From a virus: a stretch of DNA of 64,000 nt. Location of the stretch: IMG/VR virus record IMGVR_UViG_3300033142_001194, positions 4,999 to 68,998 of that record. One strand, written 5' to 3'. The notes under the pieces were generated by a model that was not told where the DNA came from, made no database searches, and saw nothing but the letters and a program-made list of their open reading frames with translations. The position numbers were made by a program, and so were the translations under genes. Positions 1-64,000 of the stretch are shown here, piece by piece. Each line of letters begins with the position of its first letter. The first letter of the stretch is position 1.

Positions 1-100
1 TTGTTAGGTAAAAACAACACGTTTTGAAAAGTTGGTTGTTAGGTTTGATACATTTTAGTAGTTCTACAAAAACAGTTAAAACATGTCCATAATATGTTTT

Positions 101-259
101 AAAAGCCGTAAGAGGACACAGAGTGTCCACAAGTATATTAATAGATTTATACTTAAAAGCTGTAGGAAGACGTAAAGTGTCTATTGATATATAAGTAACC
201 CCTATTAATACAATAAGGGTTACCTATAATCCTACGAGAAGACACGAAGTGTCTATTGG
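101..259. repeat. Three degenerate copies of an AAAGC..GA(A/G)GACAC-NNN-GTGTC hairpin motif
   Basis: ggacac-aga-gtgtcc at 114-128, gaagacgtaaagtgtctattg at 166-186, gaagacac-gaa-gtgtctattg at 238-258; a related copy lies at 63680-63706. Confidence 0.7.
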
Positions 260-267
260 TTTACAAG

Positions 268-2172
268 TTAAGATAAGAAGTATTTTGCTTCTTTAATAGA
301 CTTATCAAGATCAGGAGATAGCTTATCTAAAGTAACATCACTATTAGTTAGACTACTTAATAGTGTTGAAAGTGAATCTTCTTTAGCAAGATCCATAAGA
401 ATACTTCTATACGTTTCACGTAAAATAGGCATATTATTAGGATGACAGTGAAACGAATCATGGATAGTAAGCACATCAAAGTTACATCTACGAATAACTT
501 CTCTTGCAATATACCCATCAATACTTTGTGTAAAGTTAGCTAGTATAGGTACACTATATTTAGATGGTTTAATTTCTTCACACACATAAGTAAATGAATA
601 AGGGAATTCATCACCCTTAATACCTTTATAAGTAACAGCTTCTTTAACAGGAACATATGAGGTATGTCCATCAGGTAATACATGTACATGTTGTGTTGTA
701 TTACTATCCCAACAACTCCTTACAGCATCCATATAAGGTCTAACAGCAGGAGCTAAGTTATCCATTGCTTTATAGAATGCTTCTAACTCCTCTGTATCCT
801 CACCAAACAATCGTATAGGAGAAGCCTTTGATCCATATGAAAATGGCATTGCAGCTTTCTTAATCTGTTTCTTTGTATATACATGTGATGAACTAAGAAT
901 TCTATTAATTTCAACTGTTAAATTGTTATAGAAGTCTTGTCTTTTACCACTATCAACTAAATTACATTGAATAGCTGTTTGCTTACACCCTGTTAATACT
1001 GTAATAATTTGTAAAAATGATGCCGTACTATCCAATGCAACTAAGTGTCCTGATGGTTTACCATTCTGGTAATCCCAAAATGCTCTAACTGCTTTAAGAT
1101 ACATGTATGGATGTTCTGCTTCATAAACTAACTCCTCTAAATTATCAATATTGGTTTCTACAAATAACATTCTATCTGTAAATAATTCTTTATCTAATCC
1201 CATATGGTTTGCAATATCAATACATAACCATGTATACCCTTCTTTAGATATAACTTCTTTATCATACAAAGAGATAACAGACTTTTTATAATCTGTTGAC
1301 TGTATATTTACATGGTATCCAAGGGAATATATTCTACCTCTACTGCAATATTTCCAATTGAAATAGAAAGGTCTACCTACTAAACCATTAACAATAGTTT
1401 GTGTAATAGACTTCTGTTTTAAGAAGTTATCTTTAGCAACTGCTAAATTCTTAACAGATATACTTTTACCCTCTTCCTCAGCTTTACCTTCAAAGTCAGG
1501 CATTGGTTCATCATAAGCAATAGATTCTTCATCAATTGCTAATTTAATAGCACTTTGTTTATTAATAATATCTAAAGATATTTCCTCTTCATGATGTGCA
1601 CCATTAAGAAGTAATGATCCATTACCATTAATATAACCAGATTGGTTATTAGTCTTAACAGTCAATGGTTTAGTTATCATTGGAGGTAAATACATTGTCT
1701 CTTCTATAAACTTATACGTAGTCTTATTAAGATCAACATTAGACTCAACAATACATGTCCATATACCTTGTATATCTTGCATTGGTTTATTGATTGTATA
1801 CATCCCTGTATTAGCACATATACCTACTAATTCAGTAGCTGTATTTAAACCATCTCTGGTATTTTCATAACCTAACCAAGGCAACAATACACCTACAATT
1901 GCTTGTATAGATTGTGATGGTTTACTGCATACTGCTACAAGTACCCTTTCTACGACTTCTAAGGGGTGTACATGGGCAATCCAATCTATTCTCTTACGTT
2001 TACCCTCATAATAGTTATCGTTGCTTAGATAGGCTATTACAAGCTCTTCTAAGGGTAGTATATGTTCTTCTAATTCAAGAAGATCATGCATTACTTTATT
2101 TGATATATTCTTCTTAGAATATTTAGATTCTGATATTTCTTGTTCTAATATATTGGCTTCTTGTTCAAACAT
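268..2172 (-). CDS. T7-like single-subunit RNA polymerase, N4 RNAP II type, with both subunits in one ORF
   Basis: CSRGRIY (DxxGRxY motif), WLCIDIANHMGLDK (resembles the start of N4 gp16), motif A LDSTASFLQ, motif B KKAAMPFSYGS, motif C IHDSF. Confidence 0.9.
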   Translation of the reverse strand: MFEQEANILEQEISESKYSKKNISNKVMHDLLELEEHILPLEELVIAYLSNDNYYEGKRKRIDWIAHVHPLEVVERVLVAVCSKPSQSIQAIVGVLLPWLGYENTRDGLNTATELVGICANTGMYTINKPMQDIQGIWTCIVESNVDLNKTTYKFIEETMYLPPMITKPLTVKTNNQSGYINGNGSLLLNGAHHEEEISLDIINKQSAIKLAIDEESIAYDEPMPDFEGKAEEEGKSISVKNLAVAKDNFLKQKSITQTIVNGLVGRPFYFNWKYCSRGRIYSLGYHVNIQSTDYKKSVISLYDKEVISKEGYTWLCIDIANHMGLDKELFTDRMLFVETNIDNLEELVYEAEHPYMYLKAVRAFWDYQNGKPSGHLVALDSTASFLQIITVLTGCKQTAIQCNLVDSGKRQDFYNNLTVEINRILSSSHVYTKKQIKKAAMPFSYGSKASPIRLFGEDTEELEAFYKAMDNLAPAVRPYMDAVRSCWDSNTTQHVHVLPDGHTSYVPVKEAVTYKGIKGDEFPYSFTYVCEEIKPSKYSVPILANFTQSIDGYIAREVIRRCNFDVLTIHDSFHCHPNNMPILRETYRSILMDLAKEDSLSTLLSSLTNSDVTLDKLSPDLDKSIKEAKYFLS

Positions 2173-2198
2173 GACTATCTCACTTCCGATTAGTTACT

Positions 2199-2234
2199 AA
2201 AAAAATAGAACCATTAGCTTATGCCAATGGTTCT
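2199..2234 (-). terminator. Intrinsic terminator
   Basis: agaaccatt/aatggttct stem followed on the - strand by a T run; directly downstream of ORF 2243-2626. Confidence 0.6.
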
Positions 2235-2242
2235 GATATTAC

Positions 2243-2626
2243 TTACATTCCAAACATATTCTTAAAGTCATCTTTTGACTTTGCTTCAGATGAATATACA
2301 GATAGTTCAACGTCATTAAGACTAGCTCCATTGAAGTCAGTCTTTCCGTTATAAAATCCTATAGTTCTATTATTAGCTGCTGCTAACCGGTAGTGTCCAT
2401 TATCTTGTTGAATAAAGAGACACTTCTCTAAAACTTCTTCAGGAACAGCTACCAAAGTATCTATAAAGTTTTGAGCAATCTTACTTGCTTCATTCTGATC
2501 CTTACACACTGCAGTAAGGTTCAAGATTCCAACATTATTACCTTCAAAGTCTTTCATACCGATTGCAGGACGGATGTCGTATACAACTTTATTAGTTGCT
2601 GTTTTCTTTACGTTTAATGAAGCCAT
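2243..2626 (-). CDS. Early protein, possible N4 gp2/Drc-like ssDNA-binding RNAP II cofactor
   Basis: 127 aa, GGAGA RBS, immediately upstream of the RNAP gene; size and position match gp2/Drc but sequence similarity is not established. Confidence 0.4.
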   Translation of the reverse strand: MASLNVKKTATNKVVYDIRPAIGMKDFEGNNVGILNLTAVCKDQNEASKIAQNFIDTLVAVPEEVLEKCLFIQQDNGHYRLAAANNRTIGFYNGKTDFNGASLNDVELSVYSSEAKSKDDFKNMFGM

Positions 2627-2762
2627 GATATTTCTCCGATAAGGTAAGTTACGAAATGTAACTTATTAATTCGTGTTGTTAAAGGGTTGAAAGAAATAGA
2701 ACACACAAGATAGTAGATAGAACGAAAGTATCCGTTAAGAGATGTAGGTGAAGGTGTAGGTG

Positions 2763-2791
2763 AAAAAAGAGATACCTCGTTAGAGGTATCT
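2763..2791 (-). terminator. Terminator-like hairpin, same family as the pentapeptide-array hairpins
   Basis: agatacctc-gtta-gaggtatct with a T run on the - strand. Confidence 0.6.
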
Positions 2792-2794
2792 TGT

Positions 2795-2908
2795 TTAATA
2801 CATAGCAAGTACTTTACGTATTGCTACAAGCCTGTCTGTTGCAATATACATATGGTCTTTGGTATAGACCATATATGCCTTTAGAAATCTTATATATTTA
2901 ATGGTCAT
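2795..2908 (-). CDS. Small early ORF (37 aa, MTIKYIRFLKAYMVY...)
   Basis: Read manually; GGAGA RBS and the same leader layout as neighbouring early genes. Confidence 0.45.
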   Translation of the reverse strand: MTIKYIRFLKAYMVYTKDHMYIATDRLVAIRKVLAMY

Positions 2909-3076
2909 AACTTTCTCCGAGAAGGTAGTTACCCTACACAAATGTATAGGGTTTGTTTGTTAAAGGAATAATACAAGTTCTAGTAGTATTACTGTAAATG
3001 AAACATATGATGGGATATAAGTAGTCATTGTATTTCTCTAATGTTATTACATACCACGAAATGTAGTATGTTTTGA

Positions 3077-3099
3077 TCTGTTGTTAAAGGGTTTTGACT
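3077..3099 (-). promoter_or_regulatory. Early-gene leader motif AGTCAAAACCCTTTAACAACAGA (copy 1)
   Basis: Identical 23-mer at 3077-3099, 3406-3428 and 3776-3798; partial copies at 2674-2688 and 63506-63521. Confidence 0.75.
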
Positions 3100-3376
3100 A
3101 TGCTCTTCTACTTTCTTTAAGAGCATAGAAGTCTGTAAGAGCTTCTTTGTTATTTTCATAAGACTTAACAGCTAAGATAGTTGAAGCTATACCTAATGTA
3201 GGTATTACTTTATTTGTATCTGAAATAGTTAAGTAAGGTAGAACTACCTTTTGAAGTTTAGAAGGTAGTGTATCAATACCTCCTAAGCTATCTATAAGTG
3301 AGGTAAGTACTAACTGTTGACGATAGTACATGTCATCTATTGAATGGATTGCTTGTTTGATTGTTAAAGGTTTCAT
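3098..3376 (-). CDS. Early hypothetical protein (paralog of 3507-3743)
   Basis: GGAGA RBS; shares MKxLTIK start and ALxDFYALKxxRRA end with the neighbouring ORF. Confidence 0.75.
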   Translation of the reverse strand: MKPLTIKQAIHSIDDMYYRQQLVLTSLIDSLGGIDTLPSKLQKVVLPYLTISDTNKVIPTLGIASTILAVKSYENNKEALTDFYALKESRRA

Positions 3377-3405
3377 ATGGATCTCCGTAAGGATTAGGGT
3401 TAATT

Positions 3406-3428
3406 TCTGTTGTTAAAGGGTTTTGACT
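3406..3428 (-). promoter_or_regulatory. Early-gene leader motif (copy 2)
   Basis: Exact 23-mer repeat about 30 nt upstream of ATG 3376. Confidence 0.75.
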
Positions 3429-3506
3429 TTATGTTGTGTGCTATCTTATTAGGTGGTAGGTGATGTGTAGGTGATGTTGGAACTAACAGCATCCTTGCTG
3501 TTAGGG

Positions 3507-3743
3507 TTATGCACGTCTTGCTGCTTTAAGGGCGTAGAAGTCTTTTAGAGCTTTATTATCTATCATTGAAGCTACTGATGATGTAATAGCCATTAACGTA
3601 GCATCTGCTGTATCCAATGCGTTATCAGCAGTATCAAATGTACCGCTAATAGTTGTTACACTACGTTCTGATGTTGTAGCTATAATGGTAGCTACAGATG
3701 AAAATGTTGTACTGATAGAGTCTTTGATTGTTAAAGTTTTCAT
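3507..3743 (-). CDS. Early hypothetical protein, Ser/Thr/Ala-rich (probable first gene)
   Basis: AGGAGA RBS; paralog of 3098-3376. Confidence 0.75.
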   Translation of the reverse strand: MKTLTIKDSISTTFSSVATIIATTSERSVTTISGTFDTADNALDTADATLMAITSSVASMIDNKALKDFYALKAARRA

Positions 3744-3775
3744 GGTATTTCTCCTAGAGTTTTGAACTGAATTGT

Positions 3776-3798
3776 TCTGTTGTTAAAGGGTTTTGACT
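3776..3798 (-). promoter_or_regulatory. Early-gene leader motif (copy 3)
   Basis: Exact 23-mer repeat about 33 nt upstream of ATG 3743. Confidence 0.75.
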
Positions 3799-3841
3799 TT
3801 GATTGTTTATAGGGGGGGATAGTCCCTATTCTTTATGGTCA

Positions 3842-3975
3842 TTCAGTAAACACTGGATATGTACTATTTTTTTTTTTTTCTTATATAATTTAAAATTATT
3901 TTTTTTTTTTTTTCAGTAATCACTAGATTTGTACTAATTTTTTTTTTTTTTATAAAATAATTTTATAATTTTTTA
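3842..3975. repeat. 70-bp tandem duplication with long poly-T tracts; probable genome end/junction region
   Basis: ttcagtaaacactggatatgtacta-polyT at 3842 and ttcagtaatcactagatttgtactaa-polyT at 3912; lies between divergent early and terminase genes. Confidence 0.65.
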
Positions 3976-4196
3976 ATGGAACATAACTATCTTATATTTC
4001 ACTAATGTCTTTTATTATTCTAATAATCTTAATTACCTTTAAATAAATTACTATAAGCAGCAAAATATTTTTAGATAAAATACCTAACTACTAACTACCT
4101 TTATATAACAAAAAATTTAAAATAGTTGGTTGTTAGGTTTATGGTTTATTATAGGTGGTTATTACAAGAAATTTAGACAGGTTAAAAGGAGAGAGA

Positions 4197-4877
4197 ATGA
4201 AAGAAATAACATTTGATATGTTAGCTTTGGCTTTACCTAAAGGTAAGAGAAATTTACTTACAGAAGAATTGGTAGAAGAGATTAATAGTAATTTAACTAA
4301 CCCGTTACTTGAGGAACACTTAAGAGATAATATTCTTGGTTTTATGAATGTACTTCAGGAGGGTAAGTATAAGTTACAGGAATACTTTAATGCAGTAAGG
4401 TACTGTACATATAGGTTATCTGGTAATGCACAGAACCAAAGTTATGTTAAAACCTTTCCAGATAGGTATCAGAGGTATGTTAGTAAGGATACTCCGCAGA
4501 AGGATATATCAGGGATAATTAGTGTTTATAATAAGAGTAAGTTAGTTACTGCTATTATGGCTCAGAGTATGATTCCTATTCATATTTCTAATCAAGATTT
4601 ACATCAACAAGCTATTCTTAAATTAGCTGATTTAATGATGAATGCTAAGAGTGAGAAAGTTCAAAGTGATAGTGCTGGTAAGTTAGTTGATGTTCTTAAG
4701 GCTCCTGATGTAGCTAAGATAGAATTGGATATTGGTGTTAGTACTGATGGGGCTATTAGTGATTTAATGGCTGCAGTAGGTTCACTGGCTAAGATACAAC
4801 AAGAAAGAATTATTGATGGGACTGTTACTGTTAAAGAAGTAGCATGTAGTCCTATAGAATCAAAACGGTTGGTATAA
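4197..4877 (+). CDS. N4 gp69-like protein, putative terminase small subunit
   Basis: GKYKLQEYFNAVRYC, KTFPDRYQ, YNKSKLV and KSEKVQSDSA segments recalled from gp69 homologs; AAGGAG RBS before ATG 4197. Confidence 0.7.
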   Translation: MKEITFDMLALALPKGKRNLLTEELVEEINSNLTNPLLEEHLRDNILGFMNVLQEGKYKLQEYFNAVRYCTYRLSGNAQNQSYVKTFPDRYQRYVSKDTPQKDISGIISVYNKSKLVTAIMAQSMIPIHISNQDLHQQAILKLADLMMNAKSEKVQSDSAGKLVDVLKAPDVAKIELDIGVSTDGAISDLMAAVGSLAKIQQERIIDGTVTVKEVACSPIESKRLV

Positions 4878-4881
4878 ATAT

Positions 4882-5409
4882 ATGAAAGTGGTAGTAGTAG
4901 TAGGGCATAGTGTTGACAATCAAGGAGCTTACAACAGACATACAGGTATGACAGAGTATATGTTTAACTCTTCGTTAGCTGAACAACTTAAGGATACTTC
5001 TTTAGTTGATATGGTTATTGTTAATAGGAATACGTATAAATCATTGCCTGCCGATATTAATGTACTTAAGCCTGATTTAGTTGTATCTCTACATTCTAAT
5101 GCTTTTAATCATAAAGCTTCTGGTTCAGAGACTTTGTATTACCATTCTTCTAAGGTAGGTATGGAATGTGCAAAGATTATGCAGAAAAATATTGTAGAAG
5201 CTTTACACTTACAAGATAGGGGTATTAAAGCTGTATATAAATCAGGTAGAGGGGGATGGTTATTACGAATGACTAATGCACCTTGTATAATTGTTGAACC
5301 ATTTTTTATTGATAATGATAGTGATCTTGCTGTAGCAGAAAAAAATAAGGTATTACTTGTAAGTAATATAAATAAAGCAATAAAGGAAATACAAAATGTT
5401 TTGGTTTAA
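4882..5409 (+). CDS. N-acetylmuramoyl-L-alanine amidase (Amidase_3) endolysin
   Basis: Zn-binding motifs VGH..GA..E, SLHSNA, GSETLY, IIVEPFFIDN. Confidence 0.9.
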   Translation: MKVVVVVGHSVDNQGAYNRHTGMTEYMFNSSLAEQLKDTSLVDMVIVNRNTYKSLPADINVLKPDLVVSLHSNAFNHKASGSETLYYHSSKVGMECAKIMQKNIVEALHLQDRGIKAVYKSGRGGWLLRMTNAPCIIVEPFFIDNDSDLAVAEKNKVLLVSNINKAIKEIQNVLV

Positions 5410-5803
5410 TACACATAAAGCAGTAGATGATCTACTGGATAAAGATAACGGATTACTTACTCAAGTAGGTAATTGGATAGGTAATATGAACTTAACACCT
5501 GAAGAGATAATGGAGGAAAATACTAAAACAGTTTCAAGTGTACAGAAGTTTGTTGTTGATACTCTCAGTGAAACAACTGAAAGGTCTAGGGCAAGAAGGT
5601 CTATTGCTAAAAGTTGGATACAGTTACAGGTTGTTGTTATTTTATTGGCTTGTGTTGCAGCTCCTATAGATATTGTACTGGCTACTTTTTATTATGATCT
5701 TGCTACTTCTTCTTTAATGTTAAGCGTTACAACCGCTATAACAATATTCTTTTTTGGTTCATATGGTTTAGCAAGATACCAAGAAAAGAAAAATGAGGGA
5801 TAG
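5396..5803 (+). CDS. Putative holin
   Basis: Two C-terminal hydrophobic segments ending FFFGSYG plus a basic tail; overlaps the endolysin stop. Confidence 0.65.
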   Translation: MFWFNTHKAVDDLLDKDNGLLTQVGNWIGNMNLTPEEIMEENTKTVSSVQKFVVDTLSETTERSRARRSIAKSWIQLQVVVILLACVAAPIDIVLATFYYDLATSSLMLSVTTAITIFFFGSYGLARYQEKKNEG

Positions 5804-6149
5804 AAGAGTGAGTCCTGAGAGGTGTACATCAATTGAAAAGTCTATAACCTTATTGGATAATAAATTAGATGGATACATAGAGGAATTTAAAAAACATGAA
5901 GAAGCTGAAAGAGAGTTAAGGATAGAAACTTTATCTGCAGGAGCAATGAATACTGAAGCTATTAATAACTTAGCTAAATCACAAGATGAATTGGCTAAGA
6001 ATACTAAAGGTTTAGTAGATGCTTGGGCTTCTGTTAATGCATTAGTAACTATTATGACTAAAGTAGCTAAACTAATTAAGTGGTTTGGGGGTATTGCTAC
6101 CGGCATCATGGGAATTATTATTTTATATAAAGTACTTGTAGATGTTTAA
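5793..6149 (+). CDS. Coiled-coil protein with C-terminal membrane anchor (lysis-associated)
   Basis: Heptad-rich N-part, C-terminal WFGGIATGIMGIIILY transmembrane segment. Confidence 0.55.
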   Translation: MRDRRVSPERCTSIEKSITLLDNKLDGYIEEFKKHEEAERELRIETLSAGAMNTEAINNLAKSQDELAKNTKGLVDAWASVNALVTIMTKVAKLIKWFGGIATGIMGIIILYKVLVDV

Positions 6150-6181
6150 TATAGTCACTGGTTTTTTTTTTTTCTACTGGA

Positions 6182-6196
6182 CGACACGAAGTGTCG
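6182..6196. promoter_or_regulatory. C-GAA-G DNA mini-hairpin (vRNAP-promoter-like)
   Basis: cgacac-gaa-gtgtcg. Confidence 0.45.
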
Positions 6197-6219
6197 GTAA
6201 TAGACACTTGGAGATGTAA

Positions 6220-7809
6220 ATGGCATTAGGTGAAAAGAAGACAGTACAGGATTATCTTAATACAGTAGACTATTCTGCAGATAGTGATTATGTTCCTTCA
6301 GACTTTGCTTTAAAGTTTATTAATTTTATTAAGTTAGTTAATGGTTCAGAGGGTGAAACAAATACTTCACCTGTTATACATTATCAAATGTTAGATTTAC
6401 TTGCCAGTAAGGAACAAAGAATTGCTAATTTATGTTCTAGGGGAATTGGTAAGACTACTTTGTTTGCTGAGTATCTTATACTATATGTAGCTGTATTTGA
6501 GAAGATAGATAACTTTGGTGATGTTACTGGAATGATTTACTTAAGTGATTCTATTGATAATGGTGTTAAATCATTAAGAAAGAATATAGAGGAAAGGTAT
6601 AATAGATCAGAATTTTTACAAACGTATTTGGCTCAAGCTAAGTTTACGGATGTATACATGGAGTTTACTAATAAAGCAGGACATAGATTAGGTGTTAAGA
6701 GTTTTGGTTCATTGTCAGGTATTCGAGGTACTAAGATATTTGGACATAGACCTACGTTAGCTATTATGGATGACTTGGTTTCAGATAAGGATGCTGTATC
6801 ACCTACTGTTATGACAAGTATTAAACATACTGTTTATAGAGGTGTATTCCCTGCATTAGATCCAAACAAGAGAAAGATTATATTTTCAGGTACTCCTTTT
6901 TCACAGTCAGATATTCTTTATGAAGCTGTAGAGAGTGGAGCATGGAATGTTAATGTGTATCCTATATGTGAGAAGTTTCCTTGTACTAGGGAAGAGTTTA
7001 AAGGTGCATGGGAAGATAGATTTAGTTATGATTTTGTTAAAGATCAGTATGAAGCCCTTAAAGCTTTAGGACAATTAGCTTCTTTTAATCAAGAGTATCA
7101 GCTATCTATTATGTCAGAAGAAGATAGGTTGGTAAGTGATTCAGATATAATGTGGTATAAAAGGTCTTCTGTTATTAGTAATAAAGGTAAGTTTAATTTT
7201 TATATTACTACTGACTTTGCTACTTCAGAAAAGACTTCAGCAGATTATTCAGTTATATCTGTTTGGGCTTATAATAATAATGGTGATTGGTATTGGGTTG
7301 ATGGTGTGTGTAAGAGACAGTTAATGGATAAGAACATTAATGACTTATTTAGATTGGCTCAAATGTATAATCCACAGCAAGTAGGTATTGAGGTATCAGG
7401 ACAACAGGGAGGATTCATTCCTTGGATTCAAGATCAGATGATGAATAGGAATATTTATTTTACTTTGGCTTCTGATAGGAATAGTAGTTTACCGGGGATA
7501 CGTCCTACAACAAATAAGCTTGTTAGGTTTAATACAATGGTTCCCTTGTTTAAAGCACATAAGATGTTCTTCCCTGAAGAGATGAAGGAAGATTTCATTA
7601 TTACTGAGCTTATGGAAGAATTAAGATTGGTTAGTATGAAGGGAATGAAATCAAAGCACGATGATATTTTAGATACAATATCTATGTTAGCTTTACTTAG
7701 TACTTGGAAACCATCAGAAGAAGCAACCCCTACTTATAATAGTGAAAGAGATATGTGGGAATTAGATGTGGAAGATAGTAATGATTACTTGGATTCCTAT
7801 GTTGTTTAA
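6220..7809 (+). CDS. terL: Terminase large subunit (N4 gp68-like)
   Basis: Walker A SRGIGKTT, Walker B LAIMDDL, GTP motif, nuclease TTDFATS...DYS and KHDDILD. Confidence 0.95.
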   Translation: MALGEKKTVQDYLNTVDYSADSDYVPSDFALKFINFIKLVNGSEGETNTSPVIHYQMLDLLASKEQRIANLCSRGIGKTTLFAEYLILYVAVFEKIDNFGDVTGMIYLSDSIDNGVKSLRKNIEERYNRSEFLQTYLAQAKFTDVYMEFTNKAGHRLGVKSFGSLSGIRGTKIFGHRPTLAIMDDLVSDKDAVSPTVMTSIKHTVYRGVFPALDPNKRKIIFSGTPFSQSDILYEAVESGAWNVNVYPICEKFPCTREEFKGAWEDRFSYDFVKDQYEALKALGQLASFNQEYQLSIMSEEDRLVSDSDIMWYKRSSVISNKGKFNFYITTDFATSEKTSADYSVISVWAYNNNGDWYWVDGVCKRQLMDKNINDLFRLAQMYNPQQVGIEVSGQQGGFIPWIQDQMMNRNIYFTLASDRNSSLPGIRPTTNKLVRFNTMVPLFKAHKMFFPEEMKEDFIITELMEELRLVSMKGMKSKHDDILDTISMLALLSTWKPSEEATPTYNSERDMWELDVEDSNDYLDSYVV

Positions 7810-7826
7810 ATTAAGAGATAATTTAT

Positions 7827-8561
7827 ATGTTATTACAAGAGATATTTGACCAGCTTACTGTAGGTGAGTTATCACAATTACATATTGGTGGTATAGATTC
7901 TGTAGGTATAAGAGAATGTGATTATGCTAAGGTTGTACCTAATGTTAATTTAGGTTTATTGGAGTTGTATAAGAGGTTTGATCTTAAACGAGATGAACTT
8001 ACTATTCAGCAGTATGATGGTATTAATGATTATGTTTTAACCCCTAAGTTTGCTGAGTCTAATGTTGATTCAGTAGAGCCTATTAAATATATTAAGGATC
8101 TTAATAAACCATTCATGGATAACATTCTTATTATTGAATCAATACTTGGTTCTGATGGTAAGGAGATAGCGTTAAATGATACTACTCAGGATAAGGAAGA
8201 ATATGATGAAATTAAGACAAGTATTTCTTATTATACTCCTGTGTTTAATACCTTACGTATCCCTAATCCTGTTAACGATGTTATTACCTTAGTTAGGTAT
8301 AGAGCAAGACCTGATACTATTTCAACTATTGGTTTAAAGCCTATGGATTATGAGGTAGAACTTTCTTATACTTTATTAGAACCATTGTTATATTTTATAG
8401 CTTCAAGAATGTTAACAAGTCTTAATGCAGAAGGATCACTTGCTACAGGTACTAATTATATGCAGAAATATGAATTAGCTTGTAAGAGAATAGAGCAGTT
8501 TAATTTAGTTAATGTTTCTAATACTTCTAATGATAAGTTAGAGTTTAGAGGTTTTGTATAG
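7827..8561 (+). CDS. Head-tail adaptor/structural protein (N4 gp67-like)
   Basis: LTVGELSQL, NLGLLELYKRF and FRGFV end; follows terL as in N4. Confidence 0.75.
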   Translation: MLLQEIFDQLTVGELSQLHIGGIDSVGIRECDYAKVVPNVNLGLLELYKRFDLKRDELTIQQYDGINDYVLTPKFAESNVDSVEPIKYIKDLNKPFMDNILIIESILGSDGKEIALNDTTQDKEEYDEIKTSISYYTPVFNTLRIPNPVNDVITLVRYRARPDTISTIGLKPMDYEVELSYTLLEPLLYFIASRMLTSLNAEGSLATGTNYMQKYELACKRIEQFNLVNVSNTSNDKLEFRGFV

Positions 8562-8595
8562 TACTCTTTACCCACTTAAACTATGGAATAATTAT

Positions 8596-9720
8596 ATGCC
8601 AGCAATAGAATTCCCATCTAATCCTTTAAGGTTAGATATTCATACAACTTCAGATGGTACACTTTGGACTTGTGAAAATTCAACTACTTCAGGAGATACT
8701 TTTACTTCTTGGAAACCTACATTATTGGTGGATGCTAAAGATGTAGTTAATGTTCCTTCTGGGGATATTACATCAACTAATCAGCAAGATGTTAATAACG
8801 AGTTACAGAATAATTTAGCTACTAGTAGAAATAGTAGAAACTATTTTATTAATGGTGGGTTTGATGTGTGGCAAAGAGGGGAGTCGTTTACTAGTCACAC
8901 TCAGGCGTTGACGGTAGATAGGTTTTTAACACAGTGTACATCTATTGAAAAAGTAAATTCAGCTACAGGTAGCAAGTTAAGAATTATAGCAAATGGTTCA
9001 ATTGCTTATAACTCAATTAGACAGCGTATTGAGAATGGGTATAGGTTAGCAGGAAAGACTGTCACATTATCGTTGGACATAGAGACTGTGATACCCTCAC
9101 AAAGTAGTATGACAATCACGCATAAGTTTGCAAGCGGTGCATATAATAATGAAAGCGTTAACCTGAATACCACAGGTAGATTCACTCACACGTTTACTGT
9201 TCCAACCGATTCGGTTCTCGGTGATTATTATGAAGTGTCTATACAGTTTTCCACCTCTTTAAGCTCTGGACATGAGCATGTTATAGGTAATGTACAGCTT
9301 GAAGAAGGCTCATACGCTACACCATTTGAAATATTACATTACTCTGAAATCATTGCAATGTGTCAACGGTATACCGTTAAGATAGATGCAGGTTCATACG
9401 AGCTGAATATGTACCGTCCAGTTGCAACTGGAATAGCTGAATCAAGTTCACTGGTTACATTTTCTATCCCATTAACCACTCCAATTAGAGCAGCAAAAAG
9501 TGTTACATTTACGGGAACTGGTTGGTCTGTAGCAGGCTTCTTAAATACGAGTATTACCGCAGAATTAGACGGTATTGCTAATCATAGAGCGTCAACAAAC
9601 GCTCTATTAATAGCTGCAAGTACAACAGGCTTAACAGCAGGTGATACTGTATTCATTAAGGTATTAGGTATAAATAGTGGTGGTGCAAAAGGCTACATCT
9701 TTATTGATGCAGAATTATAA
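8596..9720 (+). CDS. Tail fibre/receptor-binding protein
   Basis: RNYFINGGFDVWQRG, VQLEEGSYATPFE...CQRY and IDAEL end typical of phage fibre carbohydrate-binding modules. Confidence 0.7.
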   Translation: MPAIEFPSNPLRLDIHTTSDGTLWTCENSTTSGDTFTSWKPTLLVDAKDVVNVPSGDITSTNQQDVNNELQNNLATSRNSRNYFINGGFDVWQRGESFTSHTQALTVDRFLTQCTSIEKVNSATGSKLRIIANGSIAYNSIRQRIENGYRLAGKTVTLSLDIETVIPSQSSMTITHKFASGAYNNESVNLNTTGRFTHTFTVPTDSVLGDYYEVSIQFSTSLSSGHEHVIGNVQLEEGSYATPFEILHYSEIIAMCQRYTVKIDAGSYELNMYRPVATGIAESSSLVTFSIPLTTPIRAAKSVTFTGTGWSVAGFLNTSITAELDGIANHRASTNALLIAASTTGLTAGDTVFIKVLGINSGGAKGYIFIDAEL

Positions 9721-9744
9721 TTAATAATTTAAAGTGGAATTACA

Positions 9745-9927
9745 ATGTATAAAGAACCCGATAACTCTAGTAATGAGTTTGTGTTAGCAGGTATGCTTAT
9801 TTGTTTGGTATTGGTATTTACTAGCTTACTAGGTTGTGCAAGTAATCAGACCTATATCTCTGGTCACGAAGGTAGATCAGGACAGAAAGCAGAAGTTGAT
9901 AGTCGTATAGGTACAGTGGAGAAATAA
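9745..9927 (+). CDS. Small lipoprotein
   Basis: Hydrophobic segment followed by lipobox LLGC. Confidence 0.5.
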   Translation: MYKEPDNSSNEFVLAGMLICLVLVFTSLLGCASNQTYISGHEGRSGQKAEVDSRIGTVEK

Positions 9928-9951
9928 CCTTTATAAATGTTAGGAGGTATT

Positions 9952-10299
9952 ATGGCAGATTATCAAAAATATCAAGCAGTACACGATCCAAACAGTGAAC
10001 TTGATTATGGTAGAGTTTGGGGAATAAATGATGAAGGTGAGTTAGGGTGGTTACTTGAAAATGAAAATATTGCTACGTCTACTTGGGAAATAGCATCAGA
10101 TAGGGAGAAGATTCCTACATTGGTTATGTCCCCTCAAGGAAGTGGTATTTCTTTAAATAGACAAGCTACTTCTATATTTCTTGAAGGAGGTACTTCAGGT
10201 GTTACATATAAATTAACTAATGAAATAACTACTGTTAATTTAGATTCTTCTAATAGAATTGAAAGGAGAACAGGATTAATATTCTGTTGTAATAAATAA
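9952..10299 (+). CDS. Fibre-tail adaptor-like virion protein
   Basis: HDPNSELDY...WL...FLEGGT.G..Y.LTNEITT pattern; AGGAGG RBS before ATG 9952. Confidence 0.55.
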   Translation: MADYQKYQAVHDPNSELDYGRVWGINDEGELGWLLENENIATSTWEIASDREKIPTLVMSPQGSGISLNRQATSIFLEGGTSGVTYKLTNEITTVNLDSSNRIERRTGLIFCCNK

Positions 10300-10763
10300 T
10301 GGCTGATGATGTTTTCTTTGGGATTACTGGGGATGAATCATTATCATACATTGGTTACTACCCTACTCAGTATGAGACATCTATGTATGATTCTATACAT
10401 AAGGTGTTACATTCAAAAATACTTACTGCTTTAGCATTACCTATTGAAGATGTTAAGCATTTATTATTATCGGAAGAGCTATTAAGTATTGCTATTGGTT
10501 TTGGTAATACAAGTAATTCTACCCATAACTTATTATCAGGTGAGATTTTAGGTTATATTATACCTGTTGCTGAAACACCTAATAGTGTGCATAAAGTTAA
10601 AGCAGATACTATTTATATGTTTTATACGGGTATACTTGATAACCCAATACATAGGGTAGTAACAGAGAAAGATATACAAGCTCCGGTATTACCTAATTGT
10701 AATACATACGTATGGACACCTAGAGATAATAGAGTGTTACATTCACCCCGATTAACTTGTTAA
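10299..10763 (+). CDS. Hypothetical virion protein
   Basis: Coupled ORF in tail cluster; repeated H.(V/L).S segments. Confidence 0.55.
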   Translation: MADDVFFGITGDESLSYIGYYPTQYETSMYDSIHKVLHSKILTALALPIEDVKHLLLSEELLSIAIGFGNTSNSTHNLLSGEILGYIIPVAETPNSVHKVKADTIYMFYTGILDNPIHRVVTEKDIQAPVLPNCNTYVWTPRDNRVLHSPRLTC

Positions 10764-10778
10764 ATATAGGATACAAAC

Positions 10779-11291
10779 ATGGCTTTAATATTACCTTCAG
10801 CACCTGCAAACTTTTATGACCCTTCTTTGACTACATTAAAGAATGCTATTGATGCTGTAAATGGAACAACTAAAGGGCAAATTGCCTTAATAACTGCTGT
10901 ACCTGCTGATATTGAAGCAGCATGGTTAGAACTTGGTGTAGCAGGAAATACTACAGGATCAGTTAATAGAGGATCACTTGTAGTAGGACATAAACCTTGT
11001 AGTGGTATTGTAGGACCTGTATTAGGACCTGAAGAAGCTCCTGGAGAGAATGGTTATAAACTTCAGTTTGATGCGAATGAGCTTACCCCTATTTATGTTG
11101 ATGGTTCAGGTACTTCTACTGTGGTTGTTATTGGTGCTGCACTGATTGAAGGTGTTGATACATATGCTGCAGGAACAGATAACCATGTTAAATATATTTT
11201 TAAAGTTAACCCTCTTACAGTAACTGATGGATCATATATTAGTTTACCTGCAGTTGAGTTGATTATTAATTACAGTGAAGTTCTTGTTTAG
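10779..11291 (+). CDS. Hypothetical tail/virion protein
   Basis: RBS AGGA; position in tail cluster. Confidence 0.55.
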   Translation: MALILPSAPANFYDPSLTTLKNAIDAVNGTTKGQIALITAVPADIEAAWLELGVAGNTTGSVNRGSLVVGHKPCSGIVGPVLGPEEAPGENGYKLQFDANELTPIYVDGSGTSTVVVIGAALIEGVDTYAAGTDNHVKYIFKVNPLTVTDGSYISLPAVELIINYSEVLV

Positions 11292-11299
11292 AGGTTACT

Positions 11300-14200
11300 A
11301 TGTCATTAAATAAAGATAGGGTAAAAGTAACAGGAACTGGCGGAGCTATTAATACTGCTTTTACTTTAAGTAATCCTGTTCTTAGTTTTACATCATTCCC
11401 TGATGGGGATGTACGTTACTGTGTTTTGTCTTCTACTGGGGTATGGCAAGTAGCACTTGGAACAGTTGCAGGATCTACATTATCAAGAGGTTCAGTAGAA
11501 TCAAATAGTGAGGGGACACAAGATCAGTTAGATTTTTCTGGTTTAACAATTCAGATTGCACAGGTTACTTCTGCAGAATACTTAAATGTTATTACAGATA
11601 AACTTGAAACCATTGAAGAAGGAGCTACAGGAGATTTATCGAGTGCAGAAATTAAAACACTTTATGAAGATAATGCTAATACTAATGAATACTCAGATGG
11701 TGATAAGGAAAAACTGGAAGGTATAGCTTATGAAGCTACGATAGATCAACAGGCAATTGATGTACCGTATTTTCCTACAGCACCTGATACTTCTGATAAT
11801 GTTCAAGCTGCAATAGATAGTGTAAATATTGCTATTAGTGGGCATATTCAAGCTGCTACTACTATCACGTATGATCCAACAGAAGACCCTGTAGGGGACT
11901 CTACAGACGTTCAGCTTACACTTGTGGATCATGGTAAAGGTATCGAGCAGAGGGTATCCTCTAACTCGGGTATTTTAACTGGTGGCAGATTATCTGCTGG
12001 TATTGGTTCAACTGTTTTTGAAGTATCTGCAGGAACAGGGATATTTACTGACAGCCATACTAACCCATTAAACACTTCTATTATAGAACAGTCTTGGGAT
12101 ACATTTTCAGGGCATAGTATTGAACCTGAAGCTAGTAGCCTTAGTGTAGTTAATCTAAGTATATTTATATATTCCAGTGGTGGTAATGCAAGTATTGTTA
12201 AGGTAGCAGGAGTACCCTCACTTAGCATGTTTAGAGATCACATTTTTTTAGGTAATGTAAAGATATTAGACGGTGCTATTGTATCTGCTTCTGCAGCTCC
12301 TGCTGTAGCTAAACAAACGGGTACTGATGTATCGGATATTCTAAGAACTGTTTCCACTTTAACAGGTGGTGAACTACTTTCTGTGGAAGGTTCCTTAAGT
12401 GTTTGGATGCGTGGAGGAACCTTATTCTTCCCCGGTGTTAATTGGTTTGGTAATTCTTCCAACCCTAATTTGGTTTCTTTTTCTGCTTCTAGTCCTGATA
12501 ACTCTCCTGCACCAAGAAATCCTATAATATTTTCTTCAATAGATAGGGTAGGTAATTTAATATTTAATAATTCTTTAAGTATTATTCCAGAATCTTATGA
12601 TAATGCAGGAGTTATCACTACTTTACCTAATTCCAAAGCTGTAATTCATAGAATGCATATTCTTGGATGTGGTGAAGGTCAACGTAAGTATGTTTTACAG
12701 TATGGTCAAAATATTTATGATAGTGCTGAAGAAGCTAAAAATAACCTATTAACCGATGCTATAGTAGAACCTGCTGAAATTGATAGTATGTCTTTTTTAG
12801 GGTATGTATGTATAACAAAAGGTGTAACTTCATTTGATGATGGTACTAAAGCTTGGATAGTATCAGGTGAAGGAGGGCAGGTTACTTCAAGTGCTGTACA
12901 AACTGGAAACCATGCTTCACTTACTAACTTAACTATTCCAGACCAACACCCTATAGAAGCTATTGGTGATGGTACTGTTGAAGGTCAATTGGTAGCTCAG
13001 CTAGCAAGTAAGACTGAATACAAGGGTGATGCAGTTACAGATGGTTTCTATGATGTAAATTCAATGGTTACTTCTGGAAGTTATTTATCTCAAGTTATTA
13101 ATCCCTTAGGAACCTCAGAACCTCCTGTACCTACATTTATTGGTGATGCGTATAAGGTTTGGGATGGTATTGAAGATTTGGTAGGTGATCCAATATTACC
13201 CCCTGCTTTCACTCAAGTAGCTGGTGGAACTAATGTTATTAGATCCGGTAATTTATATAGAACAGTAACAAGTGCTTTTATACAACAATTACTTGTTATT
13301 GCTCCTGAAGAACCTTCAGCAGATACAAATTTTAAAGCTGTATTAATTGTTGATCCTTATGGTGCTACACCTAAATCAGAAGTATTTCCAAATATTGTTT
13401 TATCTACTTCTGAATGGACTATTATTAAATCAGGTAATACCTTTGTACCTGCAGGAACAGAATTCTTATTTTATATAGAATCTCATTCAACTGCAGGAAG
13501 TGTATTAACAACATCTGATTATACATATCTTAAAACAGGTAACGGTAATCCAAGTACAGGACAACTTATACGAGATAATGGTGGAACAGTACTTAAGATT
13601 TCTAAGGTAGATAGATTAGGTACGGATAGAAGTGGATTATTAGCTAGTTTAGATATTAATGATACGATACGTGTAACAGTAGATGGTGATGTAAGTGCTT
13701 GGGAACTATTTAATATTCAAGGAGTAGGTACTGATTCAGGTGCTTGGTATGAATTCCCAATTATCATTTCAAATGTTGGTACTGGTAATATTCCTGATAA
13801 TTCAGATGTTATTACAAATATTGATAACTATACTGATGGTGATACTAAATATTTAGAAGATGCTAATTATATTACAGGTACTAATGCTGAAGGGCTTATA
13901 TCCGGTTACCTTAACATAGGTGGTGTTGACCAAGCTGTAACTCCAAATGCTTATGGTGTAGATGTTAAGATACAAAAATCTAACATGTCTTCAGATTGGA
14001 AGATACTTGCATCAAGTGCTGCTGGTTCTACTGATACTGGTGGAGGAACTACTTTAATTTCTTGGGGAAATATTCTAGGAACTTTATCAAACCAAAATGA
14101 CTTACAAATAGCTTTAAATAATAAAGCTAATGGTCCTATTTTAGGTGGTGCTGTTGATGTTAATACCTCTGTTCCTGTAGGTGCATTGTTTACCGATACT

Positions 14201-14536
14201 ACTTATTCTGTTGGAAATGGTGGATTAACAGAGGTTAATTTTACTTCTGCTAAAGATGGTATTGTTACTGCTGCTAGTGCTCACTTGGATGGTGCTAAGT
14301 TTTATGAAGAACATATACCTCCTATTAATAATGTTGGTAGTGATAATAATAAGGTATTGGTTGCTGGTTCAGTAGTTGGTTCTGCATCTTGGAAAACTTC
14401 TCCTGTATCAACTGTAGTATCTATAACACCTCCTACTTCACCTTATGAAGGTCAGAACTGGTTAAACTCTAATATAGGTTCATTGTATACTTGGTATTCT
14501 TTTGGTTCAGGACAGTGGATATTATCTAATGATTAA
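11300..14536 (+). CDS. Large tail fibre protein
   Basis: DRVKVT..RGSVESNS N-domain, KLETIEEGAT/KLEGIAYEAT repeats, WGNILGTLSNQNDLQIALNNK, C-terminal PPTSPYEGQNWLNS; Gly/Ser/Thr-rich. Confidence 0.75.
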   Translation: MSLNKDRVKVTGTGGAINTAFTLSNPVLSFTSFPDGDVRYCVLSSTGVWQVALGTVAGSTLSRGSVESNSEGTQDQLDFSGLTIQIAQVTSAEYLNVITDKLETIEEGATGDLSSAEIKTLYEDNANTNEYSDGDKEKLEGIAYEATIDQQAIDVPYFPTAPDTSDNVQAAIDSVNIAISGHIQAATTITYDPTEDPVGDSTDVQLTLVDHGKGIEQRVSSNSGILTGGRLSAGIGSTVFEVSAGTGIFTDSHTNPLNTSIIEQSWDTFSGHSIEPEASSLSVVNLSIFIYSSGGNASIVKVAGVPSLSMFRDHIFLGNVKILDGAIVSASAAPAVAKQTGTDVSDILRTVSTLTGGELLSVEGSLSVWMRGGTLFFPGVNWFGNSSNPNLVSFSASSPDNSPAPRNPIIFSSIDRVGNLIFNNSLSIIPESYDNAGVITTLPNSKAVIHRMHILGCGEGQRKYVLQYGQNIYDSAEEAKNNLLTDAIVEPAEIDSMSFLGYVCITKGVTSFDDGTKAWIVSGEGGQVTSSAVQTGNHASLTNLTIPDQHPIEAIGDGTVEGQLVAQLASKTEYKGDAVTDGFYDVNSMVTSGSYLSQVINPLGTSEPPVPTFIGDAYKVWDGIEDLVGDPILPPAFTQVAGGTNVIRSGNLYRTVTSAFIQQLLVIAPEEPSADTNFKAVLIVDPYGATPKSEVFPNIVLSTSEWTIIKSGNTFVPAGTEFLFYIESHSTAGSVLTTSDYTYLKTGNGNPSTGQLIRDNGGTVLKISKVDRLGTDRSGLLASLDINDTIRVTVDGDVSAWELFNIQGVGTDSGAWYEFPIIISNVGTGNIPDNSDVITNIDNYTDGDTKYLEDANYITGTNAEGLISGYLNIGGVDQAVTPNAYGVDVKIQKSNMSSDWKILASSAAGSTDTGGGTTLISWGNILGTLSNQNDLQIALNNKANGPILGGAVDVNTSVPVGALFTDTTYSVGNGGLTEVNFTSAKDGIVTAASAHLDGAKFYEEHIPPINNVGSDNNKVLVAGSVVGSASWKTSPVSTVVSITPPTSPYEGQNWLNSNIGSLYTWYSFGSGQWILSND

Positions 14537-14547
14537 CAGGAATAGAA

Positions 14548-16701
14548 ATGGAAGATGATGTAGGTAAACTTATAACTCCTGAAGATAGATCAATAGAGAC
14601 TGATTGGGTTAATCCTCCTTCAGTTTCTGATCTTAAACAGGACTATACAGATGCTCAATCAGATCAAGACGAGCATACTTCTGATGTAGATACTTGGTTA
14701 GATAATCTTAATGTAACTGGTAGTGCTGCAATTGAAAAAGTAAAAGGAAGAAGTAACATTGTTCCTAAGCTTATTCGTAAACAAGCTGAATGGAGATATG
14801 CAGCATTATCAGAACCATTCTTATCAACAGATGATCTGTTTAATACAGCACCTGTTACGTATGAAGATAAACAAGCAGCAGTTCAAAATGGATTGGTTTT
14901 AAATTCTCAGTTTAATAATAAAATAAAGAAGATAGATTTTATTGACGAGTACGTTAGAACTGCTGTAGATGAAGGTACTTCTATTGTAAGAGTAGGTTGG
15001 AAGTATGAGGATGAAATAGTAGAGGTAGAGGTAAATGATTTTACCTTTATACCCTCTAATGACCCTGAGTATGCACAGACAATACAACGTATGCTTAAGA
15101 TGGCTCAGGAAGCCCCTGACAAGCTTTTAGAGCTACCTGAAGAGATGCAACAAGCATTACAAATGTCTATGCAAGCTCAACGTCCTATGGTTCCTAAGAA
15201 GATAGGTACTCATACAGAAGAACATACAAAGATTAAGGCTAATCACCCTACGGTTGAAATATGTGAATATGACAATATTACTATTGATCCATCATGTAAT
15301 GGGGATATAGATAAAGCTAGGTTTGTTATATATTCTTTTGAAACAAGTTTATCTGAATTAGAAGAAGATGGTAGATACTCAAATTTAGAAAGTATCAATG
15401 TATCTTCTGCAAGTGTATTAGCTGCTTCAGATCATATTTCTGATGAAGATACTGCTTTTAGATTTAAAGATAAACCAAGACAAAGAATTGTTGCATATGA
15501 GTATTGGGGGTATTGGGATATAGATGATACCGGTATTGTTAAACCTATTGCTGCTACATGGGTAGGTGATGTAATGATTAGGTTAGAGGATAATCCTTTT
15601 CCTGATAAATTATTACCTTTTATATCTGTACAATATTTACCTGTTAGAAGATCACTTTATGGTGAACCGGATGGAGCACTGTTAGAGGACAATCAGAAGA
15701 TTGTAGGAGCTATTACTCGTGGAATGATAGACATTATGGGTAGAAGTGCTAACGGTCAACAGGGGACTCGTAAGGACGCTTTAGACGTAACTAATTTACG
15801 TAAGTTTGAAGCAGGTAAGGATTATAAATTTAATCCAGATATCGATCCAAGACAAGCATTTCATATGCATACATATCCTGAGATACCTCAAAGTGCTCAG
15901 TATATGATTAATATGCAGAATCTTGAAGCAGAATCTTTAACAGGTGTTAAAGCTTTTAATCAAGGTATTACAGGAGCTGGTTTAGGTGATACTGCTGCTT
16001 CTGTTAGAGGTGCTTTAGATGCTGCTTCTAAACGTGAGTTAGGTATCTTAAGAAGACTTGCTGAAGGGGTTAGACAGATAGGTAAGAAGATTACTGCTAT
16101 GAATGCTGTATTCTTATCTGAAGAAGAAGTAGTACGTATTACTAATGAAGAATTTGTAACAGTTAGAAGGGATGACTTAGCAGGTGATATTGATATTACT
16201 TTAAGTATCTCAACTGCTGAAGCAGATGAACATAAAGCACAAGAGTTAGCTTTTATGCTACAGACATTAGGTAATTCAGTTGATCCTCAAATGACTTATA
16301 TGTTGATGGGTGAGATTGCTACTTTGCGTAAGATGCCTTTATTAGCTAAACAGCTTAAGGAATACAAACCTGAACCAAATCCATTAGAACAGGAAAAAGC
16401 ACAGTTAGAGATAGAACTACTTAAAGCACAAATAGCTAAAGAGTATTCTATTGTAGAAGAGAATAAAGCAGAAGCACAATTGGATTATGCTAAAGCAGGA
16501 TCTGAAGGTGTTAAAGCACAGAACACTAAATCTGATACTGATCTTAAAAACTTAGACTTCTTAGAACAACAAGAAGGTGTAACCCATGCAAGAGATGTAG
16601 ATAGAATTACTTCTCAAGCAGAAGCACAAGGTGAGATGAAAGTAACAGATAATGTGTCTAAAGCTATACTAGGTAAACGTAGAGCTAATACATCTATATA
16701 A
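14548..16701 (+). CDS. Portal protein (N4 gp59-like)
   Basis: PKLIRKQAEWRYAALSEPFL, YEYWG, AESLTGVKAF, LDAASKRELGILRRLA. Confidence 0.92.
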   Translation: MEDDVGKLITPEDRSIETDWVNPPSVSDLKQDYTDAQSDQDEHTSDVDTWLDNLNVTGSAAIEKVKGRSNIVPKLIRKQAEWRYAALSEPFLSTDDLFNTAPVTYEDKQAAVQNGLVLNSQFNNKIKKIDFIDEYVRTAVDEGTSIVRVGWKYEDEIVEVEVNDFTFIPSNDPEYAQTIQRMLKMAQEAPDKLLELPEEMQQALQMSMQAQRPMVPKKIGTHTEEHTKIKANHPTVEICEYDNITIDPSCNGDIDKARFVIYSFETSLSELEEDGRYSNLESINVSSASVLAASDHISDEDTAFRFKDKPRQRIVAYEYWGYWDIDDTGIVKPIAATWVGDVMIRLEDNPFPDKLLPFISVQYLPVRRSLYGEPDGALLEDNQKIVGAITRGMIDIMGRSANGQQGTRKDALDVTNLRKFEAGKDYKFNPDIDPRQAFHMHTYPEIPQSAQYMINMQNLEAESLTGVKAFNQGITGAGLGDTAASVRGALDAASKRELGILRRLAEGVRQIGKKITAMNAVFLSEEEVVRITNEEFVTVRRDDLAGDIDITLSISTAEADEHKAQELAFMLQTLGNSVDPQMTYMLMGEIATLRKMPLLAKQLKEYKPEPNPLEQEKAQLEIELLKAQIAKEYSIVEENKAEAQLDYAKAGSEGVKAQNTKSDTDLKNLDFLEQQEGVTHARDVDRITSQAEAQGEMKVTDNVSKAILGKRRANTSI

Positions 16702-16801
16702 AGTGTATTAGTCAAATACGATATAGTATAGTAAAGTATCCCCTGCTTAAGTAATACTGCTTAAGCAGTAATTAAATGTAATCTCTAAGAGGACAATACA
16801 T

Positions 16802-17140
16802 ATGAGCAATGATGAACAGATTAAAGAAGTAGAATTATCTATTGATATGGCTAAAGAAGCTATCAATAAAAAGAAAGACTTTGATAAACTTTTACTTTTA
16901 CCTGAATTCAACTCAATTATAGAAGATGGATATTTTAAAGTTAAGGCAAGTGAATTAGTATTGTTATTGGCTTCACCGGGTATGCAAGCAGATACACATC
17001 AAAAAGAGTTATTAAAACAGATTAATGCTATTGGTTCATTGAGACAATATTTTCATTCTATTGTAGCTCAAGGTATGCAAGCTGAAAGTGCTTTAGAAGA
17101 TTTTGAAGCTACTCAGACAGAACTACTAGAAGAGGTTTAA
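16802..17140 (+). CDS. Conserved N4-like protein between portal and scaffold
   Basis: PEFNSIIEDGYF...IGSLRQYF; synteny. Confidence 0.65.
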   Translation: MSNDEQIKEVELSIDMAKEAINKKKDFDKLLLLPEFNSIIEDGYFKVKASELVLLLASPGMQADTHQKELLKQINAIGSLRQYFHSIVAQGMQAESALEDFEATQTELLEEV

Positions 17141-17143
17141 ATC

Positions 17144-18259
17144 ATGGCTGATGAAGTTAATGTTTTAAATATGACCGATGAAGAGCTTGCTTCATTTGTA
17201 CCTCCTGAAGAGGAAGTACGTGAAGAAGTATCTGAACCAGTTGAGGAAGTATCTGAACCAATAGAAGAAGTACTTGAAGAGGTTACAGAAGAAGTATCTG
17301 AACCAGTAGAAACAGAACAGGAAGAAGTATCTGAACCAATAACTGAAGAGGTTAAAGATACTACCTTACCTGATACGTATGAAGGTGGTTTAAAGGCTGA
17401 TACAAGCCCCTCACAGGACGATAATAAAGAAGCTATACCAAAGGAAGCAGAGATAGACTATAAGGCTGCTTACGAGGAGTTTATGGCTCCTTTTAAAGCC
17501 AATGGTAAAGAGATGACTCTTGATAGCATTAAAGATGCTAAAGCACTTATGAGTATGGGTGCTAATTATAATAAGAAGATGCAAACTATTAAGCCTTCTT
17601 TGAAAATTATTAAGATGTTAGAGAATAATGGTTTACTTGATGAAGGTAAACTAAACTACTTGATTGATTTATCCAAAGGTAATAAAGGAGCAATTGATAG
17701 AGTAGTAAAAGAAAGTGGTATTGATCCATTAGATGTAGGTACAGAAGATTCACCGGAATATACGCCTAATACTTACACTGTAAGTGATAACCAAGTAGAA
17801 CTAGATGATGTAATCTTAGATATAAAAGATACCCCAACATTTCAGACTACTATGGATGTTATTAGCAATAAGTGGGATGAAGCCAGTAAAGAAATCTTAG
17901 TAAAGAATCCCCAAGTAATTAAAATCATCAATGACCAAGTAGAATCAGGTATATATGAAAAGATTGCTTATGAAGTAGAAAGGGAGAGAATGTTAGGACG
18001 ACTAACAGGAGTCTCTGACTTAGTTGCTTATAGACAGGTAGGAGATGCAATACAAGCAAGAGGAGGTTTTAATACCCAACCTCAAGCAGTACAACTTCCT
18101 ACTGAAAAGCCTAAAGAAGATCCAAAACTTAATGCACAACGTAGAGCTGCAGGCTCATTACACAGTAAGCCAATGAAAGAAAATAATAAACCTGTTATTG
18201 ATATTTTAAATATGACAGATGAAGAGTTTTCTAAATTGGATATGACTAAATATATTTAA
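17144..18259 (+). CDS. N4 gp57-like acidic protein (probable scaffold)
   Basis: PFKANGKEM, MGANYNKKM, LNMTDEE at both ends, EEVSEP repeats; directly upstream of capsid gene. Confidence 0.75.
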   Translation: MADEVNVLNMTDEELASFVPPEEEVREEVSEPVEEVSEPIEEVLEEVTEEVSEPVETEQEEVSEPITEEVKDTTLPDTYEGGLKADTSPSQDDNKEAIPKEAEIDYKAAYEEFMAPFKANGKEMTLDSIKDAKALMSMGANYNKKMQTIKPSLKIIKMLENNGLLDEGKLNYLIDLSKGNKGAIDRVVKESGIDPLDVGTEDSPEYTPNTYTVSDNQVELDDVILDIKDTPTFQTTMDVISNKWDEASKEILVKNPQVIKIINDQVESGIYEKIAYEVERERMLGRLTGVSDLVAYRQVGDAIQARGGFNTQPQAVQLPTEKPKEDPKLNAQRRAAGSLHSKPMKENNKPVIDILNMTDEEFSKLDMTKYI

Positions 18260-18269
18260 AGGAAATATT

Positions 18270-19712
18270 ATGGGAACGTATAACGATCCAATCGGTGGAA
18301 CTCCATCATCAATCGGAGATCAGATTCGTACTGATTACTACAATAAAACAGCACTTAAAGAAATTGCTAAAGAACAATACTTCGGTCAGTTGGCTGATGT
18401 AACTTCCATGCCTAAAAACATGGGTAAGAAGATTAAAGTAAACCAGTATTTACCTATTCTTGATGATGCGAATATCAATGACCAAGGTATTGATGCAGCA
18501 GGTTTAACTACTACACGTAGTGTTACTATTGTTATTCAAAATCCTGATCTTACTTCTACAGGTAATGGTTATGTATGGTCATATGCTGAAGGTGAAGGTG
18601 TAGATGATGCAGCAGCACTAACAGCAGCTAAGCTATCAGCAAATGATATATTTGTAGAATTAGGCGTATTTAATACTGACTATACTACTACTAAAGCAGC
18701 ATTAGAAGGTTTAACACCTGCTTGGATTATTGATGAAGGTACTGCTGTACCAGCATCAGGTAATCTGTATGGTTCAAGTAAAGATGTTGGTTATATTACT
18801 TCACGTATGCCAGCACTATCAGAAGATGGTGGTAGAGTTAACCGTGTTGGTATGACACGTATTGTATTAGAAGGTAATCTTGAGAAATATGGTTTATTCT
18901 ATGATTACACTCAAGAGTCTTTAGATTTTGATACTGATTCTGAATTGGATATGCACTGTACCCGTGAGTTACTTAACGCTAGTAATGAAACAGTAGAAGA
19001 TTTACTTCAGATTGACTTGTTAAGTTCTGCTGGTGTAATTCGCTACGGAGGTAGTGCAACAACTGTAGAAGAAATCACAGGTGAAACAGGTTCTGAATCT
19101 ATTATTACTTTTGAAGACTTAATGCGTACTGAGATTGATTTAGATCAAAACAGATGCCCTAAGCATACTGCAGTAATTACTGGTTCACGTATGACAGATA
19201 CGAAAGTAGTTCCGGGATCACGTATTCTTTATATTGGTTCTGAGCTTATTCCTACTGTTAAACGTATGAAGGATCTGTTTGATGACCAAGCATTCGTAGG
19301 TGTAGAACACTATGCTGATGCAGGTAAAATGTCTTATGGTGATTCTTCTGCTCTTAATGGAGAGATTGGTTCTGTAGGTGGTTTCCGTATTGTAGTAGTA
19401 CCTGAAATGATGCATTGGGCTGGTGCAGGTGCATCAGTATCTACTAATGCTGGTTATCGTGAAACAGGTGGTAAATATGATGTATTCCCTATGATGGTTG
19501 TAGGATCTAAATCATTTACAAATATTGGTTTCCAAACTGACGGTAAAACTGTTAAATTTAAAATCAAGCATGTTAAGCCGGGATCAGATATCTCCTATTC
19601 ATTAGAAGATCCATTTGGTCAGAAAGGGTTTAGCTCTGTATTATTCTGGTATGGTTTTATGGTTTTAAGACCTGAAAGAATTGCAGTGTTAAAGACAGTT
19701 GCAGAAGTATAA
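18270..19712 (+). CDS. Major capsid protein (N4 gp56-like) with an ~85-aa insertion
   Basis: MPKNMGKKIK, NDQGIDAAG, GNLYGSSKD, GGRVNRVG, VVPEMMHWAGAGA, LRPERIA. Confidence 0.93.
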   Translation: MGTYNDPIGGTPSSIGDQIRTDYYNKTALKEIAKEQYFGQLADVTSMPKNMGKKIKVNQYLPILDDANINDQGIDAAGLTTTRSVTIVIQNPDLTSTGNGYVWSYAEGEGVDDAAALTAAKLSANDIFVELGVFNTDYTTTKAALEGLTPAWIIDEGTAVPASGNLYGSSKDVGYITSRMPALSEDGGRVNRVGMTRIVLEGNLEKYGLFYDYTQESLDFDTDSELDMHCTRELLNASNETVEDLLQIDLLSSAGVIRYGGSATTVEEITGETGSESIITFEDLMRTEIDLDQNRCPKHTAVITGSRMTDTKVVPGSRILYIGSELIPTVKRMKDLFDDQAFVGVEHYADAGKMSYGDSSALNGEIGSVGGFRIVVVPEMMHWAGAGASVSTNAGYRETGGKYDVFPMMVVGSKSFTNIGFQTDGKTVKFKIKHVKPGSDISYSLEDPFGQKGFSSVLFWYGFMVLRPERIAVLKTVAEV

Positions 19713-19732
19713 AATATACTAAGTAACCATTT

Positions 19733-19770
19733 AATCCTCTTACAGCCCTTAAAAGTTGTAAGGGGATTTT
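19733..19770 (+). terminator. Intrinsic terminator after capsid gene
   Basis: aatcctcttaca/tgtaaggggatt stem followed by T run. Confidence 0.6.
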
Positions 19771-19815
19771 CTATTAAAAACAAAGAGTATCACCTCTAAT
19801 AAGATAGGTATAAAT

Positions 19816-20451
19816 ATGACCGAAGTAGATAGTAATTTAGAAGTTCAAGAAATGTCAGCTAAGGAATTACAAGCTGCAGAATTAAAATCTTTAAAAGCTA
19901 AAGCAGATTTAATGGGATTAACTTATCATCCTTCAATTGGTTTAGGTAAATTGAAAAAGAAAGTAACAGACAAGTTAGAGGGTAATGTCCCTGAGAAGCC
20001 ACCTGAGAGCCTCGTAGAGGACTTTCCTGTATCAAGTGATACGTTTGCTTCACCTGATACGTATACACGTAAGAGAGAGACTGTAGCTGCTCGTAAATCA
20101 AGACTACGTAAGAAAGCTTCAAGGTTAGTACGGTTTAGATTAACCTGTATGAATCCTGCTAAGAAAGGGTATCCTAGTGAAGTATTTACAGTAAGTAATT
20201 CTATTGTAGGAACATTTAGAAGAGCTATTCCTTATCATGCACCATCTTGGCATTGTGAAAGAATGATGTTAGATATGCTTAAGAATAAAGAATACTTAGA
20301 TTTCTATGAAGTAAAAGGTAGTAAAGGAAGAATGGTAAAGAAAAGTAGAATGGTAAAAGAATTTGCTATTGAGGAATTACCACCTTTAAACCAAAAAGAA
20401 ATTAATGAGATTAAAGAAAGACAAGCTTCACAGAATAGTTTAGAAGATTAA
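19816..20451 (+). CDS. N4 gp55-like protein
   Basis: LKAKADLMGLTYHPSIG, LVRFRLTCMNPAKK, EFAIEELPPL. Confidence 0.75.
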   Translation: MTEVDSNLEVQEMSAKELQAAELKSLKAKADLMGLTYHPSIGLGKLKKKVTDKLEGNVPEKPPESLVEDFPVSSDTFASPDTYTRKRETVAARKSRLRKKASRLVRFRLTCMNPAKKGYPSEVFTVSNSIVGTFRRAIPYHAPSWHCERMMLDMLKNKEYLDFYEVKGSKGRMVKKSRMVKEFAIEELPPLNQKEINEIKERQASQNSLED

Positions 20452-20470
20452 TCCAATAGGACTTTAGAAT

Positions 20471-21721
20471 ATGACAGCTATTACAACAGATGATTTAACA
20501 ACAATATCTCTTGAAGGAGATGGTGTTTTTGACGCTATTATGGAAACTAACCGAGTAAGGTTAGAACGTGAATATGATAGTGGACGTATTATTGCTACAG
20601 ATTATTCTAAGGTCTACTTAGGAGCTATGGAAGCTTCTATGAGCCAAGCAGTATCATTCTTGCTTGGAAGACAGATGGCTTCAGCACAAGCAGATTTGAC
20701 TATTAAACAGGGAGAGTTGTTAGATGCGGAAATTATTAATGAAGGAAAGAAAGGTTTATTAATTGACCAACAGATTCTTAAACTGCAAGCAGATATTGAG
20801 CTTACAGAGAAGCAAGTTATCAAGATGGATTCAGAAATTGAATTACTTGATAAACAGGTAATTAAATTAGATTCAGATACTGCTTTAGTAGAGAAGCAAA
20901 TTATTAAGATGGATTCTGAAATAGCTTTAGCAGAACAACAAGTACTAAATATGGTAGAGGAAGTTAAGCTAACTTCTAAACAGGTAGATAAATTATCTTC
21001 TGATATTTTATTAACTGATAAACAAATTATTAAGATGGATTCTGAGATAGACCTAGCAGAACAACAAGTTCTTAATATGATTGAAGAGGTTGATTTAACT
21101 AAGCAACAAGTTATTAAGCTTATAGCAGATACTGCAGTAGTAGAAGTTCAAGACGATAAGATTGTTGCAGAGACTGCATTGTTATTACAACAAGCAGATA
21201 AACTTGCAGAAGATATTTTAATAGCTAAAGAAGAGCTTAAGATTGCTAAGGAAAAGCTTAAATCAGTAACAGCAGAAGTTGCATTACTTGAAGCCAAGAC
21301 AGATACTGAAGTAGCTAATGTAAGTGATACTATTAATGGTGTTTTAGTTAAGGGTGTTATTTCTACAAACACTAAGAGAACACTTGCAGAAGTAGCAGTA
21401 TTGGATCAAGACAAAGTATTGGTTCAGAAGAAACAGATAACAGAAACCAATGTTGGTAACAATATACTTAAAGAAGGGGTTATCCTTGATATTAAGAAGT
21501 TGCAAGAGAAAGCTGAAATCTTAAATAAAGCAATGGTAGGTCATGCATCAAATCTTGCACAAGCAGTAAGAGAAAATGGAGCAACTAGGGCTTCTACTAT
21601 TGACCCTACCACAGAAGTATACGATGTTGATTTATCCTATTATAACTCCGTATATTTGTTAGCTGAAGATATAGAAGATTTGGCTAAACAAGTTAAGACA
21701 ACTAACTACACTGTCACATAA
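20471..21721 (+). CDS. N4 gp54-like structural protein with expanded coiled-coil repeats
   Basis: GDGVFDAIM...EYDSGRI...YSKVYLG N-domain, then KQ(V/I)IK(M/L)DS(E/D) repeats. Confidence 0.7.
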   Translation: MTAITTDDLTTISLEGDGVFDAIMETNRVRLEREYDSGRIIATDYSKVYLGAMEASMSQAVSFLLGRQMASAQADLTIKQGELLDAEIINEGKKGLLIDQQILKLQADIELTEKQVIKMDSEIELLDKQVIKLDSDTALVEKQIIKMDSEIALAEQQVLNMVEEVKLTSKQVDKLSSDILLTDKQIIKMDSEIDLAEQQVLNMIEEVDLTKQQVIKLIADTAVVEVQDDKIVAETALLLQQADKLAEDILIAKEELKIAKEKLKSVTAEVALLEAKTDTEVANVSDTINGVLVKGVISTNTKRTLAEVAVLDQDKVLVQKKQITETNVGNNILKEGVILDIKKLQEKAEILNKAMVGHASNLAQAVRENGATRASTIDPTTEVYDVDLSYYNSVYLLAEDIEDLAKQVKTTNYTVT

Positions 21722-24231
21722 TGACTAATCAAGAGTTACCTTCATATGCTATAGAAGATAACCGTTTATACGTTGCTAAGGTGACTCTTGAGCCAATTAG
21801 TAACCCAATAAGTTATCCTGAAATCATTGGTTCAAATATAGAAGCTAATACAGGAGGATTAACTTCTTTAACTCAGAATGTATCTAAACAACATGCATTA
21901 TATTTTAGTTCACTTGCTTCAGGTGAATACAGTTATGTTGGTGAAGCTACAGTAGATACTTCTACTTTTATATCCTATACAGATTTTACATTTAACAGTA
22001 CAACAGCATTAAAATTCCTATTAGAAAATGCCAGGAAAGTTTATACGGATGCAATGGAAGATGTTCTTGAGGTAGATACAGGAGGTCCTCATAGGGATAT
22101 AGAAGACATAGAAAATGATTTATATTGGGCTAGAGAAGATGAAGAAGATAAGAAGGATTTAAAGAATTCTACATATGCTCAGTGGGAAGCTAATAAGAAT
22201 TACTTTAATAGTTTAAAGCAGGAATTGGAAAACTATAAAATTGCTACTAATGCTCATGCAGCACAAGCAGGATCTTATGAAAATCAGGCTCGGTCTTACT
22301 TTTATGTTTTAGAGTTTAACGTTAAATATCATAATGAACATAGTACAACTGGTTTAGGCGTTAAGATGGTTGTACCTACGCTAGGTACAAACTACATTGA
22401 ACTATTTGAATATTTCTTAATAGCAGATTATGCTAATTTACGTTGGGGTATTTCTGAGTCAGATCAGATACGCATAAACAACGGTATACTAGCGCATAGT
22501 ACTTACTTAGTACAAGCATACGATTCACCAAATTTTGATGTTTCAATATCTGGATTTAAAAAATTAGAACAGCATTGGTATCTTGCAAACCAGAGTGTAG
22601 GAAATTATAAATTTAAACAGTACTCAAATTTTGTAAGGGATATGCACAATGTAGCTGTATATTTAAACAGAATGTACAGTTCAAAAGCAAATGCTAAAGA
22701 TGCAGAAAAAAACGTAGTAATTCTTAACGGTCAAATCTATTATTACAGATATAATGTCTTAGATCCCTCATATGATGCATATAATGCTGCATTAGCTGCT
22801 TACCGTGCTGCACAAGATATCGTTACTGCTTTGGAAGCTGAATTAGCAAGAGCAGAAGACAGTGAAGAACAATATACAGTACACGATGAAATAGAGAGAA
22901 TCAGAGATGGTTTAAGAATAACTTTAATATCTATAAGTTTTTCAGAATCTATACCAGCACATATAATGTATGCTTCTTCTTTCAAAGAGAAAGAATGTAT
23001 AGAATTTACTTCAGGTAATATAACAAAAAGAAAAGACTTTAATGGATCAGGAGGTACTTATAATTATGGAGGGTATCAAGCTCCAGGAAAAGTAGCTCAA
23101 GTATCTGATAAATTATTAGGGTGTTTTGTTAGTAAATCAAGTGTTGCAATACGTAAGGCAAATGGAAATACTTCTTCACCTTATTTGAATTACACTGGTT
23201 TTATTATTACCTATAAGATTACAGGTGATAGTGATAATACAGAATATGTTTTTGCAGGTGATATTAATGGTACATCAGTTACCACGTTTAATAGAGCCAA
23301 AACAAACATAGGTGGTTCGTGTTTACAAAGTATTCCTTTAAAGGATAAGAATGGTTTTACAATGTATAAAGCAGATGCTGTTGCTATGTCAGCTATACTA
23401 AAAGCCAATTACTTTGGACTAGAACAACACACATATGCTTTACACCGTTTAAAGGATGCTTCAGGGTTTAATTTAGGCAGTGCAAATGCTATAGCATTAA
23501 GTTTATCTACAAACATCTTAAGTGGAACTATTTCAGTAAATGAGTATCTTGTTTCATTGTTTTTAAATATACATAATGCGTACGGTCTTAGTTATAGGGG
23601 TAATTCCTCTACAACACAAAATAGGTATAGGCTAGAATTTAAAGAAAGGGATTCCAGTATTGTTATGCTTCTTAGTGGTATTACTACTACATCCTATTCA
23701 GGTAAGTTGGCTAGCTCTGATATTACTGCTACTACTAAAGGGGATGACTCACTTATAGATGATACAGGTGTAATAATTCTTAAGTACCCTTCAAGTAAAA
23801 ACGAAATAACTGAATTAAAGATATTTGGTTTAGAGTTTCAATATATCTCAACTGAAATATCTCATAGAATTGTTACATCACAAGATCCCTATTCAGAAAA
23901 TAATTCTCTTAATATTCCCTTGGTTTATAAAGAACTACTTAATTTAGGTATGCTAAATAGTAATCCGTTGATTAGTAGAACAATGGGATATCAAAGTATA
24001 GTAGATTCTGAAGATACTAAGATTACTTGGGAAAGTGCATTACCTAGACTACCCCAAGCTTCTACTGTTTTCAGTAAACAGGGGGAAAGAATATTTTATG
24101 GGTTATCAGGTGTAAACTTTGCTATGAATATAGCTTCTCCACAAGTAAACAATACTTCCGATATAATGACTGATGTATCTGATATGGCAGGTTTAACTTC
24201 TTTAGTTGAACCAATTAAAACTATTTTTTAA
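21721..24231 (+). CDS. Large virion protein (N4 gp53 position)
   Basis: 836-aa ORF coupled to gp54-like gene; synteny only. Confidence 0.5.
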   Translation: MTNQELPSYAIEDNRLYVAKVTLEPISNPISYPEIIGSNIEANTGGLTSLTQNVSKQHALYFSSLASGEYSYVGEATVDTSTFISYTDFTFNSTTALKFLLENARKVYTDAMEDVLEVDTGGPHRDIEDIENDLYWAREDEEDKKDLKNSTYAQWEANKNYFNSLKQELENYKIATNAHAAQAGSYENQARSYFYVLEFNVKYHNEHSTTGLGVKMVVPTLGTNYIELFEYFLIADYANLRWGISESDQIRINNGILAHSTYLVQAYDSPNFDVSISGFKKLEQHWYLANQSVGNYKFKQYSNFVRDMHNVAVYLNRMYSSKANAKDAEKNVVILNGQIYYYRYNVLDPSYDAYNAALAAYRAAQDIVTALEAELARAEDSEEQYTVHDEIERIRDGLRITLISISFSESIPAHIMYASSFKEKECIEFTSGNITKRKDFNGSGGTYNYGGYQAPGKVAQVSDKLLGCFVSKSSVAIRKANGNTSSPYLNYTGFIITYKITGDSDNTEYVFAGDINGTSVTTFNRAKTNIGGSCLQSIPLKDKNGFTMYKADAVAMSAILKANYFGLEQHTYALHRLKDASGFNLGSANAIALSLSTNILSGTISVNEYLVSLFLNIHNAYGLSYRGNSSTTQNRYRLEFKERDSSIVMLLSGITTTSYSGKLASSDITATTKGDDSLIDDTGVIILKYPSSKNEITELKIFGLEFQYISTEISHRIVTSQDPYSENNSLNIPLVYKELLNLGMLNSNPLISRTMGYQSIVDSEDTKITWESALPRLPQASTVFSKQGERIFYGLSGVNFAMNIASPQVNNTSDIMTDVSDMAGLTSLVEPIKTIF

Positions 24232-24244
24232 ACGGGAATTACCT

Positions 24245-25117
24245 ATGGCTGAATTAACTTTAAACCAAGAATACCAAAGACAACAAGCGGAGATGAACCA
24301 AGAACTTCAAAGACAGAGAATGTTAGATGAAGAAGAAGCTGCCATGAATAAGTGGGCATTGGATTATGGTAATTCTCAATTAGGTACAGGAGAGTTTACT
24401 AATGAAGATAAACAAGCAAGAGCAGGTAGAGCTTATGCTAATTCTATTAACCCTGAAACAGGTGTATTAGATAGAGCAATGTACGATAAAGCTATTGCTA
24501 GTGATGTAGCTGCAGGATATACAACACCTGAATATGGTCAAGGTCTTCTTGGTTTAGGAAATTATGGTAAATCACAATCTCCGGGATATGGATCAGGAGC
24601 AGGAACACATGATAAACGTACAGCAGCAGATGATGCAGCATTTGTAAATTCTCAGATTAAACCAGATTTCTTTGATCCAAATAATACTATGGGTGCTATT
24701 AAGAATTTTCTAGGTGGTCAAGATGACCAAGAAGTTGCAAGAGGTTCATATGCAAATATGAAAGCAAGATTAAAAGATTCAGGAGCTTCTACAGATGTTT
24801 TAGATACTATCTTTAGTATTGCTTCAGGTGATAAAGAAGAACCTGATTCACAATTATTTTCATCCTTTGTAGATGAATTAGCTAACTTATCACAGGCTAA
24901 GAATATACCAGTAGAACAGGCATTATCAACTTTACAACAGGCTTATAAGAATCCTAATACAGGGTTATTTGATTTAAGTCAGACAGGTTCTTTTGGAAGA
25001 GGTAATAACCAACAACAGGCTAAACCATATAGTAGTCAAGGTAATGAAGATATGATTGGAAGTCTACAACAGACATTTGGAAATAACAGTGTTCCAAATA
25101 GGTTTAATGTAAGATAA
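24245..25117 (+). CDS. Internal virion/ejection protein candidate
   Basis: Gln/Gly/Ala-rich, no Cys; directly upstream of vRNAP like N4 gp51/gp52. Confidence 0.5.
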   Translation: MAELTLNQEYQRQQAEMNQELQRQRMLDEEEAAMNKWALDYGNSQLGTGEFTNEDKQARAGRAYANSINPETGVLDRAMYDKAIASDVAAGYTTPEYGQGLLGLGNYGKSQSPGYGSGAGTHDKRTAADDAAFVNSQIKPDFFDPNNTMGAIKNFLGGQDDQEVARGSYANMKARLKDSGASTDVLDTIFSIASGDKEEPDSQLFSSFVDELANLSQAKNIPVEQALSTLQQAYKNPNTGLFDLSQTGSFGRGNNQQQAKPYSSQGNEDMIGSLQQTFGNNSVPNRFNVR

Positions 25118-25207
25118 GTTTAAGGTACTTAGTAATCTTTACTTAATACCCCTTCTATCTTTGGTAGTTGGGGTATACTTTTATATACCACTTATAAAGG
25201 ATTTAAT

Positions 25208-28200
25208 ATGTCTACCACTCAAACAAATAAAAAAGTAGATGTTGCTAAAGCATCTACAGATAAAGCAGAAGAACTAAATTACACACAACCTTCAAGAGAT
25301 ATTAGTTTAGGATCAGTTCCTAACTTTAAACCAAGTAAACCAATAACAGATAGAAATACTTTTGATTACTATTCTTCAGCTAATGCAGGTCAAAGATTAA
25401 GAGATGCAGCAAATCTTAAACAGAATACTTTACCTGATAGAAATGTAGGTGAAGTGGTTCAGGATATTGCAGGATCATTAGGTAAGTTTGGTGTACAAGC
25501 AGGACAGTCTTTATACGGTTTAACAGATGCAGTATCACTTGGAAACATTGATAAAGGTTTAGATTCTATTGGTTTAAAACCAGACTTTAACAGAACAACA
25601 GAATTTATTACTGGTTTACAGTCAGATCAAACACAAGCAGCAATAGCTAATAAAGCTAAAGCAGCACAGGATTGGAATAGCCTTGAGAGCCAACGTAAGG
25701 CTGCTGACGAGGCGAAAGGGTTACCTTCCTTTATGGTTGGTGCTAATGAAGAACTTAGAACCGCCGGTAACGTCTTAGAGGGCTTGTGGGACAATCCTTT
25801 AGCCTTACAAGACTCCCTTGTTAGTTCTGCACCACACTTATTAGGTGCAAGAGGAGCAGCAAATGCATTAGCAAAAGGAGTAGCTAAAGCACAAGCAAAG
25901 AAAGGAGCAAGTAAAGCTGCTATTAAGAAAGCTGAAGCTGCTGCAAGAGCTAAAGGAGCTGTCTTATATACTGCAGCTACTGAAGGTGGAAGTGCTCAAG
26001 TAGATGCTAAGAATAATGTATTATCAGCTTCTTTTAAAGAGTTAAGAGAAAACAATGATAGATTTAAATCACTTGAAAAAGAAATGTCTCCAGAAGATGC
26101 AAGAAGAAAACTTGCAGGAGAAACAGGTGCAATAGCTTTATTAGCAACAGGATTATTAGCAGGTGGAGCAAGTAAGCTTACAGGTGCTGGTGATACTATT
26201 GGTAACTATGGTAATAGAGAAGCAGCTAAGACACTAACACAAGCCATTAACAAAGCTGTAATCCAACCTATGAAGAGTGAAGGTATAGAAGAAGCCTTAC
26301 AAGGTATTACAGGAGGATTGGTTCAGAATGTTGCAGAGAAACTAACAACAAATAAAGATAAAGCTTTAGGAGAAGGTATAACAGAACAAGCAGTTGAAGG
26401 AGCAGTATTAGGTGCATTATCAGCAGGAGCAATGCCAGTAGCAGCAGTAACAGTACCAGTAGCTAAAGGAGTAGCTAAAGGAGCAGTAGCAACAGCTAAA
26501 GCAGTTCCTAAAGTTATTAAAGCTGGTTCAAATGTTGTAAAAGATGTTGCTACTAAAGCAGAAGATAGAGCCCTATTAAACCCATCAATAGCAGATATTG
26601 ATATTCCTACTTCTGATGCTAATGAAGCAACTCAATTGGATTATATTAATAAAGTAAAAGATAAGAATATTCCATTGGTTGAAGCACATGTAGATATTTC
26701 AAACCAATTAAAAGAACTAACACCTGAAGAATTAACAAGTGATAAAGGTAAAGGGTTAATAGAAAGAGAACAGGTATATGCAAAACAGATAGCAGATAAC
26801 AATATTGTTGTAGATAAACTTACTAAAGGATTTGAAACAGGGCAAAATGAATTTACAACTGCTGTAAAAGAAGTTACAGGTAAAGAAAAAGGAATACTTA
26901 AGACAGCAAATGATTCAGCTATTAAAGCAGCAAAGGTAATACGTAAAGCAACTAAAGTAGCAAATACTAAAGCTACTGGAATAGCTAAATCATTATCTAA
27001 AGAGAAAGCATTGGCTAAAGCAGCTAATACAGAGAATGTAGAAGATGTTGAAACACCTCATGAAAAGATTGTGGTTATGGCTAATAAACATAATACATTA
27101 CCTAAAGAAGCAACACCTGAACAGGTACAAGAAAGAAGTGACCAGTTTGAAGAATTAATAGGTCAATTGGATTCTGAATTTAATGTAGCTAATACTTCTT
27201 TCGTGGATAACATTAATAAGTTAGAAACCTATAATAAAAAAGAAACACTTACTGCAGAAGAAGATGCAGATGCTAAAGCAATAGCTAAAGGACTTACAAA
27301 AGAAAAAGAAAATGTTGATGCATTAGAAACACAGCTTAATGAAGCATATCAAATAGTACTTAATTCAGAGAATGCTCAAGAACAGGTAGGTATAGGCTTG
27401 AGTAAGGAAAGCTTTAAAGAGTTAATAGATTCTACTTCTAACGCATCGTCAGATACCCTTCAGGTCGGTTTAAAGAAGATATTTGGATCATTACCCCAAG
27501 AAGCAAGTAAAGAAGATTTAGAGAGTATTGAGAAAATAACCAATAACCCTAATATTGATGCAGTATCTAAAACAAAGTTATTAAACTATGTTGAAACACA
27601 GCAAGCAAAATCAGCTTCAGGAGTATCCAAAGAAGTCTTAAAAGGAGGAGGATTTAATACTAAAGGTGTAAAACTAAAAGGATTAAATGAGTACCAAAAG
27701 GATATTGATGATGCTACACGTTTAGGGTCTTCTACAGTAGCAGAAAATGTATTAAGTGATTTACAAAGGTTTAACGATCTTCATGCAAGTAAACTTAAAA
27801 TATTAGATGCAGTTATTAAAGATCCAACAGATAAACAAGCTAAAGCAGTATTATTAAAGAATTACCCAAGTTCTACTAAATGGAAGTCTATTGAAGCAGT
27901 AAGAGGTTTTGTAGCTAAGGAAGTTAATGCTATTGAGAAAGGTCTTAAAGAATCTAGTTATATTGCACAACAGAAGTTCAGTAAAGAAGAAGTACCAAGT
28001 TCTTATAGTATTGAAGAAGTAACTAAACCAATAAAAGCTAAACCAATAAACCAAGAAGTTAAACCAACTGAAATAGTTAAAGAAGTTAAAGCTAAAGAAG
28101 TTAAAGCTAAACCAACTGAAGTAACTGAAGAAGTAAAAGTTAAGACTACTCGGAAAATATTAAGAGAGGTTATGACAGATAATAATATTGACTTTGCTTT

Positions 28201-31200
28201 ATCAGATAAAGCCAATAAAAATATTAAGAAAGCTATTTCAGCAGAAGAAGATTTATGGGTTAAAGAAGTAAAAGATAATCAGAAAGAGTTTGGTGAATCA
28301 GACCAACAAATGTTACAGGAAGAGTTAACTAATAAAGCTAAGTTATTTTATAAGGGTATTCAAGATGGGTTACTTAATACAGTAGATGGATCTATAGAAG
28401 CTACAGAAGAGAATGCTGTATACGCTACTGGATTTGATATTGGGTATAAGCAGTATGTTGAGGTACTTGTAAATAAGCAATTTCTTACTGGTAAGATACA
28501 AGATAATAAAGTATCTGAATGGTTTACACCTAAGAAGATAGTAGACAATAGTTCTTTACTACAAACAACACCTAATTTCTTTAATGGTTTAAATTCTTAT
28601 GTATTAGAAAATAATATAGCTAAAGATGAAGAAAATGTATTAAAGAAAATAGAAAAGTTTGATAGTAAATTTTCTAAAGTATTTAAAGATAAAGCATTCC
28701 AACCGTATAACACTGTACCTGTTTCAGATAAATATACGGATAAATTTAAAGATTCTGAAACATTTATAGAAGGTTATCTTTCAGAAGATTTAATGCAGTA
28801 TTTCATGACTGAGGAAGGTAATTTTGATGATAACTTTTTATCTACACTTTCTACAGAAGCAATGATGTGGTTAGCTACAGGATATGAAAAGTTATTAATA
28901 AATAATGATGATGCTATTAATAGTATTTTAGGTCAAGCACAAGGATCTAAATTACCTGCAAATGCCTTTAGTGTTTTAGGTACTTCAGGTATTCCAAGAA
29001 CACAGTTAATTCATTCAATAGGGCAATCTGCTTTTAAAGCTCTTAATCTTAAATCTAAAGAAGTTGATGCTACTATAGAAGAGAAGATGATAACTGCGAT
29101 AGGAACACATATGTATCATACCCTTAACTTTATGGGTTATTTTAAAGATACTGTTATATCTAAAGAGGATTTTGATAGCCTAAAAGGTGAAAAAGGAAGT
29201 CTTGATTTTGAAGGTACTGTAGCTAACTTTGTAGCTCCTGTATCTATTGGTTCAGTAGAGAATGGTGATTTTGAAGTTGATACTAATATTTCCGATCAAA
29301 TACAAAGTTGGAAGAGAGATCCTGAATCACCTAAAGATCCATTCGTAGTTCAAACACTTACTGATTCTTTTGGTTCAACATCTAAAGAAGTTTACCCATT
29401 ATTAGAAGTACCTAAAACTGTAGCAACTAAAGTTGTTAAATCTATTCAAAATATTCCTACTAACATTAGAGAATATTTAGATAAGAAACAAGAAGAAGAA
29501 AATTATTTTAAGAAGGATCAATATGAAGCTTACCTTACTCTTAATACAGATGAAAAGAGAGTAATTGGCGGGTATAACTTTAATACAGATGGTTTACATG
29601 AATTAAACAAAGCAGCAGTAATAAGTAAAAATAATACTATTGATAGGACTATAAGAGCTATAGAAGAATTTGCTTCTCAAGTAGAAGCTAAAAATGGTGA
29701 TTTATTTAATACACCTTTCTTCTATGAACAAGAAATTTGGAAGAATTTCAGAAATGGTACTTCAGGTAATATGATTAACTCTCAAGCCAATAAACTTGTA
29801 AGACATTTAACAGGTTTAGGTAATGCAGTTAATACTACTATTGATCCAAGAGATTCTGCTTCACAAGCACATAAGGATGCACTACTTAGATTTAAAGCTT
29901 CTGTTCTTACTGGTTTTGGTGGTAAACCTGAAAACAGTTCTGATTCAGATATACATAAGGATTTTGATGATATTGCTAAAGGCTTATCTACAGTTAATCA
30001 AGATATTCTTATGGCTTCAGATAGTATTAGAAATAAAGCTTCAGATGGTATTACACAAGCAATAGAAAGTATTAATGAAGAGTCTGAATATGCTTTCGAT
30101 GCTCTTGTCGCTTATGCTAATTACACACCTGATAAACCATTTAATACATCTCTATTTAACGAGGTAGATGGTATTACCAATGGAGTTACAATAGGACTTA
30201 TACAATTAGCTGCTGCAGAGAATTGGGAGGGTGTAGAAGACCTTATGAAGGCTTCTGGACTATATGAAACAGATATGCCTAATGGTTATGCAGATTTCCT
30301 TACTACAGGTGGTCAAGATAATTACAAGCAAACAGCTAAAGTAATGTTAGCTAATTATGCTGAAATAAAGAACTCTTATAAAGATGATGGAACCAATAGA
30401 TATATTAAATCAAATGCATTGGATTCTTTTATAGGTCAGTTAGAGAAAGATGGAGAAATTTCTTCTATAGCAAGAACACTTGTTAAATTTCCTTTAATGA
30501 TTGCTTCTTATGGTGGATCACTTGATAGGATTATAAAGAACTTCTCAAGCAGTATGTTAGATAACGTGTATTCTCAAATTGAGGATGCAGTTGCTAATGA
30601 AAGCCAAAGTGATTTAGATTCTATAGCAAGTAACCTTAACTTAATTGTAGGAGGAAATTATTCTATTGATTTAGATACTGCTTTATCTTTTGATATTTCA
30701 CAGAAAGATAAAGACGTATTCCTTTCAAGTATGGAAAACACTATTGGTAAAGCTTTAAGGGATACTATTGAAAGTAAGTTTGAAGTATTCTTTGCTAAAA
30801 GAGATGAAGTTAATACAGCACTAAATTTAGTATTCCAAGTAACTGAGAGTAGATATAAAGCAGAAGTAGAAAAACAAGAAACTGAAGCTGGTCATCCAAT
30901 ATCTAATAAAGCTAAAGAAGCTATTTTAATTGGTATGTCAGATATGCTTCCATCCTTTGCAAATTACAATTCAGATGTGGGTGATACTACTACCAATATG
31001 TTACCTATGGATACTACCAGTAGTTCAGCTTTTAAGGATACTCATAGACAACAGGTAAAGAGTAAAGCTTCATTGAATGGTAAACATTCAAGTGTTGCCT
31101 ATGGCAATGAAATGACTTTAGAGAAACCGGGACTTACTACTACTATTGGGGGTATTCATGGTTTAGATAGTGCAATGATGATGAATGTACTTTCAGAGTA

Positions 31201-34200
31201 TGTCGGTTTAAATGTTCATGATGCTGTTGGTTTTAATCTGTTTGACGTGGATTCTGGTACTGTTAAGTTTAATGATGGTTTCTTTAATATTGTCTCTGAC
31301 TATAGTATTAGGGAAGAAGTACTTAAAACACTTACAAGGGTAAAAGGTAATCTTACCCCTAAAGAATTGGATGCTTTAGATAAGACATTACAGTTAGTTG
31401 AATACAGTACTAAGTATGACTACGGAGAAGGTATTGTTAATATCTATGAGGATGAAGAGGGTAAAACTCAGGTAGAGAAAAAGTATAATTCTTTTAACGA
31501 ATACTTTGATGACTTTAAAGTAGTAACTAAAGAAGATACAGATAAAAAGAAAGAGTGGATGGGTAAGATTAAAACAGTTATCCAATACAATATGGGAGGT
31601 ACAAATAAAGGACAATATAAGCCAAACAAGGAAACTATACCTACTTCAGTAGAAGCAGGAGAAGAGTTAGGTAAGTCTATGGTTGAAGCCAATATAAAAG
31701 GGATTAAACCAACCACACCTTTAGCACATAGAGGGTTATACATTCAAGAAGCATACAATGATATGCAAGTCTTAATGGACAAGAAACTTACTCATAAACA
31801 GTTTACTGAGTTAATGAATAAACAGTTAGGGACTGAGTTTAAACAGTCTACTGTTATGGGTATGGCTAAGAATACTAGAAAAACATATACACCTGATACA
31901 GAAGAAAATATAGATTCTGTATTGGTTTATGACAGGGATACTAATATTTTTAATGTTATAGAATCCACATTACAGAATGCACCTGAACAGGTGTTTGGTT
32001 CTTTACCTAATACCTTTAAAGAAGATACATTTAATGAATCCATTTCAGAAATTATTTCTGCAGAAGATACCTATAGAATATTTTCTGATCTTGAAACAAG
32101 TGGTGGATTAAATAGTGTACAAGATTCTAATACCCATAAGGAACAGTTAAAGAATATTATTTCAAGTATTGTGAACAAAGCCGTTAACCCATTAATACCT
32201 TTACAGTATAAATATAGGGAAGAAGGTACAGAAACAAGAGGACTATATACAGATAACACTATATTACTTAATAGAGGATCTTCTACGCTCACTGACGGTA
32301 CACAAGATTCAGCTCAATCAGTTTATGTACATGAGTTATTACACGCTGTTTTAAACGTTTCTCTTGATGATCCTGCTAATAGAAGGGAAAGAAGACAGAT
32401 ACAGAAATTATATGAAGAAGTAAGAAGTAAGATGACTCCTACTGATTTACTTACTGTTCCAGTATCTATAGCTTCTGACTCTCAAATAGCTGCTGCTGAA
32501 TTACGTTATGACCATATGTTTAATAACTTAAATGGTAATGGTTTACATGAGTTTATATCTATTGGATCTACAAATGAGGTTATGGTTAATTTCCTTAAGA
32601 ATATGGATAGAGAATCCAATAAAGAATTACCATTAACTATTTGGGGAAGGTTTTCAGAGATTGTTAGTAAATTTATAAATTCCCTATTTAAAAGAGTATC
32701 TGGTTTAAAAGACTTAACTGCTGATAAAGAGTTATTAAATTTAGCAGAACAATTAGCAGGAGCAAACAGTAGGAAAGCAGAAACATTATTCAGGGGAAAT
32801 ACTAAGTTTGAATCTACTGAAGTGGTATTAACAGAAGCTCTTAAGGATTATGTATTAAGCTCAATTATTGAGTATTCAGATAAGTTAGGTAATACAGCTT
32901 TTAACAACAGACCTATGCAAACACTTAAGAATTTAAGTGATTCAATATTAGCAATAAGTCTTGTTATGTGGCAAGACGAAGTTGTTCCTTGGTTAGAAGC
33001 ATTTGAACAGGCAGCATATAAAGCAGGTATTACAGAGAAAGCAATGGTATCAAGATTGATCCATGAATTAGTAGGTGAAACTGTTGATACAGCTAAGTGG
33101 AATGATCTATTGGCTCAATCCAATAAAGACATTGACCAATTAAGAGCTAAAATTAGTACCGCAACAGGAGCAGTGTTATTAAGTAAATTTAAAACAGATT
33201 TAGATCATACTCAGAAAGTAGCCATAAGTAAGTCTTTAGTTAAGACAGATTTACATTCAATAATGGATAAGTATTCTGTTTCAGAACTACAGGAATTATA
33301 TTCTACTGATAGTGGTTTATTGGCTTCTGAAATTAAAACTAAAACCAAGGAAATATCTGATAAATATAACAGTAAAGTTTCTAACTACTTTAATCTTCAT
33401 TCTGAAGGTTTAGGACGCTTAATGGCTACAGGTGAACCAGGTGTATATAACGCTATGGAGAATGCTTACCGTATTGCTAATATGCACTCACTTAAGGATA
33501 TATATGATTCTAAGCTATCAGAAGAAGAAGTACTTGAAGCAGAAGGGTTAATTGATACGCTTGCTACTTTATACGCTATCAATTATACAGATCAAAAACA
33601 TAAGACTATTTTTGCTTCTCTATTGGATTCGGAAATAGATGGTACTGTATTTACAATGTACCATCATAAACATGTAGTAAGTAAAGCTCTTGAAGAAAAC
33701 TTTGATGGTCAGAAAGCTTTAATGATTAAAGGGTATTCTTCTGAATTAACAAACCCTAATATATCTTTTGTTGTGGGTACTTTAGAAATGGAATCTGAAT
33801 TAGCTAAAGATGGGTATGTTAGAAGTAGTGTACCTTTAGAAAAAGATAAGACTGATCCAAATAAACAACAATTGTTTATGTATACCTCAAGAGATTCTGG
33901 TGCAAATACTTGGATGAAGATGATTGTATCTTTTACAAATAAATCTGCTAAAGGTGCAAACTTAATTAAGGTAAGAGCACAGGGAGATTCTGTTGATTCA
34001 TATAATGAGGGGTTAAAGGATGGTCAAAGGATGTTTGAAGATAATAGGAAAGAGATGCTTAAACAGCTTACAGGAGGGGTCAAAATTGACGCTGACGCAA
34101 CGATAGCTATTCCTACCTACAACAACGAAGGAGATATTGTTAACTACCGTTACAGAGCATCTGAGAGCTTTAAAGATGGTCTATTAGAAAAGGATAACTC

Positions 34201-35473
34201 TTTTGAGAATGTACTTGGTTCAATGTCAGGATCTATAAGTGATAAATCAAATACTGATGTGATAAATGCTAAAGTAGTTTCAACAGCAAAACAGGATTAT
34301 GATGAAAGGGATGAAGGTATTAAAGCTCAATTATTTGGATCTAAATCATTGTTTGTTGAGATAGGTATTAATTCTACTGATCCAGAATATGTTGAATTAT
34401 ATATGATGATGCCACAAGCAATGAGGGATGAAATTAAAAAGGTTTGGGGTACTGATGGAATGTATATCAGAAAGAATATGGTGTTAGATATTTTTGGTTT
34501 TAGAAAACTATCTATTACACAGATAGAAAAAATAAATAAACCTTGGCTTAGGAAGGTAGAGAATATTTGGCAGGAGGTAATGAAGAATGTTAAAGATGCT
34601 ATTGTTATTAAAACAGGTACAGTATTTGTTGATAACGTATTATCAAATACATCACAGTTAGCTATTGAAGGTCTTAACCCAAGTGAAATAGCAAGATACC
34701 AAGTAGAAGGTTATGATTCCCTTATTGAGTATTTGCAACAGGATAATGAGTTAATAAAATTACAGATTAATTCAGATACTGTTGATCCAACAAAGAAGGA
34801 TACTAAAGTTAATAGTAGGATTAAAGAACTTGAAGCCAATCTTATTGCTAACCCAGTTCATGAGTTAATAGAAGACGGTCAGTTCCAAACTATTATGGAG
34901 GATATAGATTTAAGTGAAAAACAGTTTACTTATAGAAGTTCTTTAGAAGCTTTATTAAGTCCTTATGAAGAATCTATAAATCCTGATGTTCTTAATACGG
35001 TTAAGAAAGTAAGTAATCAAGTCTTTATGACACATGAAACTAAGATTTATGAACTGTTAAAAGATATGACCCAGTATTCTGATTTTGTAGCAAGATATGC
35101 ATTACATAAGCATAATATGAAAAAAGGAGAAATGACTAATAGAGAGTCATTAAGATATATACGTGAAACGTTTGTAAATTATGATACTGCTACAGCACCA
35201 CTATTACAGTATGCTAATGACATGGGTTTAATGGCTTTCACTAAATTCTTCTTAAGAACACAGAAGATTATATTAAGAAACTTTATTAGAGCACCATTAA
35301 GGTTAGGAGGACTATTTGCTATTGAGGGTATTACAGATATGGATATTTCTACAATATCTGATACTGGTTTAAGTCCTACAGCTAGAATGTATAATCCTTT
35401 TGGTTTAGCTGCAGATGCTTCAGGATTTCATTTAGTAGAATTTGCAAATAATTTCACACCTGACTATAACTAA
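25208..35473 (+). CDS. Virion-encapsidated RNA polymerase (N4 gp50-like)
   Basis: 3421 aa, no Cys seen on reading; motif A EVDGITNG, motif B RTLVKFPLMIASYG, motif C NVHDA; HELLH zincin motif; C-terminal QYSDFVARY and YANDMGL. Confidence 0.93.
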   Translation: MSTTQTNKKVDVAKASTDKAEELNYTQPSRDISLGSVPNFKPSKPITDRNTFDYYSSANAGQRLRDAANLKQNTLPDRNVGEVVQDIAGSLGKFGVQAGQSLYGLTDAVSLGNIDKGLDSIGLKPDFNRTTEFITGLQSDQTQAAIANKAKAAQDWNSLESQRKAADEAKGLPSFMVGANEELRTAGNVLEGLWDNPLALQDSLVSSAPHLLGARGAANALAKGVAKAQAKKGASKAAIKKAEAAARAKGAVLYTAATEGGSAQVDAKNNVLSASFKELRENNDRFKSLEKEMSPEDARRKLAGETGAIALLATGLLAGGASKLTGAGDTIGNYGNREAAKTLTQAINKAVIQPMKSEGIEEALQGITGGLVQNVAEKLTTNKDKALGEGITEQAVEGAVLGALSAGAMPVAAVTVPVAKGVAKGAVATAKAVPKVIKAGSNVVKDVATKAEDRALLNPSIADIDIPTSDANEATQLDYINKVKDKNIPLVEAHVDISNQLKELTPEELTSDKGKGLIEREQVYAKQIADNNIVVDKLTKGFETGQNEFTTAVKEVTGKEKGILKTANDSAIKAAKVIRKATKVANTKATGIAKSLSKEKALAKAANTENVEDVETPHEKIVVMANKHNTLPKEATPEQVQERSDQFEELIGQLDSEFNVANTSFVDNINKLETYNKKETLTAEEDADAKAIAKGLTKEKENVDALETQLNEAYQIVLNSENAQEQVGIGLSKESFKELIDSTSNASSDTLQVGLKKIFGSLPQEASKEDLESIEKITNNPNIDAVSKTKLLNYVETQQAKSASGVSKEVLKGGGFNTKGVKLKGLNEYQKDIDDATRLGSSTVAENVLSDLQRFNDLHASKLKILDAVIKDPTDKQAKAVLLKNYPSSTKWKSIEAVRGFVAKEVNAIEKGLKESSYIAQQKFSKEEVPSSYSIEEVTKPIKAKPINQEVKPTEIVKEVKAKEVKAKPTEVTEEVKVKTTRKILREVMTDNNIDFALSDKANKNIKKAISAEEDLWVKEVKDNQKEFGESDQQMLQEELTNKAKLFYKGIQDGLLNTVDGSIEATEENAVYATGFDIGYKQYVEVLVNKQFLTGKIQDNKVSEWFTPKKIVDNSSLLQTTPNFFNGLNSYVLENNIAKDEENVLKKIEKFDSKFSKVFKDKAFQPYNTVPVSDKYTDKFKDSETFIEGYLSEDLMQYFMTEEGNFDDNFLSTLSTEAMMWLATGYEKLLINNDDAINSILGQAQGSKLPANAFSVLGTSGIPRTQLIHSIGQSAFKALNLKSKEVDATIEEKMITAIGTHMYHTLNFMGYFKDTVISKEDFDSLKGEKGSLDFEGTVANFVAPVSIGSVENGDFEVDTNISDQIQSWKRDPESPKDPFVVQTLTDSFGSTSKEVYPLLEVPKTVATKVVKSIQNIPTNIREYLDKKQEEENYFKKDQYEAYLTLNTDEKRVIGGYNFNTDGLHELNKAAVISKNNTIDRTIRAIEEFASQVEAKNGDLFNTPFFYEQEIWKNFRNGTSGNMINSQANKLVRHLTGLGNAVNTTIDPRDSASQAHKDALLRFKASVLTGFGGKPENSSDSDIHKDFDDIAKGLSTVNQDILMASDSIRNKASDGITQAIESINEESEYAFDALVAYANYTPDKPFNTSLFNEVDGITNGVTIGLIQLAAAENWEGVEDLMKASGLYETDMPNGYADFLTTGGQDNYKQTAKVMLANYAEIKNSYKDDGTNRYIKSNALDSFIGQLEKDGEISSIARTLVKFPLMIASYGGSLDRIIKNFSSSMLDNVYSQIEDAVANESQSDLDSIASNLNLIVGGNYSIDLDTALSFDISQKDKDVFLSSMENTIGKALRDTIESKFEVFFAKRDEVNTALNLVFQVTESRYKAEVEKQETEAGHPISNKAKEAILIGMSDMLPSFANYNSDVGDTTTNMLPMDTTSSSAFKDTHRQQVKSKASLNGKHSSVAYGNEMTLEKPGLTTTIGGIHGLDSAMMMNVLSEYVGLNVHDAVGFNLFDVDSGTVKFNDGFFNIVSDYSIREEVLKTLTRVKGNLTPKELDALDKTLQLVEYSTKYDYGEGIVNIYEDEEGKTQVEKKYNSFNEYFDDFKVVTKEDTDKKKEWMGKIKTVIQYNMGGTNKGQYKPNKETIPTSVEAGEELGKSMVEANIKGIKPTTPLAHRGLYIQEAYNDMQVLMDKKLTHKQFTELMNKQLGTEFKQSTVMGMAKNTRKTYTPDTEENIDSVLVYDRDTNIFNVIESTLQNAPEQVFGSLPNTFKEDTFNESISEIISAEDTYRIFSDLETSGGLNSVQDSNTHKEQLKNIISSIVNKAVNPLIPLQYKYREEGTETRGLYTDNTILLNRGSSTLTDGTQDSAQSVYVHELLHAVLNVSLDDPANRRERRQIQKLYEEVRSKMTPTDLLTVPVSIASDSQIAAAELRYDHMFNNLNGNGLHEFISIGSTNEVMVNFLKNMDRESNKELPLTIWGRFSEIVSKFINSLFKRVSGLKDLTADKELLNLAEQLAGANSRKAETLFRGNTKFESTEVVLTEALKDYVLSSIIEYSDKLGNTAFNNRPMQTLKNLSDSILAISLVMWQDEVVPWLEAFEQAAYKAGITEKAMVSRLIHELVGETVDTAKWNDLLAQSNKDIDQLRAKISTATGAVLLSKFKTDLDHTQKVAISKSLVKTDLHSIMDKYSVSELQELYSTDSGLLASEIKTKTKEISDKYNSKVSNYFNLHSEGLGRLMATGEPGVYNAMENAYRIANMHSLKDIYDSKLSEEEVLEAEGLIDTLATLYAINYTDQKHKTIFASLLDSEIDGTVFTMYHHKHVVSKALEENFDGQKALMIKGYSSELTNPNISFVVGTLEMESELAKDGYVRSSVPLEKDKTDPNKQQLFMYTSRDSGANTWMKMIVSFTNKSAKGANLIKVRAQGDSVDSYNEGLKDGQRMFEDNRKEMLKQLTGGVKIDADATIAIPTYNNEGDIVNYRYRASESFKDGLLEKDNSFENVLGSMSGSISDKSNTDVINAKVVSTAKQDYDERDEGIKAQLFGSKSLFVEIGINSTDPEYVELYMMMPQAMRDEIKKVWGTDGMYIRKNMVLDIFGFRKLSITQIEKINKPWLRKVENIWQEVMKNVKDAIVIKTGTVFVDNVLSNTSQLAIEGLNPSEIARYQVEGYDSLIEYLQQDNELIKLQINSDTVDPTKKDTKVNSRIKELEANLIANPVHELIEDGQFQTIMEDIDLSEKQFTYRSSLEALLSPYEESINPDVLNTVKKVSNQVFMTHETKIYELLKDMTQYSDFVARYALHKHNMKKGEMTNRESLRYIRETFVNYDTATAPLLQYANDMGLMAFTKFFLRTQKIILRNFIRAPLRLGGLFAIEGITDMDISTISDTGLSPTARMYNPFGLAADASGFHLVEFANNFTPDYN

Positions 35474-35477
35474 AATT

Positions 35478-35514
35478 AAGGGAACCAATAGTTTTCTACT
35501 GGTTCCCTATTTTT
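35478..35514. terminator. Terminator at convergence of late and middle transcription units
   Basis: agggaacca/tggttccct stem with T run. Confidence 0.7.
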
Positions 35515-35668
35515 AATCCTCTTTGGATTTATAAAATATAAATGTTATATAACTTATTACTGTTATAGGTACTACAAAAAGTAAGATAGGTAATAGTGTA
35601 AGTATCATTGCTAGTAATACTAATGCTAAACAACTTACTAATATAAATATTTTTATAAACTCAAACAC
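35513..35668 (-). CDS. Small membrane protein (51 aa)
   Basis: Read manually: GTG start, FEFIKIFILVSCLALVLLAMILTLLPILLFVVPITVISYITFIFYKSKED. Confidence 0.5.
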   Translation of the reverse strand: MFEFIKIFILVSCLALVLLAMILTLLPILLFVVPITVISYITFIFYKSKED

Positions 35669-35986
35669 TTATTGACCGAATAATGATTCACTTCCAGTAA
35701 CAGGTGAATCAACTTCCAATCCTTCTTCATCTACTAAATCTTCATCTACTAGAGAAGTATCAATTACTTCTTCTTTGCTTTTATCAATTGCTACAGCAAT
35801 AGTGTCTTCAGCAGATACATGTACTGCTGGTTCAATAGTTAAAATAGCATGTGTTCCAGTAGAACCTCTACCAGCTACCACTGAAATAGTAACTGTACCA
35901 TCTAAGATATATCCTTTTGATTTAACAAACTCTAATATAGCTTCTTGAATGGATTCTTCATCAATTTTTATCGTACTTGTAATCAT
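35669..35986 (-). CDS. Conserved N4-like hypothetical protein
   Basis: IDEESIQEAI..VAGRG..acidic tail ending SLFG. Confidence 0.6.
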   Translation of the reverse strand: MITSTIKIDEESIQEAILEFVKSKGYILDGTVTISVVAGRGSTGTHAILTIEPAVHVSAEDTIAVAIDKSKEEVIDTSLVDEDLVDEEGLEVDSPVTGSESLFGQ

Positions 35987-36366
35987 ATTATTTCCTTAAT
36001 TAATATTTCTACTCTTGGATTATGTTTATCTACTTCTCCGAATCTATAAGTTACTTCAGGCATATAAATATAATTGTCATCTGGTAACTTCTTAAATTCT
36101 ACTAAAGCATCTGAAAAGTATTTATCTGTAATAGAGCAAACATTAGCTACATCACATAACCTTTTAGTCTTTGGATAAAGAATATAGGTTATGCTTATTT
36201 TATTAAATGGAGGTAACTTCTGTATTTGTTCTTTGAGTAGTTTTTTATATACTTGTTTAGTTGTATTTAACTTTCTAAAATGAGTATTTCTATAGATGTT
36301 TAAATTAATAGCCCAATCTCTTTTACCTACTGGTAATTTTAAAGGACTATTAATTATATAAACCAT
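35983..36366 (-). CDS. RusA-like Holliday junction resolvase
   Basis: DVANVCSITDKYFSDALV..LPDDN..NPRVEI catalytic pattern. Confidence 0.8.
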   Translation of the reverse strand: MVYIINSPLKLPVGKRDWAINLNIYRNTHFRKLNTTKQVYKKLLKEQIQKLPPFNKISITYILYPKTKRLCDVANVCSITDKYFSDALVEFKKLPDDNYIYMPEVTYRFGEVDKHNPRVEILIKEII

Positions 36367-36371
36367 TTTAG

Positions 36372-36548
36372 TTATTCGTCTTGTTGGATTAAGTTATTGT
36401 TTAAAAAGTATATTGATGAATTTAAAACATCTACAGATCCATCTAAATCTTCATAACAGGATAATATACCTGCAAGTCTTGTTAATTCTTGAGTTAATAA
36501 CATTAAGCTAACTACATTAAGCTCTACTGTTTTATCTTTCTTAATCAT
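36372..36548 (-). CDS. Hypothetical protein (58 aa)
   Basis: Read manually; AAGGA RBS, MIKKDKTVELNVVSL... Confidence 0.45.
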   Translation of the reverse strand: MIKKDKTVELNVVSLMLLTQELTRLAGILSCYEDLDGSVDVLNSSIYFLNNNLIQQDE

Positions 36549-36631
36549 TATGTTTCCTTTATATTAATATGCCTATTTAAGGCCTCTTAGAGCCTCTCTA
36601 ACGGGTTTAAGCGTTAAAGAGGAATGTTTGC

Positions 36632-37333
36632 TTAACCGAAAGGACTAGGAGACGTAGTACCACCTTCAGTAGCTACAGTAGGTTCAATCTTCTTAAAGGT
36701 ATTGATAGTTTCAGTACCATATTTCTCAACCCAAGTATTAATGAATGTAGCAGGAGTACCTGCAGTAATTTCTGCTACAGTTAATCCACTTTCTGCTTGG
36801 AAGAATTTATCTACAACATTGTAGTTTTTCTCTTCAGGTTGTAGAACCCACTTACCATCAATGTTCTTACTTTTATTTTTGATAATATGATGTACACCTA
36901 CCCAAATATCTTTACCGGATAGATCCATAATAACTTCTTTACTTGTTGGTGCTCTAGCTTTTAAAGTAAAGTCATAAACATCTACAAACTTATTTTCAAC
37001 AGTTAATTTATCTGGTGCAAATGGAACACCTGCTGCTAATAAACAAAGAGTATTTGCCATTGCAAAACCTTTACATGGGTATGGATCACCTTTACCATTT
37101 CTTGGTTTAACCATGTGATTCCCGTTAACATCTGTAATATATAATGTTTCTGAGAAAGGACAATCTTTGAATGTAACTACTAATACATTACTACCAAACT
37201 GTGTATCTAAATAAGCTACATCAATTGTTAGTTTATGAAGTCCTGTATCAATTTGAAAACTTCCTGCTTTAGCTGTTGAATCTACTTCAACTTTTAATGG
37301 TGTTTCTACTACTAAAGAATCTAAGATTCCCAT
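36632..37333 (-). CDS. Single-stranded DNA-binding protein (N4 gp45-like)
   Basis: TIDVAYL, ETLYIT, GFAMANTLCLL, NVVDKFF, C-terminal SPFG; synteny. Confidence 0.75.
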   Translation of the reverse strand: MGILDSLVVETPLKVEVDSTAKAGSFQIDTGLHKLTIDVAYLDTQFGSNVLVVTFKDCPFSETLYITDVNGNHMVKPRNGKGDPYPCKGFAMANTLCLLAAGVPFAPDKLTVENKFVDVYDFTLKARAPTSKEVIMDLSGKDIWVGVHHIIKNKSKNIDGKWVLQPEEKNYNVVDKFFQAESGLTVAEITAGTPATFINTWVEKYGTETINTFKKIEPTVATEGGTTSPSPFG

Positions 37334-37356
37334 ATTATTTTCCTTTTGTTATTAAA

Positions 37357-37848
37357 TTATTTTGATGATGCGTCAGTGTCTTCTTCTGATGCAATTAAAA
37401 GTAAAGACTGTAGTGAGTAACGTCTACCATACGTACAATTAACTCCAATTACCTGTGCAGGACTAAGGTTATTCATTACCTTAATAGGTAATTCAATAGA
37501 ACTCTTAAACCATTCACCACTGGAATGTAGTAATGTTGTATGTGTTACTACTGAAGGTACACTACCCTTTACTAACTCATGAGACTGAACAATAGCTAAT
37601 TCATTATCTGAAAGAGCTTTTCTAGCAATATCTGTGATACTACCAAGTTCCATGTATTTGTATCCATACCCCTGTTTATCCTTTGAACCATTAGACATTG
37701 CACCTTGAGCTTTAGCCAGTGCAAATGCTAATCCTCCTATAGTAGGTGAACTAGACTCAGGGAAAGTTCTTGGTTCAGGTACTGCTTTAACTTCTTCTTT
37801 TTTAATTACTAAATTTTCATCTAGTTTTTCTTCATTTACTTCTGCCAT
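37357..37848 (-). CDS. erf: ERF-family ssDNA annealing protein
   Basis: ALAKAQ..YKYMELGSI..TTLLHSSGEW..GVNCTYGRRYSL..EEDTDA matches the ERF signature G..xTYxRRYxL. Confidence 0.85.
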   Translation of the reverse strand: MAEVNEEKLDENLVIKKEEVKAVPEPRTFPESSSPTIGGLAFALAKAQGAMSNGSKDKQGYGYKYMELGSITDIARKALSDNELAIVQSHELVKGSVPSVVTHTTLLHSSGEWFKSSIELPIKVMNNLSPAQVIGVNCTYGRRYSLQSLLLIASEEDTDASSK

Positions 37849-37883
37849 ATTTTCCTCATTAAATGGGTGAAAGTTAATACACT

Positions 37884-40031
37884 CTAACTCTGTCTATTGG
37901 CAATTGCCTTTATGACAGTAACTAGAATTGTTTTATTTATTTCGTCCTCCTGTAAGCTATCTGGTAATTTATTATTAAAATCTAAAATGTTTTCTCTAAT
38001 GGTTTCAAATTCTAATCCTTGATCCACAAGCAATAATGCATATTTAAGAATAATGTTATTCCTACCTGATTGCTGTGCATTGTTAAGGAAGAATCTTTGT
38101 AACTTGTCTAAAGAAAACTGATCCAATACCTGTTTAGTATATGCATCTGCTTTAGCTGTTCTTGGTATAAAAGGTAATACGTCTAAAAGCTTTCCTTCAT
38201 TATAAAAGTACTTACCTGAATTACTTAACCACTTACGTGATCTTTGGTTTGTTCCTTCATCAACTGAGAAAGGTAACCAAGAATATACACTTCCAATAAA
38301 CTCTTTGAATTCGCTAGAATCTAATTTCAAAATATAGTTCATAGGTAATATTAATCTAAACCTATTTGTATCTTCTGAATGTCTCTTAGTTGTGTATGTT
38401 AAAAACGTATAGTCTTTTAACAATAGGTGGACTGTATTAAGAGATACTTCACCATCTAAATCAAGTACTACAAGATTAAAACCTGTAAGAGCGTTAAGCT
38501 CATTTCTATGGTTTTCTTTGAACTGATGGTTTGCCCAATGATAACCATTGGCTTGTGTTAGTTTATGTAACTCCTTAAACTTAACTTTCTCAGCTACATA
38601 TCTATAAGCTTCATGATCTGAATAACTTATTATGATTTCATCTAAGTTAGTTTCTTTTAAACTATCACCTGATATAAATTCTATACCATCTTCAAACCTA
38701 CGCTTAATAGATATATTGTGTTTATACCCATATGCAGTAGCTAAGGTAAGCATATCTCTTCTATTGGTTTCACTACCCTTATAAAATACTAAGTCTTCAA
38801 GTAAATCAGCATGTGTTGATTCTGAGCCATGAGAAGCTAGGTACTTAGCCAATCTTACGTAGTTCTTATCTCTTGTAAGGATTTTACTAAACGCTTCACC
38901 AGACTCCTCTACGAGCTTCATAGCGCTATGTAGTATGTCTGGGGTAAGTGTAAAATCACCTCTTACAAAAGCATATGCTCCTGCAAGCTTAAGTGTTTTA
39001 AAATACCTATGAGATATTTCTGCTTTTCTCATTTCCTCATGTTCAGGTAATTGAGATGCTAACTCTTCACAATCCATTCTGTATTGGATTAGTTCTATAG
39101 CAGTTTCTTTAGGTACTGAAATAGCTTGATTAAAATAAGATATATCTGCAAGTGATTCTAAGTGTTTTGCTAAACCATCTAAAGATGCTTTACTGGTATC
39201 GTTTACGAGCTCATTAAACACCTCTTCAGCAGTCATTCCTTTACTGTTTGGTTTATGTGTTGATACACCAAACAAACATCTTCTAGCATATCCTGCATCT
39301 AGTAAGGAATACATTTCATCTTCTGAAGCAGAACCATTAAACAACCTGCTTGGAGTTCCATACATTAATAAGTTACTTGGTACACCTGATCTAAGACCTA
39401 TACCTCTTTTATTATCAGAAGTTACTTTAGTAAGTTTTCCTTTAGTTAACCCTTTATCGTATACCTCAAGGTACATTCCAAATAGTTCTTTGTTACTAAC
39501 AATATTAGAACCAATTTCATCTATGATCCAATTAAGACTACCTGCACCTGCTAATTGAAATTTCTCACGTAATTGTTTAGTTGCTGGTGATGTACCCTCA
39601 CTAAAATTAAAAGCAAAGTTACCTTTGGAATCATATTCCTTTTGTAGCTCTTCTAATACTTCATCTGGATCACTTCCTGCAGCAGAAGACCTTGTAATTG
39701 CTAAGTGAGCTAAATGTTTAGTTGAGATTATAGGTAAAGTAAAATCAGTAAACTTATCTTTGAATAAGTGGATAACATTTTCTTCTATAATATTAGAAGA
39801 GAAAGTTTTACCTGTACCTGAGTTAGCTAAATTAAGTGCATAGACATTAACAGGTATTTGACCCCTATCTAAGGTATCTAAATATGTTCTTTGCATACTT
39901 GCTACTTCAGCAAAGTAATAAGCTATCATTACCCTAAAGAATAGTGGTGAATCATTCTGTGTTCTCTTACATAGTATCTGAACCAACTCTTCTGATTCTT
40001 TAAAGTGGGATGTAGTACTTAGATCAACCAT
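37884..40031 (-). CDS. DNA primase (N4 gp43-like; N-terminal P-loop, C-terminal AEP/PriCT)
   Basis: NSGTGKT, IDEIGSN, VVLDLDG, YTTKRH..RFRLILP, GRNN. Confidence 0.85.
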   Translation of the reverse strand: MVDLSTTSHFKESEELVQILCKRTQNDSPLFFRVMIAYYFAEVASMQRTYLDTLDRGQIPVNVYALNLANSGTGKTFSSNIIEENVIHLFKDKFTDFTLPIISTKHLAHLAITRSSAAGSDPDEVLEELQKEYDSKGNFAFNFSEGTSPATKQLREKFQLAGAGSLNWIIDEIGSNIVSNKELFGMYLEVYDKGLTKGKLTKVTSDNKRGIGLRSGVPSNLLMYGTPSRLFNGSASEDEMYSLLDAGYARRCLFGVSTHKPNSKGMTAEEVFNELVNDTSKASLDGLAKHLESLADISYFNQAISVPKETAIELIQYRMDCEELASQLPEHEEMRKAEISHRYFKTLKLAGAYAFVRGDFTLTPDILHSAMKLVEESGEAFSKILTRDKNYVRLAKYLASHGSESTHADLLEDLVFYKGSETNRRDMLTLATAYGYKHNISIKRRFEDGIEFISGDSLKETNLDEIIISYSDHEAYRYVAEKVKFKELHKLTQANGYHWANHQFKENHRNELNALTGFNLVVLDLDGEVSLNTVHLLLKDYTFLTYTTKRHSEDTNRFRLILPMNYILKLDSSEFKEFIGSVYSWLPFSVDEGTNQRSRKWLSNSGKYFYNEGKLLDVLPFIPRTAKADAYTKQVLDQFSLDKLQRFFLNNAQQSGRNNIILKYALLLVDQGLEFETIRENILDFNNKLPDSLQEDEINKTILVTVIKAIANRQS

Positions 40032-40061
40032 CTTGTATATCCTTCTTTTTCTTTAGGTGCA

Positions 40062-40379
40062 TTAGCTGTCATTATGTTTAATACTCCAAATACGTCTATA
40101 AGCAGAAATACTTTTATTTAAACCAAGTGTTGAATTTAATAGAGATGTTAATTCTAGTTGTGTAAAACCTGCTTTAGTCCCCCTGTTTAACTTATACCTA
40201 GCATACCCTTCAAGAATTACTGCAATATCTCTATTGGTGAAGGTGTGCATATCATATGGTCTATATTTGTTGCTAATACTGGGTTTAGTATATTTCTTAA
40301 TATTTATAGTTTTTAAAGCCAATACTACTACTGTTAATAACAGTATTGATATTACAAAAAGTAAGTACTCGTTTATCAT
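40062..40379 (-). CDS. Membrane-anchored hypothetical protein
   Basis: N-terminal hydrophobic helix; C-terminal LNKSISAYRRIW. Confidence 0.55.
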   Translation of the reverse strand: MINEYLLFVISILLLTVVVLALKTINIKKYTKPSISNKYRPYDMHTFTNRDIAVILEGYARYKLNRGTKAGFTQLELTSLLNSTLGLNKSISAYRRIWSIKHNDS

Positions 40380-40559
40380 TATTCTTCCTTTTCTTTTATT
40401 GCATCATAATACTCTCTATCTTTATTTGATTTAGTATCTGATGATTCTGGTTTGTATTCATCCCATAATGCTTCAATAGCATCTGGTAATTTAGGTACGA
40501 TAGATCCAAGTATCATCAATAAATATGGATTCATTTAGTCTCCTTTATTGTTTAACAGG

Positions 40560-41025
40560 GGAATATAAGCCGAAGGCTTTATAGGTAATATATTGATCTA
40601 CTGCTTATATACTTTGAATAGTATATGGATATAATGCTTTATCTTTAAGACACAACAATGCCTATACCCAATTAAGGATATTGGCACTGTTCAGACATAA
40701 TGCTTTAGAGCTTTAAGTAATACTTTATAGACTAAGTATTAAACCGGTAGGTCACTTATCCGTATCTTTCCTACACTGTCTTGTGTAGTCTCCTGAGTAT
40801 ACGGTCATTAGCAAAGCTAACAACATGCTCTCAGAGCCCCTTGGATCATTTATGGGGATACTGATTAAGTAAATCGTTGATGTACTTCCCGTAAAACCTT
40901 AATCAGATAGATTTCAGGCATAAAAAAACCTGCAGTCTCGTAAAAGGTGCAGGTTTAGATTGATATAGCAACTTATACGAGAATATGTGGTAATCGTATA
41001 AACTGCCACATACAATCTATGGGCT
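40560..41025 (-). ncRNA. Hairpin-dense non-coding region with terminator; candidate structured RNA/attenuator
   Basis: No long ORF; many short stems; terminator aaacctgca/tgcaggttt with T run on the - strand at 40921-40956. Confidence 0.4.
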
Positions 41026-41060
41026 TAAGTTTACTTTAATATTTATAAATTGCAACAAGT

Positions 41061-42059
41061 TTAAATTAAACCAGCAGATTGTAATTTAGAATATTGTGAA
41101 CACATTAGTTGTGCTGAACAGTAATTACAAGCTTTAGCCTTTGGTTTTACTTCATTTATTAAACCAATAGAACCATCCTTAAGGAATCTTTCATTGGCTT
41201 CAAAGAAGGTAGTAAAGTTTTTTGTACTCCTAGATGTTTTGTTTGGATCTTTATAATATTTATATACTGTAGGTCCTGTAGCCCATAAATCTTCTTGAGA
41301 ACATTCAGGTAAATCAGGTTCTGCAATATTGTGAAAAGTTTCTAAATCTTTTAATTTATTGTTTACGTATTCTTCTGTATCTGAATAACTTATTAAAGGT
41401 AATTTATATTCTAATAATTTGGATTGTGGATACTCAGGTTTTCTGGCTTCTAATGGATTCCAATTGGTAAAGATAAACAAAATAGAGAACGAGTCATTTG
41501 TAATTTTATCTGGATTTAACCATCTATAAATACTTGCCTGTAGTATATACTTTTTATCATTACACTTACTCGTATATGAATACGTACCAGTGCTTTTATA
41601 GTCCATTACACGACCATTCATACACATATCAAAACAACCTGATACAGTCCAATTACCTACTTTCTTTTCAGTTCTTACTTCTAAGTAAATAGGTAATATT
41701 TCTAAACCATCTTTGTTGTATTGGTTTAACTCTTCTTCTGTTGGGTTAATCCTGATAGATCTAATTACATCCTCTGGATATCCTAAATCCTTAAGACCTT
41801 CTTTACTGTTGTTTAACCAAGCATTTTCAATACTTGTGTGATAGGCAGTACCCATAGCACTTGCAACTTTACTTGATATATCTTCTAAAGCTTCTTTAGA
41901 TGTTCCTGATACTCTCCTACTTAAAATAATTTGTCTTACTGACTTCATTAATGTTGTAGTTGAAATATGCATAGGATCATCCACATGGTCATATAAATCT
42001 GTACTTAACCACAGTGCTAATGCAATAGGTACATTAGTATTATTTGTAAATTTAGTCAT
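41061..42059 (-). CDS. PD-(D/E)XK (Cas4-like) exonuclease, N4 gp42-like
   Basis: GTAYH, EVR, SGCFD, MDYKST, LQASIYRWL, CNYC..C. Confidence 0.8.
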   Translation of the reverse strand: MTKFTNNTNVPIALALWLSTDLYDHVDDPMHISTTTLMKSVRQIILSRRVSGTSKEALEDISSKVASAMGTAYHTSIENAWLNNSKEGLKDLGYPEDVIRSIRINPTEEELNQYNKDGLEILPIYLEVRTEKKVGNWTVSGCFDMCMNGRVMDYKSTGTYSYTSKCNDKKYILQASIYRWLNPDKITNDSFSILFIFTNWNPLEARKPEYPQSKLLEYKLPLISYSDTEEYVNNKLKDLETFHNIAEPDLPECSQEDLWATGPTVYKYYKDPNKTSRSTKNFTTFFEANERFLKDGSIGLINEVKPKAKACNYCSAQLMCSQYSKLQSAGLI

Positions 42060-42360
42060 GAAATATTCTGTACTCCTTAATTTTCTTAAGTTCACTTTCT
42101 GAAACATTTACAAATTTACATAAATCACGTATTACTTTATTACGGGCATCTCTTTCTGTTCTTTCAAACATAATCATAAGTTGCAGTATAAGTATTGCAA
42201 TAGTTTCTTCAGGGTAATCTTCAAAGGGTTCCCAAATAACTGTTTCAGCATCATAGAAGGCTTTAACACACATCAAATTATCCCAAGCATCTTCTGAATA
42301 AGTTGAAAACATAAAATCCAATGCTTTTATTTGAGGACTTGTTAAAATATTTTTAGCCAA
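42052..42360 (-). CDS. Hypothetical protein
   Basis: Coupled ORF; IWEPFED motif. Confidence 0.55.
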   Translation of the reverse strand: MAKNILTSPQIKALDFMFSTYSEDAWDNLMCVKAFYDAETVIWEPFEDYPEETIAILILQLMIMFERTERDARNKVIRDLCKFVNVSESELKKIKEYRIFHD

Positions 42361-42592
42361 GTGTATACTCCTCTAATATTTCTAGTATTTCAGGTAACCT
42401 TTCTGGAAACTCTTTACTGATTTCCTCAACCATATTACATAAAGCTACACTTTCATATTTATCATAAAAGTATTTTAAAAGTATTTCCTCCTTCTCCTTT
42501 TCAGTAGCTTTATTAATTAAGTAATCTTTAGCAATATTATAATTAAAATATGCATGTTTTGGAGTATGTACTAAATCATTGTAAATCATCAC
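42353..42592 (-). CDS. Hypothetical protein
   Basis: Overlapping start/stop with neighbours. Confidence 0.5.
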   Translation of the reverse strand: MMIYNDLVHTPKHAYFNYNIAKDYLINKATEKEKEEILLKYFYDKYESVALCNMVEEISKEFPERLPEILEILEEYTLG

Positions 42593-44259
42593 ATCACCAC
42601 GTTATCTTTAATTAACTGCCTGTACTGGATATACCCTTTAAAGTTTCCAGACCATAATCTATCCCCTCTATCACAATGTGTAATTCCTAATTCCCAATTA
42701 TGAGAAGAATTATCCTGATGTACATGTTCCATAACCTTTGCACAGTGTTCAAAAGCTGATGCATGTACGGGAACACTTGTTACAAGCTTATTGTATAAAT
42801 CTAAAGCTTTCTCTAAGCTATCATTTAAGTTTCTATAACTAACTTGAGCACAGCAACTAGCAGATATTTTAAGAGCATCTTCTTCAGAAAAGAATGGTCC
42901 AGTTCCTACATGACCGTATAGTAATGCACCTACTTCATCTCTAAAGTGTTCTACATATGGTGTATGCCAATCCCCTACTTGTAATTCTTCAGGTGTTGAG
43001 TCAGACATTGCTTTCTTCATTGCTCTAGCTAATTCAGCTATTTCAGGTTGTGCATGTTCATGATCTCGTAAGTAGAAGAAGTTATTAAACTCAGTTGAAG
43101 TTACAATAACTTTTATATGTGAGAATGGTTCTACAATTCTATTAACTAATTGTTTATGTAACCCCTGCATATCTAAATCAGAAGCAGAATGCAGTGCTCT
43201 TAATCCTGCATAGTTCCAAATGTATTTAACATTATCTAATGCTTCACCTGTTAATTCTTCACCAGCTTGCATACCAGGTTTGTTACTACCCCATTCTGAG
43301 GGTGTTACAGGGTTGTCACTGACCAATTGAAGCATCTTCTTAATAGGTATGGCTCTACTGCTTGCAGCATTGCGTGAGAAGCAATTATGCACAACAATAT
43401 CGTTAGCTACAAAATTATGAAAGTCAGAAGAAACAGAAAGGTCATAAACCATTTGGGTACTGTGGAATTCTTTAGCTGTAACACGTACAGGTTTTCCTAA
43501 AAGAGTTTGACTTACCTGCCATCCCTGTTTTTTATGATAATGATTTTTATGGCACGAAGAGCAAGCAGCTACTACATTTTTAATATTGAATGCCTCTTCT
43601 GGGTGGGTGTGTACAGGTAGTATATGGTGCAATTCTAATGGCAAATCTGTTAAGCCGCATACCTTACAATAGTTATCCTGTGCTGCTACTACCTCACCTA
43701 TATGCTGCCTATTCCATGTGGAAGTCCATTTACCATTTATTATTTTATGAGCTAAAGGGTCAGATAATGTTTGTACTCCAAACCCCGCTGTAATTATAAA
43801 ATCCGAAGTTGTGATATCTTTTAACTCTTTCCAACCCATACTCGTAAGTATCAAGTGGTCATCTGTAGCTGTAATAGAGTAATCACCTGCTCTTAAGGTG
43901 AATGTTTTCTTTTCCCCTACTTCCCAAATATCTGTTACCGTTGTATGGGTTACCTCGTTGGAGTCTTCATTAAGCATACGTAATCGCATCTTGTTTAACC
44001 TATGCTGCATCGTCCTACCTAAAGAATCCCCATGTTTCCATTTAGTATAGAACTCTTTAATACTCATAGAGTACTTTCTAAAGTTTCCCCTACCTACCTG
44101 TACACTAGGTAAATCAAAGCAAAGCATAGAATTTCCTGCTAAGCAGCGATGTGTCATAAACTCAGAATGTATCATCCGAGGATACTCAAGTTCTAAAGTT
44201 GTTATCCGATCTCCTTGAATGCTAATACTGTCAGCTATAATCTTTGCTGTTATTGTCAT
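42589..44259 (-). CDS. thyX: Flavin-dependent thymidylate synthase ThyX interrupted by an intein
   Basis: Spliced product restores HSEFMTHR-CFSRNAASSRAIP; also HKQLVNRIVEPF, AQPEI, SASCCAQVSY, HASAFEH. Confidence 0.88.
   Translation of the reverse strand: MTITAKIIADSISIQGDRITTLELEYPRMIHSEFMTHRCLAGNSMLCFDLPSVQVGRGNFRKYSMSIKEFYTKWKHGDSLGRTMQHRLNKMRLRMLNEDSNEVTHTTVTDIWEVGEKKTFTLRAGDYSITATDDHLILTSMGWKELKDITTSDFIITAGFGVQTLSDPLAHKIINGKWTSTWNRQHIGEVVAAQDNYCKVCGLTDLPLELHHILPVHTHPEEAFNIKNVVAACSSCHKNHYHKKQGWQVSQTLLGKPVRVTAKEFHSTQMVYDLSVSSDFHNFVANDIVVHNCFSRNAASSRAIPIKKMLQLVSDNPVTPSEWGSNKPGMQAGEELTGEALDNVKYIWNYAGLRALHSASDLDMQGLHKQLVNRIVEPFSHIKVIVTSTEFNNFFYLRDHEHAQPEIAELARAMKKAMSDSTPEELQVGDWHTPYVEHFRDEVGALLYGHVGTGPFFSEEDALKISASCCAQVSYRNLNDSLEKALDLYNKLVTSVPVHASAFEHCAKVMEHVHQDNSSHNWELGITHCDRGDRLWSGNFKGYIQYRQLIKDNVVM
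43384..44145 (-). mobile_element. Intein (254 aa) carrying an HNH endonuclease domain
   Basis: Starts CLAGNS, block B TATDDHLILT, block F VYDLSV, ends NFVANDIVVHN/C; internal CKVC..ELHHILP..NVVAACSSCH. Confidence 0.9.
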
Positions 44260-44262
44260 TTA

Positions 44263-44508
44263 TTATCCTTCTGTTGTTTTAATATTTTTAACTTGTGACT
44301 CTTCAAATTCAAGAAGTCTATTTGCAAATACTGCAATTTTCTTTGCTTCACTTACCATAGAATCTTTAGATCCATATCTTGATTGATATGCTTCCATGTG
44401 GGCTAATAATTTGATTCTGACTACATATGGTTCTTCCTCTCTGATCCATCTATCAATTAAATCTGAACCATCTCTTTTAACATAATTCTTATTCTTTACT
44501 TCTGACAT
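44263..44508 (-). CDS. Divergent DUF3310-like small protein
   Basis: NY..DLID..YQSRYGSKD..EAKKIAVFANRL pattern. Confidence 0.45.
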   Translation of the reverse strand: MSEVKNKNYVKRDGSDLIDRWIREEEPYVVRIKLLAHMEAYQSRYGSKDSMVSEAKKIAVFANRLLEFEESQVKNIKTTEG

Positions 44509-44509
44509 A

Positions 44510-44749
44510 TTATTTTCTTCTCCACTTTAAAATATCGGTAATAATAGTATCTATCTCTGTAAAATCTAATTTCTTAACACACCGTAAAACAACTTTTAAA
44601 TCTGTTGAGCAATCCTTTAAGGCATCTGAAATATATTTAATATGTGATCCATTGGATTCATATACTATTCCTGCAGTTATCATTATGCTTTTAAATTCTT
44701 GTAACTCTACGTGTGTTAGTGATCTTAGCCTAACTACTAAATCATTCAT
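44510..44749 (-). CDS. Hypothetical protein
   Basis: Coupled to DNA polymerase stop. Confidence 0.5.
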   Translation of the reverse strand: MNDLVVRLRSLTHVELQEFKSIMITAGIVYESNGSHIKYISDALKDCSTDLKVVLRCVKKLDFTEIDTIITDILKWRRK

Positions 44750-47402
44750 TGTATTTTTGCATTCCTTTTAAACATGTATCTTTGATTTCTTTAAAATTAC
44801 TATTATTTTCTAATGTTATTGGTTGTGACCAATGGTTATAAAATATATCTAATTCAGCTCCTAACCTAACTTTATCATGTGCAATTTCCTTAAGGTCTTG
44901 CCATTCCATACACTCAACTAGGTTTTTATTAACCCATGAAACACATTCAATAGTGTTTAAAATATTTAAGTATATTGCATCATGTATTAACGCTATTGGT
45001 TTAATATCATATTTGTATTTTGAATTCCAAACACGGTTCATAAATTCTACAGCAGCTCTATTATTTAATAGACCGTAGGATTGCCCTAAAGCATTACCTA
45101 CAGTACGTCCTTCAGCAGAAGCTTCTTTAGGTACTGATTTACTTCCAAAGAGAGTTTTAGCTAATATAGGTGTACGAATTTTTAAACCAAAAGCTACTAC
45201 TGCATACCCATTTTTAGAGCATTCTATTAACTTACTGTGTACCCATTCATCTGATTCCTTATAAAGTTCATGGTACTTAGCATCTATACTTTTAGCTTCT
45301 GTTATAGTAAAACCAGCATTCATAACTGCTTTATATGATCCCCCATAAGTTAATGCAAATGTAGGTAATTTAGATAATTGTCTGTACTCAGGATATTTAG
45401 ATTTAATAGAGTTAATACTTTTTACAGAATTATTAATGTCAGGCATCTTGTCAGACCAATAACTTTTTGCACGTAGTGAGTGACCATCGTACCCATCTAC
45501 GTAAACTTTTAGTTTATTAGAATCTTTAGTTGTTAAAGCAGATATTCTATCTTCTAAACTAGCACTATCAGCTCCTACAAATAACTGATTATCTGGTGAT
45601 ATAAAACACTTTTTAATAATCTTACTATAAGTAGATGATGAAGGCAGTTGCTGTAAATTAGGATTTGATGATGACATTCTTCCACTTACGGTACCATTCA
45701 AATTAAATGATCCGTGTAAGTACCATTTACCATCTTCTTTAAGCACACTATTAACTCTGAATGACTTAATAAATGTACCTATAATTTTTTCTACTTTAGA
45801 AAACTGAATTAATGATTCCAATAATTCTATAGATTCTTTTGGTTTATTATTCGCTTTAGAATAAACCAATAATTTATCAATTGTTTGTGATCCTGTTGCA
45901 GGTAAGTTTGTATCTGTTAAATCTATAACAGGTAAACCAAGTTCTACATATAATAATTCTCCCAGTTGTTTAGGACTACCCGGATTAAATATAGATTCTG
46001 GGTAAGTATCCCAATCTTTATACTTAATTTTTAAAGGTGATTTAGCTTTACCTTTTCTATCCTGATAATCTTTTTCATAAGCTATTTTAGTTAATCTTTT
46101 TTCAACTCTACTTATAATATTAGAAGATTTAATAATATTTAAGTTGGTAGTCTTAATAGCATTTAGTTCTCTATCTGCTATATCAACCTGATCCATGTCA
46201 ATACACATTCCTGTTAACTCTACTTGGATCAATAGTTTTAAACTTGGTTTCATTAAGTAAGTATATATTTCCATCTGGTTATCAGAAATAACCTTTGGTA
46301 ACATTTTTTCATATAACCAATAAGTACCTAAACCATCTAATAAACCATATTTAAGTAAATCATCTTTTTTAAGTAATCTAATATTCTTAACATCAATACC
46401 GTAATCACCTAAGTACTCGTGTACATTTGGTTTAAGACCTAATACATTTCCTGCTGTACTATTTGTAGCTAAGAAAGTTAAAACTTTTGTATCTTCAAAA
46501 TCTCTTGTAAGCATTTCTAAACCATTAAGCATTCCTTTTGTATCTAATAGGGAATTCATATAAAGTTCATATATTAATACTTTGAAATCATATGTAGCAT
46601 TATGGGCTATAAGCTTACCTTTATAGGTATCAAAAAACCTACGTAGAAGATGTTTAACAGGTTTATTGTCTGTTTTGGTTCCATAGTATGCTGGGATACC
46701 TTTAAGGCACACAGGAGGGTCTAAGGGCTTATAATCCACTAAGAATGATGTACCATTATGACTATCCCAACTAAACTCAATTGAACCAATACCAGCATCC
46801 CAATGTTGTAAGCTGAATGCTTCTATATCGACTGTGAGGACTGGATAAGCATGAAGGCTATCCAATGTATCAGAAATGTCTTTAAGTGCCTTAGGATAGC
46901 TCTGAGAGTGTATTACACCCACTCCTAAGTCTACGTGTGTATTGTTTAAATGGTTTGTTAATGTCTTTAGAGCCAAATCAATTCTTACTTGGTTTGTATC
47001 GTCATGGAATAAAGATTTATAGTCAGGACATAGTATAACCTTCATATGCTCAAAATCTTTAATAGCAACATCATGAATATATCCATGAGCACTTGTAACT
47101 TTTTTAGCTTTGGTTAGGTATTTAAAATATGCAGGGTTACAACATAAGAGTGTTGTAGTTCCTAATGAATTCAAAGCAGATAATAAAGAATTAAGATATT
47201 CTTTTGATTCTTTAGCAGGGGTTTTACCTACATCATTTGTAAGTAATGTGAAGCCTATTAAGTCATCTTCATTTATATCTAAATGAGTTAAAGGAGATAC
47301 ATAATAGGTCTTAATTTCTTGAGGGTTAAAAGAAGAATCTTTAACCAGTATTGCTACATTATATTTGTTATTCTTGTTTTCCTTAAATATTACATGCTTC
47401 AT
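44742..47402 (-). CDS. Family A DNA polymerase (N4 gp39-like) with 3'-5' exonuclease
   Basis: Exo VDIEA, HNATYD; GTVSGRMSSSNPNLQQ; motif A GADSASLEDR; motif B RQLSKLPTFALTYGG; motif C IHDAIY. Confidence 0.95.
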   Translation of the reverse strand: MKHVIFKENKNNKYNVAILVKDSSFNPQEIKTYYVSPLTHLDINEDDLIGFTLLTNDVGKTPAKESKEYLNSLLSALNSLGTTTLLCCNPAYFKYLTKAKKVTSAHGYIHDVAIKDFEHMKVILCPDYKSLFHDDTNQVRIDLALKTLTNHLNNTHVDLGVGVIHSQSYPKALKDISDTLDSLHAYPVLTVDIEAFSLQHWDAGIGSIEFSWDSHNGTSFLVDYKPLDPPVCLKGIPAYYGTKTDNKPVKHLLRRFFDTYKGKLIAHNATYDFKVLIYELYMNSLLDTKGMLNGLEMLTRDFEDTKVLTFLATNSTAGNVLGLKPNVHEYLGDYGIDVKNIRLLKKDDLLKYGLLDGLGTYWLYEKMLPKVISDNQMEIYTYLMKPSLKLLIQVELTGMCIDMDQVDIADRELNAIKTTNLNIIKSSNIISRVEKRLTKIAYEKDYQDRKGKAKSPLKIKYKDWDTYPESIFNPGSPKQLGELLYVELGLPVIDLTDTNLPATGSQTIDKLLVYSKANNKPKESIELLESLIQFSKVEKIIGTFIKSFRVNSVLKEDGKWYLHGSFNLNGTVSGRMSSSNPNLQQLPSSSTYSKIIKKCFISPDNQLFVGADSASLEDRISALTTKDSNKLKVYVDGYDGHSLRAKSYWSDKMPDINNSVKSINSIKSKYPEYRQLSKLPTFALTYGGSYKAVMNAGFTITEAKSIDAKYHELYKESDEWVHSKLIECSKNGYAVVAFGLKIRTPILAKTLFGSKSVPKEASAEGRTVGNALGQSYGLLNNRAAVEFMNRVWNSKYKYDIKPIALIHDAIYLNILNTIECVSWVNKNLVECMEWQDLKEIAHDKVRLGAELDIFYNHWSQPITLENNSNFKEIKDTCLKGMQKYNE

Positions 47403-47524
47403 AATTCTCCTACATTATTCTTGGTTTATATAAAATATTCCAAGAGTATATCTTGTTTATTAAATTGTTTTGTAACTTGGATACTCCTAAAATATTTTAT
47501 AAAAGAGATAGTCTTTCCTATCAG

Positions 47525-47730
47525 TCAACCAAATCAGTAGCGAAATTTACTTACTTGTTATATTCCCCCAATTCAGAATATATAAGTTAAGTAAAGTTAG
47601 AGAAGGTAAGGGGTTTATGAAAACCACTTGACTATGCTTACCTTTGGTTGCAGGAGATTAATAACCCTCTAATCCTGCTTATGGGCTGAATAACCCTTAC
47701 GGGAAACTTCTATATGCTACATTTAATCAA
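47525..47730 (-). ncRNA. Multi-stem non-coding element, partly tRNA-like
   Basis: Stems tttactta/taagtaaa, aaggtaag/cttacctt, gcagga/tcctgc, gtagc/gctac; - strand has CCCATAA..TCTCCTGCAACCA. Confidence 0.3.
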
Positions 47731-47804
47731 TATCTGCTAGCGTGAAATTTTTGTACTCCATAAAAGATTCTTTCGTATCTGATGATATACCATTTTCTAA
47801 TTTA

Positions 47805-48062
47805 TTATATTTTACTAAATTTGGTTTCTAACTCTGTTTGTATTTCTGTATGAATTTCCACATCATTATCAATATAATAATCTAATAGATTATTACCTGT
47901 TTGTGCTGAAAATTTTACTATAGAGTCTTCCTTTTCATAACAGTCTTCTGGTGGACCATCTAATTTAGCAGGTACTGAAGGTGTATAGGATTCAAATAAA
48001 ATAGGAACTCTGAAACCATGAACCTCTACTGCAATTAATACTGGTAAGCTATATTGTTTCAT
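47805..48062 (-). CDS. Hypothetical phage protein
   Basis: PAKLDGPPEDCYE motif common in small phage proteins. Confidence 0.55.
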   Translation of the reverse strand: MKQYSLPVLIAVEVHGFRVPILFESYTPSVPAKLDGPPEDCYEKEDSIVKFSAQTGNNLLDYYIDNDVEIHTEIQTELETKFSKI

Positions 48063-48068
48063 TCTGTA

Positions 48069-48314
48069 TTATCCATAGTTATCTCTTAAAGGTATTAAAT
48101 CTGAAGTTGAAAATGCTTCAGAATATCTACCACACATTGTTTTCATTATTTTAAAATGTGTTGCTCCATGTTTAACTAATTTATTTCTATGTACACGTTG
48201 AATCATGTTATATGTACATAGTCTTGCATCTAAAGGCATAACACCGTCTGATCCAAGCATTTCAGTTAATTTACCTGAATTATCCTTAGCATAAAATTGT
48301 GCAAAGTATCTCAT
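48069..48314 (-). CDS. Hypothetical protein
   Basis: EMLGSDGVMPLDAR motif; ORF in - strand operon. Confidence 0.55.
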   Translation of the reverse strand: MRYFAQFYAKDNSGKLTEMLGSDGVMPLDARLCTYNMIQRVHRNKLVKHGATHFKIMKTMCGRYSEAFSTSDLIPLRDNYG

Positions 48315-48376
48315 ATTGGTATTTTAATTAGTTAAAAGTAGGGTAGTTTTAATAAGCTTATTCAGGCTTAGTGTAT

Positions 48377-49534
48377 TTATGTATAAACTGTAATTGTTTT
48401 TTCTTTGGCTTCTACAACACGTAATGTATCCACAATATCATAATATTTACACCCTTCATGTGAAAAGTATAGGTACTCAGCTTTATACAATATTCCTCTA
48501 AATGAGAATACACCGTAACAGCTCTCACTGCCACCTTCACCACCACCCTCTTGTATAATGTGTTTATACTTTAAAGTATTTTCTAGGAAATCTTTACGAG
48601 CTTTCATACAGGTAGCAACTTCTTTTCTATATTCTGAATTTAGGTAATCCCTACCATTTAATTTTGGGTAAGGTATCCCTGAAAGTGTTGGATCGAAATA
48701 TCCACTTACCATTTTATAAATTACTTCAGTTAGGTCTGAATACGGAATACCTAAACCATCTAATAATTCTTGAAACGGTTCTAAATTTACTTCTTCTGAC
48801 ATGTTAATTTCCTTTAATAAATACTTAAAATAAGTATAGTTTGGTGTATTGAAATGTTTTAAATTTAAAATTATAAAATCATTAGCCCAGTTTTTTGTTA
48901 GTGATACTATTACTTTCTTGAGAGCCATAGCATATGCATTATGCCAAGATTTTGTTAGCCCTGTTATAAGGAATCTTTCACAAGCAATAACTGTTATTTC
49001 TTCCCTAAACATTCTTACTTTGTCTGCGAAGTTTAGTCCGTTAAATTTTGATTTATCTATAAGTACTTCACCTTTAAGGCACTGTATATAGATTGGTTTA
49101 TTTGGGTAGGATACTAATTCATGTAAATAGTCGTGATCGTATTTATGTGATACGTAATCATCGAAAAACTCGGCTTTAGTTTTATCTAATGACAAATACT
49201 CTTTACCTCCTTTCTCCTTGACCCAGTGTGCTTTTAATTCTTTATATAGATCGGGCATTAAAATACACCCTTGAGACTCTAACCATAAAATATCTAGCTT
49301 AGTCTTTTGCCAATGCACGTCCCATGATAGGTGACTACACTTCATGGTATAAATAGCATCTGGAACTGCATAAGCTCCTATTACAGGAATCATATCAATA
49401 ATATTCTTAGGCATAATATGACAGTCTGTTCTACCTGTTGATTGCTCACCTGCTGTTAACCAGTTGTCAATATCCTTAGGGGTTGTTCGAGCTATCCCGA
49501 AGAATGCTAATGCAGTACTTCCTACAATAATCAT
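48377..49534 (-). CDS. Nucleotidyltransferase-like phage protein fused to a second small domain
   Basis: IVGSTAL..PKDID (GS..DxD), YTMKCSH, YDHDYLHELV, FREEITVIACER; internal RBS+ATG at 48802 (MSEEVN..EGGGEGGSE). Confidence 0.55.
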   Translation of the reverse strand: MIIVGSTALAFFGIARTTPKDIDNWLTAGEQSTGRTDCHIMPKNIIDMIPVIGAYAVPDAIYTMKCSHLSWDVHWQKTKLDILWLESQGCILMPDLYKELKAHWVKEKGGKEYLSLDKTKAEFFDDYVSHKYDHDYLHELVSYPNKPIYIQCLKGEVLIDKSKFNGLNFADKVRMFREEITVIACERFLITGLTKSWHNAYAMALKKVIVSLTKNWANDFIILNLKHFNTPNYTYFKYLLKEINMSEEVNLEPFQELLDGLGIPYSDLTEVIYKMVSGYFDPTLSGIPYPKLNGRDYLNSEYRKEVATCMKARKDFLENTLKYKHIIQEGGGEGGSESCYGVFSFRGILYKAEYLYFSHEGCKYYDIVDTLRVVEAKEKTITVYT

Positions 49535-49592
49535 ATATACCTCCACAGCTGTGTTAAAGAAGGTATAACCGTTACCAGTTATACCTACAATA

Positions 49593-49607
49593 CAACGCGA
49601 AGCGTTG
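49593..49607. promoter_or_regulatory. GCGAAGC DNA mini-hairpin
   Basis: caacgc-gaa-gcgttg in the intergenic space upstream of 49534. Confidence 0.5.
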
Positions 49608-49615
49608 ATGGTTTA

Positions 49616-50203
49616 CTATTTAACTGGACACACTCCAGAACTACATTCTTCACTTGAAATTTCTAAATCAATAATATCTGTATTAGGTAGAATAAACTCT
49701 TTAAGTGATTCTACGTATTTAGTATATCTTTCTTTAGTTACTACTTCTTGTGGTAAGTATGGGTATCCTAAATCCTCAGGAGTTTTTGTTGGATCAGCTT
49801 TAAATATAAAACTAACACCAATATAAATATCCCAATTCTCTAATAACCAGTTAATAATTTCAGGTACTTCAGGAATTTCATAACTGATAGTGTTTGAAAC
49901 ATTCTGTTGACACCAATGGATTTGATATAGTTTATATCTATTGAGTTGTTCTATAGCAGTTTCCTGATTAACCTCAATATATGAATCTCCTTGCTTTACC
50001 TTAGTGAAAGGTACGTGTTCCCAGCAAACAGGAAAGGTTACTAGGATACCTTCAGGATCTAAAGGATTAATACGAACAGTATAATTTGCTTCTCTTAAGG
50101 CAGGCAGTAATGGATCATTTTTACCAAAGTTAATGTTGTTAAAAATGTATTTACCTAGTGGAGTATGTACTCCTTCAGGACATCCAAATACCTTACTTAA
50201 CGT
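49616..50203 (-). CDS. nrdJ: Class II ribonucleotide reductase, exon 2
   Basis: TLSKVFGCPEGVH, QQNVSNTI, YLPQEVV, C-terminal CSSGVCPVK redox pair. Confidence 0.88.
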   Translation of the reverse strand, partial: TLSKVFGCPEGVHTPLGKYIFNNINFGKNDPLLPALREANYTVRINPLDPEGILVTFPVCWEHVPFTKVKQGDSYIEVNQETAIEQLNRYKLYQIHWCQQNVSNTISYEIPEVPEIINWLLENWDIYIGVSFIFKADPTKTPEDLGYPYLPQEVVTKERYTKYVESLKEFILPNTDIIDLEISSEECSSGVCPVK

Positions 50204-51369
50204 CTCATATGTTACGGTATAACCGTTTCCGCTATACCTCTGCATGTTTCCACACAGGACAGACTATATCATTACCCTTAAAGATTCTAAGGGTACTCCC
50301 CACTTCGGACATACTATGTCCTACTTCCTCTCGGAATAGTCGTTGAACGTTCTCCATATATGCAATCATAGTTAGGAGCTTCGCTGCTGATTATCTGTTA
50401 GTCCAAGTTGTTTTTCTACTTCTATGTATATTTCCATCATAGAGTCTGAAACTTGGCTCTTGAGACTTTCCAGCAATTCAAGGAGTACATTACATCTCAT
50501 TACTGAGAGTAAGGGCGAAATGTTTATATTATTTTGATGAACGTTACCATGACAAGAGTCACATAAACTTATTAAGTTCTCATTAGAATGTACTCTTACA
50601 TCATTATCGGAAAATAACCAATAACTTATAATATGGTGCACGTTTACAGAAAGTTCTGAGAGGTTATTACAGTATTCACATGTAGGATTAGTTAAGCGTT
50701 TACCCTTACTTATTCTGTTCCATCCCCGTGTATAATTAATATACCTTTGTGTCCCTGTATAGAAGAAGTTTCGTTCTCCTGTTGCATATAGTGACTTTCT
50801 TTCTGTAGATGTTCTAACTTGGAAGTTACTTAGTACAAGGTTTAGGAAGTCTCCATCTAAGGGGAATACTTCATAACCTGCTGGAAGATAACATTCATTA
50901 CCCATTTCCCATAATACTTCATGGGCAGATACTTGATGTGAGTTTGAATTTGCTCTAGGGTGTCCCCACATAGAAATTCTTCCTCTTTTAAGTCCTGCAG
51001 ATGTCTTATTAATTATAGGATTAGTAAGTTTAGATAATAGTGTAGATGTTAGGTAGTTATTAAACCAGTAGGCATTACCATCCCTTTCCCAATGTAGCAT
51101 CCATTTCCTAGAAGCTGCTTTAGAATGGGGGAATTTAAGCTCACGGTTACAGTAGGTAAATAACTTCTTACCTGTTACCTTACTGGTTGTAACTATCCCA
51201 ATGTATGCTAAAGCTTCTTTGTATCCATAACCCTCGTTATCAATAAACATCTGTAAAGCAGTAACACCACCTCTATTTTCTAATAATTCATCAAAATTGT
51301 ACATAATGTCTAGTTACCCTTTATAAGATTAATAGTGGACACATTACATACTATAAACATTTATATTTC
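50204..51369 (-). mobile_element. Group I intron in nrdJ
   Basis: Exon ends in U (AGT GGT), intron ends in G; P AATTGCTGGAAA, Q AATCAGCAG, R GTTCAACGACTA, S ATGATATAGTCT; P3 tactcc/ggagta; splicing restores VKPSG-TLSK. Confidence 0.9.
50372..51304 (-). CDS. Intron-encoded HNH homing endonuclease
   Basis: CEYC..VHHI..NLISLCDSCH and an upstream degenerate HNH-like AHEVLWE..LDGDFLN..SNFQ. Confidence 0.85.
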   Translation of the reverse strand: MYNFDELLENRGGVTALQMFIDNEGYGYKEALAYIGIVTTSKVTGKKLFTYCNRELKFPHSKAASRKWMLHWERDGNAYWFNNYLTSTLLSKLTNPIINKTSAGLKRGRISMWGHPRANSNSHQVSAHEVLWEMGNECYLPAGYEVFPLDGDFLNLVLSNFQVRTSTERKSLYATGERNFFYTGTQRYINYTRGWNRISKGKRLTNPTCEYCNNLSELSVNVHHIISYWLFSDNDVRVHSNENLISLCDSCHGNVHQNNINISPLLSVMRCNVLLELLESLKSQVSDSMMEIYIEVEKQLGLTDNQQRSS

Positions 51370-52752
51370 ACCACTAGGTTTTACCGTAGTAATATTTTTA
51401 GGTCTTTGTAATCCTAAACTATCTGCCATAGAAAATGCAGATGTAGTAGCTACCCTTTTCATACTATCTAAGTCGTATGCAGATAGATCAGGTCGTTGAG
51501 CAATACCTGTTAACCCTACACCGCATAAACGTAAGAACTCGTTATTGAGGTGCCATGCTTCTTGCAATACACCATCATTTAAGTTAACCAAGGTTTGCCT
51601 GTAATTGGCTCTAGCTGCTAATCTTATTGCCTCATGTAAATCAGTAGTATTTCCAATGAATTTAGAAACATCTATTTCTACCAGATTACAAAAACTACGA
51701 TTACCTAAGAGTATTTCAGCACATGGATTTACAGTGTTCCACCAAGGTGCTCTAGCAGTAGCTGCTTCACCATTAATAAAACCCGGTTCACTACCAGAAG
51801 AATCTACCATTAGCTGAAAGATATTTTCCAATTCCTTCTTAGATGGTTTTTTATTAAACACCAAAGAATTATTAGATTGGCTTCTTTGTGGGTTGTTAAT
51901 CCAAAATTCACTTTTAGCAGTAGAAAATTCTTGCCACTCAGGTTGTCCATACTCAAATAAGGCAATCTGAGCGCTTCTACGGGACGATAATATAGTACCT
52001 AACCAATTAATAATATCTAGTATGTCTATACGTGTAAGAAGCTCTCCTGCTCGTCTATTCATGATACATGCAATAGCTTCATAGGCTTTTGCAATAGCAA
52101 TATCTCCTGAGCTGATCCAACCATATCCTTTAAGTCTTTCACCTGCAGGACGTAATTCAGAGAAATCAAAGATTAATTCTTTTGCAGGATGTTTACCTGC
52201 TAATAGTTTACCTATAGATTTAGCCCAAGCTTTAGCACTATCACCTACTTTAATTACCCAGATACCTGTTTCAGAATCCCAACTTTCTGAGTTATCTTCT
52301 GCACCTCCTTTACCTGTTCGTTTTGTATGTATTACTGTTACTTTAGGTATTGGCTGTCTGAAGCCATTAAGGGTTCCTACTTTAGGTTTAAACCCTACAC
52401 CACATCCCTGCATAAGAAGCCATAAAACATCTACAACATCATATACTGTTTCAACTACTAACCCACTGCAGTTAAACATACTACTTTCTCTTGTCTTAGA
52501 TAAATTAGTACCTCCTAACCAGAGTGTTCTACCACTTGTAGATACTTTTTTATCTACCATTAACTTTTTAAAAGCTTGAAGTTCTTCTAATTCCAATTCT
52601 GAAAGTTTAGACTTCTTAGCTCTTTCCCATAACCATAATTGATGGGTACGTACTCTTTCACAAATATCATTCCAAGACTCAAATACCGTCTCTTCTTTAT
52701 TTACAGGTCTTGCGTACGTTCTTCTTACAACAACTTCTGATCTTGTTTGCAT
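51370..52752 (-). CDS. nrdJ: Class II ribonucleotide reductase, exon 1
   Basis: RRTYARP, SGRTLWLGG, FNCS, LMQGCGVGF, NPCAEI, FCNL, GVGLTG, TTVKPSG. Confidence 0.9.
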
Positions 52753-52791
52753 AAAATTCCTATTTTAAAATTAAAAGTAAAGCGGTATACA

Positions 52792-53262
52792 TTAACCTTT
52801 ACCACTTGATCCATCACCCATACCTCTAAAAGTGTTTTGGGTAAATTCTTTTTCTTCACTCCAATTAGCTACTAAACAAGGGATAATAATAATCTGAACC
52901 ATTCTTTCATTAGGTTGGATTACAATTACCTCTTCTGAAGTGTTTTCCCATTTAACGAATACTCCTTCTTGATAGTCTTGGTCAATTAAACCAATTGTAT
53001 TCTGTAACTTAAGCCCCTGACTTGATCTTGGTAATAGTAAAGCACATGGATCAAAGATATCACTACGTAATGCTTTAAACATGCTAATACATATACCTGT
53101 CTGAGCCTTTACAGATTGACCGGGAAAGATTTTAAGTGGTTCTTCTGAACATAATCTTAAATCCATACCTGCATCACTTGCATTGGCTCTGTATGGTTCT
53201 GGAAGAGCTATTCCTTTAGTAAATAACTCTTTAGCTAACTCCGTATATTTATACTCAATCAT
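52792..53262 (-). CDS. dut: Trimeric dUTPase
   Basis: AGMDLR, LPRSS, NTIGLIDQDY, ERMVQ, RGMGDGSSG. Confidence 0.9.
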   Translation of the reverse strand: MIEYKYTELAKELFTKGIALPEPYRANASDAGMDLRLCSEEPLKIFPGQSVKAQTGICISMFKALRSDIFDPCALLLPRSSQGLKLQNTIGLIDQDYQEGVFVKWENTSEEVIVIQPNERMVQIIIIPCLVANWSEEKEFTQNTFRGMGDGSSGKG

Positions 53263-53485
53263 TAAATTTAGATCTCCTATTTTTCAATGCTTCAACAGTA
53301 TATTGAAATAAGTTTTTTGGTTCACTAGTTTCATGAACAATCATATTTTCTAAAGGTGTATTAATTACTTCTGTTTTAAAATCTTTCTCCTTTCTGTATC
53401 CCTTAGTAGGGTGGTATCTATAATCTTTAAAACCATTAAAACCTTTAACAACTTTGTTGTTAGGTTGTCCCTGTACTCTAGCCAT
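53255..53485 (-). CDS. Basic hypothetical protein
   Basis: Coupled ORF; YHPTKGYR motif. Confidence 0.5.
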   Translation of the reverse strand: MARVQGQPNNKVVKGFNGFKDYRYHPTKGYRKEKDFKTEVINTPLENMIVHETSEPKNLFQYTVEALKNRRSKFND

Positions 53486-53843
53486 TTTTATCCCCTGTAT
53501 TAATTAATTCTTTGTAATCACCTGAATGATAGTAATTACCTGCAACAACTTCAAAACCAAACCAAGCTAATAGATTTGTATTATGTGTCTCTTGAACTAA
53601 TGGATCATCATCATCAAAATTAGGTAATACGTCTTTAATAGATGTTGTGCCTGATTCTTGCATAATCTCCTGTAATAACTTGTTAATTTCCTCCACGTTG
53701 TCAGTATAAAAAGGTAATGTATCGGTATAGTAGATCATAGGTGCTACCATTCCTGATGCACATCCATGCATTTCTAAAATAGAAAGTGTTGATCTAATAT
53801 CTTCTTCTTCTTCTAACCATTCTTTTACAGTATCTAATATCAT
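53478..53843 (-). CDS. Acidic protein, possible Ocr-like DNA mimic
   Basis: Strong D/E excess; HGCASG..IYYTDT..FY..LAWFGFE pattern. Confidence 0.4.
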   Translation of the reverse strand: MILDTVKEWLEEEEDIRSTLSILEMHGCASGMVAPMIYYTDTLPFYTDNVEEINKLLQEIMQESGTTSIKDVLPNFDDDDPLVQETHNTNLLAWFGFEVVAGNYYHSGDYKELINTGDKNG

Positions 53844-55384
53844 TATTTACAGTACTCCTGATTTAATATAATGGTTTTATTTATAAATTCCCTTGGGAAT
53901 AGGTATTCAGGAATTCTTACTCTAATATCTGCTAAGATTTCTTCAATTGGATCTACTTCTCCTGTACGAGTTCTTAATTTATATTCTTGTAATATTACTC
54001 TACCGTCTTCATTTAATTTATCCTCCTTAAATACATAATCATATTCATAATCTGATAGGTATAGTAAACAAGTTTTTATATCTTCTAGTGTAACCTGTTT
54101 AAACGTATTAATATAAATATCATCTTCTGATACTGAAACAGGTGATGAATACTTACAAGATACAAAGTAAACATTAATTTCTAAGTTTTTACTTCCGTTA
54201 AGGTTAATGTCAGTAACTTCGTCTACATTTGAAATATTATAGATACCTAGCTCTTTATTAGATGGTGTTGGTCTACCTCCTAAAGTTGCTACTGAACCTC
54301 CAGATTTCTGTGCTGCTAAGAATGCTTTATAGTTATCCCTACTAACAGTTAAAGTATCTACTTTAAAAGTATTATTAGATGAATAATATACGTCCTTAGG
54401 TGTATCCCTAGTTTTCCAAGCAATTACACGGTTACTATTATTACTGTCTAAAATAATACTGAAATTAGCTTCCAAGGTATAACAAGCATCTGGAGGGCTA
54501 ATACTAATAGAATTTAACAGTTCTAACGCATCTAACCATTCCAGTAATTTATAACATTTAAGTTTTGTATCTGTAGGTGCTTGATCCAGTAAAACCAATA
54601 CTGCTTCTATGGTTTCTTCTACCATCTGTTCTTGAAAATCATCAATTCCAATAATACTGCTTCTATCTGGAAGTCTTGCATCAAAAAGTGTCTGATCCAT
54701 ATGAATCCACAAACCTTTTGCAACATTTTTATAACCTTGTTCACATGGATTTGTTTTAAATCCTTGAAAAATTGGTAAGATTGAAGAAGCACTATTTAAG
54801 TCTGAAATATTTTCTAAACTTTCAATATGTAGCATTCCTATAGACGGTAAATCTATGGAGAATTTACTATGTCTTTGGTAGATGCGAGATGAATTTATAA
54901 ATATTTCTAAGTCTTCATTAAAAAATTCAAATAATGTACTAATTGATTCTAAACTTAAATTAGGTATGTTTAGCTCAATTCTAGTGCCATTAAATTCAGG
55001 TACTATAATAGTATTACCAATATCATTTCCTTTAAGTAAGTCATCAGTATTAATGACTAACTTTTGATTACCGGAATGAATTGTAACATCTGATTTACTA
55101 CTAAATAAAACAGATAAGAATCCTAAACCATATGGTTTTTCAGTTTCTTTAATTTCATCACTCCATCCACTTTCTGATACCGATATTAATGTTTGAAAGT
55201 CTTCAATAATATCTCCATTATTACTTACACATAAATATCCTGTACTTTCGTAATACTCAACATTTACTTCAGTTGCATGTGATCTTTTAGCATTTTGAAC
55301 CATCTCTCTGATAGGTGAATACTTATCTGTAAATGCTAAATGTAAATCACTTAATAACTTCTTTTCGTTAATTTTAATTTTCAT
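53843..55384 (-). CDS. GHKL (HATPase_c) ATPase-domain protein
   Basis: REMVQNA (N box), NNG, YGLGFLS (G2 box), GT. Confidence 0.75.
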   Translation of the reverse strand: MKIKINEKKLLSDLHLAFTDKYSPIREMVQNAKRSHATEVNVEYYESTGYLCVSNNGDIIEDFQTLISVSESGWSDEIKETEKPYGLGFLSVLFSSKSDVTIHSGNQKLVINTDDLLKGNDIGNTIIVPEFNGTRIELNIPNLSLESISTLFEFFNEDLEIFINSSRIYQRHSKFSIDLPSIGMLHIESLENISDLNSASSILPIFQGFKTNPCEQGYKNVAKGLWIHMDQTLFDARLPDRSSIIGIDDFQEQMVEETIEAVLVLLDQAPTDTKLKCYKLLEWLDALELLNSISISPPDACYTLEANFSIILDSNNSNRVIAWKTRDTPKDVYYSSNNTFKVDTLTVSRDNYKAFLAAQKSGGSVATLGGRPTPSNKELGIYNISNVDEVTDINLNGSKNLEINVYFVSCKYSSPVSVSEDDIYINTFKQVTLEDIKTCLLYLSDYEYDYVFKEDKLNEDGRVILQEYKLRTRTGEVDPIEEILADIRVRIPEYLFPREFINKTIILNQEYCK

Positions 55385-55638
55385 TTTAATTCCTCAATTA
55401 GTATATCTGCTTGTTTTACTGTTTTTAAAAGGGTTTTTACTAGATTTTTTAATTCTTCATTTTCATCTTCTAATACTTCTAAATCACTTTCTAAATCCAT
55501 TAGATATTCCATAGTATCTGAGAAGTTTTTAAATGGTGGTAAGTTTGTTATTAAATATTCAGATACCTTAGTACCCAATGCTTTAGCAGAATCTGATAAT
55601 TCAGGATCTGAAAGCATATTTTCTAAATCATAATTCAT
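55381..55638 (-). CDS. Acidic coiled-coil hypothetical protein
   Basis: Coupled ORF. Confidence 0.5.
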   Translation of the reverse strand: MNYDLENMLSDPELSDSAKALGTKVSEYLITNLPPFKNFSDTMEYLMDLESDLEVLEDENEELKNLVKTLLKTVKQADILIEELK

Positions 55639-55672
55639 AGTATTTCTCTTTTAGTTGTACCACAGAAATTTG

Positions 55673-56617
55673 TCATCTTATTTCATTCACAAAATGTTTA
55701 ACTATTTGAGGAATTACCTTAGACAAGTCTTTTGGTTTAATACCAGATGCTTCCATTACATCAGATTCCTCTTTAATAATGTCTGAGCATATCCACTTAA
55801 TTAACTGACCAATATCTTCTGGCATTGGATCATCAATTTCTAATTCCTTAACTGCTTGCTGTAACCGTCCTTCAGTACAATATTCTAATCCAAATAACTC
55901 AATACTTTTCATAGCTTCAGCACTTACAGGTAATTTAATCTTACGTGCCTTAGACTTAGTATGCTTAGATCCTTTAGCTTTAAACATAAGCTCAGGTTCA
56001 TCTTCGCATGTATAAACAATGCCTTCACCAATACCAGATACACCTAAAGACAGTGCTACAGGGCATTCATTTTCTACTTCAGTTACTTTGGTTATAATTT
56101 CAGGTACGCATTCTGTAGGATTTAGAATATCCACATTTACTATATGTACAATAAATTCATCAGCATCTAATAATAATTTAGGTACTGTTAATAATGGTTT
56201 AGGTACTTTATTACCCTCACCATCTACAATAGAAAATACATAAAAGAATTTATCTAAACCAATAACACCTACACTGCTTTGAATATTTCCACCTGCAAAC
56301 TCACCATAAACATAAGTATCCCTGTCTGGTGAATGTACTGTTGACATTAAAGTATCAATGACAGCGGGGTTCTCCTCTACCCAAGTAGCAAATCCATAGT
56401 GATCTTTGGGGTTACCATCCCCATCTTTACCTGTACTGATGATACGATTATTAGACTGTAGAATGACCTCCTTAGATTTTGTTAGGATAATACATGTATT
56501 TGTACCATTAACCTTTACACGTCCTGTGAACGTCCGTACAGTACCTTCAAAGGTCATTTTTCGCATAGTATATAAACTATTTTTTAATTGGCCTATTGAG
56601 CCATATTTTTTGAACAT
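55673..56617 (-). CDS. RNA ligase (Rnl2-like nucleotidyltransferase)
   Basis: Motif I KVNGTN, VYGEFAGGNIQ, FYVF, GEGIV, MFKAKG. Confidence 0.8.
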   Translation of the reverse strand: MFKKYGSIGQLKNSLYTMRKMTFEGTVRTFTGRVKVNGTNTCIILTKSKEVILQSNNRIISTGKDGDGNPKDHYGFATWVEENPAVIDTLMSTVHSPDRDTYVYGEFAGGNIQSSVGVIGLDKFFYVFSIVDGEGNKVPKPLLTVPKLLLDADEFIVHIVNVDILNPTECVPEIITKVTEVENECPVALSLGVSGIGEGIVYTCEDEPELMFKAKGSKHTKSKARKIKLPVSAEAMKSIELFGLEYCTEGRLQQAVKELEIDDPMPEDIGQLIKWICSDIIKEESDVMEASGIKPKDLSKVIPQIVKHFVNEIR

Positions 56618-56851
56618 TAGTATTCCTTTAATTTAGATAAGCATAGAATGCATTGAAGTACCTAGCATTATGCTTATTATGTGTTTCCGTATTTAATACG
56701 GTGTTAAGTATCTAAGTATCATTTCTTTTAAATAGCACCAAAATAACACTATCTTCGGTATTAAAACGTACCTAAGCCATAATCACTTATGTCTTGATAC
56801 TATCGTTGCGTGTATACCCCTTAAAGGCTCTTTAAAAGGTATATAAAGGTA

Positions 56852-57019
56852 TTATTCTTCCTTATCTGTAGGTAGTAGTTTTTTATGTATCATTTGAGTT
56901 AAAATTCCTAATATATCAAAATAAGCCTTATCTGTTATATTAGCTTGTGCTGATACACCAGCCATATAAGTTAAACCAGTTAATATTTCTAAAGCTTCTT
57001 CTTTTGCTAAATTAATCAT
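56852..57019 (-). CDS. Hypothetical protein (55 aa)
   Basis: Read manually; AGGA RBS, MINLAKEEALEIL... Confidence 0.45.
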   Translation of the reverse strand: MINLAKEEALEILTGLTYMAGVSAQANITDKAYFDILGILTQMIHKKLLPTDKEE

Positions 57020-57048
57020 AGTTATATTCCTAATTATAAGTCTTCTTA

Positions 57049-57309
57049 TTAATTTATTGGTGTTCCAAAAATATCTGTTCTAACTGGTCTACCATACTGG
57101 TCTGAACTAATTCCTGAACCATAGGCATCTTGTTCTAATTCTTGGAATGGATCATGTCTTACAGCTTTACCACTGAATGATCTTCCAATTCCCATACCAT
57201 ATGCATTTGGTTCCCAATCTGATTCATGTGAATCATAATCATTATTATCTATATTAGGATTTGCTAATAATAAAGATGGTAATAATAGTAGTACTAATAA
57301 AAGTTTCAT
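57049..57309 (-). CDS. Small exported protein with internal duplication
   Basis: Signal peptide MKLLLVLLLLPSLLLA; EPNAYGMGIG..SGKAV and EQDAYGSGIS..YGRPV repeats. Confidence 0.6.
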   Translation of the reverse strand: MKLLLVLLLLPSLLLANPNIDNNDYDSHESDWEPNAYGMGIGRSFSGKAVRHDPFQELEQDAYGSGISSDQYGRPVRTDIFGTPIN

Positions 57310-57325
57310 AGTTGTTCTCTCGTTG

Positions 57326-57592
57326 TTAATAGGATGGTAATTGCTGTTTGTTTCTCTTTAGCTTTAACTGCTCTGAGAAGGCCTTAGAGACATCATAGTT
57401 TTGATCTGTACCGTCTTGCTTAAGGTATCTGTTAATGAAATAAGAATGGGGTACATGTGCAATATCACATGCTTCTAATCCTGTTTGAATCCAATCAGGA
57501 TCATGACCATATTCTTCTTGAAGTGAAATAGCCATTGACCAAATGTCAGTAGCGTATTCTTTAATCTTTATACTTGATGCATCGTAAATCAT
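57326..57592 (-). CDS. Small protein with GyrB-like N-terminal arm
   Basis: GAGGA RBS; starts MIYDASSIKI, compare GyrB YDSSSIKV. Confidence 0.55.
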   Translation of the reverse strand: MIYDASSIKIKEYATDIWSMAISLQEEYGHDPDWIQTGLEACDIAHVPHSYFINRYLKQDGTDQNYDVSKAFSEQLKLKRNKQQLPSY

Positions 57593-57600
57593 GATTCCTC

Positions 57601-57867
57601 TTAAGTATACGTATCTACAATATGTAGATATTTTGTATTGTTTTTAATGCACTTAGCTAATTTAGCTGATTGAGCACCTCCTTTACCCCATATAACTGTA
57701 ATGTTAGGATCAATATTTGCATTCTTTACTACTTGCTTGTATTGCCCTGCTACTTTACGTATAAGATATCTTTGAGTCATTTCCTCTATTGTGGTAGTTT
57801 TCTTTAGCTCATTCATTAAGGCTGTTCTTGCTGTTAATAGCTTTAATATCATTTCATTATCTGTCAT
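57601..57867 (-). CDS. Hypothetical protein
   Basis: Coupled ORF with AGGAGG RBS. Confidence 0.5.
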   Translation of the reverse strand: MTDNEMILKLLTARTALMNELKKTTTIEEMTQRYLIRKVAGQYKQVVKNANIDPNITVIWGKGGAQSAKLAKCIKNNTKYLHIVDTYT

Positions 57868-58823
57868 GTTAAGACCTCCTGTAATATTTTATCTATTAAT
57901 TTATACCCATCCCTAAAAGATATTCTTTTACGCATTACCCCATCCTTTCCTGCAAGAAAATTGGTAAGGAACATACTGTTATACTGCTCTCTATAGGCAT
58001 TTAATTTAGAATTGAATAGGTTGATAACCTTATATTCTTGTGAAGCTGTTAAAGGTACGTTAAGAACAATTGTGGCTAAGTTTCTATCAGTAATCTTGCC
58101 ATAGTAATGTATACCTTTAGTAAGGCATATTTCACCCCCTTTAGAACCAGTATCAGTAGCCTTAAGAAGTAAGGAAGTATTTGGTTTATCTCCTATTCTT
58201 AATCTTGATACTTTATATTTAGAAGGGGTGTTTAAATACTCAATCCAATCTTTACCAATATTCCCATTAATAATTTTATACCCTAAGATTTCTGTAGTTA
58301 TCCCTTTCTTAAAATAGAAAGTACATACTCTTACATCTGTATCTTCAAATACTTGAGAATCGTATAAAGTTACTTGTGATATTTCCCATCTTGCAAATAT
58401 AAACTCACGAAGTTTAGAATCAGCATCTACGAAGAAGTTACTTGGGATAATTAAAATACCTTCAGGAGCATTACCTTTAATAAATGAAAGGATACTTGCT
58501 TTGTACAGGTCAGTTGTTTTCCAGTATTTGAATGGTGTTTTATCTTTAGCTTTATTATTTAAAAGGTAAGGTGGGTTAGCCAATATAAATTTATTAGAAT
58601 AATCCATATCACCTAATAGAGTATTTTTTGTTCCGTTAGGTGTTAAAGGGTTAATATCAAACCCTTCAATAGAAGAGCAATCTTCATAAGCTGCCCAATT
58701 AAGTAAGTGATTATCACCAGCCATAGGGTCTACAATATCTTTCCCTTTTATTAAAGGAATATATTGTTTAAGTATTTCATCTACTCTTGATGTATAAAAT
58801 GCACCTAATTCTTTCTTATCCAT
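57864..58823 (-). CDS. N6-adenine DNA methyltransferase (gamma-type motif order)
   Basis: LGAFYT, VDPMAGD (motif I), ILANPPY (motif IV), DLY, IIP, FEDT. Confidence 0.85.
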   Translation of the reverse strand: MDKKELGAFYTSRVDEILKQYIPLIKGKDIVDPMAGDNHLLNWAAYEDCSSIEGFDINPLTPNGTKNTLLGDMDYSNKFILANPPYLLNNKAKDKTPFKYWKTTDLYKASILSFIKGNAPEGILIIPSNFFVDADSKLREFIFARWEISQVTLYDSQVFEDTDVRVCTFYFKKGITTEILGYKIINGNIGKDWIEYLNTPSKYKVSRLRIGDKPNTSLLLKATDTGSKGGEICLTKGIHYYGKITDRNLATIVLNVPLTASQEYKVINLFNSKLNAYREQYNSMFLTNFLAGKDGVMRKRISFRDGYKLIDKILQEVLT

Positions 58824-59006
58824 ATTAGTTCTCCTAATGTTCTGCAATATCTTTTAGTTAATTTAGCAATCTCAGTAGATCCATCAAACCTAAACAACAA
58901 GCAAAAAAATACCTCAATTAAGAGGTATCTTATTTAATTTATTTTAGTACTTATACTATAAGGTGCTGCTTTTGCTTTCTGCTTATCTAATAGAAACCTT
59001 CTTTAG

Positions 59007-59834
59007 TTAAATTGTACCTTCAAGATTGTCATCTAAAAGATTCACATCTTTAAGATTCACATCTGAAAGGTTAGTACCTTCAAGGTTAGTACCTTCAAGG
59101 TTAGTACCTTCAAGGTTGGCACCTGAAAGGTTGGCACCTATAAGATTAGCATATGACAGATCAGCATTTTCAAGATTAGCATCTATAAAATTAGCAAATA
59201 AAAGGTTAGCACCTAAAAGATTAGCATCTAAAAGATTAGCATCTAAAAGGTTAGCACTTCTAAGATAAGTGCCTTCAAGATTAGCACTTGAAAGGTTAGC
59301 ACTTGAAAAGTTAGCACCTTTAAGATTAGCACTTGAAAGATCAGTACCTTTAAGATCAGTATTTGAAAGATCAGCACCTTCAAGATTAGCACTTCTAAGA
59401 TATGTGCCTTTAAGATTAGCTTTTATAAGGTTAGTATCTAAAAGATTAGCATCTAAAAGGTTAGCACCTATAAGATTAGCACCTATAAGATTAGCACCTT
59501 CAAGATTAGCACTTCTAAAATAAGTACCTTTAAGGTTAGCAGCTAAAAGGTTAGCACCTGAGAGGTTAGCAACTGAAAGATTAGCACCTTCAAGATTAGC
59601 ATATGACAGGTTAGCATCTCTAAGATCAGCACCTATAAAATTAGCACCTTTAAGATCAGCATTTTCAAGATTAGCATCTCTAAGATCAGCACCTATAAAA
59701 TTAGCATTTTCAAGATTAGCATTTTCAAGATTAGTACATTTAGCTATTGCTGCTTCAACTGTTGCTTTAATTGAGTTATTCCATTGAAAATGTCTAAAAA
59801 TAATTTCACCTGTATTTTTATTTAGTATTTTCAT
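59007..59834 (-). CDS. Pentapeptide repeat protein 4
   Basis: Shared ~33-aa leader, then A(N/D)Lxx repeats. Confidence 0.9.
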   Translation of the reverse strand: MKILNKNTGEIIFRHFQWNNSIKATVEAAIAKCTNLENANLENANFIGADLRDANLENADLKGANFIGADLRDANLSYANLEGANLSVANLSGANLLAANLKGTYFRSANLEGANLIGANLIGANLLDANLLDTNLIKANLKGTYLRSANLEGADLSNTDLKGTDLSSANLKGANFSSANLSSANLEGTYLRSANLLDANLLDANLLGANLLFANFIDANLENADLSYANLIGANLSGANLEGTNLEGTNLEGTNLSDVNLKDVNLLDDNLEGTI

Positions 59835-59886
59835 TTTGTATCCTTTATATTTATAAAATACCCCAATTAAGAGGTATCTTATTTAA

Positions 59887-60594
59887 TTAAATTGTACCTA
59901 TAAGATTCACATCTTCAAGGTTAGTACCTTTAAGATTAGCATCTAAAAGATTAGCATCTAAAAGATTAGCACCTTCAAGGTTAGTATCTTCAAGGTTAGC
60001 ACCTTCAAGGTTAGCACTTGAAAGATTAGCACCTTCAAGGTTAACATCTTCAAGATTGGCATATGAAAGGTTAGCACTTCTAAGATAAGTACCTTCAAGA
60101 TTAGCATATGTCAGTTTAGCATCTCTAAGATAAGCACCTTTAAGGTTAGCATATGAAAGGTTAGCACCTATAAGATTAGCACTTCTAAGGTTAGCACTTC
60201 TAAGGTTAGCATTTATAAGATTAGCAAATAAAAGGTTAGCATCTTTAAGATTGGCATCTTTAAGATAAGTACCTTCAAGATTAGTACTTCTAAGATAAGT
60301 ACCTTCAAGATTAGCACCTTCAAGATTAGCACTTTCAAGGTTAGCATCTATAAGATTAGCACCTGAAAGATCAGCATTTTCAAGATTAGCATCTCTAAGA
60401 TCAGCACCTATAAAATTAGCATCTCTAAGGTTAGCATCTCTAAGATCAGCACCTATAAGATTAGCATTTTCAAGATCAGCATATTCAAGATTAGTACATT
60501 TAATTATTGCTGCTTCAACTGTTATTTTAATTGAGTTATTCCATTGAAAATGTTTAAAAATAACTTCACTTGTATTTTTATTTAGTATTTTCAT
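59887..60594 (-). CDS. Pentapeptide repeat protein 3
   Basis: Shared leader, A(N/D)Lxx repeats. Confidence 0.9.
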   Translation of the reverse strand: MKILNKNTSEVIFKHFQWNNSIKITVEAAIIKCTNLEYADLENANLIGADLRDANLRDANFIGADLRDANLENADLSGANLIDANLESANLEGANLEGTYLRSTNLEGTYLKDANLKDANLLFANLINANLRSANLRSANLIGANLSYANLKGAYLRDAKLTYANLEGTYLRSANLSYANLEDVNLEGANLSSANLEGANLEDTNLEGANLLDANLLDANLKGTNLEDVNLIGTI

Positions 60595-60698
60595 TTTATG
60601 TTCCCTTATTTTAGATAAAAAAATACCCCAATTAAGAGGTATGTATTACTTATACATATATTGATAGAGAATTATTATTATGTCTAACTGTATAAGCA

Positions 60699-61667
60699 TT
60701 ATGGAAGATCAGCATCTAAAAGATTACCACCTAAAAGATTAGCATCTTTAAGGTTAGCACCTATAAGATTGGCACCTATAAGATTGGCACCTTTAAGGTT
60801 AGCATCTAAAAGATTAGCACCTTCAAGGTTAGTAACTGAAAGGTTAGCACCTTCAAAGTTAACACTTCTAAGATAAGCACTTGAAAGGTTAGCACTTCTA
60901 AGGTTAGCACTTCTAAGGTTAGCATCTAAAAGGTTAGCACCTTCAAGGTTAGCACCTATAAGATTGGCACCTTCAAGATTAGCTTTTATAAGATTGGCAT
61001 CTTCAAGATTAGCTTTTTTAAGGTTAGCATCTAAAAGATTAACACCTTTAAGGTTAGCACTTAAAAGATTAGCATCTAAAAGGTTAGCACTTCTAAGATA
61101 AGCACCTTCAAGGTTAGCATATGAAAGATCAACATATGAAAGGTTAGCACCTATAAGATTAGCACCTTTAAGGTTAGCACCTTTAAGGTTAGCACCTTTA
61201 AGGTTAACACTTCTAAGATAAGCACCTGAAAGGTTAGCATCTAAAAGATTGGTACCTTCAAGGTTAGTAACTGAAAGGTTAGCACCTATAAGATTAGCAT
61301 ATGACAGATTAGCATCTATAAGATCAGTACCTATAAAATTAGTACCTTCAAGATTAGCACCTTCAAGATTAACACTTGAAAGATCAGCATTTTCAAGATT
61401 AGTAACTGAAAGGTTAGCATATGACAGGTTAGCACCTAAAAGGTTAGCATCTATAAGATCAGCACCTTTTAGATTAGCACCTTCAAGGTTAGCACTTGAA
61501 AGGTTAGCACTTGAAAGGTTAGCACTTGAAAGATCAGCACCTTTTAGATTAGCATTTTCAAGATTAACACATTTAGTTATTGCTGCTTCAACTGTTATTT
61601 TAATTGAGTTATCCCACTGAAAATGTTTAAAAATAACTTCACCTGTATTTTCATTTTGTATTTTCAT
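60699..61667 (-). CDS. Pentapeptide repeat protein 2
   Basis: Shared leader, A(N/D)Lxx repeats. Confidence 0.9.
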
Positions 61668-61727
61668 TCTGTATCCTTGCCTTATTTTAGATAAAAAAAT
61701 ACCCCAATTAAGAGGTATCTTATTTAA

Positions 61728-62465
61728 TTAAATTGTACCTTTAAGGTTAGCACCTTTAAGATTAGCACTTGAAAGATCAGTACCTTTAAGATTAGCACCT
61801 TTAAGATTAGCACCTTCAAGGTTAGCACCTGAAAGATCAGTATCTATAAGATAAGCATCTTTAAGGTTAGTACTTGAAAGGTTAGCTTTTATAAGGTTAG
61901 CACCTTCAAGGTTAGCATCTGAAAGATTAGCACCTTTAAGGTTAGCATCTCTAAGATAAGCACTTGAAAGATTAGCACCGTCAAGATTAGCAAAAAAAAG
62001 GTTAGCACCTATAAGGTTAGCATCTATAAGATTAGCATCTATAAGATTAGCATCTTTAAGATTAGCATCTTTAAGATTAGCACCGTCAAGATTGGCATCT
62101 TCAAGATTAGCACTTCTAAGATCAGTACCTTCAAGGTTAGCACTTCTAAGGTTAGCACTTCTAAGGTTAACATCTATAAGATTAGCACCTATAAGATCAG
62201 CACCTCTAAGATCAGCACCTCTAAGATCAGCACCTCTAAGCTTAGCATCTCTAAGATCAGCACCTATAAGATCAGCACCTATAAGATCAGCACCTATAAG
62301 ATTAGCATCTCTAAGATCAGCACTTATAAGATTAGCATTTTCAAGATCAGCATCTATAAGATCAGTACCTTTAGCTATTGCTGCTTCAACTGTTGCTTTA
62401 ATTGAGTTATTCCGTTGAAAATGTTTAAAAATAACTTCACCTGTATTTTTATTTAGTATTTTCAT
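61728..62465 (-). CDS. Pentapeptide repeat protein 1
   Basis: Start placed at 62465 by homology with paralogs (MKILNKNTGEVIF). Confidence 0.9.
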   Translation of the reverse strand: MKILNKNTGEVIFKHFQRNNSIKATVEAAIAKGTDLIDADLENANLISADLRDANLIGADLIGADLIGADLRDAKLRGADLRGADLRGADLIGANLIDVNLRSANLRSANLEGTDLRSANLEDANLDGANLKDANLKDANLIDANLIDANLIGANLFFANLDGANLSSAYLRDANLKGANLSDANLEGANLIKANLSSTNLKDAYLIDTDLSGANLEGANLKGANLKGTDLSSANLKGANLKGTI

Positions 62466-62560
62466 TTTATGTTTCCTTATTTTAGGCAAAAAAATACCTC
62501 CATTAAGAGGTATGTATCACTTATATAGGTATTGATAGAAATGGATAATTAATGACTATC

Positions 62561-62752
62561 TTATTTACCTGTTCTTACTTTTACTCTTTTCAATCTAGTT
62601 TCATTTTCTGCTGATAGAAAACCAAATTCAAATTCATTTCTATAATTACCTGAATACGTAGTGATAGGTAAACCACTATAAAAGACATTCTCACCTTGTG
62701 TGTAAGCAGTCTCTTGATTAATTACATCTTGTGTTTCTACATTTTCTTCCAT
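62561..62752 (-). CDS. Hypothetical protein
   Basis: MEENVETQ... immediately after the ATPase stop. Confidence 0.45.
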   Translation of the reverse strand: MEENVETQDVINQETAYTQGENVFYSGLPITTYSGNYRNEFEFGFLSAENETRLKRVKVRTGK

Positions 62753-62754
62753 TA

Positions 62755-63405
62755 TTAATCCCGCATCCAATTTGTTATTACCCTTTCACCACCGGATCCT
62801 CTTCCCTTTTTGACTATGGTTTTATGTGTAATATCTTTAGTTTCCCCAGATTTTCCTCTGGGAATAATAGAATCCATATAAATATACTCTGCACAATTTC
62901 TTGCAAGATATTTATTGTCTTTAAATACTCCATCTTTACCTACATAATCTTCAGGATGGCAAATAATAATTACAGTACACTGATGGGAATGTGCTAAATC
63001 TTCTAACGCTTTAGCTAAGGTTTCTTTACTTTTTCTAGTTTCATCAATTTCCAATATTTCTGATAATCTCTGGTAGGTATCAAAAATTACCACTTTATCT
63101 TTTAAGCCTGAAATATTATTTTCTTTTAATGCAGCAATTACCAATTCTTCACCATACTGGTTTGCAAGTAAACCATCAATAGGTGAGTAATCTAAGTTAG
63201 CTACTATAGGAATAATGTCTTCTGAATTTAAGAATTTAATAGTTGTATACGTTTTACCTGTTCCCGGTAAACCTACAATTAAAGTTACTTCGTTTTTAGG
63301 AATAATCCCACCTATAAAGGTGTAATTAGGAATTATTAATTTAGTCATTTTTGATATATCCACGTTAGTCTCACTAAGTGTTAAAAGCAGAGGATCTCTT
63401 CTCAA
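62755..63405 (-). CDS. RecA-like/AAA P-loop ATPase (RepA/DnaB-like C-domain)
   Basis: Walker A GLPGTGKT, Walker B VVIFDT, LAHSHQCTVIIICH, KKGR; start codon uncertain. Confidence 0.7.
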   Translation of the reverse strand: MRRDPLLLTLSETNVDISKMTKLIIPNYTFIGGIIPKNEVTLIVGLPGTGKTYTTIKFLNSEDIIPIVANLDYSPIDGLLANQYGEELVIAALKENNISGLKDKVVIFDTYQRLSEILEIDETRKSKETLAKALEDLAHSHQCTVIIICHPEDYVGKDGVFKDNKYLARNCAEYIYMDSIIPRGKSGETKDITHKTIVKKGRGSGGERVITNWMRD

Positions 63406-63497
63406 GAGGGTTCCTATATATTGAATAAGCTACTGTACCGCGTTGCACGCTAAGCATTAGCTTAACTTATTTTATCTCTAAAGTCAAGTAAAAGTAA

Positions 63498-63998
63498 AAA
63501 TAAATATTAAAGGGTTTTGACCTTCGTGCTTTAACAGATATCTAGCAAAAATTTAAGGTTCTCGCGTCTTTTTGCGAGGTTCTTAAATCTTTTGTGACGA
63601 TATCTGGTATGCACATATACATATTGATAGAGAAATATTATTATCGTGCAGTGAGAAGCCTTATAGGGCTATAGGATTGAAAGCTACAGGAGTACACGAA
63701 GTGTACAAACAAAGGTATAACAGTATAAGGTAATAGGATACCAATACAACCATATAGTAAATACCTTTTATATACCGATTGTTAAGCCTTTAAGGGGTCT
63801 ACAAGCAACGATAAAGGTATTTGGTCATGATTATGTATTATTACTATTATCGTGTAGTGAGAAGCCTTATATAGTTATATATATATGTGCATATCAGATA
63901 GGGATAAAAGGTTAAGGCACTGCCACAAAAAGACGTGGCATCGCCTTAACTTTCACCCTATCTGCTAAAGCACGAAAAGAAGAAAACCCTATTTATTT
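63498..63998. other. Large inverted-repeat element: two long hairpins with complementary loops flanking 27-bp direct repeats
   Basis: 63523-63540 pairs with 63959-63976 (17/18); 63601-63619 with 63882-63900 (18/19); loops GTCTTTTT 63566-63573 and AAAAAGAC 63927-63934; direct repeats 63639-63665 and 63845-63871. Confidence 0.8.
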
Positions 63999-64000
63999 GA

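Follow-up and report, generated by a model that had tools for sequence, protein, structure and literature searches.

The window analysed here is a stretch of 64,000 nucleotides from a complete virus genome of 68,998 bp with terminal repeats (IMG/VR record IMGVR_UViG_3300033142_001194). On its minus strand, an open reading frame (ORF) of 634 aa with an ATG start spans positions 268-2172 (stop at 268-270), and its predicted product is a one-piece N4-type RNA polymerase II (RNAP II). Enzymes of this type are small, T7-like polymerases that are made early in infection and transcribe the middle (replication) genes, starting at short, AT-rich promoters on a single-stranded template. The gene lies approximately 1.6 kb inside a minus-strand block that begins at the divergent region 3743-4155. 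Directly upstream on the same strand is a 127-aa ORFan (2243-2626), the neighbour to which the preliminary description had pointed, and the two ORFs are separated by a terminator-like, minus-strand hairpin comprising a 12-bp stem and then a T run (2207-2234). The hairpin is followed by a GGAAGTGAG stretch, 6 nt upstream of the polymerase ATG.

Elsewhere, the genome encodes a portal, a major head protein, a primase, a DNA polymerase and a virion RNA polymerase (RNAP) of 3421 aa (25208-35473, plus strand; phrog_2206, E 0). The virion RNAP gene, which is also found in the genome of coliphage N4, makes this genome N4-like. Two traits from the description of the Schitoviridae are present, namely the giant virion RNAP and a genome size inside 59-80 kb (PMC7650795). 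The same description gives three RNA polymerase genes for the family (Wittmann et al. 2020, PMC7650795), versus two here, one for the virion RNAP and one for the fused RNAP II. The 634-aa protein has a single match within the complete genome.

Identity of the polymerase

N4 RNAP II is a heterodimer of gp15 (RNAP1, 269 aa) and gp16 (RNAP2, 404 aa; PDB 6DT7), and both of these are represented, in collinear order and with the same catalytic motifs, in the single polypeptide of the window. When the PDB chains were searched with phmmer, residues 157-308 matched positions 118-268 of the 269 in the RNAP1 chain (6dt7_A, E 1e-12), and residues 315-568 and 560-634 matched positions 9-264 and 330-404 of the 404 in the RNAP2 chain (6dt7_B, E 1.2e-47). 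The match to T7 RNAP was weaker (E 5e-9). The ORF also scored 61 bits against PF00940, the Pfam family of T7-like single-subunit RNA polymerases (cut-off 22), and matched PHROG RNA polymerase families with E values of 1.6e-93 and 7e-68; the PDB-chain, Pfam and PHROG scores together place the family match far above chance. Judged from its sequence, the ORF is an intact, single-chain version of N4-type RNAP II. This agrees with the preliminary description, which had recognised an unsplit 634-aa ORF and quoted the peptides PPMITKP, SRGRIYSLGYHVNIQ, KKSVISLYDKEVISKEG, YTWLCIDIANHMGLDK, SFLQ and KKQIKKAAM, all of which are found in the translation, and which had called for alignment to both gp15 and gp16. 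N4-type RNAP II is thus genuinely unsplit in this phage, whose genome encodes the virion RNAP as well.

The RNAP1-like half (residues 1-308; 1249-2172, minus strand; phrog_2166) comprises the N-terminal domain, the thumb and the DX2GR block. Consistent with these limits, the RNAP1-only relatives P0069 and P0097 (307 aa) align over residues 5-309. The RNAP2-like half (residues 315-634; 271-1230, minus strand) comprises the palm and fingers and is of a short type without a counterpart of residues 261-334 of N4 gp16. Relative to N4, the window protein also has 16 extra N-terminal residues. At 634 aa, it is close in size to gp15 plus gp16 (673 aa) and, as first described, much shorter than T7 RNAP (883 aa). 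The difference from T7 RNAP is approximately 250 residues, with T7 segments 146-204, 358-402, 585-621 and 642-666 absent by alignment. T7 RNAP and the other Autographiviridae RNAPs are single-chain, as is the window enzyme, but identity to T7 RNAP is only about 15%, and in all trees, which were rooted with T7-like RNAPs, the 634-aa protein groups with N4 RNAP II, inside the N4 clade.

AlphaFold returned a confident model of the protein (mean pLDDT 93.2, pTM 0.91). In Foldseek searches, the model matched T7 RNAP (3e2e_A) with a TMq of 0.75 and superposed its RNAP2 part on N4 RNAP2 (6dt7_B) with an rmsd of 2.2 Å, and the probability was 1.00 to T7 and mitochondrial RNAPs. The predicted structure has the shape of a right hand, in which palm, fingers and thumb are present as in T7 RNAP.

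The join between the two halves

The two halves meet at residues 305-320 (KEVISKEGYTWLCIDI; 1213-1260, minus strand), where there is neither a stop, nor a Met, nor an extra linker. Inspection of the DNA from 1200 to 1290 bore out the earlier observation that reading is open from the gp15-like into the gp16-like half, with stop and Met absent. The join has the same length as in T7 RNAP (GKPIGKEGYYWLKIHG) and in the basal fused forms, and the sequence through it is nearly the same as in T7 (SKEGYTWL in the window versus GKEGYYWL). Residues 301-320, the join blocks, are modelled by AlphaFold with a pLDDT of 98. The join sits in a helical region at the base of the palm, the site of the presumed N4 heterodimer interface.

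Active-site residues

Residue counts were taken from an alignment of 153 rows with T7 numbering as reference. The catalytic residues align with those of T7 RNAP as follows (window/T7): D381/D537, K438/K631, Y446/Y639, H571-D572/H811-D812, R278/R423 and R280/R425. Motif A (D381-STASFLQ388) lies at 1009-1032, motif B (K434...K438...Y446-G-S448) at 829-873, motif C (H571-D572) at 457-462 and the DX2GR block (C276-S-R278-G-R280) at 1333-1347, all on the minus strand. D381 is Asp in all 153 rows, K438 is Lys in all 153 and Y446 is Tyr in 150. In the DX2GR block, Cys replaces the Asp that is present in T7 (D421) and in at least 88% of relatives.

The two departures that had been noted in motifs A and B are real. 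F386 of SFLQ aligns with T7 G542, the Gly of the usual SGxQ (Gly in 135/153 rows, Phe in 11/153), and K434 aligns with T7 R627 (Arg in 136/153, Lys in 4/153). The Arg-to-Lys change is private to the window sequence when compared to its nearest relatives, P0002-P0004, which keep Arg. In addition, Q549 (526-528, minus strand) occupies the position of T7 H784, where 128 of the 153 rows have His and 24 have Gln; N4 has Gly and His at the two positions where the window has F386 and Q549. Phe at 386 is always paired with Gln at the H784 position (11/11 rows), and its carriers are the four rows of the window clade, two fused forms that retain a linker and five split enzymes. SFLQ is consequently not tied to fusion and is a clade marker that split relatives also carry. 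Overall, 46 columns are highly conserved, and the window protein deviates at four of them (D276C, A382S, R434K and H549Q) against a median of two, which leaves its full activity uncertain.

A selection with T7 RNAP randomised four residues that lie next to the incoming nucleotide, G542 and H784 among them; both influence ribose selectivity in the engineered enzyme, and a variant with G542V and H784S takes 2'-fluoro pyrimidines (PMC4551944). By analogy, the Phe386/Gln549 pair might mark a naturally occurring subgroup of N4-type RNAP II that spans split and fused enzymes and in which the nucleotide pocket has been remodelled. The 634-aa enzyme would in that case be a compact natural polymerase whose selectivity at the ribose 2' position is relaxed or shifted. 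This suggestion is speculative. Such pocket variants may interest enzyme engineers.

Recurrence of single-chain forms

Among the 150 best cluster representatives, 52 were single-chain enzymes, and the same was true for 31 of the 69 loci from IMG/VR, both samples being biased towards fused forms and the IMG/VR loci having been gathered with an alignment query; an IMG/VR search with the 634-aa protein alone found no close relatives. All five complete fused-form records that were examined also carry a virion RNAP. One-piece RNAP II is a real, recurrent variant in metagenomes. The view that the one-piece form is special or rare does not survive this result, as single-chain forms are both many and diverse there. 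They include P0002-P0004 (634 aa), a group of 548-582 aa with records of Tara source and a group of 626-629 aa (L032, L034 and L038). These share the one-piece architecture and, in genomes where this was examined, the virion RNAP. Close relationship is limited to P0002-P0004 (51-61% identity), whereas the remaining forms fall into separate clades with 30-35% identity and have Gly at the SGxQ position. The relatives of 548-582 aa also mean that the window enzyme is not the minimal single-subunit RNAP that had been proposed.

Among deposited phages, the two-gene form was found in all of the top matches listed (186 rows). The best of those listed is Alteromonas phage vB_AemP_PT15-A5, with 32% identity over 99% of the query. 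Its RNAP2 (338 aa) is of the same short type, and the phage belongs to the sister group of split enzymes in the concatenated tree, but its RNAP1 (315 aa) and RNAP2 are two genes with four small ORFs between them. No description of a one-piece N4-type RNAP II was found in the searchable literature.

Origin of the single-chain state

The basal branches of the rooted trees and the T7-like outgroups are fused, and the crown mixes split and fused enzymes. On these trees, single-chain holds as the ancestral state of the N4-type RNAP II family. The earlier suggestion of a possibly ancestral enzyme therefore stands for the root of the family; it does not stand for the window lineage, which is nested among split enzymes and for which re-fusion is the more probable origin. 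In a careful IQ-TREE analysis with the join residues excluded, the window clade and P0065, a 331-aa RNAP2, formed a clade of five rows (UFBoot 99, SH-aLRT 97). P0065 is the nearest relative outside the window clade, its split status, like that of similar rows, being taken from protein records alone. The five rows are nested in a clade of 12 (UFBoot/SH-aLRT 96/94) containing six split, two scarred fused and four scarless fused enzymes. This position inside a well-supported split clade (UFBoot 96-99) makes re-fusion both likelier and more parsimonious, and Phe at T7 G542, which marks the same group as the tree, counts in the same direction.

Further support for re-fusion came from forms in which it can be seen. 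Six fused enzymes retain the N-terminus of split RNAP2 together with a linker, and these scars show that re-fusion demonstrably happens. In Delftia RG-2014 and Erwinia MIF8, RNAP1 and RNAP2 are in-frame and only 24 and 12 nt apart, respectively, so that re-fusion would be a small step. Approximately unbiased (AU) tests, done with fast searches under the site-homogeneous LG+F+G4 model on 56 of 77 rows (21 long-branch or redundant rows were dropped beforehand), rejected trees in which the scarred fused P0064 is kept apart from the clade of the window (delta lnL 68, p 0.0025). They also rejected the grouping of every split-type form in one clade (delta lnL 452, p 1e-4) and with it a single origin of the split as defined by junction type, T7-like versus split-type. 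A horizontal acquisition of T7 type was considered and rejected.

We place the probability that the 634-aa lineage arose by secondary, scarless re-fusion at roughly 0.6. Here, a small deletion would have taken the stop together with the spacer and the initial RNAP2 codons, so that the one-piece state was regained with no linker scar. Alternatively, the gene may never have been split: a single chain would have been inherited from a T7-like ancestor, and its neighbours would have been divided by several fissions at one site, or the split junction would have spread by recombination or homing-type co-conversion. We regard this as possible although clearly less probable. It would explain why the join is scar-free and collinear with T7 and the basal fused forms, and a gene that was never split would be expected to have the T7-like residues seen through the join. 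The fused state of the basal branches and the outgroups fits this reading. In addition, when equal-cost parsimony was applied to the concatenated tree of 77 rows, in which fused forms are abundant, the whole path leading to the window stayed fused (7 versus 8-10 steps). In some phages, homing endonuclease, intron and AP2-domain annotations occur at or beside the locus (rows H52, H57 and H100). On a densely sampled tree, however, the parsimonious path to the window passed through the split state (21 versus 22-23 steps). An unsplit history would also require at least 3-5 separate fissions within the 12-row clade, each yielding the family-wide N-terminus MQxF[TS]GxEYL. Furthermore, the T7-like Trp at the join is found in approximately 13 split forms, such as P0106 (MQQFNSYTWLAID), which makes the T7-likeness of the junction weak evidence.

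Two further explanations were considered. The record is a metagenome assembly, and an assembly or sequencing error could have erased a stop or frameshift between two genes; the three short public contigs found on the gene in two runs (window 434-582, 849-999 and 1334-1665) all lie outside the join at 1228-1251. An artefact is very improbable, as P0002-P0004, on three independent contigs from other sources and at 51-61% identity, keep the same uninterrupted frame through the join, fused forms at greater distance number in the dozens, and the join has no residues added relative to T7 and is modelled with high confidence. The enzyme might instead be decaying or functionally changed, with the private changes D276C and R434K at near-invariant positions weakening or altering catalysis. 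The excess of deviant conserved columns favours this, as does the retention in P0002-P0004 of both the Asp at T7 D421 and the Arg at T7 R627. We consider it unlikely: the ORF is intact and its model confident, motifs A and C keep their catalytic residues and motif B keeps K631 and Y639, deviation is at least as great in 15 of the 73 ingroup rows, and the genome contains only the one match to the protein. Scarless re-fusion remains our preferred reading.

Proposed function

The two halves would be translated as one polypeptide with a T7 RNAP-like fold, and the 634-aa enzyme would presumably transcribe the middle genes of the minus strand. It would also be expected to need an ssDNA-binding cofactor. 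The cofactors of this kind in N4 (gp2) and LUZ7 (Drc) are mutually unrelated (PMC7145618), and homologues of gp1, gp2 and Drc were not detected by sequence in the genome. From its position, one might guess at a cofactor role for the 127-aa ORFan. It matched no Pfam or PHROG family, resembled neither N4 gp2 nor the Drc-type protein of Kc283, had no homologue across 76 loci and found only itself among 5.8 billion proteins, and its single-sequence AlphaFold model was unusable (pLDDT 43). As nothing was found to support binding, this candidate was dropped.

Significance

The N4 literature treats the two-subunit RNAP II as the constant partner of the virion RNAP. According to Lenneman and Rothman-Denes (2015, PMC4496689), RNAP II is split in every species that has a homologue of the virion RNAP; it is a heterodimer in all but two, in which the gp16-like part is in two further genes. 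The same authors call it unclear how the heterodimer arose and what advantage it gives. The existence of one-piece enzymes in phages with a virion RNAP shows that such phages can do without the split, and the trees show an apparent history in which the split/fused state flipped many times at one site. The one-piece enzymes, with 634 aa for that of the window and as few as 548-582 aa for its relatives, are among the shortest single-chain T7-like RNAPs in this analysis. Moreover, they provide matched natural split/fused pairs, at approximately 50% identity, that are usable to test the purpose of the split.

A single-chain N4-type RNA polymerase II

The minus-strand frame at window 268..2172 is a single ORF of 634 aa with an ATG start, as seen in the ORF listing and its translation. 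Every peptide quoted in the preliminary description is found in it, and the claim made there that RNAP II is unsplit holds: the ORF is open across the join of its RNAP1- and RNAP2-like halves, and the DNA at window 1200–1290 reads ...KKSVISLYDKEVISKEGYTWLCIDIANHM..., with neither a stop nor a Met. When PDB chains were searched with phmmer, residues 157–308 matched positions 118–268 of 269 in N4 RNAP1 (6dt7_A, E 1e-12), while residues 315–568 and 560–634 matched positions 9–264 and 330–404 of 404 in N4 RNAP2 (6dt7_B, E 1.2e-47). As both are matched along the same ORF, what are two subunits in N4 form a single chain in this phage. The match to T7 RNAP is weaker (E 5e-9). In addition, Pfam PF00940 scores 61 bits (cut-off 22), and PHROG RNA polymerase families are matched with E 1.6e-93 and 7e-68.

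The AlphaFold model, made from an alignment of 40 fused homologues, has a mean pLDDT of 93.2 and a pTM of 0.91, with the blocks at residues 301–320 reaching 98. In Foldseek the whole chain resembles T7 RNAP (3e2e_A, TMq 0.75) and the C-terminal half N4 RNAP2 (rmsd 2.2 Å). Unlike the N4 enzyme, the protein lacks the segment corresponding to gp16 residues 261–334, just ahead of motif C. The catalytic residues are kept, namely D381 (T7 D537), K438 (K631), Y446 (Y639), H571-D572 (H811-D812) and both R278 and R280 (R423 and R425). The 634-aa protein is a genuine N4-type RNAP II, intact and in one piece.

Of 46 highly conserved columns, the window protein differs from the family in 4 (median 2): D276C (T7 D421), A382S, R434K (T7 R627) and H549Q (T7 H784). 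D276C and R434K are private to it. C276 (window 1345–1347, minus strand) is in the DX2GR block, where it replaces a near-invariant Asp present in the nearest relatives. The SFLQ reported earlier in motif A is real and places Phe386 at T7 G542. Phe is rare here, occurring in 11/153 rows: four from the window clade (this protein and its 634-aa orthologues P0002–P0004), five split and two from fused forms that keep a scar at the join. Gln549 accompanies it in all 11, versus 13/142 other rows. Passages of PMC4551944 describe a T7 RNAP selection in which four residues adjoining the incoming nucleotide, G542 and H784 among them, were randomised, and a variant with G542V and H784S that takes 2'-fluoro pyrimidines. 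Since the Phe386/Gln549 pair is also found in split relatives, it has no connection with fusion.

Genome setting

The IMG/VR record (68,998 bp, with the window at bases 4999–68998) has direct terminal repeats and is rated complete. It encodes a virion RNAP of 3421 aa (phrog_2206, E 0), as well as an N4-type portal, major head protein, terminase, primase and DNA polymerase. The layout is that of N4, with the polymerase gene as one of the first in the early/middle arm. Minus-strand genes begin at approximately window 3743 with three or four small ORFs followed by the polymerase gene, and this block continues across the record's first 5 kb, wrapping round to window 64000–36632; late genes occupy the plus strand from window 4155 to 35473. 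The fused protein has one match only in the genome, and homologues of N4 gp1, N4 gp2 or a Drc-type cofactor were not detected in a genome search.

The 127-aa ORF upstream of the polymerase gene is an ORFan, for which relatives were not detected and a reliable fold was not obtained. That it acts as an RNAP II cofactor is only a guess from its position. A strong terminator-like hairpin separates it from the polymerase gene (window 2207–2234, minus strand). This and a second strong hairpin-plus-T-run element (window 2770–2791, minus strand) flank small early ORFs, and six terminator-like sites were found in window 1–4300 versus 1.4 expected from shuffles. These hairpins could split the early region into units as terminators of either the virion RNAP or the host.

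Elsewhere, a 556-aa ORF (window 42589–44259, minus strand) matches thymidylate synthase at residues 291–555 and HNH endonuclease families at approximately 176–266; judged from these matches, the gene may have an endonuclease joined to it or inserted into it. An ORF of 313 aa that lies outside the window (locus L080, 175–1116, minus strand; bases 175–1116 of record G000) contains the peptide TNPPF, which we take to resemble motif IV of N6-adenine DNA methyltransferases.

The join

In the alignment there are no extra residues at the join in T7-like enzymes, basal fused forms, a 548–582-aa fused group and the window clade, the sequence being KEVISKEGYTWLCID in the window and GKPIGKEGYYWLKIH in T7. 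The pattern MQxF[TS]GxEYLxID at the RNAP2 N-terminus is common to all split enzymes. This signature is retained, together with a linker, in six fused forms (P0064, P0066, P0068, P0081, P0082 and P0122) which, as read from their sequences, are visible re-fusions. The clean join was at first read as evidence that the window enzyme was never split, and this was not borne out by the trees. Approximately 13 split forms (e.g. P0106, MQQFNSYTWLAID) share the T7-like Trp at the join, which makes the likeness of the join to T7 weak evidence.

Re-fusion could come about in short steps. In L042, the nearest IMG/VR relative, the RNAP1 end is one base ahead of the RNAP2 start, and by hand arithmetic a deletion of approximately 16 nt in such an arrangement would leave the join exactly as long as observed. 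In Delftia phage RG-2014 (L005 820–2961) and Erwinia phage MIF8 (L006 709–2829), RNAP1 and RNAP2 share a reading frame and are separated by 24 and 12 nt, respectively; losing a single stop codon would join the two.

Origin of the one-piece form

The preliminary description considered the enzyme possibly ancestral. In the phylogeny the window clade is nested among split enzymes, and its polymerase is probably a secondary fusion and not a relic. A careful IQ-TREE analysis of 48 rows, with the join residues left out, unites the split RNAP2 P0065 (331 aa) with the four 634-aa proteins (UFBoot 99, SH-aLRT 97), and this 5-row clade is nested in one of 12 rows (96/94) comprising six split, two scarred fused and four scarless fused forms. 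Phe at T7 G542 is an independent marker of the same group. In a concatenated tree of 77 rows (IQ-TREE with PMSF, columns of the join excluded), the neighbours of the window clade are two fused forms, followed by seven split enzymes, among them that of Alteromonas phage PT15-A5. This tree agrees with a broad FastTree of the RNAP2-homologous half (157 rows, rooted on T7, Syn5, P-SSP2 and one IMG/VR T7-like enzyme), in which fused forms are a basal grade, split and fused forms are interleaved in the crown, and starred branches force at least 13 state changes. In AU tests (56 of the 77 rows, LG+F+G4, fast searches), uniting all split-type forms in one clade was rejected (delta lnL 452, p 1e-4), and so was a placement of the scarred P0064 apart from the window clade (delta lnL 68, p 0.0025).

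Re-fusion is the favored origin, at a probability of roughly 0.6, and parsimony on the densely sampled tree puts a split state on the path to the window. Equal-cost parsimony on a tree rich in fused forms puts none there, as expected if the 634-aa lineage had kept a single chain throughout; this is the less probable course and would presuppose that fission recurred or that the junction is mobile. Any other origin is quite improbable.

Other breaks and extensions

A 538-aa ORF in L043 (4302–7166) joins RNAP1 to the N-terminal part of RNAP2, and approximately 950 nt after it a 97-aa ORF carries the RNAP2 end; L043 has a second break, located at a different site. The RNAP2 part is spread over two ORFs in L061, L069 and L071 and, according to passages of PMC4193335, likewise in Achromobacter phages JWAlpha and JWDelta. 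Two RNAP2-type proteins, P0117 (518 aa) and P0174 (501 aa), have an unrelated Cys/His-containing extension of approximately 110–120 aa before the split-type N-terminus.

Distribution of the one-piece form

A word-indexed search of 5.8 billion proteins returned three proteins of 634 aa (51–61% identity), eleven of 578–582 aa (33–35%) and one of 613 aa, all covering both halves. An exhaustive HMMER search of 1.84 billion representatives gave 2986 matches; among the best 150, 52 had both halves in one protein, 93 were RNAP2-only, 2 RNAP1-only and 3 had another N-terminal extension, the fused share being inflated because proteins matching on both halves score higher. A scan of IMG/VR, biased by seeding with an alignment of fused forms, gave 69 loci, several of them duplicates: 31 fused, 36 split, 1 unclear and 1 T7-like. 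A virion RNAP was present in 5/5 complete fused-form records tested, which come from two other clades. The virion-RNAP open frames of G001–G003 (records behind L013, L020 and L046) and G004 (L032) span 3988–4823 aa versus 3421 aa here; G004 is a provirus per IMG/VR.

One large fused clade (P0005–P0015, L008–L031), partly from Tara-source records, has only 548–582 aa, and its enzymes are the shortest single-chain T7-like RNAPs among the proteins compared. Its motif B reads YNS for YGS, the Asn after Tyr replacing Gly; Asn occupies this column in 37/153 rows.

Deposited phages were queried with the window protein, with the join region and with five further fused forms; the 186 matches listed did not include a one-piece N4-type form, every one being either a two-gene form or a T7-type enzyme. 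The literature searched as full text yielded no account of a single-chain RNAP II from N4-like phages. Passages of Lenneman and Rothman-Denes 2015 (PMC4496689) report a split RNAP II in every species with a virion RNAP homologue, as a heterodimer except in two species, where two further genes encode the gp16-like part. The common traits of the family in passages of Wittmann et al. [quoted passage not shown] Although undescribed in the searched literature, the one-piece RNAP II is common in metagenomes.

What the first reader, a model, noticed from the sequence alone, without database searches (positions are those of the whole stretch)
63498..63998. Symmetric twin-hairpin element with exactly complementary loops: candidate novel origin or kissing-loop RNA
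Seen: two ~90-nt hairpins in inverted orientation (A ~63526-63614, B ~63887-63973). Each is closed by GTGC-N4/5-CAGATA...TATCTG-N4/5-GCAC, so the flanks can pair within each arm or across arms (63523-63540 with 63959-63976; 63601-63619 with 63882-63900), which makes a branch-migratable four-way junction. The upper stems differ in sequence but both pair (ctcgc/gcgag versus tgccac/gtggca), while the loops are exact complements (GTCTTTTT and AAAAAGAC). That pattern suggests selection on structure plus loop sequence. Between the arms are a 27-bp direct repeat (TATTATCGTGYAGTGAGAAGCCTTATA x2) and a C-GAA-G hairpin; a RecA-like ATPase gene is adjacent. Inference: either a bidirectional origin with one T-loop priming hairpin per strand (analogies: RSF1010 ssiA/ssiB, mitochondrial OriL primed by a T7-like RNAP) with iteron-like repeats, or a ~500-nt RNA with a loop-loop pseudoknot. 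Wobble pairs favour neither strand consistently.
Basis: partly seen in the sequence, partly recalled or inferred. Interest (0 to 1): 0.8.

Follow-up and report, generated by a model that had tools for sequence, protein, structure and literature searches.

The report
Twin hairpins at phage genome end
A marine N4-like phage carries two inverted copies of a long, precisely shaped DNA hairpin around an early promoter, and one copy is exactly the repeat at both ends of the assembled genome, so it probably marks the chromosome ends rather than an RNA gene.

Summary
Hairpins A (63526-63614) and B (63887-63973) are the two most stable 100-nt folds in the 69-kb genome. They are inverted copies of one module, so the "exactly complementary loops" follow from the inversion. 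Both keep the same architecture (helices of 7, 8, 6, 8-9 and 4 bp, a 1x1 mismatch, a bulged C and an 8-nt T-rich loop) through 8 two-sided pair changes.

The host is an N4-like schitovirus. The centre of the cassette holds an N4-type C-GAA-G hairpin promoter aimed at the ATPase operon.

New here: the record's 114-bp direct terminal repeat is arm B. It starts at the first paired base of hairpin B and ends 2 nt past the inverted repeat. Three other terminal-repeat contigs had overlaps of 55, 127 and 127 bp.

Best reading (0.4): this is the physical chromosome end, with hairpins acting as single-stranded DNA.

Rivals: an internal origin, a regulatory boundary, a duplicating module, an RNA.

The two nearest relatives lack the cassette, and pattern scans of three collections found no copy. 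No reads could be laid across the junction.

The parts
63498..63522 (+). Outer tail of arm A. It includes a partial copy (63507-63521) of the 15-nt core of the early-leader motif found three times at the head of the early block.
   Evidence: pairs with 63977-63998 in the single-strand folds
63523..63624 (+). Hairpin A (core 63526-63614). Five helices, loop GTCTTTTT on the + strand, which is the better-folding strand.
   Evidence: covered by an independent 151-nt contig with 1 difference
63636..63673 (+). Direct repeat, copy 1 (38 nt).
63692..63706 (-). N4-type hairpin promoter candidate. The template (+) strand reads GTACAC-GAA-GTGTAC; the coding (-) strand has loop TTC followed by a box shared with the other copies. 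The predicted start is about 63684-63687, heading toward the ATPase gene.
   Evidence: the same architecture lies upstream of N4 gp1, gp2 and gp15; rules taken from the review and the LUZ7 paper
63842..63879 (+). Direct repeat, copy 2. It interrupts the inner part of the right arm.
63877..63976 (-). Hairpin B (core 63887-63973). Same five-helix architecture as A, loop GTCTTTTT on the - strand, which is the better-folding strand.
63887..64000 (.). 114-bp direct terminal repeat of the record (identical to bases 1-114 of the record). It is hairpin B plus a 27-nt tail.
   Evidence: its boundaries coincide with structure
63977..63998 (+). Outer tail of arm B, a degenerate inverted copy of the arm A tail. 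The inverted repeat ends at 63998.
63459..63487 (-). Sigma-70-like promoter (TTGACT, 17 nt, TAAGCT). It is conserved upstream of the ATPase gene in this phage and in the relatives L007, L008 and L128. It lies outside the cassette.
   Evidence: read from the sequences
63396..63464 (-). Conserved leader. It holds the TAAGCTA...TAGCTTA hairpin (63426-63464) and a stem-GAG-stem hairpin (63396-63408) whose stem differs in all three phages but keeps pairing.
62755..63348 (-). RecA-superfamily ATPase, 197 aa as in its relatives. The longest ORF would start at 63405.

Best explanation
The cassette is a DNA-level structure at the physical end of the phage chromosome. It is not an RNA gene.

The 114-bp direct terminal repeat is arm B, that is hairpin B plus a 27-nt tail. 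Arm A is its diverged inverted partner, 262 bp further in. Between them lies an N4-type hairpin promoter, about 300 bp from that end, which fires inward into the ATPase / pentapeptide / methylase operon.

Shown:
- The exact repeat and where its boundaries fall.
- The shared architecture of the two arms.
- That the central hairpin belongs to the promoter family.

Inferred:
- The record's ends are the virion DNA ends.
- When a 3' strand is exposed, at one end hairpin B forms with its last base paired. At the other end arm B folds back onto arm A, leaving a 2-nt flap.
- These structures could serve the processing or duplication of the terminal repeat at the concatemer junction, terminase recognition, or self-primed end replication.

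Which of these three uses applies is not decided here.
For: 1. Bases 1-114 of the record equal window 63887-64000 exactly.
2. 114 is not a usual assembler overlap. All 3 other terminal-repeat contigs I measured had 55, 127 and 127 bp, and one of these lies inside the terminase gene. That these are standard k values is recalled, not shown by a call.
3. The repeat starts at the first paired base of the strongest hairpin in the genome and ends 2 nt after the outer end of the inverted repeat.
4. Folded as single-stranded DNA, the 3'-ending strand at the left end finishes on a paired base (-29.4 kcal/mol, z -7.4). At the right end, the last bases but two pair with 63498-63505.
5. Control: of 3000 random 140-nt 3' ends of this genome, 296 end on a paired base, and only 1 does so with a fold of -20 kcal/mol or better.
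6. A C-GAA-G hairpin promoter sits about 300 bp from that end and points inward. In N4, hairpins of the same kind sit at 96 and 565 bp from the left end.
7. The two arms keep identical helix lengths, the mismatch, the bulged C and the loop through 8 two-sided pair changes, and the better-folding strand is the opposite strand in the two arms. This is as expected for single-stranded DNA signals.
8. A passage in PMC4281155 says a hairpin structure in DNA containing the terminal repeat is found during T7 infection.
Against: 1. Gene order is collinear with N4. There the end lies about 1.1 kb after the divergence point. Here it would lie about 9 kb after it, which puts RNAP II and the three early-leader motifs at the far end. 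That fits poorly with N4-style transcription-driven DNA entry (review).
2. The contigs of relatives G001 and G002 run straight through the syntenic place and lack the cassette.
3. The terminal repeats of N4-like phages that I recall are several hundred bp long.
4. The assembler and its k are unknown to me.
5. No raw reads were available. The two runs laid were contigs, and none covers arm B.
6. N4 itself has no comparable hairpin in bases 1-36000 or in its last 2.5 kb.
Confidence: 0.4

Rival explanations
1. Regulatory boundary cassette inside the chromosome. An extra N4-type promoter was placed in front of the ATPase operon. It is flanked by two stem-loop modules that act on transcripts or on transcribing polymerases, as insulators, RNA-processing sites or stabilisers. 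It was built by inverted duplication of the phage's own 'stem-loop then promoter' modules.
For: - The left arm ends in a partial copy of the early-leader motif. At two of the three full copies of that motif a stem-loop also lies just upstream.
- The interior shares a 24-nt and a 29-nt piece with other intergenic regions of this genome.
- Relatives have other hairpin-plus-promoter modules at the same place: L007 carries two in tandem.
- The central hairpin belongs to a family of 6 C-GAA-G hairpins, all on the + strand.
Against: - Neither hairpin is followed by a T run: 0 terminator-like sites were found. The phage uses ordinary hairpin-plus-T-run terminators elsewhere.
- A purely RNA-level role does not explain why the inverted copy keeps the loop, the bulge and the helix lengths on the opposite strand.
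- It gives no reason why arm B equals the terminal repeat.
Confidence: 0.2
2. Internal, transcription-activated replication origin. The central virion-polymerase-type promoter makes the primer or opens the duplex. The two T-loop hairpins, one per strand, then act as single-strand priming or loading signals that direct synthesis outward.
For: - A passage in PMC2784036 lists the virion RNA polymerase among the genes essential for N4 DNA replication in vivo.
- A promoter of that type lies at the centre.
- The favoured strand of each hairpin is the strand that would template outward synthesis.
- A 5-T run sits in each loop.
- T7-like polymerases are encoded.
- A RecA-fold ATPase is next door.
Against: - It is absent from relatives whose ATPase is 75-82% identical.
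- There are only two direct repeats.
- GC skew does not change.
- The ATPase fold is generic, with TM about 0.55-0.62 to RecA, G40P and KaiC.
- The primase and the DNA polymerase lie 17-25 kb away.
- My searches found no open paper that names an origin for an N4-like phage.
- It does not explain the terminal repeat.
Confidence: 0.15
3. A selfish or recombination-born duplicating module, such as a foldback or MITE-like insertion. The terminal repeat of the record then reflects a further exact copy of arm B or heterogeneity in the population, not chromosome ends.
For: - The cassette behaves as an insertion relative to G001 and G002.
- The arms are discrete units with sharp outer ends.
- A 33-aa ORF that resembles the leader of the pentapeptide genes runs into arm B, as if a gene had been cut.
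Against: - I saw no target-site duplication at 63498 / 63998.
- There is no other copy in this genome.
- Pattern scans found no other copy. The arm-specific patterns gave 0 hits in viral contigs, metagenome contigs and genome contigs. The looser loop-and-stem pattern gave 3 hits in viral contigs and 28 in genome contigs, none of them this hairpin.
- Random decay of two transposon ends would not keep five helices in register through 8 compensated changes.
Confidence: 0.12
4. A roughly 500-nt structured RNA with a loop-loop (kissing) contact, or an invertible promoter switch flanked by the inverted arms.
For: - The 10-nt loop segments are fully complementary.
- The whole stretch folds far better than shuffles on both strands.
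- A promoter lies between the inverted repeats.
Against: - Complementarity is a by-product of the inversion.
- No Rfam match at E up to 1.
- The better-folding strands are opposite in the two arms, so one transcript carries one good hairpin and one poorer one.
- No RNA run was listed, which is not evidence either way.
- No recombinase gene was seen near the element in the family searches I ran.
Confidence: 0.08

Closest known systems
Coliphage N4 early (virion RNA polymerase) hairpin promoters
   Same: The central element has a 6-bp stem and a 3-nt loop. The loop reads GAA on the template strand and TTC on the coding strand, and the hairpin lies upstream of same-sense genes. N4 has GTTGC-TTC-GCAAC at 96, and two TCC-loop hairpins at 565 and 4554, before gp1, gp2 and gp15. 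Template-strand G at -10 and A at -12 match the contacts described in the review.
   Different: This applies to the small central hairpin only, not to the 90-nt arms. The stem is less G+C-rich. Copies are spread over the whole early/middle block and one lies antisense in the lysis cassette. Which polymerase reads them is untested.
Direct terminal repeats and concatemer-junction processing of T7-type and N4-type podoviruses
   Same: There is an exact direct repeat at both ends of the record, with an inward-pointing early promoter a few hundred bp from one end. In T7, a hairpin in DNA containing the terminal repeat has been reported (passage seen in PMC4281155).
   Different: Here the repeat itself is one long hairpin with an inverted partner 262 bp inside. 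It is only 114 bp long. Its map position is not the N4 one.
RSF1010 oriV with ssiA/ssiB (recalled, no call)
   Same: Two related hairpin signals on opposite strands lie next to direct repeats. It works like a pair of strand-specific priming sites.
   Different: There are two repeats rather than an iteron array. No cognate initiator or hairpin-specific primase is next to it. There is no sequence likeness that I could test.
Terminal hairpins of parvoviruses and poxviruses (rolling-hairpin ends; poxvirus hairpin telomeres seen only as a search listing, PMC8956199)
   Same: Imperfect terminal palindromes with conserved mismatches and bulges, able to give a paired 3' end.
   Different: Those are inverted terminal repeats or covalently closed ends. 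Here the ends carry a direct repeat and the genome is a tailed-phage chromosome.
Mitochondrial light-strand origin (recalled, no call)
   Same: A stem-loop with a T run in the loop, in a system that has a T7-like RNA polymerase.
   Different: The stem is 34 bp and multi-helix rather than short, and there is no evidence that priming occurs.

Membership tests
N4-type hairpin promoter (central hairpin 63692-63706) | 5-7 bp stem with a 3-nt loop, purine-rich on the template strand | tested here: met
   GTACAC-GAA-GTGTAC on the + (template) strand; compared with the N4 hairpins at 96, 565 and 4554 and with the review text
N4-type hairpin promoter (central hairpin 63692-63706) | Shared downstream initiation box, with a G about 11-14 nt after the loop centre | tested here: inconclusive
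   The box after the hairpin is similar to the other copies (by my reading 10-12 of 16 positions). G lies at +12 and +15. LUZ7 gives 13-14.
N4-type hairpin promoter (central hairpin 63692-63706) | A mapped transcription start, or recognition by the polymerase | not testable with these tools
   No RNA run was listed
Physical direct terminal repeat | Identical sequence at both ends of the record | tested here: met
   114 bp, exact
Physical direct terminal repeat | Not explained as an assembler overlap at an arbitrary place | tested here: met
   114 bp against 55, 127 and 127 bp in 3 of 3 other terminal-repeat contigs. The boundaries fall on structure, and 1 of 3000 random ends does as well. The assembler is unknown.
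Physical direct terminal repeat | Read starts and ends pile up at the two boundaries, with doubled depth over the repeat | not testable with these tools
   Only contigs of two low-share runs could be laid, and none lies on arm B
Physical direct terminal repeat | Map position as in N4 and relatives | tested here: not met
   The N4 end lies 1.1 kb after the divergence point. Here it would be about 9 kb after it. G001 and G002 run through the syntenic site.
Iteron-type origin with paired single-strand initiation signals (RSF1010-like) | An array of three or more iterons | tested here: not met
   Two 38-nt copies, 206 bp apart
Iteron-type origin with paired single-strand initiation signals (RSF1010-like) | Related hairpins on opposite strands | tested here: met
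Iteron-type origin with paired single-strand initiation signals (RSF1010-like) | Conserved next to the replication gene in relatives | tested here: not met
   Absent upstream of the ATPase gene in L007, L008 and L128, and absent from the whole of G002
Described RNA family (Rfam 15) | A match to any covariance model | tested here: not met
   0 matches at E up to 1 in 62000-64000
Intrinsic terminator | A G+C-rich stem followed by a T run | tested here: not met
   0 sites in 63250-64000
MITE / foldback transposon | Several copies, and a target-site duplication | tested here: not met
   No further copy in the genome. The arm-specific patterns gave 0 hits in viral, metagenome and genome contigs. 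The looser loop-and-stem pattern gave only chance hits in viral contigs and genome contigs. No duplication was seen at the borders.

The most novel reading that the evidence does not exclude
An N4-like tailed phage whose direct terminal repeat is itself a long, shape-conserved hairpin. Each chromosome end can then present a base-paired 3' terminus: hairpin B at one end, and a fold-back of arm B on arm A at the other. The phage would copy or regenerate its ends by self-priming, in a rolling-hairpin-like way, a mechanism known from parvoviruses and poxviruses but not from phages with direct terminal repeats.
Probability: 0.15. Interest if true: 0.8.

Novelty: new variant of a known kind. Interest (0 to 1): 0.5.

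Why it matters
None of my four searches of open papers found a mapped replication origin for an N4-like phage, and I read nothing on how their terminal repeats are processed. A terminal repeat made of a conserved hairpin with an inverted partner would offer a concrete, testable structure for end processing or end priming in this family. It would also show that the cut site can move within an otherwise collinear genome.

On the practical side, this is a warning for genome scans. A 'terminal repeat' of unusual length whose borders fall on structure carries biological information and should not be trimmed away as an assembly overlap.

If the repeat turns out not to be physical, what remains is a lineage-specific promoter cassette of modest interest.

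Tried and rejected
Searches for relatives of the cassette, all empty:
- blastn of the region and tblastn of the ATPase against isolated phages: no match.
- Pattern scans of viral contigs: 0 hits for the arm-base pattern, and 3 hits for the loop-and-stem pattern, all in coding sequence.
- The 15-nt leader core gave 101 stretches in viral contigs. Of the rows printed, all but one hold a single match, and the one with two holds them in its own 127-bp terminal overlap. About that number is expected by chance, by my own estimate.
- Metagenome contigs: 0 hits.
- Genome contigs: 0 hits, then 28 hits. I folded all 28 and read the structures of the four most stable; in none of those does the conserved loop sit at the tip of a single long hairpin.
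- blastn against G001-G006: nothing below E = 0.1.
- Earlier notes of this scan, searched by sequence: none.

Other negative or abandoned steps:
- Loci of methylase homologues L123-L127 were checked for similar hairpins: none. The cassette therefore does not travel with the methylase.
Metagenome loci gave only L128, which is like L007.
- My first ungapped hairpin scanner missed both hairpins because of their bulges. I replaced it with sliding folds.
- The 1.5-kb gene-free gap of N4 looked like a possible counterpart but is a tRNA cluster.
- The ends of G002 give no clue: there is no repeat, and the first 300 nt are G+C-rich.
- GC and AT skew show no change at the element.
- ATPase: sequence searches of PDB and NCBIfam gave only weak KaiC-type P-loop hits. 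The fold search gave a generic RecA core.
- PHROGs and Pfam on the early-block proteins did not find a gp2/Drc-like factor.
- No RNA holder was listed for the stretch, and no part of arm B was covered by the laid contigs. Neither is used as evidence.
- Paper searches for an origin in N4-like phages, or for hairpin priming in N4, found nothing relevant. My memory of hairpin-primed N4 replication in vitro is therefore left out of the evidence.
- Arm A, read on the - strand, contains a 7-nt string that I recall as the T7 class II pause motif. The preprint read does not print the motif, so this stays unverified and unused.
- Supplementary files were not consulted.

Full report
**Where the window lies.** The window is bases 4999-68998 of a 68,998-bp virus record that IMG/VR classes as having direct terminal repeats. 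The last 114 bases of the window (63887-64000) are identical to bases 1-114 of the record. The sequence therefore continues past the window end into an EcoRI-type adenine methylase gene on the - strand (Pfam E = 1e-116; sequence).

**What the phage is.** It is an N4-like schitovirus.
- It has a 3421-aa ORF at the end of the + strand block, which I take to be the virion RNA polymerase from its size and position; no family search was run on it.
- Its terminase is up to about 65% identical (over 94-99% of the query) to enterobacterial N4-like phages, with 503 records matched.
- It has a single-chain T7-like RNAP II (PF00940).
- It has a family A DNA polymerase, a primase and ribonucleotide reductase pieces in N4 order.
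- G+C is 32.6%.
- Fragments nearly identical to the region occur in a marine and a sediment metagenome run.

**The observation.**
- The 501-nt stretch folds with z = -12.2 (+ strand) and -10.1 (- strand).
- In a sliding fold of the whole genome, the two hairpins are the two most stable 100-nt windows: -44.9 and -38.8 kcal/mol against a mean of -15.0, sd 4.9.
- A(+) aligns with the reverse complement of B. The arms are therefore inverted copies of one unit, and the exact complementarity of the loops follows from that.
- Helix by helix, both arms have the same build, counted from the loop outward: 7 bp, a 1x1 mismatch, 8 bp, a bulged C on the 3' side, 6 bp, a small internal loop, 8 or 9 bp, a 5x4 internal loop, 4 bp.
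- Eight pairs differ on both sides while pairing is kept: 3 in the apical helix, 3 in the third helix and 2 in the fourth. The second helix keeps its length although its sequence is shifted by 2 bp. No helix position has lost its pair.
- The strand with the GTCTTTTT loop folds better in both arms, and that strand is + for A and - for B.
- The inverted repeat reaches from 63498 to 63647 and from 63808 to 63998. The second direct-repeat copy is inserted in the right arm.

**The centre.** The hairpin GTACAC-GAA-GTGTAC (63692-63706) is one of six perfect C-GAA-G hairpins in the genome, all with GAA on the + strand.
- Most of them are followed on the - strand by a shared box.
- A scan of N4 for hairpins with 3-nt loops found the same design upstream of gp1 (96), gp2 (565) and gp15 (4554), with loops TTC or TCC on the coding strand. 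This agrees with the review's account of the virion-polymerase promoters and with the LUZ7 data.
- The relative G002 has its own set, with the core GTCC-GAA-GGAC in four of the five hairpins. One lies just upstream of its RNAP II gene.
- The cassette therefore carries an N4-type promoter that fires toward the ATPase gene.
- The left arm's outer tail holds a partial copy of a second motif that occurs three times at the head of the early block.

**Relatives.** The ATPase has relatives at 82% identity (L007, L128) and 75% identity (L008).
- All share only the proximal 120 nt: a sigma-70-like promoter, a TAAGCTA...TAGCTTA hairpin, and a stem-GAG-stem hairpin whose stem varies with compensation.
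- None has the twin hairpins there.
- G002, which is 95% complete and collinear with this genome, has nothing like them anywhere, either by blastn or by folding.
- No copy was found in isolated phages, viral contigs, metagenome contigs or species genomes, and no Rfam family matches.
- The cassette is therefore specific to this lineage, and covariation across species cannot be tested. The only comparison possible is between the two arms.

**The terminal repeat.** The 114-bp repeat begins at the first paired base of hairpin B and ends 2 nt after the outer end of the inverted repeat.
- The three other terminal-repeat contigs I could measure have overlaps of 55, 127 and 127 bp. One of them lies inside the terminase gene, as expected for assembler overlaps of circular paths.
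- Folded as single-stranded DNA, the 3'-ending strand at the left end of the record terminates on a paired base of hairpin B, with a 53-nt 5' tail left as template. At the right end, all but the last two bases pair with the outer tail of arm A.
- Of 3000 random 3' ends from this genome, only 1 ends on a paired base within a fold of -20 kcal/mol or better.
- An arbitrary break of a circular assembly is therefore very unlikely. Either these are the ends of the sequenced molecules, or arm B is a discrete exact repeat in some other sense.

**Reading.** I favour physical chromosome ends, at 0.4.
- The repeat would be hairpin B, with an inward-pointing N4-type promoter about 300 bp from the end, as in N4. 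The arms would act as single-stranded DNA structures in the processing, recognition or priming of ends. A T7 precedent for a hairpin in repeat-containing DNA is cited in PMC4281155.
- The main objection is the map position. By collinearity with N4 and G002, the ends should lie near the divergent region (window 3744-4154). RNAP II would otherwise sit at the far end of the chromosome.
- The rivals are set out with their odds in the Rival explanations section: a regulatory boundary cassette (0.2), an internal transcription-activated origin (0.15), a duplicating module (0.12), and an RNA or an invertible switch (0.08).
- The choice between them needs reads laid across the junction, and I could not obtain those.

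**Limits.**
- Only passages of papers were read: PMC4496689 (passages and section 8), PMC9163698, PMC2784036, PMC4281155, PMC3821669 and the preprint 10.64898/2026.02.12.705533 (passages). Other papers were seen only as search listings.
- Statements about RSF1010, the mitochondrial light-strand origin, usual assembler k values and the usual lengths of N4-like terminal repeats are recalled from memory.

Noticed in passing
window 59007-62489 (- strand): Four tandem pentapeptide-repeat genes (Pfam E = 1e-81 to 1e-92). Each is preceded by the same terminator-plus-ribosome-site module, and the methylase gene beyond the window end has that module too.
   Followed up: partly
record bases 173 down to window 63958 (- strand), across the window end: A 33-aa ORF with a strong ribosome site starts at the methylase stop codon and runs into arm B, stopping at the base of the hairpin. 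Its start resembles the leader of the pentapeptide genes, as if a fifth paralogue had been cut off.
   Followed up: partly
window 3084-3098, 3413-3427, 3783-3797 (and 63507-63521): A 15-nt core, part of a 22-nt motif on the - strand, occurs three times at the head of the early block. Each copy lies 30-50 nt before a ribosome site and a start codon. It is a second promoter-like or leader family, distinct from the GAA hairpins.
   Followed up: partly
window 6182-6196: A C-GAA-G hairpin of the promoter family lies between the lysis cassette and the terminase gene, oriented antisense to these late genes.
   Followed up: no
window 63396-63487; L007 2890-2995; L008 2868-2970: A conserved sigma-70-like promoter and two leader hairpins lie upstream of the ATPase gene in three phages. 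The GAG-loop hairpin has a different but always paired stem in each.
   Followed up: partly
window 268-2172 (- strand): RNAP II is a single 634-aa chain (PF00940), not two subunits as in N4.
   Followed up: partly
window 42589-44259 and 50372-51304: The ThyX gene carries an intein with an HNH domain. A separate 310-aa HNH protein sits among the ribonucleotide reductase pieces.
   Followed up: no
L008 about 2017-2240: A gene-free, structured-looking stretch splits an AAA ATPase reading frame in the relative G002. It may be a group I intron.
   Followed up: no
window 56801-56829 and 60658-60681: Pieces of 29 nt (93%, inverted) and 24 nt (96%) are shared between other intergenic regions and the interior of the cassette.
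   Followed up: partly
L129 (N4) 32451-33127: The 1.5-kb gap without annotated genes in the N4 record holds at least four tRNA genes by Rfam.
   Followed up: yes
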